Virus record (IMG/VR): IMGVR_UViG_3300021400_001324
Span: 1 to 64,000 of that record
DNA from: a virus
Taxonomy: Duplodnaviria; Caudoviricetes
Reading direction: 5' to 3' (one strand)
Length of the DNA stretch: 64,000 nt
In this document: piece after piece, positions 1 to 64,000 of the stretch
How positions within the stretch are numbered: the first letter of the stretch is position 1
How the letters are laid out: each line of letters opens with the position of its first letter
Notes under the pieces: generated by a model
What the model was told of the DNA's origin: nothing
Seen by the model: only the letters and a program-made list of their open reading frames with translations
Database searches by the model: none
Position numbers and translations under genes: made by a program

Positions 1-284
1 TTGTCACCAGAACGTTTTAGATAGAAATCTAATTTAAATCGTTTAGCATTCTTAATATCATCATCTGCAGCAACAGCAGCATTAAAACCTGCAATATTAA
101 TCTTAAGCTTTGCGTTCATAGGAGCAATATAAGGATTGCGATAAATAGCAACAACATCCTCATATTTAAACAATTTATTCTCTAGTCTAAGCATATCTTT
201 GCTAGAGTTATCGCCGTTTCCAACAGGATTAACTTCAATCATGTCGGCATCATGAATGAACGTAGTAGTTGTGAAATCAAACAT
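1..284 (-). CDS. crAss-like virion structural protein, 5' part (runs off the window)
   Basis: ATG at 284 gives MFDFTTTTFIHDADMIEVNP...; open to the window edge; lies in the conserved block downstream of the capsid gene. Confidence 0.6.
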   Translation of the reverse strand, partial: MFDFTTTTFIHDADMIEVNPVGNGDNSSKDMLRLENKLFKYEDVVAIYRNPYIAPMNAKLKINIAGFNAAVAADDDIKNAKRFKLDFYLKRSGD

Positions 285-305
285 AATTATTAAATTTAAA
301 GTTTA

Positions 306-1292
306 TTACTATTGCTGGGCTGGTGGTGCAATAGTCTAATTGACCGCCATATTGGTCTATAATCTTGGATCACTTGCGTTTTCCATAATAAGTTTTACCA
401 ACCCATTTAATATCTCTTGACAGACATAATCAGGAAACTCTAGTACCTGAGATGTATCAATGGTGCTGTCAAGTTGTTCTTGTGTAAGTCTTATATATTG
501 TGGAGTTTTTAAATAGTCAACTCGCACTAAAACTGGTTCAAATACAGAATCATCCTTTCCATAACGTATCTCCATTCTAACTGCAGATTTATTACCATAA
601 CGATGTCCAGGAAGTCGTTCAATCTAATCATCCTTTGTAGAATTATATGGGATTTTATCATTTTCATATAATTTTCTAGAAAGACCAGAAAGATTAAGTT
701 TAATTAATCCATTTTCTTCCTTAACGGCAGATATTATCGGATCTGTTCCAGTTCCTAATGGAGATTGTTCATCAGTATTGTACTCGTTAGTTGGAAGTTC
801 ATAAGTACCATCTTCTGTCATTGTATTTACGTTATGAATAAAGAAATACGGTCTTTTATAAGAAGGTCGCATGTAAACATTATTTACAATTTGAGACCAC
901 ATATCTGATGTTAATCTAGAAGCACCAAATTCTACAGTACTTCCATTATCATAACAATCGTATTTCTTTTTTACTTTAAATACAACTAAACAATTTAGAA
1001 TGTGATAATAATCAGGAGGTAATTCTACTTCCCATATATTTTCATAATTTGAACCATAACCACCGTAAACTTTTGTGTCTACTCGTCTTGGCTTTAAAGG
1101 TTGAGTTGCTTTTAAAACTCTTAAGTTATCAGATGTCTATTGACTTGAATCATAGACATTATAACTCATGTTAATATATTGACTAATTGCCTTATTTATA
1201 AAATGATTATAATCTTCAAGGAGTAGACTAGGAGCCTGAACTTTATTTAACTCTGTCAATGCTCCTAGTAATAATTTACGAGCAGTAGTCAT
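306..1292 (-). CDS. crAss-like structural protein (ring/tail-adaptor class), 328 aa, TAG read-through
   Basis: ORF-track fragments 624..902 and 357..575 are in one frame joined by TAG codons; MTTARKLLLGALTELNK...PPAQQ(TAG)-TAA at 306. Confidence 0.7.
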
Positions 1293-1297
1293 ATATT

Positions 1298-2149
1298 TTA
1301 TTCTTTATTTTTAGTCTTTTTATTACTATCTTCTTTAGCTGCTTCGAGTTCAGGATAAGTATCTCTCTTGATAAGTTCAAGTATCTTCTTATTTTTAGGA
1401 TCTTTTAGATAGGCTAGAACCGCATCTTCAGTAATTCCAAGAACTATATCATCTGCATAAACGTAAACCTTGTTTTTGATATTGATGACGTGCTTTTCTC
1501 GAGCTTCAATAATAAGCAAACGAATTCCAGTATCTGAACCAGCATACACATCAATAATTCTTTGAGGATCACGTTGTGCAATATCTAGTAAGTATTCAGT
1601 AACTTCAGAATCTGGTGCAGCTTTCATATCTTTACCAAGTAAACGTGCATGGAATACACGTCCCATAGCACCTTTTTCGTCATCGAAGATATAAGCTTCT
1701 GCTTTATGACGAAGTTGACGAGTACTGATACGTTTAACACTTTCAAGTTCAGGAGCCTCAACATATAGTTCAGCTAAACCATAACGTGCATTCATTTTAC
1801 CACGTGCGTCTTCACCATCAATAAGAAGATTACCTTTTGAATCTCGAGCATCTCTAGATAGAGCAATGATTGATGAATGTTTAATACATTCCCATTCTGC
1901 TTTTTCCCAGGGATCTTCTAGGTTTAATGTTGTTCCATCTTTTACCTCAAAAGTTTGAGTTTCTGGAATTAAAACTTCTCCAGAATTTCTGTCTTTATCA
2001 GACAAAATCATATCACCCATACTATTTACCCTGCGAACACAGTCTGGGTATCGTCCTGTGATAGGGTCTTTTGCTACACCAAGAATATATTTATCTATAA
2101 CCTTGCCATAGACACTTCTCAAAACAATAATATTTTTATCCATAATCAT
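1298..2149 (-). CDS. Conserved crAss-like protein encoded directly after the major capsid gene
   Basis: Intact 283-aa ORF; position in capsid operon. Confidence 0.75.
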   Translation of the reverse strand: MIMDKNIIVLRSVYGKVIDKYILGVAKDPITGRYPDCVRRVNSMGDMILSDKDRNSGEVLIPETQTFEVKDGTTLNLEDPWEKAEWECIKHSSIIALSRDARDSKGNLLIDGEDARGKMNARYGLAELYVEAPELESVKRISTRQLRHKAEAYIFDDEKGAMGRVFHARLLGKDMKAAPDSEVTEYLLDIAQRDPQRIIDVYAGSDTGIRLLIIEAREKHVINIKNKVYVYADDIVLGITEDAVLAYLKDPKNKKILELIKRDTYPELEAAKEDSNKKTKNKE

Positions 2150-2166
2150 TAATCCATATTAAAATA

Positions 2167-2197
2167 TTTAGTAGGGAGAATTAACTCCCTACTAAAT
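2167..2197 (-). terminator. Intrinsic terminator-like hairpin after the capsid gene
   Basis: tttagtagggag-aattaa-ctccctactaaa inverted repeat, T-rich tail on the minus strand. Confidence 0.6.
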
Positions 2198-2253
2198 TTA
2201 AAGTTAAATACTGTATATACTTAAATGTATATACTTAAACTAAGCGTGCAATA

Positions 2254-4666
2254 TTAAGCCTCGCGTAGTATAAAGCTCCTATAAGGATTAAATACAGCGA
2301 TTGAAGCATAACCCCAGTTAACTAGCTTAGAACCAGCTACAGTGCTTGAAACTACACCACTGCTTAGACCATCAAGACCACCTACACCAGCAATCTTGTT
2401 ATACATAAAGTCGCCACCCTTAAGAGTGAACATTGCAACAGCAGGATTACCACTAGCACTATCACTAGTTAAATCAATCATCATTGCAAAGCCCTTATCG
2501 CTACCAAACTCACGAGTAAAGGTTCTATCAACGATGAACGAAATTGTATTACCTGCAAAATTATAAGAATTATAGGTAGCACCTACATTAAGATAACCAT
2601 TAGCTTCTTTAGACCATAGGTATGTACCATCTGGTTTATAGTTAGCAAGCCAAGCACCAAGCTTATTTTGAACATCAAACCATGCCTTTTCGTTGCAAAT
2701 AAAGGCATACTTGTTGCCTGTAGGCTTCTCAGCCTTCTGATTCATCATACCAATAGCTGTTTGCATAGCATCAACAGTCAATTCACTATAAATATACTTG
2801 CTAGCATAGCGTTCGACCTGAGGAATCAAACCGTCATACATATAAATAGGACGATTGGTATTAGGATCTACAATAGTTGCTTTACCATTCTTATCGACGT
2901 TACTCTTACCGAATAAAAGGGCACGGTTACGAACCTCAAGGAAGTTCTTTAACAAGTTCTTCTCAACTGTATCCATCTTGTAAATGGTCTCACTTAGAAG
3001 CTTGCCGTTACCGTCACCTTTACCGATAGAAATAAATTGAGTCTCCATCGCTTTATAAAGTGCAGAATAAGTATCATCACAACGATGTGTACCAATATAA
3101 CCGCGATGTTTCTCAATATTGCTCTAATATTTTACATACATTAATGTTAGCTTTATGTCACCATAAAGATCAGACTATATCTTAATCTAAATATTTAAAT
3201 ACAAATCCTTTACAATGTTCTCGTTTTCCTTGTGCTACTAACTTAGCGTTTTTATAACCAGCTTTTACACAGTCAGTCATTGTATTAAATTCTTCAAGAA
3301 GATTTCCATTATCATCAAATCTACCAACTTTACCTCCAACATAAGGTTTGTCAACAGTCCCCATATTTCTATGTTTTAATTTCTTCATAAAGGGAACTTT
3401 TTCGTAAGAAAACTAATAGCCTAAAAATTGATGCCCTTCTTTAATTGCCCTAGGTAAATGACCTCCACCTTTTGCTGAAGGATTTAAAAATCGGCCTGCA
3501 GAATTCACACTATCAAACTCTCTTACAAAATTTCCATCTAAATCATACATATAAACAGCTTTTCTTGGATTAGCACAATCAGGAAGTCTTCCTCCTAACG
3601 CCAGATTATACACATCCTCTCTTTGTAAAAATTCTTTATTTACTAATTCTTCTTCAAGCTTATACGCATCTTTTTCATTTTCAAATTCTTTTATTGTAGT
3701 TCTAACAAAATTTTTAACTCCGTATTTTTTAACTGCGGATTGAAAAGGAGTTTTAGGGTTCATATAAGTTGCAGGCCTATATATTGATACACCGTTTCCA
3801 ATATAACCATCAAAATCGTCCTGTTCCGTGCCATGTACTCCTATATAAATTTTATTATTGATTTTACAGACTGTTTGATATACTATATATTTCATTTTGT
3901 ATTTAAATTTTAGATTTATTCCATTTCGGAGTTTATTTCTCCTACGTCCTTCGGACTAGTCGTTGAACCTTCCTTAGTACTCCTCGATGAGTTTGTATTA
4001 TCTAAGGCTTGGCTGCTGATTGTCTTAAAAAAGAGTTTCCAGCAATTAGAAATATTTTTTTAATTTTTCGCTGTCGTAGCATCAGCGGAAGAGAGCAATG
4101 TAAAAGGACCATAAAGTCTAAGGATCACCCTCTTCGTGTAACTCGGGCATATAATTTGCTATAAAGCGAGCAGTATCACCAACAGAATATTCTGTGGGGT
4201 CAATACCATTCTTTAAATCAGTAGTAATGTATCGACATTCACAAATCCAATAGTTATTAGCTCTACGAATAGGTCTAGCAATTACTTGGAACTGTTCAAA
4301 GGTGTTATCCATACGGAAAGTATCATATTTCTCAAAATAACGCTCTTTGAAAGCAAACATAATAGAAGTACCATTGCAACCATCACCTTCAGGTGTTGCA
4401 GCAAGTTCTATACGTTTAATGTAATTAGTTTCAACCTCCCATTCGAAAGTCATACTGTCGATCGACTGGAACTTATCAGCCTTCTTCAAATCACGATAGA
4501 AGACGTTTCTAAGAGCTTCAGTAAGATAACCTGCTGTAAGCTCAGGATACATTCTACTTACAATACCCAATCTTTCTGGGCGAGTACCAAGGAACTTATA
4601 GAAATCTTCATAAGTTCTTGTTTCACTCATTGTTGGTCTTTTTGTTATGAAATTTGCTACGATCAT
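2254..4666 (-). CDS. Major capsid protein, spliced (exon 1 4666-4127, exon 2 3138-2254), one in-frame TAG
   Basis: Removing 3139..4126 joins NYMPELHEEG to YVKY(TAG)SNIEKHRGYIGTHRCDD...METQF in frame; sequence style and synteny match crAss-like capsid proteins. Confidence 0.9.
3139..4126 (-). mobile_element. Group I intron (IA2-like) in the capsid gene, 988 nt
   Basis: 5' exon ends in U (GAGGGT), IGS GTCCTTTT pairs with it; core motifs AATTGCTGGAAAC, AATCAGCAGCC, GTTCAACGACTA, AAGATATAGTCT; P7.1/P7.2 hairpins; terminal G at 3139. Confidence 0.9.
3182..3895 (-). CDS. Intron-encoded GIY-YIG homing endonuclease with NUMOD1-type repeats, 237 aa, one TAG
   Basis: MKYIVYQTVCKINNKIYIGVH motif; VYMYDLDGNFVREFDSV and GRFDDNGNLLEEFNTM repeats; TAG at 3413-3415 joins the two ORF-track fragments in frame; lies in the P8 loop. 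Confidence 0.85.
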
Positions 4667-4685
4667 AAACTTAAATCTTTTAAAA

Positions 4686-5717
4686 TTAAATTAAATTGTC
4701 ATATAAATCACCATCTGTTTTAGGTGCTTTATTTGATTTACGTGGTTTCCTTACGACTGCCTTTGCAGAATTGACGTTACCACTTTTTGCATCTTCTACA
4801 CCTCGGTTATAATTGTTTCTAGCAACCTCGGTAATTTGTTGTTTATAATAATTATTTAACTCTCTAAAAGCATCTTGACCTCTAGTTAACCACCAAGCCA
4901 TCTAGAAAATCGCATTAGGGTCGTTCAATGCTTTTGCTATATGTCTTACGCCTGCTGCATCAGAATCGAGAATAAAGCTAGCAACAGTATTCATATCTTC
5001 ATCAGACATTTCCATAGGAATGCCTCCAAGATCAATATCTCTGTTTTGTTCAATAGTATTAAGTATTGTATCTCTGAATTGTCCCATCTGTTGTTCTTGA
5101 GCTTCTCGAGTCTATTCTTCATAATAGGTTCGCTCTTCATCTTCTTTAGCTTTATATTCACTACGTAATGCAGCTATTCGTTTATTAAACAAGTCTTCAT
5201 TGTTTTTTGCATTCGTAAGTTCTTCTACAGCTTCGTCTTCAGTAATATCTGGAATCTTTGATTGAAGATCCATTACAAATAATTCTTCATCTGAATAATC
5301 GTCAATGTTATAAACAGGTTCATTAGACCCTTGATTCTGTAAATAATTCTAAACAGCTTGTTGCGCAATATAATTATTATAATCATCAACTGACCAATTA
5401 TTACTACGCATTGTATTTAGAAGATTGATTTCAGAATCATCCAAATCCGCTGAATCATCACGATCATTCAAGATTGATAACTGATCCTCTAATGATAATT
5501 CATTAAAAGGAACTTCTTCATATCCGTTTTCAGTCTCAAATTTAACTGAATCTGGATTTATACCTTTACTTCTTAGAAAATGATCGAGTACATCACCAGA
5601 ATCATCTTCCTATTCAGAGTACTCATAAGATTCTTCCTAAGATTCTTCCTCATGTTCTTCGACTTGCGGATCATCGTTTTCCAGCAAATCGTCTTCCCAA
5701 TTGTTTAAATCGTCCAT
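4686..5717 (-). CDS. Acidic protein upstream of the capsid gene (scaffold-like), 343 aa, TAG read-through
   Basis: MDDLNNWEDDLLEND...; fragments 4902..5087 and 4686..4901 joined by TAG; very D/E-rich. Confidence 0.7.
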
Positions 5718-5748
5718 AAATCATTAGTTCTTATTAACATTAAATATC

Positions 5749-6396
5749 TCATTTCCGGGATTTTAAATAGTTTATAATCCCTTTTACATGTCCATCAGCA
5801 ATTTTCTATCTACCTTCGTCTGTGGTAAGAAAATCTAAATTCTCTTTGCAAGTATAGAAAAAGTTTTCAGTTAATACTGCAGGACATAAACTTTTTTTAA
5901 TGATATAGAAATTACTTTCATAATCTACATCTCCATCTTTTGTATCTTTACCAAACTTTTTATCTGGCATTTCTTTTTTACAGGCTTCCCAAAGGCAATC
6001 TGCTAATTTGTCGGAATTAGTTTTACCAACAGTTGTCCAGACTGTCCAATAATTAGCTTCAGGAAACCATTCGTTTCCAAGTCCTAAGGCATTAGCATGA
6101 ATACTTACAAGTATTACATTTCCAGCTCCAAGTTTTTTACACCAAGTATTAACTCGATTAACTCTGCTGGCTAAGCTAATATCTTGATCCTCAGGAACTA
6201 GTAATTCTGCATCATAGTGTAATGCCTTTAATTGGTCAACTATTTTCTTTGCTACTAATCGGTTAAAAGTCCCTTCTCTAAAACGCTATTTATAAATAGT
6301 CTCATCGGTCATATCCGTTACTATTGGACTCGCTTTACCTTTTGTATAATCCTTATCTCCGTGACCGTTATCAATTAATATTTTTATATCAGCCAT
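5749..6396 (-). CDS. N-acetylmuramoyl-L-alanine amidase (Amidase_3, endolysin), 215 aa, two TAG
   Basis: KILIDNGHG...REGTFNR...LVSIHAN...PAVLTENFF motifs; TAG at 6286-6288 and 5806-5808; ends in TGA. Confidence 0.9.
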
Positions 6397-6647
6397 AGTA
6401 TACTTCCGACAATTAATCCTGCTATTGTACCAATAGAATCTGCAAATACGTCATACCAATCCCATTTATTATTAGGATTAACTTTATCACCGTATTCTTT
6501 TCCCCAAGCAGCAGCAGTAGATACTAAAATTCCAGAAAGTGCAGCATAATAATAGGGAGAATTAACTACAAAAAATAAGCTCATAGTTAAAAAAGTTAAT
6601 GCCGCACAAGCTAGAAAATGTAATATTTTATCTTTCTATTGTATCAT
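6384..6647 (-). CDS. Small membrane protein (VanZ-like DKILHF motif)
   Basis: MIQ(TAG)KDKILHFLACAAL...WDWYDVFADSIG; hydrophobic segments. Confidence 0.6.
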
Positions 6648-7441
6648 GTACGATATATTTTGCCATCATTAGTAGACACATTTATCGTGTCATATACTGT
6701 ATTACCAGCATTAGGAGCCTCCTCCGTTGCATCAAACGTAAATCCTAATATGATTTTATTAAACGCAAAAGGTTTAGGTAACTATTTGTTAAATTTATCC
6801 AAATATGAATACTTTACATTTATAGGAATACTAGGATTTACTATATCATCTAATTTAACAGTAAGTATTGTTTCTCCATCTTTGCTTAATGTATAAGTTC
6901 TCTATGCTAACTCTGTGTCGTTATCCCACGTACTATTATACTACAAGTCAATTTGGGAAACAAAATCCTACAATAATTCACCATTATCTATAAAACCGCA
7001 ATTAAAACAAAGAACTCCATCATCTTTATTTAAAATTAATAAAGGAGTTTCTTCTTTAATTTTTACTATATCTCCAATAGAATCAGGACTTTTATGTCGA
7101 TAACTAGAAGGTACATATATAGGGAAAGGAAAAACATCTTCTCCAAACTCCTACTATACTACTTCGAGTAGCCTTTCAGTATTTATACTCCAAAAATTAG
7201 GATTATCTATAGTTAAAGAAGTATAATTTCTTATCATAGAGTTTAATATTTCGGGAAGCTCAAAAAGATCCATAGCATCTGGTCCAAAGTATACAACTTC
7301 TTTAGGTAAAACTATATCTCCCTTTAAATACTTTAATACGTTACTTACATACAAAGTAGGTTTACAATCAAAAGATCCTCCTAATACCGTATTGTTAGAA
7401 CTATTACTAGAACTATTAATTAAAGTATAAGATAACTACAT
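6644..7441 (-). CDS. Hypothetical protein, MxLxYxLIN family, second codon is TAG
   Basis: M(TAG)LSYTLINSS...; includes fragment 7154..7354; ends in TGA at 6644. Confidence 0.55.
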
Positions 7442-7713
7442 CATCCTACTGAAATTAACCAGCCACCAAGGCCTCCACCAATAATACCACTTGCTAACAT
7501 TACAATTAGACGAATCTTGTTGAATTTACTATCATCACTAAAGAAATTTCCAAAACAATATGATAGTGCCATAGTGACACCATAAATTATACCAGCAAAT
7601 ACTGCAGATGCAATAGCACCACCATCACGGCCAACAAGAAACGTTAAACAAGCTAGTAAAAAGCAAGTTACAAAACTAATTATACAATTCAAAAAATATT
7701 CTTTCATAATCAT
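7441..7713 (-). CDS. Membrane protein with about 3 transmembrane helices
   Basis: Intact 90-aa hydrophobic, Gly-rich ORF. Confidence 0.6.
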   Translation of the reverse strand: MIMKEYFLNCIISFVTCFLLACLTFLVGRDGGAIASAVFAGIIYGVTMALSYCFGNFFSDDSKFNKIRLIVMLASGIIGGGLGGWLISVG

Positions 7714-8069
7714 TTAATTTTATTAATAATCTATCGCATTAAATATCCAATTAAATAAGCAGCCTGTTCACTGCGTTCTGAAATACCATAATACTAACAA
7801 ATATGAGATTGTACATGTTTTAACTCGTGTACTAAAGTATCAAACCATTGATCTACACTAGTTACATCACTTATACCTACTATAGAAGTTCTTTTCTTTA
7901 AGTTTGAATTAGTTATTCCAGAATTTATTGAGTTCATTATTTCTACAGCTCCTTTTATATTCTCTTTAGATACTTTAATATTCTTTAATACGTTTAACAT
8001 CAAAGGTAATTCTTTTCTATTCAAGAAAAAATAACATTGCCACTTATTTTGAATATTAATATAGATCAT
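7710..8069 (-). CDS. Small zincin-like protein (HELKH), TAG read-through
   Basis: LVHELKHVQSHIC(TAG)YYGISERSEQAAYLIGYL; ends in TGA. Confidence 0.65.
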
Positions 8070-8461
8070 ATCATTTTATCCCATCTTATAACAACGCCCT
8101 TTCTTGCACAATCTGATAAGAACCTATTGAAAGCAATACCGTCATATCCATCCTCATCATCTAAATAGTCTTTAACAAATTTAGCTAATGCGGTATCTGT
8201 GGTAATACTTGATCCAAAGAAATCAGCTTTTGCCATATTAATTACATACAAAGCGTCATATAATATGTCGTTTTCTATCTCTACCTAAGCATTCTTCAAA
8301 ATAGTTTCCAACTATTCTTCAGAAATTGCTTGAAGTTTTTTACCATTTTTTTTCATCTTACTTATAGCAAATTGAGCTAAAGCTTTGCTGAAATGAGGAC
8401 CGTTATATCTTAAATAATTAATCATTTCAGCAGGCATAATATCAAATTGAGTTAAATCCAT
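8066..8461 (-). CDS. Conserved Bacteroidota-phage protein (YLRYNGPHFSK), TAG read-through
   Basis: MDLTQFDIMPAEMINYLRYNGPHFSKALAQFAISKM...IRWDKMI. Confidence 0.65.
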
Positions 8462-8508
8462 AATATTAAATTAAAAAGGAGGGAGAGTAATCTCCCTCCC
8501 TAAAATTA

Positions 8509-8731
8509 TTAATAATCAAATCTTCCTCTATAATTTGATTTACGATTCATACGATAGTTTCTACGTTCGTTCATTTCAAGATCTTCTGTATTTTCAAGCT
8601 CTTCCGTAACCTCACATAGAAGTGTTTTAGCCGCTCATACCTCCCCAACCACGGTTGCCACTTAATGCAAGCAAAGTTGCAAGGTCGTTATTCCCATTTT
8701 CTGGAAAACTAAAAACTTTTGTATCGTCCAT
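8509..8731 (-). pseudogene. Collapsed gene remnants
   Basis: MDDTKVFSFPENGNNDLATLL...GWGGMSG stops at TAA after 34 aa; followed by an out-of-frame Arg-rich tail ending RGRFDY-TAA. Confidence 0.4.
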
Positions 8732-8863
8732 AGAATAATTTTTAAAAGTTAATAAATTAATTTGATATGTATCTAAATTTTATTTACTATAAAACAAATA
8801 TAAATAAATAATTTAACAAATGAAAATAATAAATAAACAATCTAAATTAATTCACATAATGGA

Positions 8864-9253
8864 TCATTGTGTATAAATTAATTTTATTGATTTTTGAACA
8901 GACGTAGTTTCTTTTAACTCAATTGTATTTAGAACGTATCCATTAGATGTATCTATATATTGAAACTTTATACAATCATTAGTTATACAATATAAATTGT
9001 AAATATTACCATTAGCGTCTTTTAAACAAACTACTTGATCGCTATTAACTTTAGATTTAATTAAATTATAATTAAGATCCGAGACACTAAGAAAATTGAT
9101 ATAATTAACTTTAGTTTGTCCGTTGTTAATAGAAGAAACCGGAGTTTTTAAAAGTTTTTCTATTATACGTAACTCCTATTTTATAAATTTAATATCTATA
9201 GCATTTATAGTAATCTGTTTAAATGCGCTAAATAAATTTTTAAGATGTTTCAT
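8864..9253 (-). CDS. Hypothetical protein, 129 aa, one TAG
   Basis: ATG overlaps the upstream TAA (TAATG); frame checked to TGA at 8864. Confidence 0.55.
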
Positions 9254-10725
9254 TACGTTGTCTATATCTTTATTACACAAGCTTTATAGTATTTATGATT
9301 TCCATCATCATCTGTTCCTGTTTGATATGTGCCAGGAGGATAAAATTCGCATTTAAAACTAGATAGGATTTCATTATTATCATCATCTGTTCCTGTTTGA
9401 TCTGTGTTAGAATCTCTATTCGAAAAAATACTCAAAGAAGTATAATTATTTTCCGTCCAATAGGCCCTAAACGTTCCTGTATAAATATCTCCATGTTGTG
9501 TAAGATTGACAGTTACCTAATTTGTTTCAACTTGTGGAAAACCATTACTTAATATGTTAGGCTAACCGTCTATCATTATAATTCTTCCAAGGGTAGAGCC
9601 TGTTAATCGAAAACTAACTGAACTTAAATTTGTAAATTGATCATAATAACTATATTCTAAAGATTCCTTAAGTATTGACGGATCATCTTCATCTTGATTA
9701 TAAACTCTAATTATATACTCGCCTGACTATTTTGAAAATAAAGGTTTATTTACGATATATTTTGCATAAAAATGTGGATTATTGTCAGAATCTAATCTAA
9801 CTGTAATGTTGAAAAATTTATCTAGATGAAAATCATAATAAACTCCAGATTTAATATCGCCTATATTAATTCTTGGAATCTGTGCATTTGATGTTTCATT
9901 GTATAAAGGAACTATCTGCACAGGGTATTCTTTTCTTTCCGATATCCAGTATATCATTTCATTTACTATTTTGACTTCATCACTACTACCATCTCCACTC
10001 TTATTAAAGAAATCCTTATAACGAGTTTCTATTAGATTTTTATACTCTAAACTAGAATTATATAATACATATAAGCAACTTCTATCATCTACATCCCATA
10101 TACCATTATCGTTTAAATCTAATGGTTGAAATTTAAACTTTATATAAGGATTTGTTCTAACCGCTTTATCAGAAATATTAAAATCAGATGTAGCAAATAT
10201 TACAGTATCACTAGGCTTATTTTTTATATAATCTACTTTAGTATTATCATCCTATGCCCAATTTGACTATATCTAACCTAGAGATGATCCACCACTAATA
10301 GTTCCTAAATTAACTACTCCGTTTTCATCAGGAGTATATGATTTCCCATTAACTACAATTTCTTTTACGTAGTTTTTTAATGTATTGTTAAATTCTTCTC
10401 TAGTAATGAGATTTCCCGTTAGCTAATCTAATAAGTCATTTAAGTGATCTTTCCAATCTCCAAATAAAGTTTCAAATAGCTCACGAATGCCCTCATAATC
10501 TTGTTCATCTAGTCTGTCATTTATTCTCTAGAGAGCTGCTTGTAATTTATCCAATTCTGATTTTACTGTTGTTTCTCCATTACAGTCCATTAATACTGCT
10601 GAAGCTTGAGTAATATAATACACTGTTTTATTTGTGCATTCATCAACTGGCTATTTATAAACAAAATCACAAGGATCTGGTTTACACTAAGTTGTTGTTG
10701 TTTCTTTACAATTACAATTTTTCAT
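9253..10725 (-). CDS. Tail-fibre-associated protein, about 490 aa, many TAG
   Basis: Cys-rich N-terminus; QSNWAQDDNTKVDYIKNKP motif typical of phage tail-fibre proteins; includes fragment 9727..9957 in frame. Confidence 0.6.
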
Positions 10726-10732
10726 AGTTTAT

Positions 10733-13093
10733 TTATGGATTTATTTGTGCTTCTTCAACTTTGATGTCATTTAAATTCTATTCAGAACTTATTGCAGCAA
10801 CGTTATATTTTTCTTCGTTAAATGTTAATTGATAACTCTTTCCAGATATATTATGGACAGCGTTCTCATAAATTTCTCCTAATATAGCACCTGTGTTTGC
10901 CTCTACAATAGTTCCATTAGACAGTGCTGAAGCTTCCGTTTTAGGCATCGCTTTAGCTACGGTATACTATCTATATATTGCAATTTTAACCAATTCGGAA
11001 TTCTTTGGAATATTATTAAATATATTTTGTAGTGTTACAGACGAATCTAAACCTTCACAACGCCAGGGATAACCATTTGCCCACTATATAGCGTCTCCAT
11101 TTTCCCCATTAAAACTATAATCAAAAGAGTCTAATGTTTCAGAAGTATCTCCACGTAATGATTTTGTTGCTTTTATTTTCACTACGCCATTTCCTTCTAA
11201 TTTTTGATAAGGATAGTAAATAGTAAGTATAGCTTCTGAATTAGATACGATTTCTATAGCGGTAGGTTTCTTTTTATACTATAATTTATTTCCAGGAGCA
11301 GTAAGAGTTACATAATACACATCTTTCCAAGATGGATTTGTTTCTCCATCTTTGGGTTTCCAGTCAAAATTAGCTAAATCGTTTATATTAACATTTGTTA
11401 TTATTTCAGCATAATTCATACTACTGGGAAATACTGATATAGGCTGAGAATATTTTATTTCTTCAAAAGTTGAAGGTGTATCTGGATCTTCCGGATCATC
11501 AGGACTGATTTCATTTTTTTCTAAATCTAATTTAGTTACACGCCAATTTGTATTAGTTTTAATTAGCAGGTATGTTGAATAAGTACTTAACGGTAAATCC
11601 TAACTTATAATAATCTATTCTCCATTAACTACATATTGAAGATTACAATCTTGAGGTTTTAAAACAGTTGCTATATCCTAAGTAACTACAATTATTACCT
11701 TATGATACGGTTCGTTTTTAAGAACTATTTCATCTTCATTTTCAAAGTAGCTACCTTCATTCAATAATAACGTTGAAAGCATTGCATTACCATTAATCTC
11801 TGCGTTTTCTGCAGTTATTTTTCCAGTAAGAGTGATGTCTTCTGCTTGTATAGAATCAGCAATAGTTTTACCATTTAAAACTATATGATCAGAAGTAATA
11901 GCCGTAGTGCTATCATTTTCGCCTAATGCTTGTATAAAAGAAGCTCCGTTTTCTCCTTTTGTTAATACTAAAGAATTTTGTGCTTCTAGAGTATTCATTA
12001 CTAACCCAGAAATAACACCAGTTTCTTCATTTTTAAGAGCTGTAATTACAGAATTTGGATCTATGTTTGTTATTACAGTATTGTTGTCATCAGTAACTAC
12101 AACTCTCCAATTTTTCAATGCATTTACATCATTCTTTGCTTGATCTAATGCAGTTCTTATAGAACTTAATGCGGAGTTCTACCAATTCTAAATAACCTCT
12201 TTCCAATTATAGATATTGAAATCATCAGATACTGTATCAGTCCAAGGAACTTTTACATAAGCTCTACCTGCACCATCGACATTAACAGGATAATTTCTAG
12301 CAGTTTCATCTGTAGAATATCCAGTTTTAATACCACCTAATATATTATCACTGGCAATTTGTAGTGTATATTCTTGATTTTGTCTAGGAATTTCAACACT
12401 ATCTTCAAGAATTCCGTTTTTAATTAAACTTAATGTTGAACCTGTATAATCTAAATGGATACGGTTTTCAGATTTTGTTACAAACTATGAAAAATCAGGT
12501 AGAGAATCTTTGGTTACATAATGCTCTACTAAATTATTATTTATTTGAGTAATAATATTTTCTAATTCTGTAATACTATCTGGTTTCTGTAGCTTAAGGA
12601 TTAAATTCCAAACATTAGTATCACATACTTGTTCAAAATAAGCTTCTTCGTCTGAACATTTATTTATCCAAGTAAGTTTAACTATACCTAATGTTGGTGA
12701 TACACCAGGATCACCTTTATCTCCTTTAGGACCTTGAGGACCTGTGTCACCATCACGGCCGTCTTTACCAGGTTTACCTTCAGGACCAGCAGGAGCGCAA
12801 TAAAATTCACGAGTAATTAATTCGTGACCTTTACGATATTTAAAAATAACTTTAGTTAGAAGTTCTCCATTGTTATTTTCAGTTACGTATTCAATACCTT
12901 CAAGTTCTTGAATACCTAAATTGTATCTAGCAGCTTCTTTTTCCCAATTATGGACAAGCTCTGAAAAATAGTTATCTACTTTAAAACATTGTGGTGTTGC
13001 ACAATCATTCTTAATATCTATCTTTTTATTACACGAACAATCTTTTTTAGTTGTAGATTGCTAATTTAAATTTATTTTTTCGTATTCTATCAT
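10733..13093 (-). CDS. Collagen-repeat tail fibre/structural protein, about 786 aa, many TAG
   Basis: GPEGKPGKDGRDGDTGPQGPKGDKGDPG at about 12700-12800; includes fragment 11678..12118 in frame. Confidence 0.7.
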
Positions 13094-13112
13094 AGTTATA
13101 ATTTAATAGAAC

Positions 13113-13247
13113 TTATAAACTATTATCTAATTCAATTTTAAGTATCTTATTCATAGTATCCTAATAGCAAAAATCTTGATATCCGTTATTTAATAACTTG
13201 CAATAACGTTTAACTTCTGCTATCACCTACTATTTAATAGCATCCAC
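13113..13247 (-). CDS. Small protein, 44 aa, GTG start, three TAG
   Basis: MDAIK(TAG)(TAG)VIAEVKRYCKLLNNGYQDF...; fills the gap between neighbouring genes. Confidence 0.5.
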
Positions 13248-14124
13248 AGTTTGACTGTTTTTTACTTGAAGTTTCATTATTGCAAATTCCATCGCAAGTA
13301 CTTACACAATTAAGTAGCTTATTAGCGGTTTCATAATCGTTGCATTCTAAAGCATACTTAATCGCATTAATTACCATCCATAAATAATCACGAATCTAGA
13401 TTTGAGTTTGGTCTACATTGCTTTTACATTTTGTTCCATTAAGCGAAGAACTATTACATATACTATATTCTCCAGAACAACCTTTGTACTAATCAAGTAA
13501 AGCACTAGCTTTATTTATAAAGCATTTATAAAGATTACAATATTGAAAGTAATCTTCTTCAATCACTTTAATATTGGTACCATAAAGATAACCATCAATA
13601 ATGTCTCTTGATTTTACCTCATCAAGTAAATCATCAATATTAGTAATATCCATCCAGTAATATAAACCTGAGCTTCTATATGGAGATGGATTAGGTCTAC
13701 GACCTGTAAAACTGAATAATGTAGGAGAATTTTCATCGGCAGCTACGATTATCTCAAGTTCATTAGAAATTAGATTTTCAGGATCGTCTTTATGACATTC
13801 CTAATATTCTAGATCATCAAATCCATCTACCATACCTAATTGCTCAATAAGATATTGTTTTGTAGGAACTATGAACGATAGTACTTTATATCTACCGTCA
13901 GCTAAAGTTAAATCATAAACTTCACGTTGATATTTTCCATCAATTACGTGTATGGCTGAATGTTTATCTACAAGAGTTTCAGTACCATCTACATCAATCT
14001 TATAAATTAATGTAAATACACCAGAATCTTCCCAAGTAGGATTATATAAAGTACTATTTTCAGGATAGTCTGTAATTGGCATCACTTGAATACTACAATT
14101 ACATTTCTACTCAACTATTCTCAT
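13234..14124 (-). CDS. Cys-rich crAss-like structural protein, 296 aa, TAG read-through
   Basis: Includes fragment 13801..14085; ends ...QIRDYLWMVINAIKYALEC...SNCGCY-TAA. Confidence 0.65.
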
Positions 14125-14428
14125 CTTTGTTATAATCTAAGTTTTTAAAATACTTAATAACTGGCTTAAATACAGTGTCCCAACTTACTAAACTAGCAAT
14201 AAAACTATATAATATCACATTTGAGTACTATCCATTATAACATATTATTCCACCTAAAAGCAATCCGCATATCACAGCTATTATACGTTTTACTGCTGTT
14301 GAGACACCTTTATTTGGGCCGTTAAGCTAATCTATAGTTTTTATAACTAGGTATGTTAATATGTTAACAGTTAACATATAACCGAAGTCAAAACTACCAA
14401 GAAGTAAGTCAATTATTTTTTCCATCAT
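14111..14428 (-). CDS. Putative holin, 105 aa, two TAG
   Basis: MMEKIIDLLLGSFDFGYMLTVNILTYLVI...; 2-3 transmembrane segments, charged C-terminus. Confidence 0.6.
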
Positions 14429-16620
14429 GTAAATCTAACTGTATCGTTATAAGGATTACCGTCATAAAGCTGATTAAGTTCAATTTTAACTTTCTATTTA
14501 TCAATTTCAGTTTGTCCTTCTTTATATGTTCTATCAGTCTAAGCTTGATACCATCTAATTTCTTTATCAGTTTCAAGTTTAGCCTATTCTAGTTGTAACT
14601 TCTATTCGTTAAGTTGCTCTAGTTTTTGAGACATCTACTAGTTCTACTATTGAAGTTGCTACATCTATTGTTGAGCCTATTCAAGTTGTTGTTGAAGTTG
14701 ATTAATCTAGTCTATTTCAGCTTTCTTTTTAGCCCATCCTTTTTTCATCATTTGTTTTAATTCAGTCATACTACGACAAGAAATAGCTTCAGCAGCCATA
14801 TCTGGTTCTAGCATATTAGCCTATATCATCTGTATAACTGTCTATCTCAACTATTCTAAATCTTTAAGAATTTGAGTTGAAGATATAATATGTATATCGT
14901 AATCTGTAACTGTAAAATATTCTGGAAGAATTGTAAATACTTTCTATAAATGATCTCCAAGAATAATAGAACCAGTTAAGCCATTTTTCCACACAATTTT
15001 AGCCATATCAACACAATCAATCAGTATATCAGTAACTAAAGTATCCATTTGTTGATAAAACGGTTTTGTAATCGTAAATGAATTTTTAGCTCCGGCTTCT
15101 ATATTACTTACAGCATCACGCTACGTAATTCCATTTAATCTTTCTCTAAATACACCTGTAATTGATGTTACTTGATTTTCAATACGTTCAAGAACTATTT
15201 CAAATGCTTGAATGGCTTGAACTTTTGTAGCATCATCAAATCCAGACATAAATGTATTGTTATTAAATCCTCTACCTTCTTGTGAAGAATCAATGAGAGC
15301 TGTACCACCTTTTTTATATGCTAACCATTTCTAGATACGTTCTGTCATATCGGAACCTAAAAATGCAGGAAGCATTGAAACATCGAGCCAATCTCCAATT
15401 GTACCACTATTAGCAAGAAGATTATCACGTAAGAAAATAGTTACATCATAACGATCTTGTAAAGTTGTACATTGTAAAACGAGACTTGTTGGTAAATTAT
15501 CACGGTTCATCATAAATATACCACCTACTGATAACTTACAATGTCTTGGAGCATCTTGTGTTCTTACTACGTTTTGTGATAATCCAGTGGGAATATATAT
15601 AGAATTACCTATACGTACACCCTCATATCGATTCTGGATATATTTTCCGTCTTGTTTATCTACATCAATCCATTCGACTTCAAATACAGGAAGCAATTTG
15701 TACATATAAGTTTCGTATCCATCAATTGGAAACCCAGGTACTACTCGTTTACCATTATCTAAATCTCCTTCCATTGGAGCATGAAGTAATGAATTATTAT
15801 GGGTAGTAACGTACATAAAATTTCCATCTTCATAATGATTATGCATATCATTAAGTTCAGATATCGCATCACGAGTCATTCTATCACCATACTCTGCAAG
15901 AATTTGTTCTCTAGTCATCCATTTACGAATAACTACTCGATAACTATCTTTAACGTATGGAGAATCTGGGTTTCTGTCTACAAATGTATTTAAGGGATTA
16001 AGACATTCAATAACTAAATTAGTACCTTCTGGTGAAGGTTTTGTACGATAAAAAGCACATCCAGCTATTAACAAGTCTTGGAGTAATATTCTTTTCTTAT
16101 TTGCAAGATCGGTTACTCTAGATTGAGATACATAATCTATAACATTTTGTGCTGCTATTTCATACTCACTTATAAAATTGTTATCAATGTCTTCGATAAG
16201 TTTATTTATTTGCTAATCAATAGCTGGATCTTTTAAATCTTTTCCATTTACAAAATCAAGAATTTGTTTATTTAAATCCTATTTATATAAATTAAAAAGT
16301 TGTCGTTTTATCTCAAGTAGTTTATCTCTATTTATGTTAGTTAGAGTCTATTCATCTTTACAAGAAACTTTAGCAATTGTAGGTACGTCCAAATATTCAC
16401 CAAGTAACGCATCTACATGTTTTTTAATCAGTGGTGTAAATTCAACTTGAGTTGGATTACCTATACCAAAGTTTTCTTCAAGATACCTAAACTATTCAGA
16501 ATCTCGCCTACCATTATAGTAATTGTAAGCTTTCTATAACTTAAATTTATGATGGACGAGTTCATTAATAGCTTTGTCTACTTGTTCTATTACATATTCT
16601 TTACCCCTCGCAGCAGCCAC
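14425..16620 (-). CDS. Portal protein, about 731 aa, GTG start, many TAG
   Basis: KAYNYYNGRRDSE(TAG)FRYLEENFGIGNPTQVEFTPLIKKHVDALLGE; follows terminase; includes fragment 15331..16074. Confidence 0.9.
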
Positions 16621-16879
16621 GTGTAAAATATAATTTTTTTAATTCTGAAAATTCTATACTGTCCCAATGAATCTTTCGTAGTTCTTTACATATAAAATTA
16701 AGAAACTATTCTGCATTTCCATCAAATGCACATTCATAAGGAATATCATTATGTCCAAAGCCTAACTATAATTTATAACCAGATTTAAGTTTAATTACTT
16801 TGATCATTCCAGTATATTCTTTTTCATAAACGTTTTTAATAATATCCAAGACTGCTGATTCTAAGTCTTTCGTATCCAT
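16601..16879 (-). CDS. Small conserved protein between terminase and portal, 92 aa, two TAG
   Basis: MDTKDLESAVLDIIKNVYEKEYTG...; overlaps both neighbours in the usual tight operon style. Confidence 0.6.
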
Positions 16880-19118
16880 AATATGAATCAACATCTATTA
16901 TATTTGTGTCTATTGTAGCATTAACTTCAGTTGTGGGAGCTTTAGGAATTCTACCTTTATGAATAATTCCACGTTCATCTTTCCAATAACCAAAGTCCTC
17001 AAATTTATCTTGTTGTGAATCTATTTTTGGCTAAACAAACATTAATTCTTCATTAGCAAGAAATGCCATTTGCATAGCAGCTACAATATCGAATTTTCTT
17101 TTATTTTCATAAGAATATCTTGATAACTCATCAAGGATTTCTTTAAACCAAATTTCACCACAATATTCGTCAATATAATCAGAGATCATATCGAGTCCGT
17201 GTGTAATTGTAGTTTCATTAGCTGGAGCACCAAACTATCTACTTTTACCATTCTGTATATCAGATTGACAGGCTCTAGGTCTTCGCATTAAATAACGGTT
17301 TTCGCATTTTTTACTTCTAAAGAATTGAAGTAGAGATACACGAGTAGATTCAAGACAGGCTTTTGCATTATACCATTGTAATAATCTCAAACACATTATG
17401 TGTGCATCTCTAACTTTTTGTGGTCTATCTTTATAATAAGCTACAATTTGAGGAGGATGCATACCGTAAGCACGTCTAAGTATTACTACGCAGAAATCAG
17501 ATGGGTCTTTATAACTAGCAGATGTATCTTCCTAACCTAAGTCGATACCGTCAATTCCACCAACATATAGATTAACTGGAACTTGTTTATCGTCATCTAT
17601 TTTAGGGGCTTCTAATACATGAACTTTTCCACCTTGTTGTGGTACAAATTTTATACCTTCAATCATTTCATCAGTAACAATATTATCTTTAAATATGTAT
17701 TCTAAAGTTCCATGCTAAATTGTAGGTACATCTTTACCATTCATAAGTATCCTAGCCATCTATTCTGCAATAAGTGCCTAGTCGAATTGGTTTTCACCTT
17801 CAAGAGCAAACGCTTCTTCTGCTGTAAAACAGTGCTCAGCACATTCGCGTTTATACTCTTTTGGCATACTTAATAGATTATTTCGAGTTAAATTTCTAAA
17901 CTTTTTAACTTCCTATCTATCAACTACACCTCTATCATCAATAAATCGTATATATTTACCTTCTTCTGGTTCATATCCGTCTTTCAAAATAAAGTCAGCT
18001 GCGGATACAAAAAATCCTGATAATTTGTATTCACCACTATCAAAATTATTATGTCTATATGGAAGGACATTGAATGCAACGGGATTATAAAACATATCTC
18101 TTAACTAATCCACTGATTTCATATCACCGCCTGTTCCAAAACACAATCTTGTACCTATTTTATTACCGCCGACTTCTACAAGAGCGTTACCTTTAATGTA
18201 AGTTTCTTTTAAAATAGGATTAGAACCAGCTTCTTCAAATATTAACAAATCTATACGATCACCACGAAGCTTACTAGACTAGTCTATGACCAATCCTTCT
18301 ATATCAGAATTCCAAGAGTTTGGTAACTCTTCACGTTGTTTATTTATTTTCGATGCTTTTTTGTGAAAGGCCGTATTCATTTTCTAACGAACATGTCTCA
18401 TACCGCCTTCTGTATCAGCATTTAAATAGTCTAACTATAACCAAGCTTTCTTTAATGAGTCAGATACGAATTTTTCTGTTGCTGCAATTACTACATTGTG
18501 AGTATTACGTCTAGTTGAATAATTATTAACTAACAAGCTAGCTCCAATTTCCGAGAATCCTACGGCACGACTTTTAACGGCCAATACATCTCGTTTTAGT
18601 ATTTGAGCCATCTCTATATAATGAAAATATTCGTACTGCTTATCAACAAAAGCTGGAAATATTAAACCTCTACCCTACCCTGCTTTTTTAACATCAGTAT
18701 CGGGTAGTCTATAATAATTTAAAAAGAAATAGTGATCTCCAGTAATTCTATAACCATTAACGCTCATACCATTATTACATCGATCATATTCCTTTTTCCA
18801 AAAATCCATATAAGCTTTAGTACCTTGTGGGTATGAACAGTATTTACCTGTTTGTAATTTAACCTCTCTAGCTTCTGTAAACCACTCTGGTTTAAAATCT
18901 AAACCTTTAGTTTTAGTTAATGGTCTATAGCCAGTCAATTCATAAGACAAGTCAGAATCAAAATAATCAATTTTATCATTTAATTTAACATCCCAAGTTA
19001 CTACATCTTTATTAAATAAAGATTCTCTTAAAGCTTGTATATTATTATCAAGTGCTTGCTACTAGAGTTTATCCTAATTTATTTTTAAAGTAGGATTCTA
19101 TTTCTTTTTACGAGGCAT
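16836..19118 (-). CDS. terL: Terminase large subunit, 760 aa, many TAG
   Basis: ITGDHYFFLNYY, KSRAVGFSE (Walker A-like), LLIFEEAG (Walker B), FGTGGD, GGIDGIDLG nuclease motif; fragments joined only by TAG (e.g. 18675-18677). Confidence 0.93.
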
Positions 19119-19456
19119 TATTTTCTTTTTGGTCTTACATCAAGCCTCCATGTAGGTCTTTGATCTTCATTAGTTGGAGTATCCTACTCTTTAGTATATT
19201 TTCTATTACCTCTACTATCAAAACGTTCAGGATGATTCTTTTTTTCTTCTTGAAGTTTCCTAATCTATTGTTCTCGTTCTTGTTTTAATTTAGCATTTTG
19301 CTAAACTTGTTTGAATTTATTGCCGGCTTGCATTTTAGCTCCACCACAATCTTTTTTCATTTTAGTCTTACCTCCACATTTGTACTATTGTAGATCACTA
19401 TCTGTAATACCTGCAATTTGCGAGGCAAATTCGTACATTTCTTCGTTTGAAATCAT
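19118..19456 (-). CDS. Basic hypothetical protein, 112 aa, several TAG
   Basis: MISNEEMYEFASQIAG...YKCGGKTK...; TAA overlaps the terL ATG. Confidence 0.55.
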
Positions 19457-19467
19457 AATTATAAATA

Positions 19468-20046
19468 TTAATCAAAAGCACCAATTTCTACATCACCCAT
19501 AAGACCATTACTGTCTTGTTCTAGCTCTTTCTTATATAGAATTTCAAGTGCTTTAAGTTGTTCTATTACATCTGAAACACCTTTCATTTCTGCCATTACA
19601 TCTTTAACTTTAAATACAGGCTTTCCATTTGGATCACGTTCATCTAAATCAATAATGGTATCGAAATAATCGGTGATTTTATCTACTGTACCTTTAGCAG
19701 CATTTATAAGTCTAAGTATTCTAGAGGAATTCTGAAGTTCTCGATATTTACGACAAGCTGCTCTAAATTCTGGATTGTTCCATTCTTCCTCTGTTAGATG
19801 TGCATCCTCTAAACAAGCTCGATGTCTTTCTTGTTCATCATAATCTGAATAAGGACTAGCCCAATCTAACATTAACCATATATAAGTTAATTCTCTATAT
19901 GCTCGTAGACGTTTTCCTCCAGTTTTATCCTCTTTACATTCATTTCTCTTCTTATCCCATAACGCTGCAAATTCTTTTATTATAAGAACTTCAGGTTCAT
20001 TAATAGTTATTTCATTAGTCGCATTATCAAAGAGGAAAAATTTCAT
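19468..20046 (-). CDS. Conserved crAss-like protein upstream of terL (small-terminase candidate)
   Basis: Intact 192-aa ORF with no TAG; function inferred only from position. Confidence 0.6.
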   Translation of the reverse strand: MKFFLFDNATNEITINEPEVLIIKEFAALWDKKRNECKEDKTGGKRLRAYRELTYIWLMLDWASPYSDYDEQERHRACLEDAHLTEEEWNNPEFRAACRKYRELQNSSRILRLINAAKGTVDKITDYFDTIIDLDERDPNGKPVFKVKDVMAEMKGVSDVIEQLKALEILYKKELEQDSNGLMGDVEIGAFD

Positions 20047-20049
20047 ACA

Positions 20050-20724
20050 TTATTGGTTTTGCATCCAGGTTGGCTAATAACCTGTAAATCTATTACGTTT
20101 GTTATTATTTATAAACTACTATGCCTATAGTTCAGTATTAGCTTTCATATTTGCCATAGCCAAATCATTCTAAGCTCCTGCCATAGCAATCTAAGCGTTA
20201 TTGTTACTATTGTTTATGTCTCGCATAGTATCAAGATATTTTTTTTGCTTCTTCCAATCGTACATCGCAGTTATACCATTACCTACTGCTTCTGCTGTAG
20301 CTTGTGCAGCTTGTGCCCAATTAAAACCTCCTCCAGTTTGTTTTTTCTAAATTCCACCGTCTTTAAAATAAGAAGTTGTAGGAATCGCACCTTTATCAAA
20401 CTTCTTGCCCTTCTCACATTTCTTACATTTGCCACCTTTTTTCATATAGCCTTCAGGACAAGCATTGTTAAGAGCTTTAATTCTATTTAGCTTAGCTCCC
20501 CTTGCTGCTTTTTGAGACTAACTTAAGGCTTTAATAACCCCATCAATACCCGCTTGTTTCCAAATCTAAAAAAGCTATTGTATTATCTTAGGCTATTCTT
20601 TAGCTAATTGCTATAGTTTTGTTTCAGTATCTTCTCCAAATAACTGATTCTATATTATTTCTTGAGCGAACTGATTTAGTTCATTTTGGGATGATGCTCC
20701 ACCCTGTTGATATTTTTTAATCAT
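20050..20724 (-). CDS. Gln-rich virion/cargo-like protein, 224 aa, many TAG
   Basis: MIKKYQQGG...KKGGKC...KDGG...QTGG; continuous only with TAG read as sense. Confidence 0.6.
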
Positions 20725-20936
20725 ATTTTAATTAAATCTTTAGTTGAAAATACAGCTTCCTAAAGAAATCCGTCTTTAGTAAACCATCTACATCTCATAC
20801 CCTTAAACTATTCAGATTTATCTGACATTCTAAAGGCCATAGTTTCCTTACCTATTACTAACATTGTAGGTTTATTAGGAAGTTCCTGGCGAACTGTTAC
20901 TAGCTCACCAGGAACAAAATATACTTTATCTTCCAT
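20721..20936 (-). CDS. DUF2158/YodC-like small protein, two TAG
   Basis: MEDKVYFVPGELVTV...PTMLV...MRCRWFTKDGFL(TAG)EAVFSTKDL. Confidence 0.6.
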
Positions 20937-20937
20937 A

Positions 20938-21612
20938 TTACTTATCATTTTCTACAGGTTTACATACGAGTCCTAACTTCTTAAGTTTAGTATAGTTTTC
21001 AACTTTCTCTGCGTTAGTTTTACCTAAGAAATCAGGAAGTTCTGCTATGTCAACCAATCCATTATTAATTTTTTCGAAACGCTCTTTTACACCAGCGTTA
21101 ATTACTACATGAATTTGATGTTCAGAAACAACATACAATCCTTGTCCAAAGAATGGAACAGGAACTTGACAAGCCTCACGATAGTAAACAACATCACCAG
21201 GTCTCACATACTTAACCATTGGTCCAACCTCAATGACATCTGCTTGAGTTGAAAGGTTATATTCCTTATCTTCTTCTCCAGTATCTGGGTTTTTAAATGA
21301 ACCGTCATATACTGGAATAATAATACCGTTTTCTTCACGCATAGCTTCAAACGGATTCTCTGCATAAGGTCTTACAAGAATATAGCTGTTTGCAGGAATA
21401 ATTTCCATATCTTTTGCTTTTTCAGCAACTTCTTTACCTTTTGCAAGTTTTCTATCAATCTCTGCTTTTACGGCTTCAGTTTTCTTATTTACTTCTTTAT
21501 TAAAACTTTCGACAGCTTGTTTTTTAGTGGCTTCATCAAGAGTTTGTGCATTCGCAAAACTTACTGCCGTGTCTCCTCCAAAAAAATTCATTTTTCCATT
21601 TTCCATAATCAT
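20938..21612 (-). CDS. GroES/Cpn10-like co-chaperonin
   Basis: IIPANSYILVRP...GIIIP...VIEVGPMVKYVRPGDVVYY; intact, no TAG. Confidence 0.75.
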   Translation of the reverse strand: MIMENGKMNFFGGDTAVSFANAQTLDEATKKQAVESFNKEVNKKTEAVKAEIDRKLAKGKEVAEKAKDMEIIPANSYILVRPYAENPFEAMREENGIIIPVYDGSFKNPDTGEEDKEYNLSTQADVIEVGPMVKYVRPGDVVYYREACQVPVPFFGQGLYVVSEHQIHVVINAGVKERFEKINNGLVDIAELPDFLGKTNAEKVENYTKLKKLGLVCKPVENDK

Positions 21613-21623
21613 TTACATTTTAA

Positions 21624-23453
21624 TTATTGTACAGTTGTATATCTATCTTTATATACGTATCCTACTTGTCTTCCAAGTGAATCATATAGTTTGTATAATT
21701 TTATATTAGTTCCGTATTCAGTACTAGTTAATGCATAGAACTAATGATTAGTTGTCGTTAAAGGTTCAGGTAAAGTATTTACATAATGGATATTACTTAA
21801 ATATCTTTGATGTGGAGTTAAAATTAAAGCATTTGTGGCATTTGAAGAAACTCCGTTATGTAAAATATGGGCATCATCTTCTACAGATATTTCTGCATCA
21901 AAAACAACTTTATCTCTAAATGTTATACCATAATAAACTTCAGGATCACTAATTAAAGATACTCCAGTAGTTTTAGTTTCTGTAAAACGTACCATATCTA
22001 TTTGTATATTAGAGCATTTCGAAAAACTTAAGGTTTCTCCGAATAATTTATCTATACAATACATGTGGACATTATGACAATTTGTGAACTAAAAAACTTT
22101 ACTTTTAGCATCGTTTAAATGTGCAGTTATTTTATTTGCATCTGTAGTAGATCCTATGTATATATCATTAGTATTAACGTGTGTTGTTATACTACCTCCA
22201 CGCATTCGATAAATATTAAACACATGATTAAAATATCCATCAGTTGCATCTAGTGTGATTTTATTCTCACTAAATGAATTTCCCGTTCTATTGTCTACAG
22301 TTATTCCATCCTTTAGTTTAGTAGTATCTAACATTGTATCTAACTATCCCATAATCCCTATATGTAAGGTATTACTGTTAAAATAACTATTACTCTATTT
22401 TAAATGTATGTATACAGGATAATAATTATTATTGAGGCTTCTAATATCTATTTTATTAGCTAATCCTGCAGCTTTACCATTCGATCCTTGAATAGGATCG
22501 AAATCTGGGCATAAAGTAGACAACATAACTCTGTCGGTAATCACTACTCCATATTCAAATCCAGACACACTTCCGATTGTTATTAAATTTTTATTAAAAA
22601 TTTGTCCAAATACAATACCGCATCCTTTTCCCATGTGATTAATGGTAGCGCCTCCAGTTCTATCATTGTCTTCTTTTACGACATTATGTATATGAATTCT
22701 ATTTGCATTTAACGTGCCTATCTATAAAAACCCTATAGAAGAATCAGATGTATTTCTAACATATATTGTGCCATTGATTTCCAACACACCTACAGAAAAA
22801 GAAACAACGTATACTACAGGCCCAACTAAGCTTTCATCGCCAATTAAGTTACCGTTAATTATAATTTTTCTTCTCAAATCTTGAGGCCCAGAAGCTCCGT
22901 TATATTCCCAAAAAGTCTCTGATGCTCCTGTTGGATAACTTAAGCCAAAGGCTTCATATCTGCTAGTTTCTGTTTCCGCCTCGACAATACGTATAGGTGT
23001 ACTTTTAATTCTATAAAACGATTGTCCTAAGAATACAGTATTTCTATGTGCTGCTTTAATGCAGCTATTTATTGCAGGAGCATCGTCTGTAATTCCATCG
23101 CCAACAGCTCCCCACCATTCTGGATATAAGATTGGATTTTTCAATAAAGCTTTAATTGTACCTGTCCCAAAGATTTTATGCATTCCTGCTTCTATCTCTA
23201 AAGGAGTTTCACAATCAATAACACAATTATTTCCAAATCGTCCGTTTCTTGTAAATTTTAATACACAATTATTTCCAACAAGAAAAGTTGTTCTGGGCAT
23301 AGGGTTAATAAACGTATCTATAATATATATCTTATCATTTTCCTCAAACATAGATGAAGATATTGAGGTATCCTAATTAATTAATACTTCATTATCGTGC
23401 CATTGAGGATATGTCTATTTTAAATTTGAATAATGTTTTTGTAATTCGTCCAT
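21624..23453 (-). CDS. Tailspike/pectin-lyase-like beta-helix protein, 609 aa, many TAG
   Basis: YPEWWGAVGDGITDDAPAINSCI motif; four ORF-track fragments joined at TAG 22722, 22395, 22089 and 21741. Confidence 0.8.
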
Positions 23454-23462
23454 TTTTTAATA

Positions 23463-23732
23463 TTACCATTTACCCACAGGGCAATGAGTGTAAGTTAAAC
23501 GTGTTTTTGCCTGAAGTCTACATCCACAACCTGATTTGTATCCAGGTTTTTTAGTTTCAGATACTTCTCCAGTAATCGTATCTAAATAGAGCCTACTATT
23601 ACACACTGGCCCCATAGCTGTTTGTTTATATAATGGACACTCTCGGCAAATATCCATTCTTTGTTCAAAAATATCTTGATTTTTACCGAGAGCTTCTTTT
23701 ACATGTCCGTCAATTATTGCTTTTAATCCCAT
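23463..23732 (-). CDS. Cys-rich conserved phage protein (Zn-binding)
   Basis: RMDICRECPLY...CGCRLQAKTRL...CPVGKW. Confidence 0.7.
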   Translation of the reverse strand: MGLKAIIDGHVKEALGKNQDIFEQRMDICRECPLYKQTAMGPVCNSRLYLDTITGEVSETKKPGYKSGCGCRLQAKTRLTYTHCPVGKW

Positions 23733-23789
23733 ATTTCTATACTTAATTTTAACGTCTGAATTATTATCGAATTCTAGTCCCGCTCTTAC

Positions 23790-24713
23790 TCAAAATTCTA
23801 TGGGTTTACGAGCATTTTTTCTTTTTTCTAGAATGATTGATTTTTTATAATCTTTAAGCATTCGTTCTACTTCATTTTTAAGATAAGGTACCTCATGTTC
23901 AGTAACACTACCATCATGAGCATAATGTATTAAATTTAACTTCCTGATTTTAAGTTTTGGATCTAATTTTTGTACCATCCAAGCATAAGTAGAAAGTTGC
24001 ATAGCATAATGCATCATATTACAATCCATTAAGTTGTTTAAAGGATATTTCATCATATCAAATTTCTTTAATTGAGGATTATAGTATGATTTTTCATCTA
24101 ACTTCTTGTTTGTCTTATAATCGTGGATTTCTACACAATTTCCATCTTTAATTAATAAATCCACTTGCCCAGCTATCTTTAAAATACCGTCATCAGATTG
24201 TCTAAAGATTAAATATTCTGGAAACACTCCGTTTTCAATATCTAATAAGCTTATTCCAGAATTTTCTAAAGTTTGATTTGTATTTACTAAAAATTTTCCT
24301 CCGATTCCAAACTTTTTTAAATCGGTTGTTTTTTTACTTGTGAACATGTTTTCTAAATCTGCGTGAATCTTAGTTCCACGTTCACAAGCTGTTTCGTTTT
24401 CTTTTTGCCAACCATCAAGAACTGCTTGTTGTTCTCGATTAAAATCGTTCTCAGTAATACCATACATATCAATATAGTATTTAAGTTCTATCTTTTTAGT
24501 ATCGAGCAACATCTTCTTTTCCATTTTAAAATCTTCTTTACTGAGCAATTTCTCTAAAGCTTTATACCCAGACCAGAACTCTTTGTCAAATGGTTGACAA
24601 TACTTTCCAATTAATGTTGTTACACTTATGTATTTACCATTATCATCCCAGTATAAATGTTCTTCATCATTATACTTTACATCACCATTTTGTTTATCAA
24701 TTTTCATAATCAT
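23790..24713 (-). CDS. PD-(D/E)XK (RecB/Cas4-like) nuclease
   Basis: ISVTTLI...RGTKIH...PEYLIF...IAGQVDLL...IHDYKTN...QLSTY; intact, no TAG. Confidence 0.8.
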   Translation of the reverse strand: MIMKIDKQNGDVKYNDEEHLYWDDNGKYISVTTLIGKYCQPFDKEFWSGYKALEKLLSKEDFKMEKKMLLDTKKIELKYYIDMYGITENDFNREQQAVLDGWQKENETACERGTKIHADLENMFTSKKTTDLKKFGIGGKFLVNTNQTLENSGISLLDIENGVFPEYLIFRQSDDGILKIAGQVDLLIKDGNCVEIHDYKTNKKLDEKSYYNPQLKKFDMMKYPLNNLMDCNMMHYAMQLSTYAWMVQKLDPKLKIRKLNLIHYAHDGSVTEHEVPYLKNEVERMLKDYKKSIILEKRKNARKPIEF

Positions 24714-25393
24714 TTAATTCCATGAACATAATTATAATCTAGTAGAACAGCTAAAGGCTATATATTTGGAGCTATAGCTTTTCTAATATTATCTAATGTT
24801 AATTCCGAAAGTTCTTGTTTATAAAGAACAACTAACATACCTACGGATCCATCCACTCCGATAATCGGATAAAAAACTGCTGAAGCTGCGTTACTTCGTT
24901 CTAATAAATAAGTAAACTTCGGATATTCTTCTCTAAATATCTATACGTTGTGCATCAATAAACACCTGCGCATTGTTATTTTTTGAATTTCTTCTCCATA
25001 ATTCATATAATCTAATTCCTTCCAGTAATCAATACAAGGACTAGATTCCTAAAAACTTTCACATAACCCTGTTAAATATCTATAAGATAATCCATGAGAA
25101 CTAGTTAAGGTGTTATGATAATTTAGTAATAGTACATTTGTAGCTTTTTCATCTTGAGTTAAAATATCTTCAAGGATGTCATGAACTCTAGGAGTTATTT
25201 CTATTGTATACTATTCTCGATCTTGTTTAGCTTTAGTCTCACGCTATATTTCTTGTCTAAACATATCCGCTATTCCATCTTTATTACATTGAAATAGGAC
25301 AACTCCCATTAAAAATATAATAAGGAAACGTAAAAAATCTGGAGATAGCTTTGTGAGCCACTCCCAAATAATTTTTAAATTTGATAAATTCAT
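24710..25393 (-). CDS. Membrane-anchored protein (holin/antiholin-like), 227 aa, many TAG
   Basis: N-terminal transmembrane helix followed by a soluble domain (VLLLNYHNT...FYPIIG...GMLVV). Confidence 0.5.
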
Positions 25394-25578
25394 TGTATCT
25401 TATTCTACATATTTAGCTATGTATTGTTTATAATTATTAAGTCGTGCTATTAATTTTATCAAAAGTTATTTATTGCACACTTATCTATTTGTTTATACAC
25501 AAAAATATTAATAATTTTATTGACTAACAAGTAAATAACGAAGAAGATAAATTTTATAAATCTAAACATATATAATCT

Positions 25579-25896
25579 ATGAACTTTTATAGTATAAACA
25601 CTTTTTAGCACATTCCGTATTTTAAAAACGGACATAAAATACATATAAAGAAAAGTAATCGTGGTAAGTTTACAGAATATTGTAATGGTAAGGTTACAGA
25701 CGAATGTATTTAGAGAGGAAAGAATAGTAAAGATCCAAAAATTAGGAAAAGAGCCACTTTTGCAGCAAACGCAAGACGCTGGTCTAAAAAAGATGGAGGA
25801 ACATTTAGTTTAAATATGCATTCTCCAGCTGTTTTCCCTGAAGTTACTTAGATGACCAATCATTGGTATGCAATAAAAAAGAAGTATGTTAAATGA
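25579..25896 (+). CDS. Small basic protein (IHIKKSNRGKFT motif), three TAG
   Basis: IHIKKSNRGKFTEYCNGKVTDECI(TAG)RGKNSKDPKIRKRATFAANARRW; ends in TGA. Confidence 0.65.
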
Positions 25897-26599
25897 TAAG
25901 TTAGTAAAATTCAATAACATAGAATCTTAGAATTTAAATTTCATTCTAAATCTCCCAGAGCAATTATTAGATAATACTTATATTAATCCTTATTCAAACG
26001 TGAGTCTACAAATACCTGATGGACTTGGATTTCTTGATACAGTGTTAAAACAAGAAGACTTTGATGTTAGTGAAGAATAGAATGTTAAAAATGAGTCTCC
26101 AATAAACAACATAAAGAAAAACGTAAAAAAGTATGTTAAAAATTGGTTAATGAAAAATCAAGGATTATCTAATGAACAAGCATCTGCACTAACTGGAGTA
26201 TGGTGGGCTGAATCTCATCTTAATCCTGGAATTCACGAAGTTGGTAAAGAGAATAATCCTTATGCTGGAAAAGGTATTGCACAATGGACAGGTAGATAGA
26301 GATAGAAACATGCAGAAGATATATATAAACAAATATATGGTAAATCTAAGTCTATAAAGGAAATGTCTTTAGATGAACAATTAAACGTTGCTATTACTGA
26401 ATTTAAAGAACGTGGTACTTGGCAACAATTCTTAAATGCTAAAGATATTAAAACAGCAACTGATGTCGTATGGAGAGGTTATGAAAATGGGTACAACACC
26501 TTAGCTTCTCATGAATCAATGAAGAAAACTTATGGTAAAAATTATAATAAGCAATGGACTGATAGATTTAGATTTGCTCAAGAAATAAGTAGAATATAA
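25886..26599 (+). CDS. Phage tail-lysozyme domain protein, 237 aa, TAG read-through
   Basis: ALTGVWWAESHLNP...GKGIAQWTGR(TAG)R(TAG); in frame with fragment 26363..26599. Confidence 0.75.
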
Positions 26600-27267
26600 T
26601 GGAATACGTAAGTTATAAACATGTAGAACCGATAACGTTATCAAAATTTGAATTAGAAAGATTCTATAATCAACCTAGATTAGATTATACAGATATATAT
26701 AATCCTGACTACGGAACTAAGATTTAGAATGATAGTTTATATGACAATTTATTAGAAACAACTCCAACTAATAATCCAACAGTATAGCAATCTACACTTT
26801 TAAGTTCCATACAAAATCATTTAGGTGAAGTTTATAACAACGCAAAACGTTTAAAATCTGGATACTCAGATTGTTCTGGTTTTGTAAATAAAGTATTTAA
26901 AGATATGGGTATAGATTTAGGAGGTGCATCTTCAATCTACATGTATAATAAATTAACAGATCACATTAACTATGATCAAGTACAACCTGGTGATTTAGTT
27001 TTTCTTACTCCTAAACAAACACATAGTGTTGCTGGAACAAAAAGACGTGCTGGTATAGATTCTTCTCATGTTGCAATCGTGGTTGAGAAACAAGGAACGC
27101 GTATTAAAGTTGCAGAGAATACAGGTTATAAAGGAAGATCTGATTTTTCTTGGTACGAACTTGGTGGAGCTGATAAACCAAGCGGTAATGGAGTAATTAA
27201 CTATTCAAAAGGAAACAAAGGTAAAAATAAAAACGAACTTTTAGGATTTGGTAGAATTCGAGTATAA
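26599..27267 (+). CDS. NlpC/P60 peptidoglycan endopeptidase, 222 aa, two TAG
   Basis: YSDCSGFVNKVF...QPGDLVF...SHVAIV; TAG at 26725 and 26785. Confidence 0.85.
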
Positions 27268-27308
27268 AAAATCCCGAGCCTAGGATAAAACCTAAGTTCG
27301 GGATTTTT
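27268..27308. terminator. Bidirectional terminator between convergent genes
   Basis: aaaaatcccgagcctagg-ataaaa-cctaagttcgggattttt. Confidence 0.75.
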
Positions 27309-27312
27309 AGTT

Positions 27313-27513
27313 TTATATGATTTGTTCTTCTAACTCATTAATTCTATCTCTTAAAGCTTGTCTCTCAGCTTTTATATCTGCGTAATCTTCTTCACTTATC
27401 CAACCTTCAGCATACTTAATAGCTTTATAATCGGATTCAAATAGCTGCCTTTTTAAATTATCAATTTCTGAAAATCTTTGTTGTTCAGCTATTTCTTCAT
27501 CTGTAAGCTGCAT
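27313..27513 (-). CDS. Tail-fibre assembly chaperone-like protein (possibly truncated paralog)
   Basis: QLFESDYKAIKYAEG...RQALRDRINELE, similar to 27566..28012. Confidence 0.6.
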   Translation of the reverse strand: MQLTDEEIAEQQRFSEIDNLKRQLFESDYKAIKYAEGWISEEDYADIKAERQALRDRINELEEQII

Positions 27514-27565
27514 CCATCGCCAGCAGGCGGCTCATGTCAATCAACGTCTGTGTCATTTCTATTGC

Positions 27566-28012
27566 TTATGCGTCATAGTCATAGTCCTCGGGCAGTAGCC
27601 CATCATTTCCCTCTATAGACTCATCCTTAATTACATTGCCTCCGGGATGAGCCTCATTATACTCTTCATTAGTCATCTGCTCCAGCGCGTTAATCTGGTC
27701 ACGCAACGCCTGCCGCTCACGGTGCAGCTCCGCCACATCGTAGGGCGCGGCCTCACCCACGGCGGCGCACTCAGCCACCTTGATGACCTTGTAGTCCGTC
27801 TCGGCAAGCTGCATCTTGAGCGACTCGATGCTCGCCATGCGCTCCTGCTCGGCCATGTCGCTCTCACTGGGCTGCGGAGGTGTCCACGGTAGATACCCTG
27901 CCTCTGCATACATCGCCTCGGTGGGGTTAATCACCTGCCGACCGTCCTCCAACGTCAGCACCTTTGGGGCATAATCGCCCCGCTCGTTCTTGTAGTTGTA
28001 GTTGTATTTCAT
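27566..28012 (-). CDS. Tail-fibre assembly chaperone-like protein (GC-rich cassette)
   Basis: QLAETDYKVIKVAEC...YDVAELHRERQALRDQINALE. Confidence 0.7.
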   Translation of the reverse strand: MKYNYNYKNERGDYAPKVLTLEDGRQVINPTEAMYAEAGYLPWTPPQPSESDMAEQERMASIESLKMQLAETDYKVIKVAECAAVGEAAPYDVAELHRERQALRDQINALEQMTNEEYNEAHPGGNVIKDESIEGNDGLLPEDYDYDA

Positions 28013-28014
28013 AA

Positions 28015-28545
28015 TTATAGATTATCTCTATTATCCCAATCACTTGAATCAAAAATTGTTACAGTACTATATTGGCCCCATTTTGCCTCATAGGCAGCCC
28101 TTATATTGGGTTCTACAAAGAACCGAAAGTTTGACTGCACTGACATGACACTTGGTATACTTTGCACTACATTGTCGCCCTCGACCAAAATGTTGGCTTT
28201 TCTCACACGATACCAGTGTATCTCACTGTTGCCAAATTTTGTGATATTAGGCGGCAATATGACATCCAGCCTTTCAGCATATCCCCATGCCGAGCTGACG
28301 GCAAACGTGTCAATGCTTGTGAAAAATCGCAAAGCCGTAAAGTCAAGGTTTGCGCCTATAAAATCTCCATTAGTCCTAAGATACAGTACCCCCGTCAAGG
28401 CCTCGGCCTCGCTCTTGAGCATGTAGTCTGCCCTTGTGGAGTATCCTCTATCATATAGGACTTTCATGATTATCGGGCTGCTTTCGCTCGTAATGATTTT
28501 CGGGTCATTTATTATCATCGCTCTTCTTCTCAACATCTCATTCAT
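28015..28545 (-). CDS. Tail-fibre-associated protein (GC-rich cassette)
   Basis: MNEMLRRRAM...KSEAEAL...FTALRFFTSI...LPPNITKF, resembling the BspA-type module in 28616..30484. Confidence 0.6.
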   Translation of the reverse strand: MNEMLRRRAMIINDPKIITSESSPIIMKVLYDRGYSTRADYMLKSEAEALTGVLYLRTNGDFIGANLDFTALRFFTSIDTFAVSSAWGYAERLDVILPPNITKFGNSEIHWYRVRKANILVEGDNVVQSIPSVMSVQSNFRFFVEPNIRAAYEAKWGQYSTVTIFDSSDWDNRDNL

Positions 28546-28615
28546 ACAACACTCCTTTCTAGGATATACAATTTACTGTTGTTATTTTTATAGTTGTAAT
28601 TGTATTTCATAAATA

Positions 28616-30484
28616 TCATGAGTAAGTTTCGTTAAACTCGCTTTCTGGTTTTATTCTATCTGCTATATCAACCCACCCTGTTGCAGTTTTGTAACTTTCC
28701 AACAATGCGTCTGGAACATAGATGTCACAGGTGATGTTGGCTAGATTGGCGTTCCATGTCGTCACAACGCTTGTGTTGGTGAGGTGCAGCTTCTGCAAGT
28801 TTGTCATGCCTGAAATGTTGTTATTCAATGTCTTTACCGCTGTATGTATGGTAAGCACCTTTAAGTTTGTCAAGCGGGCAAAGTTAAAAGAAGTCGAGTT
28901 AAAGCTCAGCTTTGTCATTGAGGCCACCCGCAAATTTGGGACACCACGATAGAACAAATATGCGCCATCATAATACCTATCAGTCGTCCTGCCACCATCC
29001 ATGCGGAACTCCACGAGGTTAGGCATATTGAGAAAATTTCCTCCGGAAGAACTAGTTGCACCATAAAATACGTCTGTCACCCATTCGGGTATCACAAGCC
29101 TTGTAATGTTGGGCATCTGACCAATTGCGCCTGCAGCAATCTTTGTACATGTTTGCGGTATAACTACTTCGGTAGCAGTTCTGTTATACCAGTACAGAAT
29201 TGAGCCGTCTTTGCTCCATATGCTGCCATTCTCCATCTTGTAATAATCATTTTCACTTACTACATTACCAGATTCGTCTATAAGTTCCATTACATAGTCT
29301 TTGACAGGCAAAGATTTGTCTGTATATTGCATGTCAGTAAATGCCGCACGGTTATTAACTTGAATACCAACATCCATAAAAGGCCACCATCCATTATCTC
29401 CCTCGACTATATATCCTCCTATCTGCACGCGGTCAAGGATGTTAAATTTGAATGAGTTACCCCCATTAGCATTAGTGTATCCTACGAGTGTTGTGTTGCC
29501 AAATAGCCTGAGTAGTTTGAACCGCACAGCATTTGTATTATATCCATTATAGCTATAAGACGCATTAGCAGAGCTAATGCGAGCATTTATAAATGTCACT
29601 CTAGCAATTTCACATTGATGCCCATTTGAGCCACCAAATTGGGCGCCACTAAAATTATACCCAGGTGGGTAAGTCACAACTCTCTCGGGCATATATGATA
29701 TTGGATAATTCACATTGTCCCTGTCTTTTACATTGACAAAGTACCTTAGGTCATCTAGATTGGGTATGTTTTTGGCATCGAAGGCGTTGAAAAGTTGCGA
29801 CATTCCAGTCACAGCCTCGCACTCGGCTTGTGTTATTCCGTACTTTGATTCACAAAGGCCCTTTTTGTAGAGATGTGCTACGAATGGTGCGTTGTTTCTT
29901 CTGTCTATTATATATTTTGACCAGTCAATGTAGCTTACTTGCCTCCTCCTTAACATCGAGTTTACACTCACACCCAATACATCAGTCAAGTAGGCTGCAT
30001 CATACACCATCACCTCCATCGTCAGTGTACCCTTGAATTTCCTGCCACGGAAGTCGCCGTTCTTCCACGTGTCACCTATGGTCAACGGGCCTGTGTAGGT
30101 GATGGCACTGATATTAGCCGTAAACACATCCCCATTGGGTGCAGTGTAGGTCAGTGTGTTGCCATCTTTCTCTACCACAACATGGTAGTTGCCACCTGTG
30201 TAGTTCTTTTTGCCCATGTTTGGATTGCATTGGAACTGCATGTTCAGCGAGTTGGCGCCATTGATTCTGAAATTCATCCCGTGCCACGGAGAGCCACTCT
30301 CGTCTTGGCATGCAAATGCAGTTGCGAGGTCTGCATTTCCTGCCGCTGGAACAATGTCTGCCGTTATCTTCCAGTGGTCTGATTGCCACAGGAGCAATCC
30401 TGTGTTTATCGCAAAGGTGCCGTCAAGCGCAAGGTCTGTGCAATGCCATGCCGGTATATACTCTGCCATAATCAATCCCAACAA
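28616..30484 (-). CDS. Receptor-binding/tail protein with lectin-like N-terminal domain and BspA-type leucine-rich repeats, 622 aa
   Basis: Intact and TAG-free; VVIPQTCTKIAAGAI, LVIPEWVTDV, CDIYVPDALLESYKTATGW motifs. Confidence 0.75.
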   Translation of the reverse strand: MLGLIMAEYIPAWHCTDLALDGTFAINTGLLLWQSDHWKITADIVPAAGNADLATAFACQDESGSPWHGMNFRINGANSLNMQFQCNPNMGKKNYTGGNYHVVVEKDGNTLTYTAPNGDVFTANISAITYTGPLTIGDTWKNGDFRGRKFKGTLTMEVMVYDAAYLTDVLGVSVNSMLRRRQVSYIDWSKYIIDRRNNAPFVAHLYKKGLCESKYGITQAECEAVTGMSQLFNAFDAKNIPNLDDLRYFVNVKDRDNVNYPISYMPERVVTYPPGYNFSGAQFGGSNGHQCEIARVTFINARISSANASYSYNGYNTNAVRFKLLRLFGNTTLVGYTNANGGNSFKFNILDRVQIGGYIVEGDNGWWPFMDVGIQVNNRAAFTDMQYTDKSLPVKDYVMELIDESGNVVSENDYYKMENGSIWSKDGSILYWYNRTATEVVIPQTCTKIAAGAIGQMPNITRLVIPEWVTDVFYGATSSSGGNFLNMPNLVEFRMDGGRTTDRYYDGAYLFYRGVPNLRVASMTKLSFNSTSFNFARLTNLKVLTIHTAVKTLNNNISGMTNLQKLHLTNTSVVTTWNANLANITCDIYVPDALLESYKTATGWVDIADRIKPESEFNETYS

Positions 30485-31569
30485 TTATACGTTAAACAAC
30501 CAGCGTAGTCTATAACACACTCAAACCGCCTCCCAGTGGCCATCTCCATCTCCATGTCCACAGGCAGCTTAATACCGCTAGGCAGCGTCAGTGTAGTAGA
30601 ATCACTTACACATGTAAACGCAAACTTATAGAGGTCATAGTTCGTCATAGTTCCACCACTCAACGTGACCGTCAGCGCACTCACCGTACCAAAGTCACGG
30701 TATTCGTTAACCGTCAGCGCACCACTGGCCGTATTGGTGATGGGCGACACATCTTGTTTGCCTTGCAATGCCGTGTATACTCCACCGCTAGTCACCAACT
30801 TATCACTGCTATCTACAGGTACATTGTCTAACTCTGATAATGTAGATTTATGAACATAAATGGCATTCTGTGCAAAGACTGACACTACAGCATAACCGTT
30901 ACTTTGAAAGTAAGGGTAAACCGATTCAGGCCCAATTAACACAACACCATCACTAAGTTCATCATCGTCGTTATTATAAGTTAAATAACCAACGTGCAAT
31001 CTACTAATGATATAATCATTTTTAATCAGCCCTATTGTAAAGCTTGTGTTTCGCTGCAATGCAGCTAGGACATCAGCAGGAGAAATAGGGTTGGTTATAT
31101 TCATATCTACGGCACGGTAGAAAGTCACTCTGTTGTTATTGCCAACCACTCCAACAATGGCATTATTCATATTAAGACCCATTAGGACAAGATCAACACC
31201 ATTAAAATATTGTGCTAACCCATCGCTAGTAACAGGATTGCTGGAACCATAAGTCGGAGCAGAGTCAAACGTAAGTTTGTCCTATTTATCACCAAGAGCT
31301 ATGTTTAACTCAGGATTGGTTACATAATCTAAATATTCTTCTTTATTTACAGTGCCTAATGACTCCCAGGTATCATTATTCCAGATAAACTATTCATAGA
31401 CGTTTGGGTCTGCAATGCTAGGCATTAAATAAAGATAACCTTCTTTTCCATACTCGGGAAGTTGTTCTACTACAACTTTCTAAGATATGGATTTAAGTAT
31501 TGCATCTGTTTCTTCTTTAGTATAAAAACATTTAGGATGTTTTAATTCTTTTAATTCTTCTAACGTCAT
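30472..31569 (-). CDS. Chimeric tail-fibre protein, 365 aa (N-terminus with three TAG, C-terminus TAG-free and GC-rich)
   Basis: MTLEELKELKHP...VVEQLPEYGKEGYLYLMP...K(TAG)DKLTFDSAPTYGSSNPVTSDG joins fragment 30472..31182 in frame. Confidence 0.7.
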
Positions 31570-31718
31570 GCAAAGTCAAAAGCTATAGTTACTTTTCTAT
31601 TATCTATTTCCTCATTTACGGAATCCCATTCAGAATTAAACACTAGGGCATATCCTTCTACTAGCCTAGATTCTGGTGATAGTCTTAACTCTAAACTGTT
31701 GTTTCTTACTTCTTTCAT
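31566..31718 (-). pseudogene. 50-aa fragment resembling the N-terminus of an HK97-type prohead protease
   Basis: MKEVRNNSLELRLSPESRLVEGYALVFNSEW then TGA; no catalytic region. Confidence 0.5.
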
Positions 31719-32248
31719 CAATCTGTATAATAAAAAATAATGTTGTTTAAGAATTTGTCTATCAGTTCTTCTGATTCATCATCATCACAGTCAAATGAAA
31801 ATTCAGATGATGCTTGTAGGCATTCAATCAGACTCTCTGTTTTAAATGGTACATCAGGACTAAAATTTTCTATTGTTTCTTCACTAAATTGATTTTCTTC
31901 TGCTGATATTCCATAATTAAAAACTTTCTCAAAGTACTTAAAAATATCTGGTACAACTACTGGTGTTGTACTTGCTATTGAGCCACCTATATTTTTATTG
32001 GTAAATACTTTGTAAACCCCATCTTGTTCAAAAAACTGTAGTGTCCACAATGATGTAGATAGATAAAGATTGCCAACATTATTTATATTAGGGTCATTAA
32101 AATCAATTTCAAATGGTTGTACTTTAATATATCTGATATTTGCGTTTGTCATTGTATTAGCATCAAAATCTTTGGCTGATATAGACTTCCAACCGTGTAC
32201 CGCACAATTAATTAAATCGTAATCTAAATTTGTATATTTAAGTTTCAT
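31718..32248 (-). CDS. Hypothetical protein, MxLxYxLIN family
   Basis: MKLKYTNLDYDLINC...; intact, ends in TGA. Confidence 0.6.
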   Translation of the reverse strand: MKLKYTNLDYDLINCAVHGWKSISAKDFDANTMTNANIRYIKVQPFEIDFNDPNINNVGNLYLSTSLWTLQFFEQDGVYKVFTNKNIGGSIASTTPVVVPDIFKYFEKVFNYGISAEENQFSEETIENFSPDVPFKTESLIECLQASSEFSFDCDDDESEELIDKFLNNIIFYYTD

Positions 32249-32304
32249 AGTTTAGCATTATAGTTAAAATAGTTATATAATGGATAATATCCGTACCCTC
32301 ATAA

Positions 32305-32904
32305 TTAATTGCCTTCCTCTGTTTTAATTGGTATTACTTCATCTAAAACAAATTTCTCTGTTTTTAAATCGTATTTAAAACAGTATGCTTTCATTGCTTC
32401 AAATGGCATTTCAATAACATTGCAACTAACGCCTTCATCGTTATTATAAAAAGTAATAGCCATACTATTACAAGGTTGTAGAGCATAGAATATAACCCAA
32501 GGATACCATCCCAAAGACGAAGCAATGTTGGTTTGATAATTCTCAATGTCTTCAGCAAAATCCATATCTTTTGCTCTCGGATATATTTTTTTACAAAAAT
32601 CATAAACATTACCATTATCACAAGACGATATCCTTAGAACAACATTAGCAAAACCCCAAAACTATACGTCAAAATTTTTGGTTTGTAAGTCTGAACTATT
32701 ATAATAAATTATACCCCTCTTTATCTCTTCTTTTTTATTCTCATAATCCAAGAATTGAAGATTAATTACTTGTGGGTTATCTTTAGTTGCGGCATACCAA
32801 TTTGTATTTTCAGGACAATCTTCTATTACTGTAACTGTTGGCTTGTTATGTGAATCTGAATTATTCTTGTTAACTGAATTAATTAAATTATAATCAAGTT
32901 TCAT
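32305..32904 (-). CDS. Hypothetical protein, MxLxYxLIN family, one TAG
   Basis: TAG at 32662-32664 joins fragments 32662..32904 and 32305..32565. Confidence 0.6.
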
Positions 32905-33650
32905 TCGTAATGTGTATAATATGGAAATTCTGGTTGTATTATCTAATATTCATTTTCAGGATTAAACACTAAAGGTAAAAACGGCTAGTTTTTAGAATAT
33001 CCTAAATTTGTGAGATCTTCTGATTCTATATTGTTGTTTGCATAATAAGGTATGAACCAACAATGTTTATCACCCTCTATACGATGAAGTATCATTGGAA
33101 ACATTTCCTCGTGGATTAAACATTCTTTAATATGCTATTTAAAATAGTTAATAAATTCTTCCGATTCATAACTATCAAAATCAGGATGTTGGTATTCGGT
33201 ATGTTCTGGAGTAAGTAATACTGGATCATTCACAAATAAACGTATACCTCCTACGTCTGGATCTTCAATTGCACTTACTATAATCTTTCCTATGTACTCG
33301 TCTCCAAAATCAAGATATATTGTATAAGAGTGTGCTTCCGAATTTAATTCAATGTGGTTAATGGGTATTATTAGTTGCAAACCAAAACCATCTTCAAAAA
33401 AAACAAATCCAAGCGGATAATCGTTTACATTATAAGATTTGTTACACTCTGAGAGAACACGTTCTATCGTATCGTTAATCCCGAACGTGAACTCTTTAGC
33501 ATAAGGATATGCCACAAAACTTCTAACTTTAGTTGGAGTTGCAATAGGACGCCCTTCTAAATCTGAAAAATACTCGTCTAAAATAGTAGCCGCTTCTTCC
33601 TTTTTATTAGAACTAGTAATCGTATTAATTAAACTATAATCAAGTTTCAT
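32901..33650 (-). CDS. Hypothetical protein, MxLxYxLIN family, three TAG
   Basis: Read-through from TAG at 33135 to TGA at 32901. Confidence 0.6.
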
Positions 33651-33834
33651 TGTATATTATTTTCTAATTTTTAGATGTCATATCTTCTAAATGCTTTTTC
33701 TTAGGAGTTAATAAAATTCCATCTTCCTAGGCATCAGATTCGACTATACAGTCTATAATCTTTAACATTGTATCAAGTTGGTACCTCGGAAACTCCTGAT
33801 GAAGCTTCTTCAGTGTTGCTATTTTGTCTAACAT
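33640..33834 (-). CDS. Small conserved protein (LKKLHQEFPRYQLDTMLKIIDCI), two TAG
   Basis: ATG 33834 to TGA 33640, in frame. Confidence 0.5.
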
Positions 33835-34015
33835 TTTCATTCAATTTATTAGTTAACTCTTTTATCTAAGAATTTAAAGTATCTATTTGCTATAAAGCGT
33901 TATTATATTGATTTTGTAAGTAATCAATTTTCTCCTACGCCTAATTTAAAGAAAGCTCTAGTTGACTTTCAACATCAGCTAGAGCCATTCGCACTTTACG
34001 TAATTCTATTATCAT
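33773..34015 (-). CDS. Small coiled-coil protein, 80 aa, four TAG
   Basis: MIIELRKVRMALADVESQLELSLN(TAG)A(TAG)EKIDYL... Confidence 0.5.
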
Positions 34016-34138
34016 AAATTCATTTTCGCTTGAAATCTTTCTTTATATTCTAATGGATCTGTTATTTTAGAATTATAAACATGTCCAGGTTTAATGCTGT
34101 CATAAGGGTGTATAACAGGCATTACAGAAAGCTTTTCA

Positions 34139-34366
34139 TTAATCTGTTTCAATTGCTCCAATATTTCTTGCAGTATATTCATTTTCATCCATCATTGTTA
34201 TACAAGTATTTAAATCTTCATTTGCTATTTTTCTTTGTACCAATTCTATCGTTTCATTAATCCGAGTTTGGAATAACTCTAGAATCATTAACATATCTTC
34301 CCAAGTTAAATCAGAAATATCTGATAAAACGTCATATTTCATACAAGTTATAAGCAGATCTTTCAT
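34139..34366 (-). CDS. Hypothetical protein
   Basis: Intact 75-aa ORF, no TAG. Confidence 0.5.
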   Translation of the reverse strand: MKDLLITCMKYDVLSDISDLTWEDMLMILELFQTRINETIELVQRKIANEDLNTCITMMDENEYTARNIGAIETD

Positions 34367-34492
34367 CCTCTTATCGATATTTCATTAAGTGTATCAAGCC
34401 ACGATAGGACTTCTTGTTCATCTTGTAATTCATTTTCTTCAATTATATCCCACACTTTGTTTGCAAGATATATAACAGTATCCATCAAGATT

Positions 34493-34798
34493 TTAGTCTA
34501 CTTGTTCATAACCATCCATTTTCAGATTATTATAAATTGATGTTATACTCCACCCAGTTTGTCTATTTATATAATGGTGAAGTACAACTTTATCTTCATC
34601 ATAATTAACCTCAGAAGCTTTTCCATTCATTTCTTTACATAAATCTTGTAAAGTTGCATTAGGCATTTCTTTTATTATCTTGAAATCTCCAGAAGTCTTC
34701 TTTGCTTTCTTCTGGAGATTCATACAGTAATTCATTTTACCATTTAATTCATAAATTCCAGGACAAGCTGGAATATCATTAACATTATTCATAAACAT
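34493..34798 (-). CDS. Hypothetical protein (start moved to 34798)
   Basis: MFMNNVNDIPACPGIYELNGK...; the ORF-track N-terminus to 34870 overlaps the tRNA 3' exon and is spurious. Confidence 0.55.
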   Translation of the reverse strand: MFMNNVNDIPACPGIYELNGKMNYCMNLQKKAKKTSGDFKIIKEMPNATLQDLCKEMNGKASEVNYDEDKVVLHHYINRQTGWSITSIYNNLKMDGYEQVD

Positions 34799-34809
34799 AT
34801 AAAAATTAG

Positions 34810-35104
34810 TCCTCCTCCTAGGATTCGAACCTAGTCTGTCGGTTTTCGTACTACACTTGCTTTTATACAAGCCAACTAACGTGAGTTGTTGTAGTCTGGA
34901 CTATTTCTTTATCCACATGGGATATTCCCTATATAGTCTCTACGCCATTTATCACAATCGTGAATTTAGTAAGCCGTCGCCAAAACTAAAGTCGCCTTTA
35001 GTGAGGTTTCCGTTTGTTAGGGGAATTATTCGATATACATTGCTGTATAAAGCTCCATTTTACCTTTAAGAGACCGTCTTGCTAACCAATTACAACAGAG
35101 GAGA
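34810..35104 (-). tRNA. Amber-suppressor tRNA(CUA), split by a group I intron (exons 35104-35069 and 34846-34810)
   Basis: Spliced cloverleaf: TCTCCTC TG TTGT AATTGGTTA GCAA G ACGGT CT-CTA-AA ACCGA CAGA CTAGG TTCGAAT CCTAG GAGGAGG A; no encoded CCA. Confidence 0.88.
34847..35068 (-). ncRNA. Group I intron, 222 nt, between anticodon U35 and A36
   Basis: IGS GGAG pairs with exon CTCT with a U.G at the splice site; P3 ATTCCCCTA/TAGGGAAT; P7 GAGACTA/TAGTCC; AAAGAAATAGTCCAGACTACAAC; P9 closure ACTACA/TGTAGT; terminal G at 34847. Confidence 0.88.
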
Positions 35105-35147
35105 GAATAAACCTCTTATTTAACCTTAAGAGGTTCTTTATTATCTA

Positions 35148-35504
35148 TTACTCACCAATTGTCATTCTTAACAATTTCATAAGTGATCTTTCATCTAGTT
35201 CATTTAATACTTTCATTATTTCTTCAAGCTTCTTCATATCGGGACGCTGAGAAAGATAATCCTCCAACGTATGAATAGCTTCTTCAAGAAGTTCTCTATC
35301 TTCTAGAATAGCATCATTACTCATAGTTGAAATTTTTGCAAATACAGGATGTTCTTTATATAAATCAAGTATTTCATCATCTTCTACCAAGTCTAAAAGA
35401 CCTGATGCGTACTCATACATTGCAACTGCAATATTATGATTGTACTTTTTCTGTAGTTCTATTATTTCATTTCTCATATAACAAATATAATACATTTTTT
35501 GCAA
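35148..35504 (-). CDS. Hypothetical protein directly upstream of the suppressor tRNA
   Basis: Intact, TAG-free; true start may be ATG at 35495 or 35477. Confidence 0.6.
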   Translation of the reverse strand: MQKMYYICYMRNEIIELQKKYNHNIAVAMYEYASGLLDLVEDDEILDLYKEHPVFAKISTMSNDAILEDRELLEEAIHTLEDYLSQRPDMKKLEEIMKVLNELDERSLMKLLRMTIGE

Positions 35505-35521
35505 TAAAACAACAAATATTG

Positions 35522-35529
35522 CAAATTTA
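35522..35529 (-). promoter_or_regulatory. Bacteroidota sigma -7 promoter element
   Basis: TAAATTTG matches the TAnnTTTG consensus; no clear -33 TTTG seen. Confidence 0.4.
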
Positions 35530-35565
35530 ACGTTTGTTAATAGTTCTTTTTAATAAACTCGTAGA

Positions 35566-37845
35566 TTAATTAATGAGACCTAATACTTTAGCAAAATAGT
35601 TAGCATATCTTCGTCTTATAGGAGATCCTTGACCTCCACTTCTTTCATAATGTTTCTCCCAAGCATCAGTGATAGCATCTATGTTTCTAAGATTTCTAGT
35701 AGCTTTATTAAAACCAGCAAATCTCTTAAAAAATTCTCTTTGCCATGGTATTTTATTACTGTCTTGTAATTTTCCCATTAAACCGTCTACTAAAAATCTC
35801 ATTTGATGCGCTTTACTATAGCCTCCGTAATTTTTAATAATCCAATTTTTAGCATCTGTTTGGTTTTGAGTCAATCCGTGATATTTACCATGATGGTTCG
35901 CATTAGGATCAAATGCACTTTCTAAAGCAATGTTTCCCAATACTCCAACGGCTACATAAGGATTTATACCTGCAGCAACTAATTCTCTATAATAAGGTTC
36001 TGCTTTTTTCCACATAGCTTCGTTTTCTACATCAACTCTAGATTTTCCACCTTTTGGTCCAACGTAAACTGTCTAATCTGGAAGTGTTAAAATTGGAACT
36101 CCTCCAAATTGGAATTTACGAGGGATTAATTTTCTGCCTTGTTTTGCATAAGAAATATCATTAAGCTTACGCTATGGTAAATTGTAAGCAACTTCATTTA
36201 ACATCTATATAAGTTTTTTTCTACTAATACGCCCTAATCTATCACGAACCTGACGACTCCAAGTGTAACTATCTAAATTATCATCTTCTTTAAACACTTT
36301 ATCTGGACTAATATTGTTATCTTTTCTAAACTAATTTAAAGCAGCATATAATTCACTAGGACTAGTATAATAAGTATCCCTATTATCTGAATTAGATTTT
36401 TCGTTATCGTCTAAATCTTCCATTATCTTTGCGATAGCTATTTCCTACGGACTAAGAGTCCCACTTCTTTTTAAAGCGTGTGTAAATTCATGAACATCTG
36501 TTGAATCATCTGTATACGGTAAATATACATAAGGGATTTGCGTTTCAAAATCTGGTTTTCTAATATAAACATGAGGAAAAGTATCAGTGGGATTAAGAGA
36601 ATCTTCTGGAACCTTTTTTGTATAAAGTTCTGTATTTGCAAGTCGATTTAATTGAGATTCTATAGTTTCATCACTTCCTGCAGCTAATTTGTTTTGTTCA
36701 AACTATTCTTTTCTTTGAGGTAACCACCAATGTAACCAGGTATTTTTCCCAACTAACGTAGGTTTTTCATTTAAAGAAGGTTGTATTGTTGTTTGTTTTT
36801 CTAGTTGTGGTGTTACAGTATTTTCGTTTACCTATGAATTATTATTTTGATTTCTATGATACAATCTATTTTGTGCTTCTCCTTTTAATAAATTAATTGT
36901 GTTAATTAAATCATCTTCTGGAATAGACTCATAAAATTTTTGAAATCTTTCATTATATTCTGGAGAAGTTGCAATATTTAAATCTATATTGTTTTGTTCT
37001 GCAAACCGTTCGTATAAATGCTATCCTAACAATCTAGTAATTTCAGCATTTAATTCTTCTTCGTTATTTAAGTTACCTCCAGATTGAAACTTGCGGGAAA
37101 TTAGTTTCCCGCCTTGTTTTTTGAGCGATTCATAATATTCAGCTCCTTTTGCAACTGCATTTTTATAAGCTGGCATTCTTTCTTTAGTTAAAGGTATGTA
37201 AGTAATAGTAGCATCTCTAAGTCCATCAGGTTCTTTTATAGTTTTAGCTCCAGGTACTTTTTTAGCTAATTGCTCTACAATAAAAGGAGTCATTATAGGT
37301 CTCCATGTAGAGTTAGATCCATCAAATTCATTTCCTAAAACATCATCTAAAAATCGATAAGTACTATCTGAGCAATTATTAAATAAAAAATTGTAATTAG
37401 AATCATGCATTTTTCTAGAAACTAAAAGATTTGGTCCGCGTACTTCAGAATGTGAACTGTAAGGATAAGATTCTCCAGCAAACGGATAAGTTATTACCTA
37501 AAGATGTGGTGTTCCATATTTAGTTATTGTAGGAAGATTTGCAATTTTTCCGTTTTCAAAATACTTATTAAATCGTTCATCAATTTGCTATTTTCTATAG
37601 TCCATATCTCTATTTATATACTGTAGTTCTATTGGATCATTTGAATGATATATAGATTCATTCCATTTCCAAGAATTGTATAACTCGTTAGGTACTGATC
37701 CGTTTCTATAAGGATCGTTATCATCTTGATTTATAAAATAATATCCTTTATACTTATCCGCGTAATCTCTTAAAGCTTCATTTGCTTCTTTTACAGTACG
37801 ATATTTTATAGGCATGTTAGGTTCTTTATATTTTTTAATCATCAC
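35566..37845 (-). CDS. Multidomain virion/ejection protein, 759 aa: permuted papain-like + HExxH zincin + tail lysozyme; many TAG
   Basis: YSSHSEV...YNFLFNNCSD; VHEFTHAL...SELYA; GVLGNIALESAFDP; four ORF-track fragments in one frame. Confidence 0.75.
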
Positions 37846-37878
37846 ATAGAGTTTACAAATTTTTATTAAATTATTAAT

Positions 37879-38841
37879 TTATTCATAAGGGCGTAATCGT
37901 CTTTTTGGCTCGTTTTTAGGTAGTGATGTTTTATATATAGCCCTATATAAACCTTGAGTGTCTTGACCATATTGGTTTTTCAATCTTGTATAATCTTCAG
38001 GATTAGTAGTTTCATAATTGCGAATATAATTATAAGCTTCCTCATTATTCCAATCTGTCCCAAATACATTATTTACATAATCAGATACCAAATCAGGATT
38101 AGTTTTATTCTATTCTCTTAAAACATCGATTAAGTTTTTATAGTCGTCAAATGTAACTCCATTATCTTCATTAAAAAATTCCGAATACAGAGGAGTATCA
38201 TTTATACTTAATTCCCCAGGTTTCTATATATCAGATGACATTCTCTTTCTGAAAACATCCAGATTATTATTGTTTATAGAATACTTATTTTGTTGGTCCC
38301 TAAACTTAGCGTTAGTACCAGCTATCGATGAAGCTAATATCGATGTAGGTAAATAATCATTCTACTTCATTCTCCCTTTTATATAGTCGCCTTTTTTATC
38401 ATCACCTTTTCCTAACCCTATATCTTTAGTAAAATAACGTGTTTGTTTATTTAAAGCCATTCGCATTGCAGTAATTGCATTTTGATTGTATCCAAATTCA
38501 GAATTATCTTTATCTGCTTCGTACATATTATAACGTGTATCTCCTCGTAAATCTTTAGGAGATGTGTATAAAGATGCGTATCTTTGTAGCTAATCCTACG
38601 CAAAATCATTTGTGATAGATGGCATTTGAGAATATTGCGTAACTGGTATTGGTTTCTAAACTTGTTCATTCTTCTGAGTGTTGTACACTTTTGCCCAATC
38701 TTCATCAGATTCGCCTTTCATTCGTGTTGTGTAACTTTTACCATTATAATCAAATATTTTTTTTCCTTCTTTTCTAGCATTTGCAAATGCTCTAGCAAAA
38801 GCGCTACTTCCTCTTCTAAATTTTGGTATTAATGTATTCAT
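37879..38841 (-). CDS. Virion/ejection protein, 320 aa, TAG read-through
   Basis: MNTLIPKFRRGSSAFARAFANARKEGKKIFDYNGKSYTTR...; in frame with fragment 37879..38091. Confidence 0.65.
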
Positions 38842-38842
38842 A

Positions 38843-40423
38843 TTATATTGTATAAAGTGGATTATTATAATCGTATCTGGATTGCTTTTCAGATTTTTTT
38901 ATCTTATTTTTCTATATCAGTTCTTTTTTTCTTGGTTTTGAAGAATATGTTTTAGAACTTTGATTATTTTTTTTCTTAAGAGTTTTAGTCTATTCGTTTT
39001 CTTGTCTGTTCACACCTGATTTTTCTAAACGCTGAGTTTTAATTTTATTTTTTATGGAATCGATTGTATTATTAAATATAGTAAATATATTTTTTTGAGA
39101 TGTACTGGAACTATTTGATTTACGAGTTGCAATACTGCTTTTATTTGTCATACGAGTAGACTAATTAGTTGTTGATAATGTATACCAAGAATGCTTTGGT
39201 TCCTCCTTTTTTAAGTACTGTGTGTAATCAAACTTATATTTATCATAAGGATTATAATGTATAGCGTGATCAAGTTTTTCATAATGCTGTTTCTTTTCTT
39301 TAAACAGCTATTTAATATAATTTATTTTAGCAGATATATTCTTATCTACTCTTTCTCGTTGCTCTCTTATTTTTGTTTCTTCAGGAGATAAAATATATAA
39401 TCCGTTTCCGGCAGATCCATTCAATCCCCTATATTGTATCCATGTATTTCTATCTATAAAACCACTATAAGTTCTTAATCCAGTACTATGTGATCCTAAA
39501 TCAAAATAATATATTTCACACGGTTTGCCTCCATGTCGTTGTCTCATATCTTGTATTATAGCATCAATCTAATTTGCAGAACCTAAAGCTACCCTAGCCT
39601 CATCATCAATTTTTACAATACATCCACCTCCTGTAGTATGTCCGTACTAGTCGTCTCTTTTGTTTTTATCTCCAGAGTCACCAATTAATAAACCTCCACT
39701 AGTATTGCCATCACTATCAATTAAAACTGGATGTCCCTTAGACCAAACTATTTTGTTGTTTGCATCTCTCTAAAATCCCAAAACGTTTTTCCGTGTAGGC
39801 ATATATGTAACTAAATCATTTGGTTGGAAGTTATCAAACTTAAGATTTCCGTATTTGTCTACTCCCATAAGTTTCCCACCGCCATACCAAGGTTTAGCTA
39901 TTGAATAAGGTCTAAATGGTTCAAACGTAGTTATAATCATACCTGGTGTCTTCACAGGCTTCCAACTGATATCTTCAGGATTTCCTTTATATTCAACACC
40001 ATCGTCTGTATACTATTTGATATTATTTCTTTTCGCATTATGTACTCCAAATCTAGTTTCCGACAAATTGACAGATCCCGGCAAAACATACTGATCTGGA
40101 CGATGTTCTAACTAAATAGTATCAGTAGAAAACCATGTTGCAGGATATTTAGTTTGTGTTGTGTCCTATTGCTAAGGTATATATGCTGTAGATATAGGTT
40201 CTTTATCTGCGGTATGTTGCTAATAGGTTCGTACACCTTTATTCCAGACTAATTGGAAAATATCTGTAAATTTTCCATTCCTCCACCATTCTTTAACATC
40301 ATCTGGAATCATATTTGAAATACCTTGATTTATTTCCCTAGGATTATATATTCCATAATTTGGATTAAATGTACCTCCATATATAGGGTCATAAATATTC
40401 TTATTTTTTATTAAATCATCCAT
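38843..40423 (-). CDS. Virion/ejection protein, about 526 aa, TAG read-through
   Basis: Fragments 40220..40423, 39770..39955 and 39308..39547 share a frame; TAA at 38843. Confidence 0.6.
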
Positions 40424-40454
40424 GTTAAATTTACTTTCTTTTTAAGTTTTCATA

Positions 40455-43400
40455 TTATTTATACTTTCTAGGTATTAATCTTCCGCCTTTTTGATTAGAT
40501 GTAGGTTGATTTAATTGAGATAAACCATAAGTTATACCAGTAAATATAGCTCCTTTTTTTAAAGCGCCTTTCCAAGAATTAACGTATTTTTGTGCCTACT
40601 CTAATGTTCCATTTCTCATTAAACGTACATAATCGTTTAAATAATGACTATCCATCGATAGCATTAAATTTTGCATATCTTGTATAGACATATTATCTAC
40701 AATTTGATCAAAATATTGCTTCTGTGTACGTGCAGCAGTTTCGAAATCAATTCCTTTTTCACGAGCAATTCTGGCATAAATTTTAGTAACCATTTCCCAA
40801 TTCATAGCTCTAGCATCTCTAGGATTCTAAGAATCCTTATCAACAATCTAATCTATTAATTTTCTATCATAAATATGATCTGGCTAACTTAATTTTCCAT
40901 ATAAAGAATTGCTATCTTTTGATAATACTTGTGTACTTTTAGCACGTGTTATCATATTCTAAACAATTCTATCTGTAGGATGTACTACACCTTCGTGAAT
41001 CTATGTATAAAAATATGGTTTATTTTTAATATGATTTATAACAATGTTAGATCCATTATAATCAGAGTAAAATCCTCCGATATGAGAAGTCTAATCTGAA
41101 TTTATAACAGCTGCTGTTTTATCCTATTTAATTAAATCAAACATTCTTGGATAACCCTAAATAGTAATGTGACTTCCTCTACTAGGTCCAAACCAAACTA
41201 AAGAAGTTTCATTTGGATTTGTACCAGGTTTCCAATTGAAATTTTTCCAGCGTTCCTACATTAAATTTATGATAACTTTAGTTCTTTCATGCATCGGTAA
41301 ATAACCTATTAACTAATACCTCGCATCAATTTGTTGTGGTTTTTCTAATAACTCTAATCCTGAATTAGAATATCTTTTATTCCAATTCTAAATGGCTGTA
41401 CTTAAATCTATTGTAGGGTATTCTGTATTAGACGATGACATATAAATATTTGGATCACTCCAATTTCTAGGTATTCTTAAATCATATGGGAGTATGTGTT
41501 TAGCATTTTTTGCATTAAAGTCGGGTAAAGCAAAATAATCATAATTTTCGTGTTCTTCTCCTCTCCAAAATGAATTTCTATCACTTTTAAGTAAACCTTG
41601 ATTCTGTCTTTCAGCTTCTCGTAATACTGCCTTATTCTAAGCCAATCTAACATCATGTAAGGAACTACCTATCCTATCTTCTTTAGGGATTAACCATGAA
41701 AAAGGAGGAGGTGTGCCTGGTTTTCCTCCTGTAACTACAACTTCGTTAGTTATATCTCTAACAGCAGGTGTTCTTACAATAAATGCGTTTAAATGATTAA
41801 CTTTTCCATCAACAAGATTATCGCTACTAATTTTACTTCCACTTATAACATTTCCATTTTGTTTAGCATAGCTCCAATATGGATAGGATACCTAATTATC
41901 TACAACAAGACCTTTCCCAGATAAATTATATAAATATCCATCTTTAAAACTAGGTGCTAAAGTGGAAAAATCTGCTACTTCTATACCAGAATGGTATGGA
42001 GCCATAATTTCTCCATTCTAGTTAGCTATGTATAAATATCTATCAGGACCCCAACCTTCTCCAATTCCAGTTCTATCTAAAAATAACGTGCCTAATATAT
42101 TATCTTCAGATCCTCCAGATTTGTGATGATTGGTTCTAAGTTGTGTATATGGTCTAGTATCGCCTCTAAATAATAACTAAGGTTCTCCCTATTCGTTTAC
42201 TGCTGCAGTATTTCCACCTAATTCTTTTATATGTTTATATAATGCTTGAGCAATTTCTTCATCAGTTATATCTGTATTTCCTACTAATCCATAACGTTCT
42301 CTCGCCTCTGGTACATATTTTCTTAGCTATTCTCCATTAATTGAACCTTCTGGAATAGGTTCTCCGCCATATTCTTTAAACATTCTAACTGCATCTTCTC
42401 CTTGTAAATGTGAGTCAAGAGGTTTCCATAAATCTCTAAATAATGGTGCTCCGCCCCTATCAGCTTCCATAGTAGCTAAGGTAAGCGGTTGATCACTAAA
42501 CTACATTCTAGCTACATCTTCTGACATCATATGTCTAGCAATAGCATTATATTGCGCATCGGTCATATCTGGGAACATCTATTTAAGATAGTCTGCTCCA
42601 ATTTCACCGTGACCTTCTCCTGCGAACATTTTACCGAAGTCGTGTCCTAACGCTGCAAACATCTAATCCTACTTTGTATATCCAGCAGGAGTAGGCATTT
42701 GCCAAGCTCTTTGTGCAACTTCCTTTGTATGTAAGAATGTATTAGGATCTGTCTTATGCCATTCTGGATTTTCTAATCTCTAAGACATTCTCCAACCCCC
42801 TTGTCTATCAGCTTCTGCATTAGCAATTTGTAAAGCCTTTTGTACGTTTATAGTTCCATCAGGATTAACTACTTCATTAATAGAATGTTTTGGGCCAGTA
42901 TATAAGAATCTAGTTTGTTCTGGTACAAAGTCAGCAGGCTTTAACTACTTTGATGGATTTGCTCGTACCTTCGCCCAAGGACTTATTGCTAATGTTTGAG
43001 GAGATTGTGCTTTTAATCCTGTAAGTTCGATCTATCCTTTTGGTTCTAAAGTTATACCATTTACTACAGATACAATAGGATAATTATAAGTTGGAACTAT
43101 TTGTCTATTTATATATCTACTTACTTGTCCTGGTGTAGGATTCCAATAATTTACTCCAGTTGCTTTCTAAAACTATAAAGCTAACTATTGTTCAGGAGTA
43201 AGAAAAGTGTTTGTTGATCCTAATTTAAATCCAGTGCCACCTCCAACTAACATACCTGCTAATCCTCCTGCTGCTTGCCAACGAGGATCATCTGTAAATA
43301 ATGAAACTGCTTTTGTTCCTAATTCATTTCCAGCATATCCTCCTAATATAGATGCCAATAGTGCAGGAAAGCCATACGATTGTAATACTGGACCAGAAAA

Positions 43401-43916
43401 TCCCATAGATAATCCAACAGAAGTATTTAAAGCATTGGTTGTATTTTGTTGTTCAATTGCATCTCTTCCTTCCTAAGTCAAATAGTTAGGAGTATAATTA
43501 AATCCATTTCCTGTATTCCAAAAGAATCCACCATTGTTTATATTATCTAAAGTTTTAGCTCTTGTTATAGCATTAGCATCTACAATTACTCCATTATTTT
43601 GAGTTGCAGCTTTAGCATTACGTACATCTGGATCAAGATCTGTCGCAGATTTTATTGCTTTCTAATCGATTAAGTTCTCAACTAAAGGTGATAATTTCTT
43701 ATTTGTTCTTTGTATTACTTTTCTTTTAGCTTTATCTGCATTTCTTTGTGCTAATTTTGTTTGAGCTGCTACTCTAACAGGTTTATTCTATTTCGGATCA
43801 GAAGCAACTCTTACTAAAGCTGCTTCCATTTCTTTATCAGCTTTTAATAAGAGTTGCTACTATATTGGAGCTGTCTATGTTATTTTACTTTGTTGTTTAT
43901 ATATTGGTTCTGGCAT
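40455..43916 (-). CDS. Polyvalent-type ejection protein, about 1153 aa: TM + HD domain + ART-like + zincin-like; many TAG
   Basis: FLHTKEV...FAALGHDFGK; VNE(TAG)GEP(TAG)LLFRGD; IHEGVVH; fragments 43185..43406 and 40596..40805 in frame (not every codon checked). Confidence 0.65.
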
Positions 43917-46473
43917 AATTATTATATTTTCTAGGAATTAGTTTTCCACCTTTTCGGTTAGATTGATTAAATTTAGATATACCATAACCTGCTGGAATAA
44001 TAGTCCATACGTTTTTTAACAAGTTATCTACAGATTCATCTGTGAAGTATTTTCTTAATTGTTTAATATTCCAACCATCTTTAAGGCCTTGAGATTTTGC
44101 AATATTACTTGCTATACCTCTTGCAGAATACTCCTAATTATCTTCCATGTATTTTAAAAAGTCTTGAATTTCTTTAAAACCAATTTCTCCGTCAGAAGTT
44201 TTAAAAACGTCTTCTGGAGCAATCTATTTTGCTAGTTCAAAATTTCCATCTTTTACGGCTTGATAAAAAGGTCGTAATTGAGGACGTAGTGCTTCATTAT
44301 GTTTATACATTTCTGTTAAAATACTTGACTATCGTTCTGGAATAGTTACATTACTTGCGCCTATATTTAAACTACTACCATGGCCTCCTAGTTCATGATA
44401 TACTGTGTGTTTTATAGATTCTGGGTCAATTAATTGTGCACGATTATTTAATTTTTGATTTAGTCTAATTAATGCTTGACCTCCGATATTTTGAGCATCA
44501 CCATAAGTGTAGTTTCCTAAGTTTCTAAATACTATAGGATGAGCGTGTTCCGCGTTTACGGCTCTAACAGCTGCTATCGCCCACGCCTATTCAGGAGTGG
44601 CTCCAGACTATATCAAATGATTATAATAATCATCAGAATCAAAATACTATACCACATCATCTCTAGCTTCTGTTGCCCACTTTCTTCTAAGACCTCTTGG
44701 GAAGGAAATATCAAATTCTCCCGTCTTAGGATTATAAGTATATTCTGGTTCACTGGATCCATTTTTAATTGTATTTTGCCTCTTTATAAAACTGTTTCTA
44801 GTAAACGTAGGAATTTCTCGCATTTCTGTTTTAACTCCATTTATAATATTACTTTTTGGTGGCAGTTTAACTGAAGGATAAACGTTATACCCTGCTAACA
44901 AACGTCTGATTTGAGTTAATCTATGTGGAGTTAATGCAGAACGTGGTATTTCATCACCATATCCTACAGTAGTAATATACTCTATTAGCTCTTCATCAGA
45001 TAATAATTTTCTACTTAATATGAAATCTCTTCTAGCTTCATCAGAAGCGTTGTTTAAATTATGTTCTTGCAAAATAACATCTCTAATATCACCTTTAAGT
45101 TGATTTCTTTCTATTTCTTGAACTTCTGGAAACGCTTCTTTTAACATTTTTCGGTATTCTTTAGATGTTCCAGTTATAGTCTAATCTACAAGATGATCTA
45201 CTTCGTGTCTTAACACTCTTCTATGATTTCTTCCTTGTAATCCTCCAGATATCTATATTCTACCGTATCGTCCAAATAATGGGCTATTGTCAAACACTCC
45301 ATACGAATACTTATCTACATTATCTGCATACCCTCTTTTAGAATCCCACTATCTGTATTTAATATTTTTTAAGATTTGATTAACTTTATCTATATCTTTT
45401 TGAGTTCTGTATGTAGTTCCTGCTAAGTTTTCATTTATCTAATCTATTACAATTCCAGGAATTTTATATTCTTTATAACCTTTTGGTTTTGGCATATTAG
45501 TATTTAAGGCACGATTCATATAATAAGGTAGAATATACGGTGCAATTTCAGATTTTATAGTATATGTCAATAAAGAAGGATCAATTCCGAGCATATTTCT
45601 AACATAATCGTTTACTGCAGTTTTAGTTGCATCGGATACTATAGAACTTTTTACAGTATTTGTTGCAGCTTGTTGTAAACCTTCTGCTGTAAGGTCGATT
45701 GCTTTACTTGTAGGTCCGGATATTAAATACCCTGGATTGGTAAAATTCCATAATGTTTTTTGCCATTCTGGTAAACTTCTCCAATTTTCTCCACCACCAG
45801 CATTATATATAAGATGCCCAAAATTATCATAACCTCCAAGTTGAGAAGCACCATTAAGTAATTCTCCACCTAAAGTTCCGTACATTAAAGCTTGACCAGT
45901 TGGAGTTGCTAATGCAGATGTTAACCAAGGAGCTAACGTTGCTCCTCCAATACCTGCTGCTGTAATAGCTAATGGTGCAACAACAAATGTTCCAGCTCCA
46001 GGAGTTAATTGGTTAGCTCTAGCATCCGCAGCTTTAACATCTGCTTCATGTTTCTCTTTACTTTGTTCATACTACCATTGTGCTTGCTCTTTAAATGTTT
46101 TATCTACATCTGCATTTTTAGCTATAGGAGCAGCAAGCTCTCTAGCATATCTATCTTCAAACGATTCTCCAGTGAGATGCCCTCTAGATTTGCCGTTTCC
46201 AAGTCCTTCTATTGTAATCTCAGGCATTCCCAATTCAAATGTAGGATTGCCATATTGTACAGCATAATCAGCGGCAGCGTTAGGATTATTACCTACAGTT
46301 ACTATGTTACCGTTTTCATCAGTCCAGACTTTATCCCCTGTTTGAACAGGAAGTCCTGTATTATAATCGTTGTATACAATATCTGTTTGTGGCATTGTTC
46401 TCCATTGATAGTTTCTTTTATAAGGCTATCTTTCAATTGGAGAAGATGCATTCTCATATTTTTTAATTCTCAT
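43897..46473 (-). CDS. Ejection protein, about 858 aa, two zincin-like motifs; TAG read-through
   Basis: HEVDH at about 45193-45207 and HELGGH at about 44380-44397; three ORF-track fragments share a frame. Confidence 0.65.
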
Positions 46474-46999
46474 ATTATTTTAAGCTTAAAATTTTTACGT
46501 TTCCTATATTAATATATTATTATATAAATTTATATATAATATAGTATATAAACTACTGAATATAAAAGTATTGAAATATATAAAACTGAGATATATTCAA
46601 AGTCTAAAAAATACCCCCGTAGGTAAATATATAAAAATTAAAGTTCTGAAAATAGACCCCCGGGTGGTATACTTAAAGAAGGTGTTTTTAAAATAGAGTT
46701 AAATATAAAAATAGAGTATATTGTGAGGGAGGGGGGATACTATATCCGAAGACCCCTTCGGCGTCTTCGGAGGAAAACTAGTCCTATATATATGATATAC
46801 TCAACCTAAGCGTAACAACGCGTAGCGTGCGGGAACGGCAAAGGTCGTTCGGTAACGTTGCGGTTCGGTTGCGTGACGCAATTTTTGCGAGCATTTTTGC
46901 GAGCATTTTTGTGACTATGGTTTAAAATCATAGTGGCAATTATGTTAGCAATTTTGCAAACGAAATTGTGTGTTTATTTATCTTTAATTTCATAGTAAT
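46474..46999. other. Divergent intergenic region (strand switch, possible genome-end or origin region)
   Basis: Very AT-rich stretch, two AAATA(G)ACCCCCG-like motifs, hairpin tccgaagac-cccttcggc-gtcttcgga, then GC-rich sequence with tandem atttttgcgagc. Confidence 0.5.
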
Positions 47000-47566
47000 A
47001 TGGTAATTGAAGATAGCACTTTGGTTTCTCTTTACGGCAAAGATTTTGCCGATAAGGAAAAATCAAGTGAGGACTGCCAAAAGTCGGCTTCCAAAAAGTC
47101 GCCCCGGGTAAATGTTCCCGACGGTGCGGAAATTGTGTTTCCTGACACAATCCGCATTTTTACGGAAACAAGTAACAATGCGGCGACAAAGAAGGTGTTT
47201 TCTTTTGAAACATTCCCGTGCAAAATGAACGGGATTGACTTTAAGTTCCCTGTTGGGTGGCTCGAGAAAACGGGTTACTCAATCGTAGCCTTTGGTGCAA
47301 CAGCCAAAGAGTGCGAAGAGGACTTTAAGGAAAACACTGACCTGGAGCCGATTGAGGGTCAAACTTCAGCCTGCCAAGGTAACATCGTAGATATGTGGCA
47401 AAATGCTGCAAATCAGGATGAAGCCAAATCGGCAATTGCAGGAAAAACCTGCATTGCTCATATTGTGGGCTGGATTATGACCAAGTGGGACGAATACCCC
47501 AAGCCGTTGTTGGAGTTCACCGAAAAGGTGACCACGCCAGCAAGGGGTCGTCGTGCTTCCAAGTAG
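47000..47566 (+). CDS. Early acidic protein, paralog 1; ends in TAG
   Basis: Intact 188 aa, GC-richer codons; TAG at 47564-47566. Confidence 0.75.
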   Translation: MVIEDSTLVSLYGKDFADKEKSSEDCQKSASKKSPRVNVPDGAEIVFPDTIRIFTETSNNAATKKVFSFETFPCKMNGIDFKFPVGWLEKTGYSIVAFGATAKECEEDFKENTDLEPIEGQTSACQGNIVDMWQNAANQDEAKSAIAGKTCIAHIVGWIMTKWDEYPKPLLEFTEKVTTPARGRRASK

Positions 47567-47756
47567 TCCCGTTTTACCTTTTAGCGGTGCGTTTTAGAAA
47601 CGACTAGAGAAACGACCGCGGTCACTCACTGACCAACTGGCAAGGTTGTTGCACCAATCCGCAGGTGCGCGAACAATATCAATATGCAGTGAAATAGGTT
47701 TGTCGTGGTGGTGTACCTACTAGTAAACACCACCACATTTTTTAAATTATTAAAAA

Positions 47757-48086
47757 ATGGCTAAAGTGAATTACAAACACGAGTACGCTAATTTGCGTGA
47801 AGATGCGCTAAGTGCGCTGAGTTGCGAGTTTGATAGCGTAACTCTATGTGAAATCCCTAAACAAAAGAAAGTAAGACTTTTACCTGTTGAGGGCGAAATA
47901 GTAATCTTTTGTGGTTACCGATTGGTTGAGAGAAATAATTTCTCGTGGTCGGGTGGATTGTTTGCAAGTCAGTCAATCCCCAATTCATACATATTTATCT
48001 CAATGGGAAAATTGATACAACCACTAGATGAATGTCAGAAATACACGTGTTTAGTTTCCAATAAGAAAGTAGTTGTTTTCGAGTAG
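47757..48086 (+). CDS. Early hypothetical protein; ends in TAG
   Basis: 109-aa ORF followed by a terminator hairpin (atcccttcacacta...tagtgtggagggat-tttt). Confidence 0.6.
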   Translation: MAKVNYKHEYANLREDALSALSCEFDSVTLCEIPKQKKVRLLPVEGEIVIFCGYRLVERNNFSWSGGLFASQSIPNSYIFISMGKLIQPLDECQKYTCLVSNKKVVVFE

Positions 48087-48341
48087 CCCGTGTTTTAATC
48101 CCTTCACACTATTTTGTCGGTGGATAGTGTGGAGGGATTTTTTATTTTGATTTATTAAACCTAAACGTACCCAAATTTATAAGTAGACCAAACTAGCCCT
48201 AAGTGTAAATAAACTAGCCCTAGGTGTATGACATACGTATTTTGTGGCAGGTTAACCTGGGACTGACCTGTCACTATGTATGTGATACACATTTGTATTA
48301 CAACATACATTAGTGTCCCAGACCATAAAAAAATTATTATT

Positions 48342-48923
48342 ATGGTAGAACAAGAGGTAAATGCGTTGGTTTCCTTGTATGGAAACGATTGGCAGGAGAA
48401 ACAAAAGGACGCGTCCGCTATGTCGTCAACATCGTCTAAGCGGACTCCAGGTGGTGGTCTCAGAGATGGGGATCACCTCGTCTTTTTCGAGGAGTTTTCC
48501 ATTATGGAGGACTCCTTCATGAACGGAAAGACTCCTCAACCGTATGAGTCTTTCCCCGTTTTCAAGAACGGAAATGCCGCCAAATTATCCGTTGGCGCAT
48601 TAGCGAATGTCGGTTATAGCTGCTTCTTGGCGGACTCCGAAGAGGAGGTCGCGAAGGCTATTGCAGCTCGCGACGCAGGCGAGAATATTACTGACAACGG
48701 GGTTAGCGGTAACGTTGGCTCTGTAGTTGAGGACTGGCAGGCTGCTGGAACTCAGCAACAGGCCATTGAAGCCGTTGCAGGCGGCTCGGCAGTTGTAAAA
48801 CTCGCAGGCTACTATGCCTGCAGTTGGGATGCAGAACCTCGTAAGAGGTGGTCTATCGATTGGGTAGAAGATGAGCCCAAGCCTGCACCCAAGCCTGCAC
48901 CCAGAAACCGTCGTGGCAAATAA
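48342..48923 (+). CDS. Early acidic protein, paralog 2 (start moved to 48342)
   Basis: MVEQEVNALVSLYGNDW..., similar to 47000..47566. Confidence 0.75.
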   Translation: MVEQEVNALVSLYGNDWQEKQKDASAMSSTSSKRTPGGGLRDGDHLVFFEEFSIMEDSFMNGKTPQPYESFPVFKNGNAAKLSVGALANVGYSCFLADSEEEVAKAIAARDAGENITDNGVSGNVGSVVEDWQAAGTQQQAIEAVAGGSAVVKLAGYYACSWDAEPRKRWSIDWVEDEPKPAPKPAPRNRRGK

Positions 48924-49432
48924 TCTGAATGGTTACTTTGCTAGGTAAGTTTAAGAGGGGCTTCGTCTGGATGGACGGAGTCCCTTTTAAGATTGCTAAA
49001 GGTCGCGTGGATCCAGCTGATGAGGGCAGAACTCTCGCCCTCTTATGCCTACATTCAACTATTGGGTATTTAGTTATCAGGTATCTGGTAGTTGAATAAC
49101 CATAACAACTAACCTACATTTTTCAAATTTTCGAGGGTTAGTTATGAATAAGAGAAAATTTTGTTTCCAAAGTCGGTACAGGGACTAAGGAGTAAAAACA
49201 GAAAGAAGTCCCAAGTGGATGAGCGCTCTGTACGCTGTACGATCAATTCAAGATGTAGCACTGAAGTGAGTAAGTGTGATGAATTTGTATCGGTAAAACT
49301 ATGGCAACATAGTAGATGTGATCCTTGCAGCAAGGACGTGAGAAGGATAGAGAAGATCACTTATGCTCCAACTCTCTATCTACGTGATAATGGACATCGC
49401 TTCTACGAGAGCATCGTGTTAAGGAAGCTTTT

Positions 49433-49506
49433 GGTCTTGTGGCGCAATTGGTCAGCGCGTCTGTCTTATACACAGTAGGTTGTAGGTTCAAGTCCTACCA
49501 AGACCA
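49433..49506 (+). tRNA. tRNA-Ile(UAU)
   Basis: GGTCTTG...CT-TAT-AC...GTAGG TTCAAGT CCTAC CAAGACC A cloverleaf. Confidence 0.85.
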
Positions 49507-49535
49507 CTTTTTATCAACCTTTAAACTTCAAAATT

Positions 49536-49817
49536 ATGCAGGAAATAACTCTAGTAACACCGACTTTTGGAGCAATCAATGTTGTACCAAAATTTCTTGA
49601 TTACGATCCGAATACATTAATTATTGGGGATAAGGTAATGAACCTTGAACCGATATTACCGGATGATATCAATTTATCAGAATTAGATGACTTTCATATC
49701 ATTATCTGGGATGGCATGCATGCAAAAATCGAAGTAGTGATCAATCCAAATACTTATGTAGGCGAATTTGATGTTATGCCAGGAAATTATCAACGCCAGT
49801 TTGTTAATCCAATTTAA
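49536..49817 (+). CDS. Hypothetical protein
   Basis: Intact 93 aa, AT-rich leader, followed by a terminator. Confidence 0.6.
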   Translation: MQEITLVTPTFGAINVVPKFLDYDPNTLIIGDKVMNLEPILPDDINLSELDDFHIIIWDGMHAKIEVVINPNTYVGEFDVMPGNYQRQFVNPI

Positions 49818-49823
49818 CTTTAA

Positions 49824-49856
49824 CACCTTGCCCAGTGGTGTGAACTGGGCATTTTT
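49824..49856 (+). terminator. Terminator hairpin, near-duplicate at 50206..50236
   Basis: TGCCCAGT-GGTGTGA-ACTGGGCA-TTTTTT versus TGCCGAGT-GCTGTGA-ACTCGGCA-TTT (compensatory change). Confidence 0.7.
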
Positions 49857-49883
49857 TCTATTAACCTTTAACAACAACAGAAA

Positions 49884-50204
49884 ATGATTATTTCAGAAAA
49901 CTTAAATACTCACAAGATTATAATATCTTGTGAAGAAGATCTGCTGACTTTACATTACTTTGTAGAATTAGCAGATAAATATCTGTCCGCAATGAGTTTC
50001 CCAAATCCAACTTCTTTATACAAAGAAGAAGACATCGTAATGGGGGAAAAAGCTTATAAATTCATACCAAAAATCGTTTCAGTAAATGGACTCGCAGGAT
50101 ACGTTGTCCTTGAAGATGGTACAATTCGTTGTACTAACAAAGCATCTTCTTGGATAGCACAATTTGATGAATGCTTTGAATCAGAAATGTATTTCATCCC
50201 TTAA
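49884..50204 (+). CDS. Hypothetical protein
   Basis: Intact 106 aa. Confidence 0.6.
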   Translation: MIISENLNTHKIIISCEEDLLTLHYFVELADKYLSAMSFPNPTSLYKEEDIVMGEKAYKFIPKIVSVNGLAGYVVLEDGTIRCTNKASSWIAQFDECFESEMYFIP

Positions 50205-50257
50205 ACAGCTTGCCGAGTGCTGTGAACTCGGCATTTATGTATTTTTTATTTAGTTAA

Positions 50258-51215
50258 AGGTTGGCCTCAACCTTGGCGGGAATCAAGATTCATTATATAG
50301 TGAATCTCCTTGCCTAAATTAAGTGGCATAACCTTGTCGGTTGAATTTTGGAATAAAACCGTCTTACTCGTCACCGTGATCCCTATTGACGTACGAGGAC
50401 ATTAAAAGCTAGGGTGACCCGATATAAGTATTAGAGTGTCGGAATTGTTAGTGGTAGACCTCACTAAAAGTGACTTAAACAACAATATCATTTGATATTG
50501 GAGGGAGAAAAGTATCTAGTTTCCTGGGTTTCTAAATGGAAAGGATACTCCCTTGTTTAAGTTGCCGTACGCGTTTGTCAGTAGCGCATTTTAAATAACT
50601 GTCATTTAAAAATTATGTGTGTAGTAAGTCGAAACCCAGGTAGTAGAAGGTACTAAGAAGATTCCTAATCCTATTAACTTGATAGGTAGTTATGCTGTGT
50701 ATGATCGCTCAATAACATCGGCGGTCTACTTCGGAACTTTGAGTTTGTTGCAGCATCTCAGAGTTCAGCATAATTAGTCTGCGATCGCTGCAACGATCGT
50801 AAGACGAAGCGTTCCCCACTAGGTGGAGAGAAGTCTCTGCATCGCGACTAGTGGGATACTGCGATCCCGAGAGCAGTATAAAGAAGACGGATGTCCGAGT
50901 GATCCACGCGAGGACGTAATGTACGGTGGACAAAGGATGCAGCGCCAAGGGCATCTACAGTTCCGTGATTGGGCTAGTCGGAACATTTTTAAACATTCTT
51001 CACGAGTTGGAGAATGTCTCTAATGCAGCCATTCTTCGGAATGAGAGTCACAAGCCTCTATAAATTGCAGAGTGGAGAAAGAGAGATAAAACAGGACTAA
51101 GCTACGAAGGGTTCGACACCCACTAGTGAATATCGTTATGCAGATATCTATAGCACTGTCTGTATAAAATAGCTATTAGGATATCCCTGGATTCGGAGAA
51201 ATCTCTCTCTTTTAA
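50258..51215 (+). ncRNA. Large ornate structured ncRNA (unassigned)
   Basis: No credible ORF; many hairpins plus long-range pairs GTAGACC 50454/GGTCTAC 50723, CCTGGGTTTC 50523/GAAACCCAGG 50631, ACTAGTGGG 50847/CCCACTAGT 51119; boundaries approximate. Confidence 0.7.
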
Positions 51216-52006
51216 ACAAATTTAATAGTGCTGAAAGACCGAGGCAAGTGTAAGATGGAATAGGGCTTACGAATGGTTCAAACAGAAGCAAGAGAACAGT
51301 CAGCACGGTTTAGGTAGAAGGTACCTGTATGTTCCTAACCCTGTTAGTATAAGTTGTATTAGCAGGTATAAGTTCTGAATATCTGACAGGACGGATTTGT
51401 GCAGAAATAGTCAAGAACGCACCATAAACATTACTTGACTAACCAACCTAAAGAAAATTAATTAGGTCGTAGTATTCTACGTTTGGTTGGTTTTGGGAGT
51501 TTATAAACCCATGTAAAACCTATTTTTTTATTTAATGGTGCTGAAAGAGTAAGACAAGAGAACAGTCAGCACGGTTTAAAAAAACTCAATAACTTCCCAA
51601 GTCGTTGAGGGCACCAGTTTCTTATCTAATTAAAACGTGATAGGTGGATTAAGTAGGCAACTACGGTTGTGCGAACCATTATCAGACAGTCTTTAGATAA
51701 GTTTTAGGTGTAAAACGCGTATATGAAACATTCATTAGTACTAGAGCCTTCCCTAATAAGGAAGAGCGTGTGAGAGATGAATGTGGATAAGTCGAGTAGC
51801 TTAAGTCTCACCTCGATCATCTTTTTTAGTTTTGCTTGTTTTCTACAAATAAGCTACCAGGAGGCCTCGTCAAAGGCAACAAACTGGAAAGACTGCATGC
51901 GAAGCAAGAAAGGTTGACTGCCTATTATTGAAGCCCCTAAATTGCAGCACGATACAGGGTTTGTAAGGTTACCGTATCATTTTTGTAAACTTTAAAAAGT
52001 CAATAT

Positions 52007-52201
52007 ATGAGAAAACTTTTATTCGTAAGCAGCATGAGCTGCTTAATGGCAAGCCAGATTGTATTCTGGTTTGTTGCTGTCCTAAATATGTTAGTAAGAC
52101 AGCCTTACGATACACCGCTTTGCATAAGTGGTGTATTTGCGATTCTAACTGTTGTATTAGGATTAATAAGTCAAATAAATAATCCTAGTATAAAAAAATA
52201 A
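52007..52201 (+). CDS. Small membrane protein
   Basis: Two hydrophobic segments. Confidence 0.55.
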   Translation: MRKLLFVSSMSCLMASQIVFWFVAVLNMLVRQPYDTPLCISGVFAILTVVLGLISQINNPSIKK

Positions 52202-52221
52202 TACCGAAGATAGAATTTTTC

Positions 52222-52470
52222 ATGACAAAAAAGAAATGGCGTAAAAAAGAATTCAAGAGATTGGTATCTCTTGGATGGCCACGATATGTAGCTTCAAGAA
52301 TAGTTAGAGGTAAAACTTTAGCTTCCCTAGGTTACAAAAACTTGGATGATCTTACATTAGATCGTCAAACGTACTACAATAGTGAATTTAACACTATTGT
52401 CTATATTTTTCAAGATGAAACTTGGAAACAAGTAGAGGCTACAAAACCTTTACATTATTATTACGATTAA
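52222..52470 (+). CDS. Hypothetical basic protein
   Basis: Intact 82 aa. Confidence 0.5.
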   Translation: MTKKKWRKKEFKRLVSLGWPRYVASRIVRGKTLASLGYKNLDDLTLDRQTYYNSEFNTIVYIFQDETWKQVEATKPLHYYYD

Positions 52471-52487
52471 CTTTTAAATTAAACAAT

Positions 52488-52931
52488 ATGACACCGAACA
52501 TTAAGAAAACTGAAGCAGGAGTATCTGTACAAATTGTGCTCCCGTTCCGTGAGGGGAATAGTGTTCCCAAGCTGAGAGAGGCACCAAAATATCAGTGCCT
52601 CAAAGACAATAAGGAAGCACTGATCAGAGCTGTTAAGGCACGCATGCAAGCATGTTACGATAGCCTTGTAGAAGGAATGGATAACATCGTTTATAATGAT
52701 GGTATGTCTATTCACTACAAAGTTGATGGAAGTTATTCTTACTTTAATCTTCCAAGCTGGGAGGTTATGGAGAAGCTTCTCAAAGCACTTGAGGAAGATG
52801 CTTACTATAACTGGGACATTCCAATGTATGAGCAACTTCTCAAATCAGTTGTTCTGCATTTTGATGCTACTTACAAGAACTATGATAAGATGGTTTGTTA
52901 TTTAATTAACCATCTTGCGGTTCAAGGTTGA
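52488..52931 (+). CDS. Hypothetical protein (start moved to 52488)
   Basis: MTPNIKKTEAGVSV... after an AT-rich leader. Confidence 0.65.
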   Translation: MTPNIKKTEAGVSVQIVLPFREGNSVPKLREAPKYQCLKDNKEALIRAVKARMQACYDSLVEGMDNIVYNDGMSIHYKVDGSYSYFNLPSWEVMEKLLKALEEDAYYNWDIPMYEQLLKSVVLHFDATYKNYDKMVCYLINHLAVQG

Positions 52932-52956
52932 AATCCCTGGCTCGTTAAGAGCCAAA

Positions 52957-53014
52957 ATCTCTGACAAGTCTAGACCTTCACGTGGGTCAGAGGTCGCATT
53001 AGCGCATACTAGAC
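52957..53014 (+). ncRNA. Minimal HDV/CPEB3-like self-cleaving ribozyme fold
   Basis: P1 CTCTGAC/GTCAGAG, P2 GTCTAG/CTAGAC, L3 TTCACGT, P4 CGC-ATTA-GCG, putative catalytic C at 53005. Confidence 0.65.
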
Positions 53015-53254
53015 ATTGCTCTTTTATCTTTTCTATGCTGCGAAGAATAGTAACAGCCGCTTAAGTAAAAGGTTGAATTGCCAGATATAAATAACTGGAA
53101 CCCATAAATAGAGAGATTCGTTCAACTTCAGAATTGAATGTTATGCCTATAGCGAATTAGAATTTTTCATTTTGAAATAATTTTAGATTAATCATTGAAA
53201 GAATCTCTCTATTTTTCTTACCTTAAATAAATCCTGGGTAAGCAGGTAAATACT

Positions 53255-53524
53255 ATGCGTAAGTATAGCCGTATTAACAAAAATCGCAAGTCGGGTATTA
53301 ACCGCTCCAACCTCCGTATGAAAAAGGAACGCAAAGTTCGTGCTTTTTCATTTGCGGGTGTCAAATTAGACATCCGACTGAACAACCGTGGTGGCATCGT
53401 AGATGTTCAGCCACGTGTTGGCGATCTTTTCAATAAGATCGCAGGTCGTCAATGGGGGTTGTCAGATGTTAAGAACATCCTTCGTGATGAGTGTATCGAA
53501 TTTGCTAACTCAAATAAAGAGTAA
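53255..53524 (+). CDS. Basic hypothetical protein
   Basis: Intact 89 aa. Confidence 0.65.
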   Translation: MRKYSRINKNRKSGINRSNLRMKKERKVRAFSFAGVKLDIRLNNRGGIVDVQPRVGDLFNKIAGRQWGLSDVKNILRDECIEFANSNKE

Positions 53525-53529
53525 CAACT

Positions 53530-53892
53530 ATGGCACGAGTTGATTACAGCAAGTTTGATTACAAACAGGCCTGTGCTAAATTCAATATGGTGCGTATGCA
53601 CTATATTGGAAAGGCAGTACAGAAGGCAGAAATCAAACAAGCCATTCTTACTTCAGGTTTAGGATGGCATTCTATCCTATTAACGATCTTAATTAATCAC
53701 AAATGTGTGATTAAAGAAGGTCGTGGTCGTGCTTGTAAGTTGTTCTTCACAAAAGAACCACTCCACTTTACACAGCTCTACGATGCTCACAAAGAGTATC
53801 TGAGAGTTAGAAGAGAAATGAAGAAAGAAGCTAAACCTGTTCAAAAGGAAACTAAGAAGATTTCCTATTGGACATCAACCACGACTTGGTGA
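53530..53892 (+). CDS. Hypothetical protein
   Basis: Intact 120 aa. Confidence 0.65.
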   Translation: MARVDYSKFDYKQACAKFNMVRMHYIGKAVQKAEIKQAILTSGLGWHSILLTILINHKCVIKEGRGRACKLFFTKEPLHFTQLYDAHKEYLRVRREMKKEAKPVQKETKKISYWTSTTTW

Positions 53893-54056
53893 TGAACAAG
53901 GACCTTTTAAAGGTAATTGGAGGGCTTGCTTTTATAGTAAGCCTTCCAGTTACTATCATTCTAATTGCAGCTCCTAATAAAATTTGGGAGGCGATTATTC
54001 CATCTCTAATAATACTAGCGAGTTCTTTTTACGTTTTCTTAATAAAAAAAGATTAA
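53892..54056 (+). CDS. Small membrane protein
   Basis: MNKDLLKVIGGLAF...; two transmembrane segments. Confidence 0.5.
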   Translation: MNKDLLKVIGGLAFIVSLPVTIILIAAPNKIWEAIIPSLIILASSFYVFLIKKD

Positions 54057-54058
54057 TT

Positions 54059-54334
54059 ATGAATTATTATATTATGATTTTGTCATCAGACGATAAGTAT
54101 GATGAAATGGCAGATGAGATACTGAAACTGTTTGGTACATTGCACATTTTTTTGCGCAATGATATCAAGACAATCGAGATCAAGAATCACGAACTAGATC
54201 AGTCTATCTATGAAAAGCTGACTGAGATCACAAGGGATCTTGACGCAACAGCGTTCATGTTTAAAGCTGATCCTAACCAGCTTGAAGAAATGTGTACTTC
54301 AGAAGTTGAAACAATTCCGACTCTCAGTTGGTGA
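54059..54334 (+). CDS. Hypothetical protein (start moved to 54059)
   Basis: MNYYIMILSSDDKYDEM... Confidence 0.6.
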   Translation: MNYYIMILSSDDKYDEMADEILKLFGTLHIFLRNDIKTIEIKNHELDQSIYEKLTEITRDLDATAFMFKADPNQLEEMCTSEVETIPTLSW

Positions 54335-54476
54335 TGGAAACGTTCATCTTCTGGCTTTGTGAACAGCCGTCTTGGAGTATTCCTCTGATTCTTATCGGAG
54401 GAATGCTTCTTTCTGCTTGTATTATTACAAGTATCGCTGACTTAATAGAATTTTATAGATTTAAAAACTTTAAGAA

Positions 54477-54737
54477 ATGAAGTACCATATCAAATTCAAT
54501 GGTGGTAATGATGAAATGCTCATCATTAGTGATGAAGCATTTTACGGTTTCATCCGTGTAGCCGTTCAGCACAATCGTGATGTTACAGATTTCCACGTAA
54601 AAGCGTATCGTAATGAAATTCCATTGTATAAGACTGAATACAACGGACAAGTTCACTACTACACGTTTGAAGACTTTATGAAGTTCTTCGCGTATGAAGG
54701 AGGACAGTATCCTGACTTAAAAATGAAAATTGTATGA
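54477..54737 (+). CDS. Hypothetical protein
   Basis: Intact 86 aa. Confidence 0.6.
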   Translation: MKYHIKFNGGNDEMLIISDEAFYGFIRVAVQHNRDVTDFHVKAYRNEIPLYKTEYNGQVHYYTFEDFMKFFAYEGGQYPDLKMKIV

Positions 54738-55132
54738 ACTGTAAAGTTTGCGGATCAGAAATAGACCACGAAACATACAGTTGTGGTCCACAAATGATAG
54801 AACGTCAACTCTGCTTCACTTGTAATTTCTGGCGAGATCAGCTTGAAGCTGATAAGTTGCGTGGTGATTACAAGTGGGCAGTGATTGACGGTGGTCATTA
54901 TGTCATTGCTTCCGAAAACGAAAAAACCAGATTCAGAGGTTTTGATGGACAAAAATTTATCATTATCTTTGAAGATGGAACTATTGTTAGAACTACTAAT
55001 CTTTGGTTTCAGGGACATATCCCTGAAGAATGGAAATCTCAATTTCCTGACAATGCTGTTTTTGCTGACAATCGAAAATGGCAAAAGATTGGAGATTGTG
55101 AGTATCTTGCTCCGTCTATCTCGACGACATAG
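54734..55132 (+). CDS. Conserved phage protein with CxxC motifs; ends in TAG
   Basis: MNCKVCG...LCFTCNFW...TTNLWFQGHIP; TAG at 55130-55132. Confidence 0.7.
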   Translation: MNCKVCGSEIDHETYSCGPQMIERQLCFTCNFWRDQLEADKLRGDYKWAVIDGGHYVIASENEKTRFRGFDGQKFIIIFEDGTIVRTTNLWFQGHIPEEWKSQFPDNAVFADNRKWQKIGDCEYLAPSISTT

Positions 55133-55416
55133 AGAGGCTTTCGTAGGGCTGAAGTTACCATCCGTACAATGGTTAAACCTTACCTAGAAGCACAATAGGT
55201 ATTGTGTGATGAGAGGGCACCTTCTTATCTGAAAGAAAATGGTGACGAGGCAGCTGACAATTTGCAATACGCAGCTGTGACATAGATCTGTTATAAGCCT
55301 CCAATCGTGAGCAGATTGTGCTACTTAACAATCTATAATGAGTGTAACTTGCAAAACTCTGTAAAAACTTCCGCAAGTAGGTTGCCGACATCCCTAAGAG
55401 ATAATTGTCGGTACAA

Positions 55417-55487
55417 TGAGATTTGGTGTAATGGCAGCACACAACATTTTGGATGTTGTAGTATAGGTTCGAATCCTGTAATCTCAA
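55417..55487 (+). tRNA. tRNA-Gln(UUG)
   Basis: TGAGATT...CAACA TT-TTG-GA TGTTG...ATAGG TTCGAAT CCTGT AATCTCA A. Confidence 0.9.
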
Positions 55488-55567
55488 CTCGTTTGTCATG
55501 ATGTTTAAAGGTTAACGGCAGCTGTGCCTGCTGAACTCTGGGAAGATAGTAAGCTAAAACAGCACTC

Positions 55568-55640
55568 CGAGAATGTAGTGTAATCCGGTAACACGCCACA
55601 TTTGGGATGTGGAAATGCCGTTCAAATCGGACATTCTCGA
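55568..55640 (+). tRNA. tRNA-Pro(UGG), weak T-stem
   Basis: CGAGAAT...CCACA TT-TGG-GA TGTGG...ATTCTCG A. Confidence 0.8.
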
Positions 55641-55770
55641 CTTTATAGTCGATAAAACAGATTTGTTTGTGTGTCAGACCCATGTCTGATTGTTTTTGGG
55701 TTTTAATTACCGAAAGTATGTGAATATAAGTAGGTAATTTTTATTTGTTTAATCATTAAAACTCTATAAT

Positions 55771-56088
55771 ATGAATATGCAATTTATTCAAGAACGCATT
55801 AAAGAAATGACTGTTCCAGATCTTAAACTGGACATCACCTACGCAATCATTTATCCAACAATCGATAAGATCAAATTCTGTAATCGTTCTGAAATGATTG
55901 CAGAACTAGGCATTCTTAAAGATTGTGATATTGATCATATGGAAATTATTCTGGTAAATAAGCATATGTCAATAGAATCGGCATTACATATTGCCAGACA
56001 CTTTGATTTGGAGTATGAAGTAATGTATGACATTACTGCTAATGATATGACTCCTTATCAAGCACTTCAAGAGTGGGATATTATTTAA
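55771..56088 (+). CDS. Hypothetical protein
   Basis: Intact 105 aa. Confidence 0.6.
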   Translation: MNMQFIQERIKEMTVPDLKLDITYAIIYPTIDKIKFCNRSEMIAELGILKDCDIDHMEIILVNKHMSIESALHIARHFDLEYEVMYDITANDMTPYQALQEWDII

Positions 56089-56158
56089 TCCCACTCTTTT
56101 TTTAAATGAGAGATAATTTTATTTTGTAATTTACATTTAAACTTATAACTTTGTAGAT

Positions 56159-57022
56159 ATGGTTAGTAAAAAATATTTCGCAGAGAAAGGTCTTACTAGT
56201 ACATCAGCCAACTATTTAGCAAATGTAGGGCAAGAAGCCCTCACTGGGTACAAAACCACTTTAGACAATCTGAGATGGTACAACGAGACTATGATTCTTC
56301 TTTCATCTGGAAAGGAAGTTCCTATGGTAAATAGCAACACGCCAATTCTAGAAGAGATTAATGTCATTATCAATGAGATGAGCAAGATTAATGCCTTCTG
56401 CGCTTGGATACGTGAAGCCATTAAAGCTAAGGAAGTTCTTGAAGGAGAATTTCCTGATTTCGATGAGTGGAAATCAGATAAAGAAACAGTATCTTCACCT
56501 GCTCGTCCTCAACGTTTCACTGAAGCTGATGTTGTAGCCGAGTTTGATGTTAAGAAGCTCAATGAATATCTCACTCTTGAAGCTTATGCAGCAACTCTCG
56601 GTAAATTGATTCATCAAGGTGGTTCAATTAGCACTGCACGCAAGCAATTGCATAACGTGCTAGAGACTCCCAACTCTGTTGAGAAGATGGATAGCGATGT
56701 CGTGATCACACGCTATACTCCGATTCTTAAAGCAGAGGAAGTTGATGATTGGTACATGCAACTTCAAAATAAATACCGTGAGGTAGAAAGACAACTTAAT
56801 CAGATTAAATATCAGATTAAGGAAGAAGTTGCAGCCCGTAATCGCGTTGCTCAAACTCAATACAACGCCGAACTCAGAAAGTATAACGCAGAACAAGAGC
56901 AATTGTTTGCTGAATATCATACTGAGTCAGAGGCGTATCGTAATGAGATCTCTAAGTTGAAGATTATTGTTCCTCGAGAACTTGAGGAAACATTTAACTA
57001 CTTACAATCTTTAGGTAAGTAA
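56159..57022 (+). CDS. Coiled-coil phage protein, 287 aa
   Basis: Intact; biased codon usage; heptad-rich C-terminus. Confidence 0.75.
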   Translation: MVSKKYFAEKGLTSTSANYLANVGQEALTGYKTTLDNLRWYNETMILLSSGKEVPMVNSNTPILEEINVIINEMSKINAFCAWIREAIKAKEVLEGEFPDFDEWKSDKETVSSPARPQRFTEADVVAEFDVKKLNEYLTLEAYAATLGKLIHQGGSISTARKQLHNVLETPNSVEKMDSDVVITRYTPILKAEEVDDWYMQLQNKYREVERQLNQIKYQIKEEVAARNRVAQTQYNAELRKYNAEQEQLFAEYHTESEAYRNEISKLKIIVPRELEETFNYLQSLGK

Positions 57023-57300
57023 ACTGTAGGGATTTATAAACACTTACCTAAAGTAAATAGGTTCAAAGACTTGATTCTCATTGGAATCTAACTTTGATTT
57101 ACAAGGATAAGAAAGAAGCGTCAATTAAATAAATTATGAACATTCAAAGTTTAATTAACTTTGTTCCTTCATTGGGAAGGACTGGCGTTTCTATCGAAAT
57201 TAAAGAACTCTCTGTCTTCGTCTTCGTTGATAGAAACGGTCTTTGTCTAGGACTTAGACTTTGTTGTAGTTGTTTCTTTCTTATCTTTGACTATTTTTAA

Positions 57301-57372
57301 GCTTCTATGGTGAAACGGTTATCACGCTTGACTGTTAATCAAGTATTCTTGGTTCAAATCCAGGTGGAAGCG
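57301..57372 (+). tRNA. tRNA-Asn(GUU)
   Basis: CTTGA CT-GTT-AA TCAAG; discriminator G73. Confidence 0.9.
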
Positions 57373-57571
57373 CAAAATTTATTTGCTGGTTTTATCACCA
57401 ATACAAATCAGCCACGGAAGCATTCCTGAGAGATCCCTGATGTAATTCAAATCTGAGTAAGGTCCGATGGTTTGGAACTATTCCGGATAATGTTCCATTC
57501 AGGAGAGATAACTGTTGAGATCACAACATGAATCAATGAGCAGTACACTCCATATCAAATTGCTCATATAT

Positions 57572-57642
57572 GGCCCTGTAGTTTAGAAGCAGAACGCAAG
57601 ATTTTCATTCTTGAGAACACGGAGCGTTACCGTGCTGGGCTA
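57572..57642 (+). tRNA. tRNA-Glu(UUC), atypical T-loop AGCGTTA
   Basis: CAAGA TT-TTC-AT TCTTG; CACGG/CCGTG T-stem. Confidence 0.75.
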
Positions 57643-57716
57643 CTTTAATACAAAACTTCACCAACTATTCAGCGATTTGGAAGTTTATGCAAGTTGAGGT
57701 TTTTGTATTTAATATA

Positions 57717-57790
57717 TGCGGGGTGGAGCAGTGGTCAGCTCGTCTGTCTCATAAGCAGAAGGTCGTCAGTTCGAATCTGACCCCACGCAA
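57717..57790 (+). tRNA. tRNA-Met(CAU), fMet-like acceptor with a bulged A
   Basis: TGCGGGG TG GAGC AGTGGTCA GCTC...CT-CAT-AA. Confidence 0.8.
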
Positions 57791-57801
57791 CTTTTAAACA
57801 T

Positions 57802-57924
57802 GGGATTCTACACGAATTATTCTTTTAAGTAGATGCATATGCTTACTAGAGTATTGGGTGGTTTTAGATTTTGAAACTGCAGATATTCAAAATCTATTAG
57901 GAGGTTCGAGTCCTCTGTTTCCCT
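57802..57924 (+). tRNA. tRNA-Cys(GCA)-like RNA with elongated anticodon and D arms
   Basis: TAGATTTTGAA/TTCAAAATCTA stem around CT-GCA-GA; T-arm GGAGG TTCGAGT CCTCT; U73. Confidence 0.5.
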
Positions 57925-58040
57925 CAAATTGGAATTTATTTAATAGAAATGTAATTCTTGGTAGTGTAAGTAGGGTTCGATTCCTGTAAATAGTAACTTA
58001 CTATATTTTTATTAAATATCTAGCTAGAATTCCAATTCTA

Positions 58041-58766
58041 GATCTCGTAGCTCAGCTGGTTTTTAGAGCACCACACTTTGATTTAAGAGTGCTATGGCGA
58101 GAAATCCCATAGTAGAATCACCCAAATTCGGTGAAAATCCTTTTCTGAATAAATGGCACATGATGCAAACTGGTTATACCTTAAGGAGTGCCAGCACTAA
58201 CCAATAATGTGTAAGGACAATACCGAGCGAAAATAAGTTTAAATTTGTATGAATACATGTACGTAATACAAATGACCATTGCAACAGATAAGCACTAACA
58301 ACAATGGGGGTAGTGCAACTTATAATCGTGTAGAGACTGAACGGGTGATACCTAAGTTGAAATTGATATCCATATTAAGCATTGATAGTGATGCTGCCTC
58401 GAAAGGGTGAAACAAAGTGCAAATCTTTGAATATGAATCTTGCAAGAATTTCAATATGGTAAAGAGACAGTGAGGTTTAACCTCCACTAACTAATGTTAG
58501 ACTATAACAAATGCGATAGTATAGAGCTGTCACGGCTGTTCGGCTGATACAAACCGAATAATAAATGTGTAAAAGTTGATTTGTTTCAAACTATCGGTGA
58601 TATCTTATTTGATTATAGTAATATTAGTTAGTGCCAGACCACAACAAATGACCCTACCCAATGGGTGAATGTCAGGGTGGGAAGGAACATTCTCAATCAT
58701 TTGGCTATGGTAACATAGAGTGGTAGGTTAATGTGGGAGTCCTGGGTTCGAATCCCAGCGGGATCA
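58041..58766 (+). tRNA. tRNA-Lys(UUU) split by a group I intron (exons 58041-58078 and 58728-58766)
   Basis: Spliced anticodon arm CCACA CT-TTT-AA TGTGG; acceptor GATCTCG/CGGGATC; A73. Confidence 0.85.
58079..58727 (+). ncRNA. Group I intron, 649 nt, no ORF, with an insertion inside P7
   Basis: IGS TTAAGAGTG pairs with the 5' exon CACTT (U.G) and the 3' exon TTAA; P3 ATCACCC/GGGTGAT; GTAGAGACTG; P9 closure ACCAC/GTGGT; terminal G at 58727. Confidence 0.85.
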
Positions 58767-58922
58767 CTAAGCAGATTATCTGTATCGGGCACCGACCCTA
58801 AGGTACATACGGATACAGATGGTGAGTAATAGAGTTCGAGGATTGTTAGTGAAATAGACTTTGAAGCTGCAATACGTGCTGAACCATGAGCGGTCGGAAC
58901 GTCTCTATTAAATCTGTTTTTC

Positions 58923-59004
58923 GCGGTTGTGCTGTAACTGGTAGCCAGGTCTGGTTTAGGCCCAGATGTCGAAAGGCGTGGGGGTTCGAGTCCCTTCAAC
59001 CGCA
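58923..59004 (+). tRNA. tRNA-Leu(UAG)
   Basis: TCTGG TT-TAG-GC CCAGA, long variable arm. Confidence 0.9.
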
Positions 59005-59032
59005 CATTTAATAACAATTAATTTATTTAATT

Positions 59033-59476
59033 ATGCACAAAGTAGTTTATAATGCTTGTTATGGAGGATTTGGTTTAAGTGCAAAAGCAATAGCTTACAT
59101 TCTCCGACAGAATAAACCAGATGTTAAGCTATTCTTTTATAAGCAAGATTTTGAAAACTGGGATTGGCACTATACAAAATGTAATGAAGCTGAAGCTACT
59201 CACGTTTTTCTAAAAGACTTTGGAGACGAGTTTTATTATGCGCAAGTGAATCAAGTACAATTCAACGACAATGTTGTTTATGATTCACAAGTCTATAAAA
59301 ATCGTCACGATCCTCGCTTAATTAAGGCAGTTGAAGAACTCGGAGAAGAAGTTAATAGTGATTATTCAGAACTTCGTATTGCTGAAATTGAATCTGATGT
59401 TTACATTATCCGAGAATATGACGGTTTGGAAAAAGTAGTAACTCCAGAGGATATAAATTGGATTAAAATTGAATAA
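59033..59476 (+). CDS. Conserved phage hypothetical protein
   Basis: KVVYNACYGGFGLS...RHDPRLIKAVEELG...IREYDGLE. Confidence 0.75.
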   Translation: MHKVVYNACYGGFGLSAKAIAYILRQNKPDVKLFFYKQDFENWDWHYTKCNEAEATHVFLKDFGDEFYYAQVNQVQFNDNVVYDSQVYKNRHDPRLIKAVEELGEEVNSDYSELRIAEIESDVYIIREYDGLEKVVTPEDINWIKIE

Positions 59477-59537
59477 CTATAAATTACTTCATAATCTAAA
59501 GTAGACCTAAGCATGTCTTAAAACTGCTTAAATTACT

Positions 59538-60104
59538 ATGTTAGTATATGCACATTCTATAAACGATGTTAATAACATCTTAAAGAAAGATAGTAATCCG
59601 TTAAGAAAATGGATTAACGAAATATTTTTGGATAAGTCTAGTAAAAATTTAAGAAGAAAGAATCAAGATATGATTTTAACTAAAGTTTTTACAAAGACTA
59701 TTCATAATAATACTTATTATGCTACTGTATATGGTTGTAAGAAAGGATTACTAATAAACATATTTCTACTTGTATCTTTAGGTAATAAACAAAAAATTTA
59801 TTTAATAAGCAGTACTGGAAGTTATGTTTTATTTACTTTTGAACAACATTTTATTAACCGATTTTTAGAAAGAACTCGAAATACTCATTATAATCTGTTA
59901 ATTGCTTTAACAAGAGAATTTAACGGGTTTCCTATATTTGCTCACTCTTTAATTTTTTTAAAAGATGGAAGATGGATGTATAAATCTAGAAACGGTTATG
60001 CTATTATGGATAAAAATATTTTTATAACTTTTATTACAGATTTGAGTAATAAACAACAAGAATTATATGATAGTTGTGCACAAAAAGATTTAAGTAGATT
60101 CTAA
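59538..60104 (+). CDS. AT-rich hypothetical protein (HFINRFLER motif)
   Basis: Intact 188 aa; flanked by two pseudoknot motifs. Confidence 0.6.
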   Translation: MLVYAHSINDVNNILKKDSNPLRKWINEIFLDKSSKNLRRKNQDMILTKVFTKTIHNNTYYATVYGCKKGLLINIFLLVSLGNKQKIYLISSTGSYVLFTFEQHFINRFLERTRNTHYNLLIALTREFNGFPIFAHSLIFLKDGRWMYKSRNGYAIMDKNIFITFITDLSNKQQELYDSCAQKDLSRF

Positions 60105-60128
60105 ACTGCTTAAATTTTATTGAAGTAT

Positions 60129-60213
60129 GGGCCGATGGTGAAATTTGGTAGACACGTTGGATTTAAGCTCCAATTCCTAGTTTGGAGTGAGGGTTCGAGT
60201 CCCTCTCGGCCTA
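60129..60213 (+). tRNA. tRNA-Leu(UAA)
   Basis: TTGGA TT-TAA-GC TCCAA, long variable arm. Confidence 0.9.
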
Positions 60214-60541
60214 CTATTTCTAATAAAAATATAACACTGAGGCGGACTTTAAACGCAAAACTCCACTAAATTGGTGGGTAGGAATGTGCGAAGTATTAGA
60301 GTTGGGAAGGGTCGCTCCCTTGGTAAGTGTTGTATTTTTTAAAATAATCCTTTTCGGCGTTTACGGTGTAACAGAGCGCTGCGCTTGGTCTATGAGTACC
60401 TTGAAAACCGTTAACTGTCGTGTTAGGTAGAGGAAGCCTAACATTTAAATTGAGGTGGCAATAAAGAGCTGTTTAGCACTAAAGTAAATTTTCATTCATG
60501 CTCAGTATCCACCTATACTGAGCTTTTTAAAATTAAGGATT

Positions 60542-60964
60542 ATGACATCTGAAGAACTATTTGAGAAAGTGTCAGAACTTACGGATAAGACTTTCAAATA
60601 TAAACCTATCAGTGAAAAAGAAGCTATTGGTAAAACAATAGAGAAAATCTATACACTTTATAATGGTTGGAATGATAATTATAAAGTAATCACTTTTACT
60701 GATAAAACCGCTTTATATTATGAATGTGATAAGGATCCAGAAATACATCCTAATTTAGTAAAATCATATGGTGACATAGAAAGTGGTGTTAATGTTTATC
60801 TAACTAGTTTTGGAAGTTCACTTTATGATGAAGGTCTTTTAAATGATACTACTGAACTTTTAAAAGCTGAGGAACAATATAGATTAGCATTTCTTGAAGA
60901 AAATAGACAAGAACAAATTAGAAAACTTAAAGAAATATTAAAACAACTAGAAAATAACTCCTAA
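60542..60964 (+). CDS. Hypothetical protein
   Basis: Intact 140 aa. Confidence 0.65.
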   Translation: MTSEELFEKVSELTDKTFKYKPISEKEAIGKTIEKIYTLYNGWNDNYKVITFTDKTALYYECDKDPEIHPNLVKSYGDIESGVNVYLTSFGSSLYDEGLLNDTTELLKAEEQYRLAFLEENRQEQIRKLKEILKQLENNS

Positions 60965-60975
60965 TTACAAATATT

Positions 60976-61419
60976 ATGAATAATATAATTATTTGGCCAA
61001 CAGAACAAAATGAATTTTTTAAGAATACTGTAATTGGCAAAACTGTAATCGATATTAAAACGGATAATTATGAATATATTTCGTTTTTATTTAACGATGG
61101 GTCTGCAATGCGAATGTATCATTCGCAAAATTGTTGTGAATCAGTAATTATTGATGATATTTGTGGAGATCTAGAAGATTTGATTGGAACTCCAATTCTT
61201 ACTGCAGAATTGCGCACAAATTTTAACGATAATCCAAAAGATGAATACGATAATTCGTTTACTTGGTCATTCTATATATTTAGAACTGTAAAAGGAACTG
61301 TGGATATTCGCTGGTATGGTACAAGTAATGGATATTATTCAGAAGATGTTCATATAGAATATCATCCATCTGATATAATTTACGATAATTGGCAAAAAGA
61401 CTTTTTCAATAAATATTAA
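60976..61419 (+). CDS. Conserved phage hypothetical protein
   Basis: MYHSQNCCESVIIDDICGDLEDLIGTPIL...WYGTSNGYYSE. Confidence 0.75.
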   Translation: MNNIIIWPTEQNEFFKNTVIGKTVIDIKTDNYEYISFLFNDGSAMRMYHSQNCCESVIIDDICGDLEDLIGTPILTAELRTNFNDNPKDEYDNSFTWSFYIFRTVKGTVDIRWYGTSNGYYSEDVHIEYHPSDIIYDNWQKDFFNKY

Positions 61420-61424
61420 ATACT

Positions 61425-61757
61425 ATGGAATATAAACTTTATTTAGTAGAAATTGTAGACTGTCTTGGTCAATGGATACCTAAATACATAGCATTTAGTT
61501 TAGCTACGGCTAGGTGTGGAATAAGAAAACTTAATGAAAAGTATGGAGGTAGTACAATGTGTTCTATTTATATATATGAATTTGAAGTAGATCCGTTGTT
61601 AGAAATTGAACATTGGAGTTACCGGATGAACATTCCTTACTATAAAAAGAAACTTATAGAGGTATACAGTCAACGTAATGGTAAATATGAGTTAAATACA
61701 GGATTTGAAATTAAAAAACTTAAAAAACAATTAGAACAATTAGAAAATGAGTCCTAA
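61425..61757 (+). CDS. Hypothetical protein
   Basis: Intact 110 aa. Confidence 0.55.
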   Translation: MEYKLYLVEIVDCLGQWIPKYIAFSLATARCGIRKLNEKYGGSTMCSIYIYEFEVDPLLEIEHWSYRMNIPYYKKKLIEVYSQRNGKYELNTGFEIKKLKKQLEQLENES

Positions 61758-61947
61758 TTATGTACAAGTAACTTATGATGGAGATGTAAACTTAGAAATA
61801 TATGTTCATCAAAATACACCATTTGGAGAACTTAATCAAAAATCTTCTTTTGCTCTTTCTCCAGATAATGTTGAAAAATTAGCACAATGTTTAAACAAAA
61901 TTATTAAGGGAGAATCTTTTAGTATGTTAATGGATTATAATCTTTAA
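61747..61947 (+). CDS. Hypothetical protein
   Basis: Intact 66 aa. Confidence 0.5.
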   Translation: MSPNYVQVTYDGDVNLEIYVHQNTPFGELNQKSSFALSPDNVEKLAQCLNKIIKGESFSMLMDYNL

Positions 61948-61950
61948 ATT

Positions 61951-62334
61951 ATGGAATCACTACTTAAATACCCTGCAGTTAAAGACATTGAAGGTAAGGT
62001 CTTAGATAAAATCATTTTTCGTGAAATGCGTTTTACTCCGTTAACAATTCTTCTATTTAAGGATAATACAGCTTGTTATATTATTGGATCAACTATTGCC
62101 AGTGATCCAGTGATTGTAAATCCTGTATATTACAATGACGGAACTGTAAGTATTCTTTATACAGATTTAGGTTTAGAATTAAGTAACTTAGATTTACTAA
62201 ATAAAGAAATTGTAGAAAGTACTAAAATATGTCTTTTAAAACAAGCTCTTACAGAGAAAGCATCAGTAATTGCTGAAATAGAGGAACTTGAAAAGAAAAT
62301 AAATAAGCTAAAGAGTAGTTACAACATTGTTTAA
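61951..62334 (+). CDS. Hypothetical protein
   Basis: Intact 127 aa. Confidence 0.55.
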   Translation: MESLLKYPAVKDIEGKVLDKIIFREMRFTPLTILLFKDNTACYIIGSTIASDPVIVNPVYYNDGTVSILYTDLGLELSNLDLLNKEIVESTKICLLKQALTEKASVIAEIEELEKKINKLKSSYNIV

Positions 62335-62348
62335 TTACTTTACAGGTT

Positions 62349-62421
62349 GCCCCAGTAGCTCAGGAGATAGAGCAATTGCCTTCTAAGCAATCGGTCGTGC
62401 GTGCAAGTCGTACCTGGGGTA
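62349..62421 (+). tRNA. tRNA-Arg(UCU)
   Basis: ATTGC CT-TCT-AA GCAAT; acceptor GCCCCAG/CTGGGGT. Confidence 0.85.
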
Positions 62422-62526
62422 CGAAGTTAATATGAATTGACCTTGTAGGTCTTATTTACTTTACTAATGATTAATTGTTAATCATTTTTATTTAAGATGT
62501 AAATATTAATTTAAAAATAATGTACT

Positions 62527-63624
62527 ATGAAAAACCTTAAATATCAAACTTACAAATTAAAATACAAAGATTTTCCTTTAGGATATGATTTCATTAAAAA
62601 TGTAGATGCATAGCCACAAGACTTACCTTATAATCAAAGATATTTTACTACTGTTGCATTAGAAGACGGTACTATATCATTTCATATGGTAGAACAAACT
62701 AATACTGATTTGCTTAAATCAATGAGTTATTCGTTAGATAATGGCAAAATTTGGAATACTGTATAGAATATTGATAGCGAAGGGGTTGATATAAATGTAA
62801 ATGTTAGTACAGGAGATAAAATATTATGGAAAGGCGATGGAATCTCATTATGTATGGATATAAGGGATTCTGAATTAGGACTAGATTTATATGGATCGTT
62901 TTTTAGCTCAGAGAGTTAGTTTAATGTAGAAGGTAATGTAATGTCGTTATTATATGGTGATAATTTTAGTAATAAAACAACATTAAATGTAGGTTTTGAG
63001 TTTGCTGATTTATTTTTTGACGGTTGGTATAAAGGGAGAAAAACAAACTTGGTTAGTGCAGAAAATTTAATTTTACCAGCAACAACGCTTAGTATAGGTT
63101 GTTATGCAGGTATGTTTAACGGTTGTACAAATCTAATTTTAGCTCCAGAATTACCTGCCACTACACTGGCTCAGAGTTGTTACAGCAGCATGTTTGATGG
63201 TTGTAGCAGTTTAACTACAGCACCTGAATTGCCTGCTACTACGTTGGATGGAGGTTGTTATGCAGGTATGTTCACTCGTTGTACCAGTTTAACTACAGCA
63301 CCAGAATTACCAGCAACTACACTTGCATATGGTTGTTACCAAGCTATGTTCTAGGATTGTACCAGTTTAACTACAGCACCAGAATTATATGCTAGTACGC
63401 TTACTAATGGTTGTTATGATAGGATGTTCAACGGTTGTACTAAACTAAATTATATTAAAGCAATGTTTATAACCACACCTTCAACTGATTATACAAAAAA
63501 TTGGGTTAAAGGTATTGCTTCAACAGGCACATTCATTAAGAATAGCGCAGCTACATGGAATGTAACTGGTAATAACGGTGTTCCGACAGGTTGGACTGTA
63601 GAAACTGCTGATACGACAAATTAA
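62527..63624 (+). CDS. BspA-like leucine-rich-repeat protein (APELPATTL repeats), 365 aa, four TAG
   Basis: TAG at 62611, 62764, 62917 and 63352 join the fragments; about 24-aa CY..MF..CTSLTTAPELPATTL repeats. Confidence 0.85.
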
Positions 63625-63632
63625 ATTTTTTG

Positions 63633-63679
63633 AATGCGTATGTAGAAAGTAACAAAATACTTCTACATGCGCTTTTTTT
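63633..63679 (+). terminator. Intrinsic terminator
   Basis: gcgtatgtagaaag...cttctacatgcgc followed by ttttttt. Confidence 0.7.
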
Positions 63680-63702
63680 CATAAAAAAATTAACTTATTA
63701 TA

Positions 63703-64000
63703 ATGAAAAAAATAGAAATCGAAATTCCCGAAGGAAAAGAAGTACAATGGGTAGGTGATACTCTTAAATTAGTAGATATTGAGAAACCTATTACTGAACG
63801 TATCAAAACGTTTGAGGATGCTTTTAATTTATGTTATAATCCTACTTTAATGCAAGAATATGTTAATAACAAAAACGCTAGTGCCGATTTAGTTGCTTAT
63901 CTAAAACTCCGTATTATTGTTGCCGCTCTTAATGAAGGTTGGGAACCTAAATTTGAAAAAGGTGTGTATCGTTATTTTCCTTGGTTCTATTTCTGTACTA
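63703..64000 (+). CDS. Conserved Bacteroidota-phage protein, 5' part (runs off the window)
   Basis: MKKIEIEIPEGK...ERIKTFEDA...LRIIVAALNEGWEP...YFPWF. Confidence 0.7.
   Translation, partial: MKKIEIEIPEGKEVQWVGDTLKLVDIEKPITERIKTFEDAFNLCYNPTLMQEYVNNKNASADLVAYLKLRIIVAALNEGWEPKFEKGVYRYFPWFYFCT

Follow-up and report, generated by a model that had tools for sequence, protein, structure and literature searches.

A group I intron within the anticodon of a predicted amber-suppressor tRNA in a recoded crAss-like gut phage

Group I introns of bacterial tRNAs have been sorted into classes by Williams (2020, doi 10.1101/2020.01.27.920355); that preprint raises the number of classes from 4 to 21 and points out that the Rfam group I seed holds no bacterial sequences. 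One of these classes, Leu.3Ug, an IC3 intron of tRNA-Leu(UAA) with the junction pattern CUU/a...g/AAAA, has a core homologous to, and alignable with, that of the intron described here, and the R and S elements (GUAGAGACUAUA and AAAUAGUCC) are identical. The two also share the set of helices, a site in the anticodon loop, the U·G pair at the 5′ splice site and the omega-G at the 3′ end. They differ in that our intron has a CUA suppressor as its host, lies at site 35/36 ('4Ug') rather than at U34/A35, and uses the guide GGAG rather than GAG(U). Judged by these features, it is a derived relative of Leu.3Ug that falls outside that class. The other introns of the anticodon loop (fMet.2Ug, Arg.5Ug, Ile2.5Ug, the last known for example from Azoarcus, and 17 further classes) likewise self-splice within a 7-nt loop. 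All of these classes were drawn from bacterial genomes, and the running text of Williams 2020 speaks of neither suppressors nor phages, though one of the classes in its table may yet overlap with the present intron.

As for phages, a 2014 review (PMC3984707) found every group I intron known from phages at that time to lie in a protein-coding gene, although phages carry many tRNA genes. The 'enigmatic' introns of Lak tRNAs (Devoto 2019, PMC6784885) resemble the present case in phage group and in being conserved introns of phage tRNA genes; they were found in Tyr, Phe, Gly and Thr tRNAs with tRNAscan in eukaryote mode and were not classed as group I, and the Sup-CTA genes listed in that study, for some of the genomes, are intron-less only. 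Intron-less tRNA-CUA genes of code-15 phages do the same job as that proposed here, namely decoding of the UAG codons that crAss-like and Lak phages use for glutamine in their late genes (Yutin 2021, PMC7886860; Borges 2021 preprint; Peters 2022, PMC9523058; Crisci 2021, PMC8346664), but those genes are continuous and can be detected by tRNAscan, whereas the window gene is split. A TAG suppressor was reported for 38 of 51 Lak genomes, leaving 13 of the 51 without one (Crisci 2021), and recoded genomes without a detectable suppressor also appear in Yutin 2021 and in a 2025 paper on Zeta crAss phages. A ribozyme step in the maturation of gut-phage recoding tRNAs has been described before: theta (minimal HDV-like) ribozymes lie by phage suppressor tRNAs (Kienbeck 2024, PMC10879173). 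The theta ribozyme, however, belongs to another class and flanks the tRNA, cleaving it free, whereas the group I intron of the window sits inside the anticodon and would have to be removed by splicing; introns are not mentioned in that study. Our search of the full-text literature, with subscription journals outside its scope, returned no published group I intron in a suppressor tRNA.

Dependence of a suppressor on its anticodon-loop intron is familiar from yeast, where Johnson and Abelson reportedly found in 1983 that tRNA-Tyr ochre suppressors of the SUP6 type need the intron for pseudouridine-35. The window tRNA would resemble these in needing its anticodon-loop intron for suppressor activity; the difference is that the yeast intron is eukaryotic, spliced by proteins and located at 37/38.

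The locus lies in a window of 64,000 nucleotides, that is, the whole stretch of DNA that was analysed, from a crAss-like gut phage. Its minus strand holds, at 35104-34810, a tRNA gene split inside the anticodon by a group I intron (Table 1). In exon 1, the acceptor strand TCTCCTC and the D arm are followed by the anticodon-stem strand ACGGT (35077-35073) and by the loop bases C32, U33, C34 and U35 (CTCT, 35072-35069); the acceptor, D and anticodon stems all covary among 11 homologs. Exon 2 resumes with A36-A38 (34846-34844) and the anticodon-stem strand ACCGA (34843-34839) and continues through a variable loop of four nucleotides, the T arm, which contains TTCGAAT, and the acceptor strand GAGGAGG to A73 (34810), the CCA being absent from the DNA. 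Exons ligated in silico (CUCU/AAA) give a canonical cloverleaf of 74 nt with all four arms, a 7-nt anticodon loop and the anticodon CTA/CUA, to which exon 1 contributes C34 and U35 and exon 2 contributes A36; all four stems covary in the homologs. The layout given in the preliminary description (ACGGT-CTCT, a 222-nt intron, AAA-ACCGA) thus agrees with the sequence and with covariation, and its claim that the CUA anticodon would exist only after removal of the intron is upheld by the homologs and by the ligated cloverleaf. The same description had predicted that intron-blind scans would miss the gene. Indeed, neither default ARAGORN nor the Rfam tRNA model at its gathering score makes a call here, while 8-9 other tRNAs of the window are found. 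With the intron option, ARAGORN does report the locus as a split tRNA, with the precise limits c[34809,35104], but its placement of the intron is arbitrary and it calls the product Arg-ACG.

Table 1. Coordinates of the split tRNA gene, of intron helices and of neighbouring or client features in the window
Feature	Positions	Strand	Description
tRNA exon 1	35069..35104	-	Acceptor 5′ strand, D arm, anticodon-stem 5′ strand and loop bases; from the sequence and ARAGORN -i
Group I intron, 222 nt, no ORF	34847..35068	-	Starts TAAAGG, ends GTAGTACG; omega-G at 34847
tRNA exon 2	34810..34846	-	A36, A37, A38, anticodon-stem 3′ strand, variable loop, T arm, acceptor 3′ strand, A73
P1	35053..35072	-	Exon CUCU (35072-35069) with internal guide GGAG (35056-35053); 5′ splice site marked by the U35·G wobble
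P7 pseudoknot	34898..34940	-	34940-34934 with 34903-34898; encloses the P3 3′ strand (34929-34925) and P8 (34924-34910)
P9.0	34850..34895	-	34895-34891 with 34854-34850; encloses hairpins P9 and P9a; omega-G three bases downstream
Palindromic terminator-like hairpin, 9 bp	35110..35135		Separated from the tRNA 5′ end by 6 nt on the upstream side; one such hairpin where 0.1 were expected
Small TAG-free ORF, orphan	35148..35504	-	Just upstream of the tRNA
Small TAG-free ORF	34493..34798	-	Starts 12 nt downstream of A73
Portal gene, 23 in-frame TAG	14428..16638	-	Pfam P22_portal; example client of the suppressor

Similarity searches placed the intron in a family. A blastn search with the intron and its exons matched the crAss-like phage cr115_1 (E 2e-30), found further homologs in Lak megaphages B1, B3, B6 and B9, and gave short matches to the core in Twort-like Staphylococcus phages; the exact 18-mer of the core occurs on 47 viral contigs and a looser pattern of R and S elements on 30. 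The generic Rfam model turned out to be of little help: RF00028 aligns to the window copy over its full length (35080-34865) with 14.4 bits and E 0.73 when 1 kb is searched, against a gathering threshold of 50, and the Rfam group I model finds no match when 316 nt are searched. This score is too weak alone, and the case for a group I intron therefore comes from the relatives. One of them (L047) scores 56 bits (E 3.6e-11) with the Rfam group I model, above the curated threshold. A covariance model built from 15 relatives only, with the window left out, recovers the core of the window intron with 159.5 bits (E 1.4e-30) in a full-length match that ends exactly at G34847, the runner-up within the window reaching 15 bits. 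The check with Infernal that the preliminary description had suggested is thus equivocal with the generic model and clear with the family model.

Structure comparison leads to the same family fold. RNAalifold applied to 18 pre-tRNAs recovers the acceptor, D and T stems together with P2, P3, P4, P5, P6, P6a, P8, P9.0, P9 and P9a, and compensatory changes occur in 45 of its 56 pairs. The helices of the intron run P1-P2-P3-P4-P5/5a-P6/6a-P7-P8-P9.0-P9-P9a. A full structure, which includes the P7 pseudoknot, P1 and the anticodon stem spanning the intron, was assembled manually for 11 class I CUA pre-tRNAs. In these homologs 96.7% of cells are paired, as compared to 40-44% when the partners are slid by 1-3 columns; both sides change in 45 of 79 pairs, and none of 500 shuffles reaches any of the measures. 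P1 of the CUA-type homologs has the U·G, the next C-G and the U-A in 11 of 11 cases each and the last C-G in 9 of 11. Moreover, the guide changes with the exon, being GGAG in the CUA type and GAG(U) in Leu-type relatives, where the exon reads (A)CUU. P7 (GAGACUA/UAGUCC, with a bulged A and a G-C guanosine-binding pair) is paired in all homologs, and its motif is invariant in 18 of 18 family members, so that it yields no covariation signal of its own, while P3 and P8 do covary. All five pairs of P9 and two of five in P9a covary, P9.0 is 98% paired, and L2 is a GNRA tetraloop in every family member. The omega-G is present in the window at 34847; two relatives (L010 and L019) have A there. A single-sequence minimum free energy fold of the intron was uninformative (z = -0.71). 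Taken together, the homolog structure and the family model bear out the earlier statement that P1, P3, P7, P9 and the terminal G are intact, and by these comparisons the element is confirmed as a group I intron.

The position of the junction deserves separate consideration. According to the preliminary description, only ligation after U35 would fit. The junction after U35 holds, but a terminal U and G combined with a 7-nt loop do not make it unique on a single sequence. When every possible U/...G/ junction was listed with ARAGORN as judge, many were accepted; the program tolerates shifted stems and odd loops and so does not discriminate between junctions. Uniqueness comes instead from the closing pair fixed by covariation, from P1 with P9.0 and from the homologs. 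All five pairs of the anticodon stem that spans the intron covary, with 98% of cells paired. Its closing pair, 32-262 in pre-tRNA numbering, is AU in 4, GC in 4 and UA in 3 sequences, and C33 and A261 never pair, which means that the loop consists of CTCT and AAA. Since P9.0 ends three bases before the omega-G, an alternative 3′ site would fall inside this helix. About 16 distinct homologous pre-tRNAs of crAss-like and Lak phages, with about 11 different tRNA bodies, all follow the pattern CTCT/.../AA plus A or C, and hence give CUA. Finally, the intron-less tRNA-CUA of Lak-B2, which shares 82-85% identity with the joined exons of two split homologs (L022 and L025), reads ACAGAGGTCTCT-AAAACCTTT across the predicted junction, the same as the ligated L022 exons.

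The genes around the locus appear to need such a tRNA. If TAG is read as sense, ORFs of at least 250 aa cover 0.74 of positions 1-46500, a minus-strand block, instead of 0.13; the same treatment of TGA makes no difference (0.14), and that of TAA lifts the value only to 0.22. In-frame TAGs are few in the block on the plus strand that begins near 47 kb and contains the ordinary tRNAs. The split gene thus lies, as had been claimed, on the late strand among TAG-containing genes; those recognised with Pfam include a Crass_capsid protein and a P22-like portal. In an alignment of the portal with 115 full-length homologs, in which TAG codons were entered as X, Q outnumbers every other residue at 16 of the 23 TAG columns and accounts for 53% of their cells against a background of 6.7%. 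Judged from this alignment, the assignment of TAG to glutamine in virion genes holds. No second CUA tRNA was found in the 77.8-kb contig. Relatives of this phage are found on contigs of 100-190 kb, so the contig is probably incomplete, another suppressor could lie outside it, and the lack of a second CUA tRNA is weak evidence for the window phage. Two complete genomes are more telling. In cr115_1, the continuous tRNAs are Arg-TCT and two Leu-TAA only, and in Lak-B1 there are 28 tRNAs including Sup-TTA but none with CTA; in both, the split gene alone provides a CUA tRNA. Furthermore, loci with a split CUA tRNA gain long ORFs specifically when TAG is taken as sense, whereas loci with the intron in sense tRNAs do not.

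The identity of the amino acid is indicated by the code more than by the tRNA itself. The earlier assignment to glutamine agrees with the codon alignment, but the likeness of its D and T arms to the tRNA-Gln at 55417 is not distinctive: compared with the phage's own tRNAs, the window tRNA body has 41 identities to Gln, 47 to Ile and 46 to Asn. Among 263 phage tRNAs the nearest is Trp-CCA (0.72), and with T at position 10 the body is not recognisably Gln-like. Two observations do speak for Gln: the nearest relative of four sister CUA tRNAs (L051, L048, L023 and Lak-B1) is tRNA-Gln(UUG), at 0.74-0.75, and U1 is common to all class I members, their 1-72 pair being weak or absent. The phage's own tRNA-Gln(UUG) has U1-A72 and A73, and the window tRNA shares with it U1, a weak 1-72 pair and A73; thus, A73, previously regarded as atypical for Gln, is not atypical in this phage. 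From the code, we infer that the window tRNA is charged with glutamine.

The immediate surroundings offer few clues. The gene is flanked by two small ORFs and a terminator-like hairpin (Table 1); the upstream ORF is an orphan and so provides no synteny anchor, and a PHROGs search with the neighbouring large ORFs found almost nothing. A permissive Rfam scan of 34500-35500 for an HDV-like fold gave no match. A scan for sigma-70 promoters stayed at chance level (6 found, 6.9 expected). Upstream of the orphan ORF, at 35529-35522, there is a putative Bacteroidetes-type -7 box, TAAATTTG, by consensus match only. No match resulted from a megablast of positions 30000-40000 against phage records.

Where else the intron occurs is informative as to its origin. 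Besides CUA tRNAs, its subfamily is hosted in phages by tRNA-Leu(UAA), at the classical U34/A35 site, tRNA-Ile(UAU) and tRNA-Lys(UUU). With one genome per species, the R/S pattern is found on 59 bacterial contigs, nearly all of them from metagenome-assembled genomes of gut Bacteroidales; 34 of these loci are a split tRNA-Leu(UAA), one is a tRNA-Lys(UUU) and none is a CUA tRNA. Among the viral contigs with this pattern, CUA tRNAs make up 13 of 30 loci, an enrichment that is biased because the viral sample was seeded from the window intron. Comparison of the guides suggests how the change of client may have come about: pairing to C32 and U33 is kept in the CUA type, the old wobble G forms a Watson-Crick pair with C34, and one added G serves as the new wobble partner of U35, so that the splice site lies one base further 3′. 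The introns are more conserved than the exons that host them (mean 0.74 versus 0.66, with introns higher in 37 of 55 pairs) and reside in unrelated tRNA bodies, including three of class II with long variable arms and G73 (L047, L056 and L059). At the Lak-B locus, with identical flanks, there is either the split CUA tRNA (B1, B3, B6 and B9) or a different, intron-less CUA tRNA (B2, B4, B5, B7 and B8). No intron-less or sister allele of the window tRNA itself was matched on viral contigs with probes for the ligated junction, exon 1 and the T arm of exon 2. A probe modeled on P1, CTCT-N(4-14)-AGGAGCTTTA, hit at least 120 loci on viral contigs; the intron core was present in none of the 120 matches listed, and we rejected these loci as chance matches rather than further introns. 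Taken together, the distribution of the intron, its conservation and the alternation at the Lak-B locus speak for a mobile intron, one that passed from tRNA-Leu into suppressors and would be dispensable for the recoded lifestyle.

The explanation that we consider very probable combines these lines of sequence evidence: the gene would encode an amber-suppressor tRNA carrying, at U35/A36, an ORF-less group I intron of the Leu-type subfamily, the spliced tRNA would read UAG as glutamine, and the intron would be a tolerated passenger. In the modeled course of events, exon bases C32-U35 of the folded pre-tRNA would pair with the guide GGAG to form P1 with its U35·G wobble, and free guanosine bound in P7 would attack after U35. 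P9.0 would then place the omega-G (34847) in the P7 site, the exons would be ligated, and the loop CUCUAAA would thereby acquire the anticodon CUA. After end processing and addition of CCA, the tRNA would read UAG as glutamine and so allow translation of the TAG-rich late genes, among them those for the portal with its 23 TAGs, the capsid protein and large structural proteins. As the anticodon would arise only upon ligation, every suppressor molecule would have to pass through a ribozyme step. The distribution described above suggests that the intron itself is most likely mobile or selfish, a passenger tolerated by the phage and not a timing device that has evolved as such. In practice, the intron keeps the suppressor out of sight of annotation.

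It is also conceivable, although doubtful, that the intron is not just tolerated but kept in CUA suppressors by selection, because, with the anticodon missing from both the DNA and the primary transcript, it delays or tunes the switch to code 15, insulates the host from an amber suppressor that would otherwise be toxic, or shields the anticodon loop from anticodon nucleases of the host up to maturation. Were this so, the one-base shift of the splice site and the change of the guide from GAG to GGAG would represent an adaptation of the host-clade tRNA-Leu intron to a new client.

A more specific regulatory role was put forward in the preliminary description, namely control of the code switch, and with it of capsid, terminase and lysis expression, by ribozyme splicing. 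In this reading, the intron would be retained since a self-splicing step that is slow or conditional retards or adjusts suppressor supply and hence sets the time at which TAG-bearing capsid, packaging and lysis genes are translated. Several observations can be read in favor of this hypothesis. Maturation would be strictly dependent on splicing, as the anticodon is absent from the DNA; the gene lies inside the late block with TAG-free small ORFs on both sides; the core of the intron is conserved by covariation; and the intron is found in CUA tRNAs at viral but not at bacterial loci, subject to the bias of the viral sample. However, recoded sister Lak genomes manage with intron-less CUA tRNAs at the same locus, and the same intron subfamily resides in sense tRNAs and in the tRNA-Leu of the host clade, where no gating is needed. 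We also found no ligand-binding, alternative-pairing or other regulatory feature at the locus. Finally, tRNA group I introns usually splice fast, which is a further point against gating. Thus, the idea of a timing switch has the standing of a hypothesis, and on the present evidence splicing is unlikely to time the change of code.

It is far less probable that the gene is dead, either unspliced or uncharged, with UAG being read by an off-contig suppressor or a host factor. The contig has no terminal repeat and is shorter than those of its relatives, the basal position of the anticodon stem is an A·A mismatch in the window copy, and the introns of L010 and L019 have A, not G, as their last base, all of which can be cited in favor of this reading. 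Against this, the core helices are all intact and covarying, the guanosine-binding pair, the U·G and the omega-G are all present in the window copy, and the same design provides the sole CUA tRNA of two complete recoded genomes (cr115_1 and Lak-B1). As for the possibility that a different junction makes a sense tRNA, such as the Arg-ACG that ARAGORN itself calls by joining CU/...GTAG/UACG, where a U likewise precedes the 5′ cut and a G closes the intron, it is hardly credible, given that it would leave a 9-nt loop under the covarying closing pair 32-262, cut inside P9.0 and leave the invariant U·G of P1 unused, that the same rule yields mixed anticodons in the homologs (ACG, ATG, ACA, AGG and AAG) where CUCU/AAA gives CUA throughout, and that the intron-less Lak-B2 homolog fits the CUA junction instead.

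Overall, there is strong support for a phage amber suppressor gene interrupted at position 35/36, within the anticodon loop, by a group I intron of the tRNA-Leu lineage. This extends the hosts of phage group I introns from protein-coding genes to tRNAs and links the present one with its counterpart in tRNA-Leu of Bacteroidales, the host clade. Recoded crAss-like and Lak gut phages are among the most abundant human-associated viruses, and intron-split CUA tRNAs would account for some of their 'missing' suppressors. The suggestion made at the outset, that such genes could explain recoded phages with no detected suppressor, is borne out for cr115_1 and for Lak-B1, B3, B6 and B9. Since split suppressors are hidden from standard finders, annotation pipelines need an intron-aware tRNA step. 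More broadly, our results suggest that the switch of genetic code in these phages would depend on RNA catalysis, and whether the role of the intron is neutral or regulatory thereby becomes a testable question.

The split tRNA-CUA is not the only interrupted tRNA gene of the window phage. A tRNA-Lys(UUU) gene is likewise divided, in this case by an intron of about 650 nt (Table). Rfam Intron_gpI matches positions 58053-58474 with 25.5 bits (E 3e-4). Our covariance model of the intron family (R1) matches this intron weakly, in its 3′ part (58549-58727). The split tRNA-Lys(UUU) was not found by ARAGORN -i.

Split tRNA genes of the window phage and of relatives (positions in the window or in fetched loci, L-numbers; a slash marks a splice site)
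Feature	Location	Strand	Characteristics
split tRNA-Lys(UUU)	window 58041-58767	+	CTT/...GG/TTAA, guide GAGTG, intron ~650 nt
class II split tRNA-CUA	L047:8224-8539	-	long variable arm, G73
class II split tRNA-CUA	L056:436-740	+	long variable arm, G73
class II split tRNA-CUA	L059:1616-1915	+	long variable arm, G73
split tRNA-CUA	L010:750-1034	+	intron ends in A, not G
split tRNA-CUA	L019:8891-9173	-	intron ends in A, not G

The capsid gene of the same phage (2257-3973, minus strand) may be split too, through a frameshift or a further intron. The Crass_capsid match in the ORF at 2257-3264 spans only profile positions 227-316 of 496, and the ORF next after it, at 3182-3973, overlaps it. The genome represented by the whole contig (77,829 bp) is probably incomplete, since the contig has no terminal repeat, portal homologs of 57-91% identity reside on contigs of up to ~190 kb, and a 116.8-kb contig record holds an identical portal fragment.

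In Lak phages, the intron-split tRNA-CUA is part of a swapped cassette: Lak-B1 (L002, 411668-412718) and Lak-B2 (L005, 414368-416089) differ in the cassette within identical flanks. At this locus Lak B1, B3, B6 and B9 carry the intron-split gene, whereas B2, B4, B5, B7 and B8 have a different, intron-less tRNA-CUA within a longer insert. Lak-type contigs (L003, Lak-B2, 291038-294104; L008; L052) also contain a tRNA-Leu(UAA) gene that is interrupted by a ~348-nt group I intron (AGGGA CTT/AAAA TCCCT); this intron is not included in the list of Lak tRNA introns by Devoto 2019 (PMC6784885). In the bacterial collection (genome_contigs, L211-L269), tRNA-Leu(UAA) is interrupted by the same intron subfamily as in the split tRNA-CUA at 34 loci, almost all of which belong to gut Bacteroidales MAGs (Prevotellaceae, Cryptobacteroides, Paludibacteraceae and others). 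Mis-binned phage may be among these contigs.

Immediately 5′ of the split tRNA, cr115_1 (L001:1441-1485) and two further relatives (L019, L013) share a conserved motif, CCCTTACGTGGAGGG...ATCCACGTG, which could form an H-type pseudoknot (CCCT with AGGG and ACGTGG with CCACGT). The window lacks this motif 5′ of its split tRNA-CUA and has a simple palindrome in that place. Elsewhere, a RAGATH-1 hammerhead ribozyme (L022:1110-1213, minus strand; 73 bits) lies near a split suppressor, and a permuted tmRNA (L009:3067-3353, minus strand; 68 bits) lies inside a tRNA array.

Two further groups of split tRNA-CUA occur among the relatives. One intron, with the 3′ end GTAGTACA/AAC, is common to L010 and L019, whose tRNA bodies differ. 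With its guide, GGAC, the fourth pair of P1 becomes C·C, while the G-binding pair of P7 is the same as in other members. These introns are either inactive or spliced at an unusual 3′ site. The second group comprises the class II genes, including the family member whose intron exceeds the Rfam group I threshold (L047). The closest tRNAs to their bodies are mostly tRNA-Ser, and tRNA-Leu for L047. In these phages, the residue inserted at TAG may be other than Gln.

Follow-up and report, generated by a model that had tools for sequence, protein, structure and literature searches.

A probable ribozyme-punctuated island of modular non-coding RNA in a distant crAss-like phage

The DNA analysed here (the window) spans 64,000 nucleotides, positions 1 to 64,000 of an IMG/VR virus record that is 77.8 kb long. 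Its minus-strand genes (306–46473) appear as long open reading frames (ORFs) only when TAG is taken as a sense codon. Among them is the large terminase, identified by a match to phrog_6681 (E 1.2e-71), which displays 57% identity to that of an unannotated human-gut phage and about 30% to crAss-like terminases. The source is an uncultured, distant crAss-like gut phage in which TAG is read as glutamine in the late genes. Phages of this group are among the most abundant gut viruses. On the plus strand, a block from about 46000 to 64000 contains, besides small ORFs, eight or nine tRNA genes. The island lies inside this block, and the genes and tRNAs flanking it are on the plus strand too. Its 5′ boundary is formed by an intrinsic-terminator hairpin (50211–50233, plus strand; 8-bp stem with five G-C pairs, T-rich tail) which ends a small ORF (49884–50204). 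The subsequent AT-rich stretch (TTTATGTATT...ATTTAGTTAAAGG, 50234–50256, plus strand) is kept in the four homologues described below, while the sequence farther upstream differs. It is possible that this stretch is a promoter or the start of the RNA; a search for a sigma-70-type promoter near the island start gave no convincing candidate. At the far end, a trailing non-coding stretch (51723–52000, plus strand) with two terminator-like hairpins precedes an ORF at 52007–52201.

An earlier note on this DNA described a region of 1.75 kb without any credible ORF. This holds for 50240–52000 with genetic code 11 as well as with TAG read as glutamine (Q) or TGA as tryptophan (W). The longest frames in 50200–52050 reach at most 81 amino acids with a start codon (code 11) and at most 133 when TAG=Q or TGA=W, and no frame is common to all four homologues. 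The recoded stop-to-stop frames at 50628–51023 (plus strand) and 50774–51175 (minus strand) have no start codon and give implausible translations; in each homologue the recoded frames are disrupted differently. Folding of the plus strand of 50240–51215 yielded −291.2 kcal/mol compared to −253.9 ± 8.1 kcal/mol for shuffled sequences (z −4.58), with none of the 20 shuffles being as good, whereas folding of the minus strand was weaker (z −3.65). The earlier proposal of a structured non-coding RNA agrees with the plus-strand fold, with conservation and with local covariation.

Only three homologues were found in the collections searched: L004 (contig UViG_3300028886_000055 from IMG/VR) and the two short metagenome contigs L161 and L172. 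L004 was reached via the ORF downstream of the island, as the only IMG/VR relative of that ORF, and the two others via a pattern of nucleotides common to two paralogous modules of the window. No relatives of the upstream ORF were found, and the ENA and Logan contigs reached via the downstream ORF end just ahead of the island. Scanning JGI metagenomes with the pattern gave 26 matches, two of them true homologues and the rest chance matches in unrelated, apparently coding sequence. The same scans of IMG/VR returned only the known relative and one chance match inside a gene, and that of GTDB genomes returned no homologue. A blastn search of 50,697 phage records matched nothing but a 50-nt element (motif C, see below). 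Six segments searched with nhmmer in crAss-like loci (1.36 Mb) gave nothing significant. Among 78 crAss-like records, the covariance models R2 (core) and R3 (tail) detected only G000 and G001, which are the genomes of the window and of L004. Among the four homologues, modules were inserted, replaced, duplicated or reordered as units. In L172, too, the RNA follows this upstream ORF end and terminator hairpin.

The RNA begins with a leader (50257–50329, plus strand) consisting of an invariant 7-bp hairpin (50257–63:50268–74), a helix (50275–80:50309–14) that encloses a variable hairpin, and the invariant single strand CUAAAUUAAGUGGCAU. The helix shows three compensatory pairs across the homologues (GGCGGG/CCUUGCC, GGACAA/UUGUCC and GAUCAG/CUGAUC). 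It is followed by a variable insert of 116 nt (50330–50445, plus strand), in place of which three homologues carry about 55 unrelated nucleotides. The 5′ domain (50446–50629, plus strand) comprises the hairpins 50449–54:50461–66 and 50485–91:50496–502, the latter retained among the homologues with an altered loop, a GUAUC/GAUAC hairpin, and the 5′ strand (50523–32) of a 10-bp helix. The 3′ strand of this helix lies in the core (50630–50860, plus strand), 230 nt that are nearly invariant. Further predicted elements of the core are a hairpin (50670–76:50680–86), a three-way junction (50687–50776), a hairpin at 50777–87:50794–805 and a nested hairpin (50815–22:50848–55). The mean column identity of 50666–50860 is 95% over the four sequences, compared to about 85% for the neighbouring genes at the DNA level. 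The core helices are predicted ones, with one-sided, G-U compatible changes only. Downstream of the core, a variable hairpin cluster (50861–50955, plus strand) is present in the window and in L161, whereas L004 and L172 have other sequence at this place. Two hairpins (50960–51016, plus strand; 50960–65:50979–84 and about 50994–51000:51010–16) complete the RNA on the 5′ side of a ribozyme. The first of them displays a compensatory change from C-G to U-A in L004, and is duplicated around an insert of about 200 nt in L161 and a shorter one in L172.

The ribozyme is a type-P1 twister (51017–51078, plus strand). In an Rfam search with E-value reporting (50150–52100, 1951 nt, E ≤ 10) it matched RF03160 over model positions 1–68 of 68 with 59.9 bits and E 1.7e-12. 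This score is below the Rfam gathering score of 67.2, mostly owing to short loops. The stems P1 (UCUC/GAGA), P2 (UGCA/UGCA), P3 (CAUUC-UUCG-GAAUG) and P4 (AGA/UCU) occur in type-P1 order. The conserved nucleotides are present as well: the cleavage-site UAA, GCC in L2, GUCACAAGCC in L4, UAAA, and GAGUG in the 3′ strand of L1. Both partners of the pseudoknots T1 (L4–L1) and T2 (L4 GC–L2 GC) were found, and the L1 and L4 nucleotides and the pseudoknots are as described in PMC5408937. Common to the window and the RF03160 twister (Roth et al., 2014; PMC5408937) are therefore the P1, P2 and P4 stems, the P3 hairpin, the U-A site, L1/L4 and the pseudoknots. The window differs by its score below gathering and by T1, which reads CAC/GUG instead of the consensus CCC/GGG; the middle pair is changed from C-G to A-U and the pseudoknot is retained. 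Cleavage is a prediction: following the twister mechanism, the cut would fall between U51021 and A51022 and would leave a 2′,3′-cyclic phosphate on the upstream RNA. The ribozyme was overlooked in the earlier note, in which the P3 stem-loop (51030–51043) figured as a UUCG-capped hairpin. The twister is retained in L004 (59.7 bits). L161 and L172 lack it altogether: at this position they carry about six other nucleotides, and a search there with Rfam gave no ribozyme. Since the twister is absent from two of the four homologues, cleavage cannot be essential to the RNA on the 5′ side of the site. This insertion polymorphism of a twister is new.

Directly 3′ of the twister lies a closed multi-hairpin tail domain of about 135 nt (51079–51212, plus strand). 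It is composed of a closing stem (51081–87:51201–07), a T-loop-like hairpin (51109–21), a hairpin at 51136–46:51157–67 and the invariant GGAUAUCCCUGGAUUCGG. The earlier note had named a lack of covariation among homologues as refuting its reading; this was not observed, as compensatory changes were found in five local helices. In the T-loop-like hairpin (GGG-UUCGACA-CCC), the pairs around the UUCGACN loop appear as GGG/CCC, AGG/CCU and GAG/CUC, which represents two independent compensatory changes (51109–11:51119–21). The hairpin 51136–46:51157–67 shows one compensatory and three one-sided changes, and the closing stem one compensatory pair (G-C to A-U). Over the whole tail domain, 97.7% of the cells are paired and three pairs changed on both sides, while slid partners fall to 31–58% paired. 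Covariation as high was seen in 21 of 500 column shuffles; these statistics are weak because only four sequences, effectively two pairs, were compared. Beyond the tail, a GUGCUGA...UCAGCAC-GGUUUA hairpin occurs in two copies on the plus strand (repeats D2 and D3; 51220–51312 with a 50-nt insert, and 51530–51578). Between both copies lies module B′ (51312–51530, plus strand), ending in a T7 run. It is 99% identical in L004, where it is placed after motif C instead of before.

Motif C (51579–51722, plus strand) belongs to the same ORF-free region and lies outside 50258–51215. It follows the pattern AAAAAACUCAAUAACUUCCCAAG-NNN-UUGAGGGCACC-AGUUUCU-[variable stem]-AGUUUUAGGUGUAAAA-NN-C, an exact search for which gave at least 117 IMG/VR stretches; the motif occurs in at least 144 phage contigs overall. 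Its layout reads UUCCCAAG-N-P2b(CGUU)-GAGGG-P1b(CACC)-variable stem-P1a(GGUG)-U^AA-P2a(AACG)-C, where the caret marks the site of a putative cut. Taken as a circular permutation, it has the L4-like UCCCAAG, P2b, GAGGG and P1b (CACC) in the order of a twister, and then a loop-closed extended P1, P1a (GGUG), U-AA and P2a, again in the right order. A P1-L1-P2 core with UAA opposite GAGGG was found along with T1 to the CCCA loop (CCC at 51596–51598, GGG at 51609–51611). Across 109 sequences, P2 covaries without a single exception (CA/UG in 86, UG/CA in 20, CG/CG in two and UA/UA in one), and none of 500 shuffles of an alignment of 34 sequences (A5) matched the observed covariation. The middle pair of T1 is C-G in more than 100 contigs; in the 27 contigs with a variant it is A-U (21), U-A (4), G-C (1) or U-G (1), and never unpaired. 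With only one nucleotide between UCCCAAG and P2b, there is no 3′ strand of P4. A true twister was set aside for motif C: P4 and T2 are missing and the Rfam twister models gave no match (161 nt, E ≤ 10), for which reasons it is called twister-like here and not filed as a twister. If it cleaves in the manner of a twister, the cut would be located at U51711/A51712. If active, motif C would mirror type P1, as a minimal permuted twister with its cut at the 3′ end.

Of 17 twister loci of other crAss-like phages, at least 12 have motif C 130–340 nt upstream of the type-P1 twister on the same strand. Such an arrangement would cut out the intervening RNA with a 5′-OH and a cyclic phosphate. In one locus (L137), the predicted cut of motif C falls 8 nt ahead of the start of a RAGATH-6 match. 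In many other phages motif C is located 20–40 nt ahead of a start codon. The order in the window is reversed with respect to the other phages, with the twister first and motif C last.

The earlier note depicted 50258–51215 as a single ornate RNA with capped hairpins and long-range pairings. The 10-nt complement between CCTGGGTTTC (50523–50532) and GAAACCCAGG (50631–50640) is indeed exact, and every homologue retains it; L161 and L172 have 9 bp plus a bulge, with a G-to-A change on one strand and the facing C deleted. About 0.45 perfect 10-mer complements are expected by chance in 976 nt (own arithmetic), and a pseudoknot via this helix is plausible. The complementarity 50453–50460/50723–50730 is present and invariant in all four sequences, and RNAalifold favours other partners. 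Of the two alternative partners that had been assigned to CTAGTGGG (50849), the one nearby at 50816 is compatible with all four sequences. The distal one at 51119 is unlikely, as it lies inside the hairpin 51109–11:51119–21 with its two independent compensatory changes. As for the capped hairpins, the UUCG hairpin at 51030–51043 is real. The UUCG at 50730 does not top any stem and is missing from L004 and L172, and the GCAA turned out to be part of a CUGCAA hexaloop (50788–50793). Long-range pairing was further investigated by scanning for stacks of at least six pairs kept in all four sequences. Many candidates were obtained, as expected from the purine/U-rich composition, and among those spanning more than 150 nt, only stacks using the U-run 51208–51215 had changed on both sides. 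No helix with meaningful covariation spanning more than 150 nt was detected in this four-sequence scan. The covarying helices are all local, with spans of at most 130 nt, contrary to the picture of one RNA held together by long-range helices.

The Rfam search, which had been named as a check in the earlier note and was run at gathering score and at E ≤ 10, produced only tRNAs and the twister beyond chance level; the remaining matches with E ≤ 10 were snoR138 (E 5.1) and RybB (E 6.1), both at chance level. The absence of any other family is thus in line with the earlier note, apart from the ribozyme that it missed. A group I or II intron, tmRNA, RNase P, 6S RNA and a riboswitch were rejected upon lack of any Rfam or ARAGORN signal, and a CRISPR-like or tandem array was ruled out by repeat analysis.

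Ribozyme-associated RNA islands are found in other crAss-like phages. Fifty crAss-like records were reached via motif C, and 17 of them contain a twister-P1-like match, typically in ORF-free gaps of 0.9–1.6 kb. In many of these gaps, the twister is flanked immediately 5′ by an Rfam match to RAGATH-6 and immediately 3′ by one to RAGATH-7, and the same gaps also carry hatchet ribozymes (one to three), RAGATH-7-assoc, RAGATH-14 and tRNAs (E 1e-14 to 1e-41). The RAGATH motifs, taken here from Rfam 15, were reportedly described by Weinberg et al. in 2015. No match to RAGATH-6, RAGATH-7, RAGATH-14 or hatchet was obtained in 50150–52100 at E ≤ 10, while next to the twisters of other crAss-like phages an identical search recovered these families at E 1e-15 to 1e-41. 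The window nevertheless resembles these islands in having a gene-free gap of 1–1.5 kb on the tRNA strand, a twister with folded RNA on its 5′ and 3′ sides, and further modules and tRNAs close by. The twister (51017–51078) is bordered on both sides by folded domains that covary, and the terminase match and the crAss-like relatives give the phage neighbourhood, as in a RAGATH-type locus. The window differs in the length of the RNA 5′ of the twister (about 770 nt, compared to 152 nt for RAGATH-6) and in the position of motif C, which is 3′ of the twister here and 5′ of it there. The existence of these islands implies that the type of locus is not new.

GOLLD and ROOL lie near phage tRNAs (PMC5737381), and the earlier note was reminded of them without assigning the RNA to either. 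The non-assignment stands: there was no match to their models at gathering score across the window, nor at E ≤ 10 over 50150–52100. The likeness in class was not borne out. Shared with GOLLD and ROOL (PMC5737381) are a size of several hundred nucleotides, many stems, the occurrence in phages and the vicinity of tRNA genes. In contrast to them, the RNA of the window matches no model, displays no covariation-supported network of multistem junctions or long-range pseudoknot, is restricted to one phage lineage instead of several phyla, and contains a self-cleaving ribozyme. According to PMC6765202, self-cleaving ribozymes of bacteria are found clustered together and close to phage genes, possibly serving to process polycistronic transcripts. 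The hammerhead and HDV-like (theta) ribozymes of phage operons and tRNA clusters are small too, and in phages that recode stop codons they punctuate transcripts in the vicinity of tRNAs (PMC6765202); they belong to other ribozyme classes, and the ribozyme of the window has long structured RNAs as its neighbours instead of a tRNA. Theta ribozymes are reportedly the subject of work by Kienbeck et al. from 2024.

Taking the evidence together, 50246–51215 is probably the front and largest part of a ribozyme-punctuated non-coding RNA island made of separately folding modules. From the earlier note, the conserved, structured non-coding RNA stands, while the single RNA braced over long range does not. 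Its core and tail domain, like module B′ farther on, are new, uncatalogued RNA families that are restricted to one lineage, in a known type of locus. We infer that the island is transcribed and cleaved, with a start near its 5′ boundary. Transcription would run rightwards on the plus strand, and the RNA would fold as a chain of local domains: leader, 5′ domain with its probable pseudoknot, core, variable hairpin inserts, twister and the closed domain of 135 nt. The cut by the twister would free a multi-domain RNA of about 770 nt ending in a 2′,3′-cyclic phosphate, and the ribozyme with the tail domain would start with a 5′-OH. The later modules would follow, and motif C may cut again at 51711/51712. 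Most likely, by analogy with structured RNAs of other phages, the freed RNAs would act in trans early in infection as stable folded RNAs, for example as protein-binding scaffolds or decoys.

Among other explanations, the least unlikely considers the RNA as one large, ornate molecule of a new class, a single folded unit like GOLLD or ROOL, of about 770 (or about 970) nt, which would require all of its domains and of which the twister only trims the 3′ end. In its favour, a single molecule of about 770 nt would exist after the cut, and about 1.1 kb stays joined in L161 and L172. The 230-nt core is far more conserved than the neighbouring genes, the complementarities 50523/50631 and 50453/50723 are conserved over 100–280 nt, and the position near phage tRNAs is that of GOLLD and ROOL (PMC5737381). 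However, helices spanning more than 150 nt lack covariation, chance complementarities are numerous in such purine/U-rich sequence, the conserved parts are separated by large modules that have been swapped or inserted, neither GOLLD, ROOL nor any other large-RNA model was matched, and the RNA was found in one narrow phage lineage only. This makes a single unit rather unlikely. Somewhat less likely still is the idea that the RNA of about 770 nt is a new large phage RNA class forming one particle, scaffold or multimer like ROOL and GOLLD, with ends (2′,3′-cyclic phosphate and 5′-OH) set by the twister and motif C; if true, the exact ends could permit ligation or circularisation of the pieces by an RtcB-type ligase of the host.

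Under another explanation, the region is a long structured 5′ leader or operon spacer that would be functionless as an RNA in itself, and whose ribozymes only separate messages and set the stability of the mRNA. The position of motif C shortly upstream of start codons in many other phages, the proposed ribozyme processing of polycistronic transcripts (PMC6765202) and the ORFs following the island at 52007 are consistent with it. It is nevertheless improbable: 1.75 kb is very long for this purpose, the near-invariant core and the covarying helices argue for selection on the RNA itself, and 50258–51215 lies about 800 nt or more from the next ORF, with terminator-like T runs in between. A role at the DNA level, where the inverted repeats would act as DNA in a replication origin, a packaging site or a recombination hotspot, would fit with the density of inverted repeats, the lack of genes, the shuffled modules and the fact that both strands fold better than shuffled sequences. 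This is very improbable, however, as the ribozyme works only as plus-strand RNA, several conserved G-U pairs would be C-A mismatches on the other strand, and the cumulative GC skew does not turn between 46000 and 56000. Hidden coding sequence that would depend on frameshifting or on an unusual genetic code has the recoding of TAG in the late genes on its side, together with the TAG=Q frame of 131 codons (50628–51023) that spans the core. It is hardly credible, given that this frame has no start codon and a translation unlike that of a protein, that it is broken in each homologue by insertions and deletions that are not multiples of three, and that the core hardly changes at all and shows no excess of third-position changes.

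With the ribozyme-punctuated modular island as the preferred reading, a gene-free early region of a crAss-like phage would be under selection as RNA. Its folded modules appear exchangeable, self-cleaving ribozymes being gained or lost at the module borders, and the new RNA families share a genomic niche with the RAGATH RNAs. The presence of the twister in the window and L004 and its clean absence from L161 and L172 offer a natural experiment on what ribozyme cutting contributes.

A twister-like motif, hereafter motif C, is located at positions 51579-51722 of the window, and at least 144 IMG/VR contigs carry such a motif (besides the window, it occurs in the phage stretches L001, L002, L012-L127 and L178-L204). 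Rfam has no entry for it. The conserved order is UCCCAAG-N-P2b-GAGGG-CACC-[variable stem]-GGUG-UAA-P2a-C. Covariation was found in P2 and in the T1-type pseudoknot with zero exceptions, and both P4 and T2 are missing from the motif. If motif C cleaves, the cut is predicted close to its 3' end, at U51711/A51712 in the window.

In other crAss-like phages, a type-P1 twister was detected 130-340 nt downstream of the twister-like motif on the same strand, with either RAGATH-6 or a different RNA lying in between. Such pairs were identified in L137 (1238-1552), in L143, L144, L146 and L149, as well as in L135, L140-L142, L147, L148 and L150. Together, motif C and the twister would constitute a natural two-ribozyme excision cassette, the predicted products of which carry a 5'-OH and a 2',3'-cyclic phosphate. 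This arrangement is similar to the engineered 'Tornado' design for circular RNA. Twister-P1-like matches were obtained in 17 of the 50 crAss-like IMG/VR records (G001-G050), all of them scoring below the Rfam gathering score; these phage twisters are therefore missed by annotation at gathering thresholds.

The twister at 51017-51078 displays a clean presence/absence polymorphism between the window and two metagenome contigs (L161, ~309-317; L172, ~1327-1335) that are otherwise collinear. This pattern suggests gain and loss of ribozymes in the form of small cassettes where modules meet. Module B' (51312-51530) is flanked by two copies of a GUGCUGA...UCAGCAC-GGUUUA hairpin (51220-51312 and 51530-51578). 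It shows 99% identity between the window and the IMG/VR relative L004, where it is positioned after motif C, a shift that could reflect recombination at the duplicated hairpin. A paralogous submotif, AGGUAG..AAGGUAC-N-UUCCUAAYCCU-[hairpin]-AGGUA, occurs once inside the invariant core (50639-50700) and once inside module B' (51308-51380), its hairpin being compensated (CCUAU/AUAGG versus CCUGUUA/UAGCAGG).

Two near-identical terminator hairpins, TGCCCAGTGGTGTGAACTGGGCA (49829-49851) and TGCCGAGTGCTGTGAACTCGGCA (50211-50233), follow the small ORFs 49536-49817 and 49884-50204, respectively, and their stem differences are compensatory. The late and structural genes on the minus strand (306-46473) are open only with TAG as a sense codon; the plus-strand ORFs do not need TAG recoding. 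One ORF of 215 aa (48276-48923) has a G+C content of 0.51-0.54 versus ~0.38 in its surroundings and may be a recent acquisition.

Follow-up and report, generated by a model that had tools for sequence, protein, structure and literature searches.

The window, by which we mean the whole stretch of 64,000 nucleotides of DNA analysed here, belongs to a 77.8-kb phage fragment that is estimated to be 44% complete. Its portal and large terminase genes (14425-19118, minus strand) are open only if TAG is read as a sense codon, with 23 and 16 in-frame TAGs, respectively. ARAGORN finds no tRNA with a CUA anticodon in the window and finds one in L036, L077, L265 and L014 (L numbers designate the sequences compared with the window). 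The locus considered here lies on the plus strand in surroundings of small genes and tRNAs. An open reading frame at 52488-52931 is overlapped at its end by a small hairpin, H1 (52925-52938), which is directly abutted by a second hairpin, H2 (52939-52953), and followed by the single-stranded leader AAAAU (52954-52958). Then come the 56 nt of a putative ribozyme (52959-53014), a conserved and structured 240-nt leader (53015-53254) and the gene for P0001, an 89-aa basic protein with a very basic N-terminus (53255-53524), all of them on the plus strand. Searches of Pfam and PHROG with eight neighbouring small proteins, P0001 included, returned no family. The nearest tRNAs lie 3.4 kb upstream (49433-49507) and 2.4 kb downstream (55417-55488), and ARAGORN calls none over the hairpins in the window or in 15 related loci. 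H1 is therefore not taken to be part of a tRNA, and the element does not stand beside one, as the original prediction had it. A further segment of the window, 57572-57642, scores 45.8 bits against the Rfam tRNA model and receives no ARAGORN call.

Judged from its sequence, 52959-53014 is a nested double pseudoknot of the hepatitis delta virus (HDV) type. Each helix predicted earlier can be located, and the order P1, P2, P3, P3', P1', P1.1, P4 and P2' is that of HDV. P1 is formed by CUCUGAC (52959-52965), with C52959 as nucleotide +1, and GUCAGAG (52986-52992). The two adenosines of J1/2 (52966-52967; 0 to 5 nt in relatives) lead into the 5' strand of P2, GUCUAG (52968-52973), and its partner CUAGAC (53009-53014) closes the element. 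The 5' strand of P3, ACC (52974-52976), faces only GG (52984-52985), with C52975-G52985 and C52976-G52984 as its Watson-Crick pairs. A52974 is either unpaired or opposite G52986, itself the partner of C52965, and the invariant C52965 and G52986 can be read as the seventh pair of P1 or, together with A52974, as an A.G closing P3. The 3-bp P3 of HDV is thus reduced to two pairs in the window, whereas other family members have three; the third pair (A-U, G-C or G.U) is absent from the window's subgroup because its P3' strand is GG. The L3 loop UUCACGU (52977-52983) carries C52979, which pairs with G52993 of J1/4 (GU, 52993-52994) to form P1.1, leaving U52994 to face U52978. It also carries U52977 and G52982, the equivalents of the U20.G25 reverse wobble of HDV, which are invariant in 20 aligned sequences. 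P4 (52995-53004) consists of CGC/GCG (52995-52997 with 53002-53004) and the loop AUUA, and J4/2 (CAUA, 53005-53008) opens with C53005, the presumed general acid. The catalytic role that had been assigned to this cytidine remains plausible, as every intact relative likewise has a C in J4/2.

A blastn search with 52400-53300 against 50,697 phage records gave no match. In the sister contig L002, reached through the upstream protein (88% amino-acid identity), the 58 nt that include the element are identical except for a change of the pair U52960-A52991 to C-G. An exact scan with the P3-L3-P3' string gave, among the matches listed, L014, L036, L091 and L077, which have the core in common with the window and in which P1, P2 and P4 are wholly different yet complementary. 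In L077, for instance, P2 is GGCAAC/GUUGCC and P4 is CGAC-AUUC-GUCG. L321 and L324 carry a ribozyme of the window's type with wobble changes, and P4 of L324 differs from that of the window in the loop alone (AUUU). Members of this subgroup also include copies with a long P4 flanked by GAA...AGUA, a loop-E/bulged-G signature (L014:4336-4420, minus strand; L036:3007-3084; L091:1576-1653; L470; L502). A second, divergent copy in L014 (725-783, minus strand), with L3 UCUACGU, J1/4 GC and the leader GAAAU, lies about 118 nt downstream of a tRNA-Met.

Scans for the upstream module, and for leader and core with no pairing demanded, brought to light a second, larger subgroup. Its members have P3 ACC/GGU or GCC/GGC, L3 UU(G/A/U)ACGN, J1/4 CU, UU, CA or AU, an L4 of 5-7 nt and J4/2 CUAA, CUGA, CAGA or CCGA. 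In L318/L319/L320 and in L322/L323 this second type occupies exactly the same position ahead of the shared leader and gene, and the two subgroups can therefore be regarded as orthologous elements. Across both, all intact members have a C that precedes P2' by 4 to 6 nt (CAUA, CUAA, CUGA, CAGA, CCGA or CCAA). The copy at L275:2102-2160 (plus strand) has J4/2 AUGAG rather than CUAAG (compare L303) together with a weakened P2; it is probably a dead ribozyme and as such a useful natural control. L170:405-489 (minus strand) has a hairpin of about 27 nt with an 11-bp stem inserted into L3, between the P1.1 bases and CGU, an unusual place in an HDV-type core. L180 has a classical theta ribozyme on its minus strand (index 10909 of the reverse strand), with G1, P1.1 CC/GG and CUAA, in addition to C1-type copies in the same contig, so that both types coexist in one phage. 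As for copy number, there is one copy in the window's record, with no further copies found in its 77.8 kb, and two complete genomes (90-98 kb) have a single copy apiece; the L097 contig has three within 5 kb. A second GGTTGAAAT at 10124 of the window's own record proved unrelated and is not another copy.

Several controls bear on the specificity of these matches. A relaxed descriptor (7-bp P1, P2 of at least 6 bp, P3 CC/GG, L3 U...CG., one Watson-Crick P1.1 pair and a C opening J4/2) matched the window once, at 52959-53014, and matched nothing on either strand in 30 dinucleotide shuffles of the 64 kb. With a pattern free of pairing, AAAATC-N12-22-RCCTTNACGNGG, each match was tested for complementarity between the heptamer that follows AAAAU and the heptamer that follows P3'. 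Among the 105 unique IMG/VR matches listed, P1 was perfect over 7 bp in 21 and paired at six of seven positions in 4; with shifted partners, the corresponding figures were 0 and 3 of 420. The same pattern gave a perfect P1 in none of the first 120 matches from 185,579 cellular genomes. For metagenomes a shorter pattern fixed on the window's L3 was used (AAATC-N12-22-CCTTCACGTGG), and a perfect P1 was seen in 6 of the 120 matches listed; the metagenome matches include a new P1, CCUAUUC. Taken over the matches listed, the perfect-P1 rates of IMG/VR, metagenomes and cellular genomes indicate that the ribozyme family is specific to phages. A control after Kienbeck et al., in which the C opening J4/2 was set against A, G or U, did not discriminate when the length of J4/2 was left free.

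Helices that had played no part in the selection of a sequence are more informative still. In the 25 sequences chosen on P1 alone, P1.1 is a Watson-Crick pair without exception (G-C 13, C-G 8, A-U 3, U-A 1), and a 6-bp P2 abutting P3 occurs in 22 of 33 sequences as compared with a mean of 4.8 and a maximum of 12 for shuffled 6-mers. A MAFFT alignment of 20 members misaligned the 3' half, with the subgroup having P3' GG off by one column. For this reason two covariance models were used, and the helices that had not been fitted were read from each. The first alignment, A5, consists of 28 sequences aligned by a model fitted to P1 and P3. Here 98.3% of the pair cells are paired, versus 72.6% in shuffles and 37-51% with slid partners, and the covariation score of 0.708, versus 0.194, was reached by 0 of 500 shuffles. 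Both sides change at six of the seven pairs of P1, the first pair being C-G in 28/28; both C positions of P3 are C-G pairs, again in 28/28. P1.1, a pair that the model of A5 did not fit, is complementary in every row that has letters there (GC in 16, CG in 7, AU in 2 and UG in 1). The second alignment, A4, comprises 19 distinct rows under a model fitted to P2 and P3 and is by construction biased towards P2, for which both sides change at 7/7 pairs and 91% of the cells are paired. Lastly, the U, U, A, C and G of L3 are invariant among 20 sequences. Given that P1, P2 and P1.1 all covary, we regard the fold predicted from these alignments as certain.

The position of the cut was less clear from the window by itself. 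P1 could be extended to 9 bp by A52957-U52994 and U52958.G52993, and the original prediction had accordingly offered two registers, with +1 at 52957 or at 52959, and called the cleavage site uncertain. Both registers can indeed be drawn in the window. Comparison with relatives, however, supports a 7-bp P1 and rules out +1 at 52957, which removes the uncertainty. The two extra pairs are missing in most relatives. In the second subgroup J1/4 is CU, UU, CA or AU, and hence a U at -1 would be unable to pair there. Moreover, position 3 of L3 always pairs with the first base after the 7-bp P1, which fixes J1/4 and with it +1 as C52959. The scissile bond is thus predicted to lie between U52958 and C52959, immediately after the AAAAU leader, with C53005 as the catalytic C. 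The leader before the cut site is AAAAU in 23/30 members and GAAAU in 2/30, with AAAAC and AAUAA as further variants. It may be added that the HDV ribozyme cleaves fastest with U at -1 (PMC1874588). In the window's subgroup, the 9-bp form of P1 may be an inhibitory alternative, which would compete with P1.1 and pair the -1 base.

How does the element relate to the ribozymes already described? None of the HDV-type families in Rfam (HDV_ribozyme, CPEB3, HDV-F-prausnitzii and drz) was found, either in the whole window at gathering thresholds or in 52850-53100 and L309 at E values up to 10. Among the closest known kinds are the theta ribozymes, with which it has in common the order of elements, approximately the size, a P3 of ACC or GCC, an L3 of U-NN-NCGY, a minimal P4 with a short L4, and a J4/2 opening with C. 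Theta ribozymes, which are minimal HDV-like ribozymes from Caudoviricetes of the gut, occur in large phages that use TAG as a sense codon, and the window fits the typical theta host, a Caudoviricetes phage, often TAG-recoded. There are differences as well. The theta sequences in the part of the published tables consulted have a G at +1, a C-G inner pair of P1.1 and NC/GN in P1.1 (Kienbeck et al., 2024; PMC10879173), whereas the window has C1-G rather than G1.U and a P1.1 of UC/GU, that is, one pair and a U.U. The window's subgroup has retained a C-G pair in P1.1 and is further set apart by P3' GG and J4/2 CAUA, and the C1 family has no tRNA but a conserved two-hairpin module upstream. Its core strings were not found in those of the published theta supplementary tables that were searched (PMC10879173). 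The earlier description as a minimal HDV-like ribozyme is apt as regards the double pseudoknot; the element does not fit the published theta descriptor, given the C at +1, the one-pair P1.1 and the GG of P3', and is to be regarded as a variant of the standard theta form. As to the genomic setting, theta ribozymes of the tRNA class cut within 5 nt of a tRNA 3' end; the window falls outside this class and in the "isolated" one, which is counted as theta (PMC10879173). The lack of a neighbouring tRNA, which had been presented as unusual, is in fact common: 526 theta occurrences, or 42% of the total, are non-tRNA, mostly in non-coding DNA and in sense orientation to the nearest gene (Kienbeck et al., 2024; PMC10879173).

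The most conspicuous departure from the HDV ribozyme is at the cut site itself. G1 has been reviewed as invariant and the G.U wobble as essential (PMC8495972); in place of G1.U (or G1-C), the window has C52959-G52992, and the pair is C-G in 28/28 sequences. A HDV-like ribozyme from C. briggsae with U-1/C1 nevertheless cleaves at 9.3 per min (Luo et al., 2026; PMC13635239), and G1 is consequently no longer strictly defining. In the same study a phage ribozyme assigned to 'Ackermannviridae' (BK037802.1), with a P1.1 of U:A and U:U, cleaves at about 4 per min and is dead as a C58U mutant; both crystallised ribozymes are inactivated when the catalytic C is changed to U (PMC13635239). As far as the descriptions in that paper go, the window resembles the C. 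briggsae ribozyme in U-1/C1 and both ribozymes in having a P1.1 of one Watson-Crick pair with a U:U or C:U. The candidate HDV variants reported there include an E-loop motif in P4 (PMC13635239), to which the GAA...AGUA in P4 of L014, L036 and L091 may be compared. By analogy with these cases, C1 and a weak P1.1 both have active precedents. No active precedent for a two-pair P3 or a CAUA J4/2 was found in the literature searched. The paper describes neither a genomic context nor an upstream module.

Two further comparisons are of interest. In the parts of the CPEB3 literature consulted, L3 has U20, C22, A23 and G25, P1.1 consists of one G-C and one U-U, and J4/2 is 4 nt long (PMC4836649). The window's L3 UUCACGU and J1/4 GU make up the same inner core, in agreement with the identity of the two L3 loops recognised by the original prediction. 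The resemblance is confined to the core, as CPEB3 has G1.U, a 3-bp P3 and a longer P4 and resides in a mammalian intron. The second comparison is with non-LTR retrotransposons (R2 and others), which have an HDV-like ribozyme at the 5' end of their RNA (PMC3774820). There, as is proposed for the window, the ribozyme heads a unit that is transcribed together with unrelated sequence upstream, releases the RNA behind it and stays on that RNA as the 5' end. The R2-type ribozymes belong to eukaryotic mobile elements and take part of P1 from host rRNA, whereas the window has a phage gene cassette, whose mosaic gene order is its only sign of mobility.

This gene order is what assigns the element to one of its two neighbours. 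When 52401-53560 is aligned by blastn with L321 and L324, the alignment starts at 52921-52925, that is, at the start of H1, and continues through the ribozyme and the leader into the gene. With L318 and L322, in which the ribozyme has another sequence, it starts immediately past the ribozyme, at 53016-53017. No similarity links the proteins encoded upstream in the window, L324, L321, L318 and L322. At the mosaic junction, 52921, the upstream gene encodes 147 aa in the window and 136, 97 and 93 aa (STIV_B116-like) in its sisters. H1, H2, AAAAU, the ribozyme, the 240-nt leader and the gene at 53255 thus behave as a single cassette that occurs downstream of varying genes. The original prediction had placed the ribozyme in the mRNA 3' region of the open reading frame at 52488-52931; since homology starts at 52921 and the upstream genes are unrelated, we assign it to the head of the downstream message instead. 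A promoter scan found no sigma-70-like promoter inside the cassette. TTGAAA in H1 and TAAAAT in the leader were considered as -35 and -10 boxes and rejected, as their spacing ranges from 18 to more than 40 bp, both stems covary and the promoter scan was negative.

The part of the cassette downstream of the ribozyme is conserved as well. The 240-nt leader is syntenic in L318, L321, L322 and L324 and, in an alignment of six sequences, nearly invariant apart from a hypervariable insert of about 75 nt. This insert is enclosed by a long-range stem of 18 bp (about 53106-24 with 53197-53215), which has three compensatory pairs in L318. Immediately behind the ribozyme, UUUAUCU (about 53023-29) is able to pair with AGGUAAA, 7 nt before the start codon, in what looks like a translational switch. 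Homologues of P0001 with 59-89% identity have the ribozyme upstream in all cases in which the contig reaches that far, and a homologue of 33% identity follows the third ribozyme copy in L097. It was through homologues of P0001 that L321, L324, L318/L319/L320 and L322/L323 were reached.

From these observations, it is quite likely that 52959-53014 is a self-cleaving ribozyme of the HDV fold, a minimal theta-like variant with C1-G, which frees the downstream message from an upstream co-transcript. When the polymerase reads through from the upstream gene, the RNA would fold into the double pseudoknot, and C53005 in J4/2 would act as the general acid for a cut between U52958 and C52959. The upstream mRNA would then end in a 2',3'-cyclic phosphate just after H1 and H2, and the downstream mRNA would begin with a 5'-OH that the compact ribozyme keeps buried, and would continue into the 240-nt structured leader and the 89-aa gene. 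In this manner the message of 53255 would be uncoupled, in both stability and translation, from its co-transcribed partner. The parts of this explanation differ in strength. In contrast to the fold, self-cleavage is judged probable by analogy with the known chemistry of the family. The uncoupling of transcripts is a plausible use, suggested by the gene context; it is favoured because the cassette is found behind different upstream genes.

What, then, is the purpose of the two hairpins? H1 has the stem AGG/CCU (52925-27 with 52936-38) and the conserved loop UUGAAAUC (52928-35), inside which falls the TGA stop (52929-31) of the upstream reading frame. In the form RGG-UUGAAAnY-CCY it is present in 24/30 family members; the stem varies (AGG/CCU, GGG/CCC, GAGG/CCUC, AUGG/CCAU) and the loop UUGAAAnY is kept. 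Two readings of this loop suggest themselves, one as a GAAA tetraloop above two pyrimidine mismatches and the other as a T-loop-like structure. H2 (GGCUC-GUUAA-GAGCC in the window) has 4 to 17 bp in relatives; its sequences are wholly different, the stem always being at the same place, 0-1 nt after H1, and in L321 and L324 it is maintained through a U.G wobble. The candidate roles are several: the hairpins may serve as a 3' cap for the released upstream RNA, as a folding insulator or tertiary helper, or as a protein site. We tentatively suggest, as a possibility rather than an expectation, that H1, H2, AAAAU and the C1-type ribozyme make up one portable "cut-and-cap" cassette, in which the ribozyme severs the RNA and H1/H2 are its functional partner. 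They would either help a core that has no G.U wobble to cut at cellular Mg2+ or provide the released upstream RNA with a 3' cap or protein handle. If this were true, the HDV family would gain a composite ribozyme element of a sort hitherto undescribed in it.

A narrower proposal, somewhat less probable than the cassette as a whole, adds to the main explanation rather than competing with it and makes H1 part of the working structure. On this view, either the GAAA-type loop of H1 docks on the ribozyme or the two hairpins keep upstream sequence away from it, so that a core weakened by C1-G and a one-pair P1.1 folds and cuts efficiently. Folding of the genomic HDV ribozyme is helped by upstream hairpins. 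The conservation of the H1 loop on stems that both vary agrees with such a function; so does the abutment of H1 on H2, which makes the distance of H1 from the cut site independent of the length of H2. Against it, no receptor motif was seen, nor any covariation of the H1 loop with the ribozyme, and H1 is broken in L322/L323 and missing in L288, L502 and the second L242 copy, all with an intact ribozyme. The existence of these members means that H1 is not indispensable.

Returning to the ribozyme proper, one might object that covariation is proof of structure and not of chemistry. The fold could be real and no longer catalytic, a structural element heading the leader as a block to 5' exonucleases, a protein site or a means of translational control of 53255. 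The long structured leader directly downstream would suit such a role, and the replacement of the supposedly invariant G1.U in 28/28 sequences, as well as the two-pair P3 and CAUA J4/2 of the window's subgroup, could be seen as signs of lost activity. We nonetheless consider this improbable. Bases needed for catalysis only are kept across very different sequences, namely the C of J4/2, the U...G of L3 and U-1, which lies outside the fold. In addition, the solved relatives show that fast cleavage is possible with C1 and with a one-pair P1.1 (PMC13635239), and the sole copy that has lost the C of J4/2, in L275, has also decayed in P2.

Slightly more doubtful again is the proposal that the useful product is the upstream RNA, with H1, H2 and AAAAU as the 3' part of a small RNA or of a tRNA relic that is trimmed by the ribozyme. 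H1 would then be a T-arm-like remnant, and its loop UUGAAAU does resemble a T loop (UUCRANY) on a GG/CC stem. The sequence conservation of H1 goes far beyond the need of a mere stabiliser, theta ribozymes cut at tRNA 3' ends (PMC10879173), and classical G1 theta ribozymes also occur in these phage lineages (L180). However, the ARAGORN results over H1 speak against a tRNA, there is no conservation 5' of H1, H1 in the window overlaps the end of a protein gene, and ribozymes remain intact where H1 is broken or absent (L322, L288, L502 and the second L242 copy). Finally, that the helices are a chance array of complementary segments in non-coding DNA can be dismissed as next to impossible: a pseudoknot-free minimum free energy fold is no better than shuffles (z = -0.40), which says nothing on this fold because pseudoknots are not modelled, whereas the shuffles gave no descriptor match and compensatory changes extend across more than 25 distinct sequences.

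The preferred reading, a self-cleaving ribozyme at the head of the downstream message, concerns a kind of ribozyme that is known already, as are its non-tRNA examples in phages. New are the subtype found in the window, a cassette boundary by which the ribozyme is allotted to the gene downstream, and H1-H2 as its conserved companion. The small HDV-like ribozymes of phages have had one proposed job, the trimming of tRNA 3' ends, and nearly half of the published examples, being non-tRNA, are left without an explanation. This locus provides a concrete and testable case among them, in which a predicted ribozyme marks the 5' boundary of a gene cassette that is joined by recombination to various upstream genes. 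It also reveals natural variation at positions long held to be fixed: C1-G, every Watson-Crick combination of P1.1, a two-pair P3 and, in one relative, a hairpin inserted into L3. Because such variation exists, descriptor searches that fix G1 and C-G would undercount the C1 family. The conserved pair of hairpins before the cut site, in turn, may offer a lead on what assists the folding of minimal ribozymes, or what protects the cut ends, inside cells.

Follow-up and report, generated by a model that had tools for sequence, protein, structure and literature searches.

We found that a group I intron in the tRNA-Lys(UUU) gene of a tailed phage carries a 162-nt insert inside the 3' strand of P7, the helix that is best conserved among group I ribozymes and that contains the guanosine-binding site. 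The insert folds into two hairpins, and the same two-hairpin module was found at the same position in ten other introns. We consider it probable, at roughly 70%, that the insert is a lineage-specific peripheral domain and cargo site tolerated by the ribozyme, which would remain active.

The intron lies in a 64,000-nt stretch of DNA (hereafter the window), positions 1 to 64,000 of the IMG/VR record IMGVR_UViG_3300021400_001324. The full record is a 77.8-kb viral sequence estimated to be 44% complete; it belongs to a tailed phage, and a portal protein is encoded. Long frames appear in the minus-strand genes only if TAG is translated as an amino acid, and a single gene may contain as many as 34 in-frame TAGs. 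An array of tRNA genes occupies the plus strand at 55.4-62.4 kb of the window. Here, a split tRNA-Lys(UUU) sits between tRNA-Met and tRNA-Leu, and its halves (58041-58078 and 58728-58766, plus strand) are 649 nt apart. The 5' exon contains the acceptor, an unusually long D-loop, the anticodon stem and C32, U33 and U34, and ends in CACUU. The product joined in silico at 58078/58728, on which the 3' exon was assigned, was accepted by ARAGORN as tRNA-Lys (ttt). The intron is located in the anticodon loop, between nucleotides 34 and 35, and both exons are 100% identical to those of the relative L024.

Several minor features of the tRNA genes were also recorded. The D-loop of the tRNA-Lys (58050-58069) is 4 bases longer than that of the relative L162 (AGCUGGUUUUUA vs AGUUGGUA), and the longer form is common to the window and L024. 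Positions 57572-57642 were called a tRNA by Rfam (45.8 bits) and are absent from the ARAGORN list. Upstream of the tRNA array in L024, positions 106-167 gave a sub-threshold match to the twister-P1 ribozyme (59.7 bits vs a gathering score of 67.2, E = 2e-11), for which the syntenic window position would be near 51.4 kb.

The initial annotation had placed a group I intron in this tRNA-Lys at 58079-58727, and the exon and intron ends, the core helices and the ARAGORN-valid spliced tRNA all agree with this assignment. The 649-nt element is preceded by U at -1, ends in the omega G (58727) and contains no ORF of 60 aa or more. The internal guide sequence GAGUG (58087-58091) is predicted to form P1 with the exon sequence CACUU (58074-58078), including the wobble pair U58078.G58087, and an identical CUU/GAG P1 is found in Leu, Lys and Arg relatives. 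A candidate P10 can form between UUAA (58083-58086) and the four bases with which the 3' exon begins. The P2 hairpin (CUAUGG/CCAUAG, 58092-58112) is kept in relatives. P3 is formed by AUCACCC (58117-58123) and GGGUGAU (58343-58349); among 34 relatives it reads UCUCC/GGAGA in 25 and UCACC/GGUGA in 9, with zero exceptions.

The P4-P5 region (58127-58227) consists of P4 (58127-58133/58221-58227) around P5 (58138-58142/58213-58217) and a P5 extension, which includes a conserved hairpin with an 11-nt loop (58194-58212). P6 (58228-58239/58317-58328, within 58228-58328) is an inverted repeat with a 77-nt extension. The stack of P4, P5 and P6 with A-rich J4/5 and J5/4 is present and kept in relatives; these P4-P6 pairings rest on sequence and conservation in relatives, and the covariation counts cover P3, P7 and the P9-closing helix. 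P8 (58350-58364/58447-58460, within 58350-58460) has a conserved stem and an extension whose inner part varies in relatives, and is followed by J8/7 (AAAGAGA, 58461-58467) in the canonical S element context. The P9 domain (58638-58724) is closed by ACCAC (58638-58642) and GUGGU (58720-58724) and contains a stem (58645-58651/58697-58703) and a GUAA-capped hairpin (58705-58718). In the wider family, the closing helix covaries (U-A 57, C-G 29, U.G 14), as in GACUAC/GUAGU vs GACCAC/GUGGU. The relatives used for covariation, more than 100 in total, came from IMG/VR and JGI contigs.

By its sequence features, the window element is a putatively self-splicing group I intron in a phage tRNA-Lys, and it appears to group with the IC3-like group I introns of tRNA anticodon loops, in a lineage from uncultivated phages. 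It resembles the IC3 tRNA introns (cyanobacterial and plastid tRNA-Leu(UAA), Azoarcus tRNA-Ile) in its R element, its S element once the insert is looped out, its predicted P2-P9, P9-closing helix, omega G and lack of an ORF. However, it differs from them in its phage tRNA-Lys(UUU) host, its 649 nt, its large P5, P6, P8 and P9 extensions and the two-helix module in the P7 3' strand. It is about three times larger than IC3 tRNA introns; a sister intron in the window has about 220-222 nt. With the tRNA-Leu(UAA) intron of cyanobacteria and plastids, which belongs to class Leu.3Ug (Williams 2020, bioRxiv 10.1101/2020.01.27.920355), it shares insertion after U34 and the CUU/GAG P1 with a U.G wobble.

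The lineage is one to which Rfam Intron_gpI (RF00028) is blind. At the gathering threshold and at E up to 10, this model matched neither the window intron nor the sister intron nor their relatives. Since it also misses the sister intron and the uninterrupted intron of L024, the failure reflects the reach of the model and not the insert. A search of GenBank phages returned no match to the Lys intron. A 2014 review described all phage introns observed to date as lying in protein-coding genes (PMC3984707).

The 5' strand of P7 is a canonical R element (GAGACUG, 58333-58339) with A58334 bulged. The initial statement that it needs CAGUCC as its partner is supported by 119 relatives in which the terminal P7 pair covaries (A/U 69, G/C 15, U/A about 10, C/G 1). 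In the window, the 3' strand reads CAGU (58468-58471), then 162 nt (58472-58633), then CC (58634-58635): AAAGAGACAGU ends at 58471 and CCAGACCACAAC begins at 58634. Here, 58336-58339 are predicted to pair with 58468-58471, G58335 with C58634 and G58333 with C58635. Most relatives have an unbroken CAGUCC. As first reported, deletion of 58472-58633 recreates the motif of the sister intron, which is also that of most relatives and corresponds to a canonical S element; this motif, AAAGAAATAGTCCAGACTACAAC, has a single occurrence (34888-34910, minus strand), with a chance expectation of 0. The R element is intact, and the S element is intact only with 58472-58633 looped out. An alternative intact P7 3' strand, named at the outset as the finding that would speak against a split P7, does not exist, because no second CAGUC or CAGUCC is present within the intron.

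The insert is predicted to fold into two arms. The first, P7.1, is a 13-nt hairpin, GAGGU-UUA-ACCUC (58472-58484). The second, P7.2, has 149 nt (58485-58633), a 14-bp base stem (58485-58498/58620-58633) and a first base that pairs with its last. The minimum free energy of the insert is -46.6 kcal/mol (z = -5.3), a stability that none of 200 shuffles reached. The initial description of an almost fully paired insert was accurate, and the stems listed in it are present (GAGGU/ACCUC plus the long hairpin). Its remaining details also hold: the insert follows a U and has G as its last base, and the apex GCUGUC (58526-58531) is complementary to GACAGU, one G.U pair included.

The P7.2 5' strand is similar to the hairpin in the P5 region (CACUAACCAAUAAUGUG, 58194-58212) that all subfamily members conserve, and the 3' strand of P7.2 is consequently complementary to 58194-58206 at 12 of 13 positions. 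This complementarity might reflect either an alternative pairing or the origin of the module.

In the predicted fold, zero unpaired bases lie at the CAGU/P7.1, P7.1/P7.2 and P7.2/CC boundaries. With no linker bases between them, the helices would form a perfect four-way junction, whose branch point lies between the U pairing with A58336 and the C pairing with G58335. By analogy with solved group I structures, we take G58335-C58634 to be the guanosine-binding pair, so that strand exchange would occur one phosphate away from it. It had been proposed that both helices leave from one backbone position beside this pair, which agrees with the linker-less boundaries. The position of the junction directly at the guanosine-binding pair, where any distortion of the backbone could be costly, counts against the reading of a tolerated domain. 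Using a nearest-neighbour model on a two-strand mini-construct, we found that the minimum free energy structure contains P7a, P7.1 and P7.2, and that forcing both lower-P7 G-C pairs costs +3.4 kcal/mol.

We propose that the four base pairs of upper P7, P7.1, P7.2 and the last two P7 pairs meet in this junction as follows. The upper and lower parts of P7 would form one stack, as they do in ordinary introns, and P7.1 would stack on P7.2, with both directed away from the core. The cost of +3.4 kcal/mol might be paid by tertiary contacts. Since P7 stacking would be kept and the two extra arms would point outward, the ribozyme would still splice and yield tRNA-Lys(UUU). In this model, P7.2 would serve as the cargo arm.

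Two extra helices beside P7 are also found in the phage introns of subgroup IA, where the P7.1/P7.2 extension (T4 td, phage Twort orf142-I2) occupies the segment that joins the P7 5' strand to the P3 3' strand, so that neither strand of P7 is broken. In contrast, the helices in the window branch from within the P7 3' strand, at a point two pairs before it ends (58471/58634), with no sign of homology to the IA extension. Only AA (58340-58341) lies between the P7 5' strand and P3' in the window, and assignment to the IA extension was rejected on this ground.

To find further copies of the module, we searched viral and metagenomic contigs. In the viral contig L026, CAGU is followed at the same site by the identical 13-nt hairpin, then by a hairpin of 20 nt and finally by CC. 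A metagenome scan with the 20-nt junction sequence returned ten contigs, one of them identical to the contig of L026, and all ten read CAGU, GAGGUUUAACCUC, C...G and CC at the same bond. The module is hosted by introns of Lys, Leu(UAA) and Arg(UCU) tRNAs. The P7.2 lengths in the ten contigs are 20, 30, 67, 102, 124, 150, 210, 238, 249 and 564 nt, and the smallest insert, in L156, consists of 33 nt forming two plain hairpins. When folded separately, 11 of 11 inserts gave P7.1 and a P7.2 closed by its first and last base as the minimum free energy structure. The base of P7.2 is conserved (CACCAAC...GUUUGGUG) and covaries among the 11 introns, as in its pair 4 (C-G 6, A-U 2, U-A 1, U.G 1). All 11 module-bearing introns have the same P7.1 sequence; however, this hairpin formed part of the search pattern in its entirety, and its invariance is therefore not evidence of selection.

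All seven module-bearing genes with both exons on the contig splice in silico to valid tRNAs (Lys(UUU) three, Leu(UAA) three, Arg(UCU) one), and all of their introns lie between nucleotides 34 and 35. The presence of the same module in at least ten related phage tRNA introns suggests a tolerated, heritable four-way junction rather than damage. A tolerated junction was one of three options raised in the initial annotation, and it is the one favoured by these comparative data, with exons intact wherever both could be read. The search for homologs with and without the insert that was suggested there gave the ten contigs with the module, beside a majority of relatives with unbroken CAGUCC. However, the module has possibly spread by recombination, and the 11 cases are accordingly not 11 independent tests of tolerance.

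A viral scan for any interruption after CAGU, independent of P7.1, revealed no variant forms and returned only L026, plus L010. A viral scan for GGTGCCAGACCACAAC returned only L026, plus chance matches in unrelated GC-rich contigs, and the module is absent from GTDB genomes. The insert occurs once in the 77.8-kb record, which has just two introns of the lineage; a dispersed repeat or MITE is therefore unlikely, and this candidate was set aside. Point changes in the P7 3' strand were also observed, CAGCCC in L004 and L012 and CAGUAC in L010. The change in L010 alters the C of the presumed guanosine-binding pair, and its 3' flank is not a tRNA; L010 may be a decayed copy.

To characterize the cargo of P7.2, we compared the inserts with each other and with intron domains. 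In L162, which is syntenic with the window (flanks about 84% identical) and has the tRNA-Lys in common, the cargo consists of an intact 170-aa ORF that encodes NUMOD4 and HNH_3 domains (homing endonuclease) and is located wholly in the P7.2 loop between the strands of an 18-bp stem. At least one further intron of the lineage, L042, has a member of this HNH family upstream of its R element. A tblastn search with the L162 HNH protein found no gene remnant in any other cargo, which rules out that the window cargo is a decayed endonuclease gene. L158, L161 and L165 have in common a structured cargo of about 185-220 nt (84-94% identical; P7.2 of 210-249 nt) that matches no Rfam family and does not resemble the HNH gene. 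In others, the cargo appears to be an RNA cassette copied from a P9 domain: the L160 cargo aligns with the P9 region of the introns L020 and L010.

The window cargo starts at about 58497 and is 93.5% identical to that of L164, a different intron. Both align end to end with a stretch of the tRNA-Lys intron of L024 that starts at the CC of P7', crosses P9 and reaches the omega-G region, and the identity between the window cargo and the L024 P9 region is 89% over 126 nt. L024 is the closest relative found (flanks 88-96% identical), and its P7 is uninterrupted. The differences of the cargo from L024 are nearly all GC-to-AT transitions, several of which turn a three-way P9 junction into a continuous helix, where ACCACAA/CUAUGGU became ACUAUAA/UUAUAGU. 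In the outer stem, 5 of 5 substitutions between the window and L164 preserve pairing, one of them a double compensatory change and the others to or from G.U. To judge from these alignments, the inner part of the window insert is a paralogous, decayed copy of the intron 3' domain, which the initial annotation had not recognised. Recombination between paralogous introns, apparently a frequent event in the lineage, is the most likely source of this copy. The base of P7.2 resembles that of P9 (CAC.AAC...GUUUGG), and this likeness would permit exchange of the two sites by homologous recombination.

Modules have evidently been shuffled across the whole intron lineage. The window and L024 have core blocks that are 100% identical, including 58195-58236 and 58697-58772, split by unrelated inserts in P5, P6, P8 and P9. 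Identity of 100% in core blocks, compared with 88-96% in flanking genes, fits purifying selection on the core. In L029 (plus strand, about 12-300), we observed a tandem P3'-P8 duplication joined via AGAGAC of the S and R elements, where GGUAAAGAGAC runs directly into UGAACGGG. This is a direct example of unequal recombination within the lineage.

The same history could be read as damage. The insert would then be a scar of recombination or duplication that breaks P7 in a decaying tRNA-Lys pseudogene, leaving the intron inactive or crippled, or splicing would need a protein helper. The cargo as a decayed duplicate of the intron 3' domain, with nearly all differences GC-to-AT, and the uninterrupted P7 of L024 would fit such a scar. 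Phage tRNAs are also dispensable, and as accessory genes they would allow an inactive intron to persist for some time. However, ten other introns, in tRNAs of three species, carry the module and have intact exons, and core blocks and exons are 100% conserved where flanks are 88-96% identical. Furthermore, the stem substitutions preserve pairing, and decay has given a better hairpin rather than random sequence. We therefore consider damage unlikely, though it has to be taken seriously.

The R and S elements and J8/7 show no co-varying change between introns with and without the module. Together with the exons, the core and the pairing-preserving substitutions, this constancy argues that the introns are kept in working order.

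The four-way junction could also be a working part of the intron. Perfect four-way junctions exchange between stacking conformers, and two stacking isomers, or an alternative pairing of P7.2, could gate P7 and the guanosine-binding site, making their formation depend on some condition or on a bound factor, and hence gate the supply of tRNA. The apex GCUGUC, complementary to GACAGU, had led to the initial suggestion of a switch that sequesters P7, and the 12/13 complementarity of the P7.2 3' strand to 58194-58206 offers a second candidate pairing. But the complement to GACAGU is missing from 9 of the 10 other inserts and is full only in the window: that of L164 is weaker and lies elsewhere, and the homologous apex reads GCUGGC in both L164 and L024. 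In the consensus module, far less complementarity to the P5 hairpin is seen, and the range of cargo sizes, with 4 nt at one end and an ORF at the other, speaks against a specific sensor. Gating of this kind, including the proposed sequestration of P7, is thus improbable. A broader form, in which isomer exchange, or capture of the junction by the intron-encoded HNH protein or a host factor, switches P7 and the guanosine-binding site, seems to us a similarly slim prospect. If true, it would make the maturation of phage tRNA-Lys, tRNA-Leu and tRNA-Arg conditional and would provide a natural allosteric group I ribozyme.

The initial annotation further considered a nested element that must be excised first. 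As a twintron, the insert would excise itself after U58471 and after G58633 before P7 forms. Its flanking U and terminal G, the homology of its 3' end to the intron 3' end including the omega-G region, and a 6-bp P1-like pairing GACAGU/GCUGUC with a terminal U.G, which the window allows, are compatible with such an element. However, the U and G ends are properties of the fixed flanks of the module, whose ends are identical in all versions, and the P1-like pairing is specific to the window. The L156 version amounts to 33 nt of plain hairpins, the window insert lacks P3, P4, P6, P7 and P8 of its own, and no known ribozyme family was matched when Rfam was run on the cargos. Use of the host core would require the very P7 that the insert blocks. 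Twintrons and twin-ribozyme introns likewise have structured RNA within a group I intron, but here the inner element is without a catalytic core and is as short as 33 nt in a relative. Self-excision of the insert is therefore very improbable, and the tolerated cargo site remains our preferred reading.

Known peripheral domains and homing endonuclease genes of group I introns are found on outer helices or joining strands, and the usual sites of homing-endonuclease ORFs are P1, P2, P6, P8 and P9. L162 resembles introns with homing endonuclease genes in peripheral hairpins in that its HNH gene lies in a hairpin loop whose stem joins the flanking parts of the intron; it differs in that the gene-bearing hairpin branches from the core helix P7. 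Homing-endonuclease ORFs have been described as lying in loops or overlapping core sequences (PMC3984707). Within the part of the literature covered, we found no report of a helix, junction or gene inside a P7 strand.

In the introns described here, a junction within a strand of P7 occurs naturally and repeatedly, and the modules range in size from 33 nt up to one that contains an entire endonuclease gene. Should these introns be active, the group I catalytic core would tolerate strand exchange one phosphate from the guanosine-binding pair. They would then also offer a test set for structural biology, in which one core is available without a junction, with a minimal one and with one that carries large cargo. 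They add to the picture of a large lineage of tRNA-gene introns in uncultivated phages that standard tools miss.

The sister group I intron is located at 34845-35064 of the window on the minus strand, in a tRNA at about 34810-35104. It splits this tRNA after U35, with a CUCU/GGAG P1, and the anticodon CUA (amber suppressor) arises only by ligation of the exons. A search of GenBank phages showed that it resembles introns of the crAss-like phage cr115_1 and of Lak phages.
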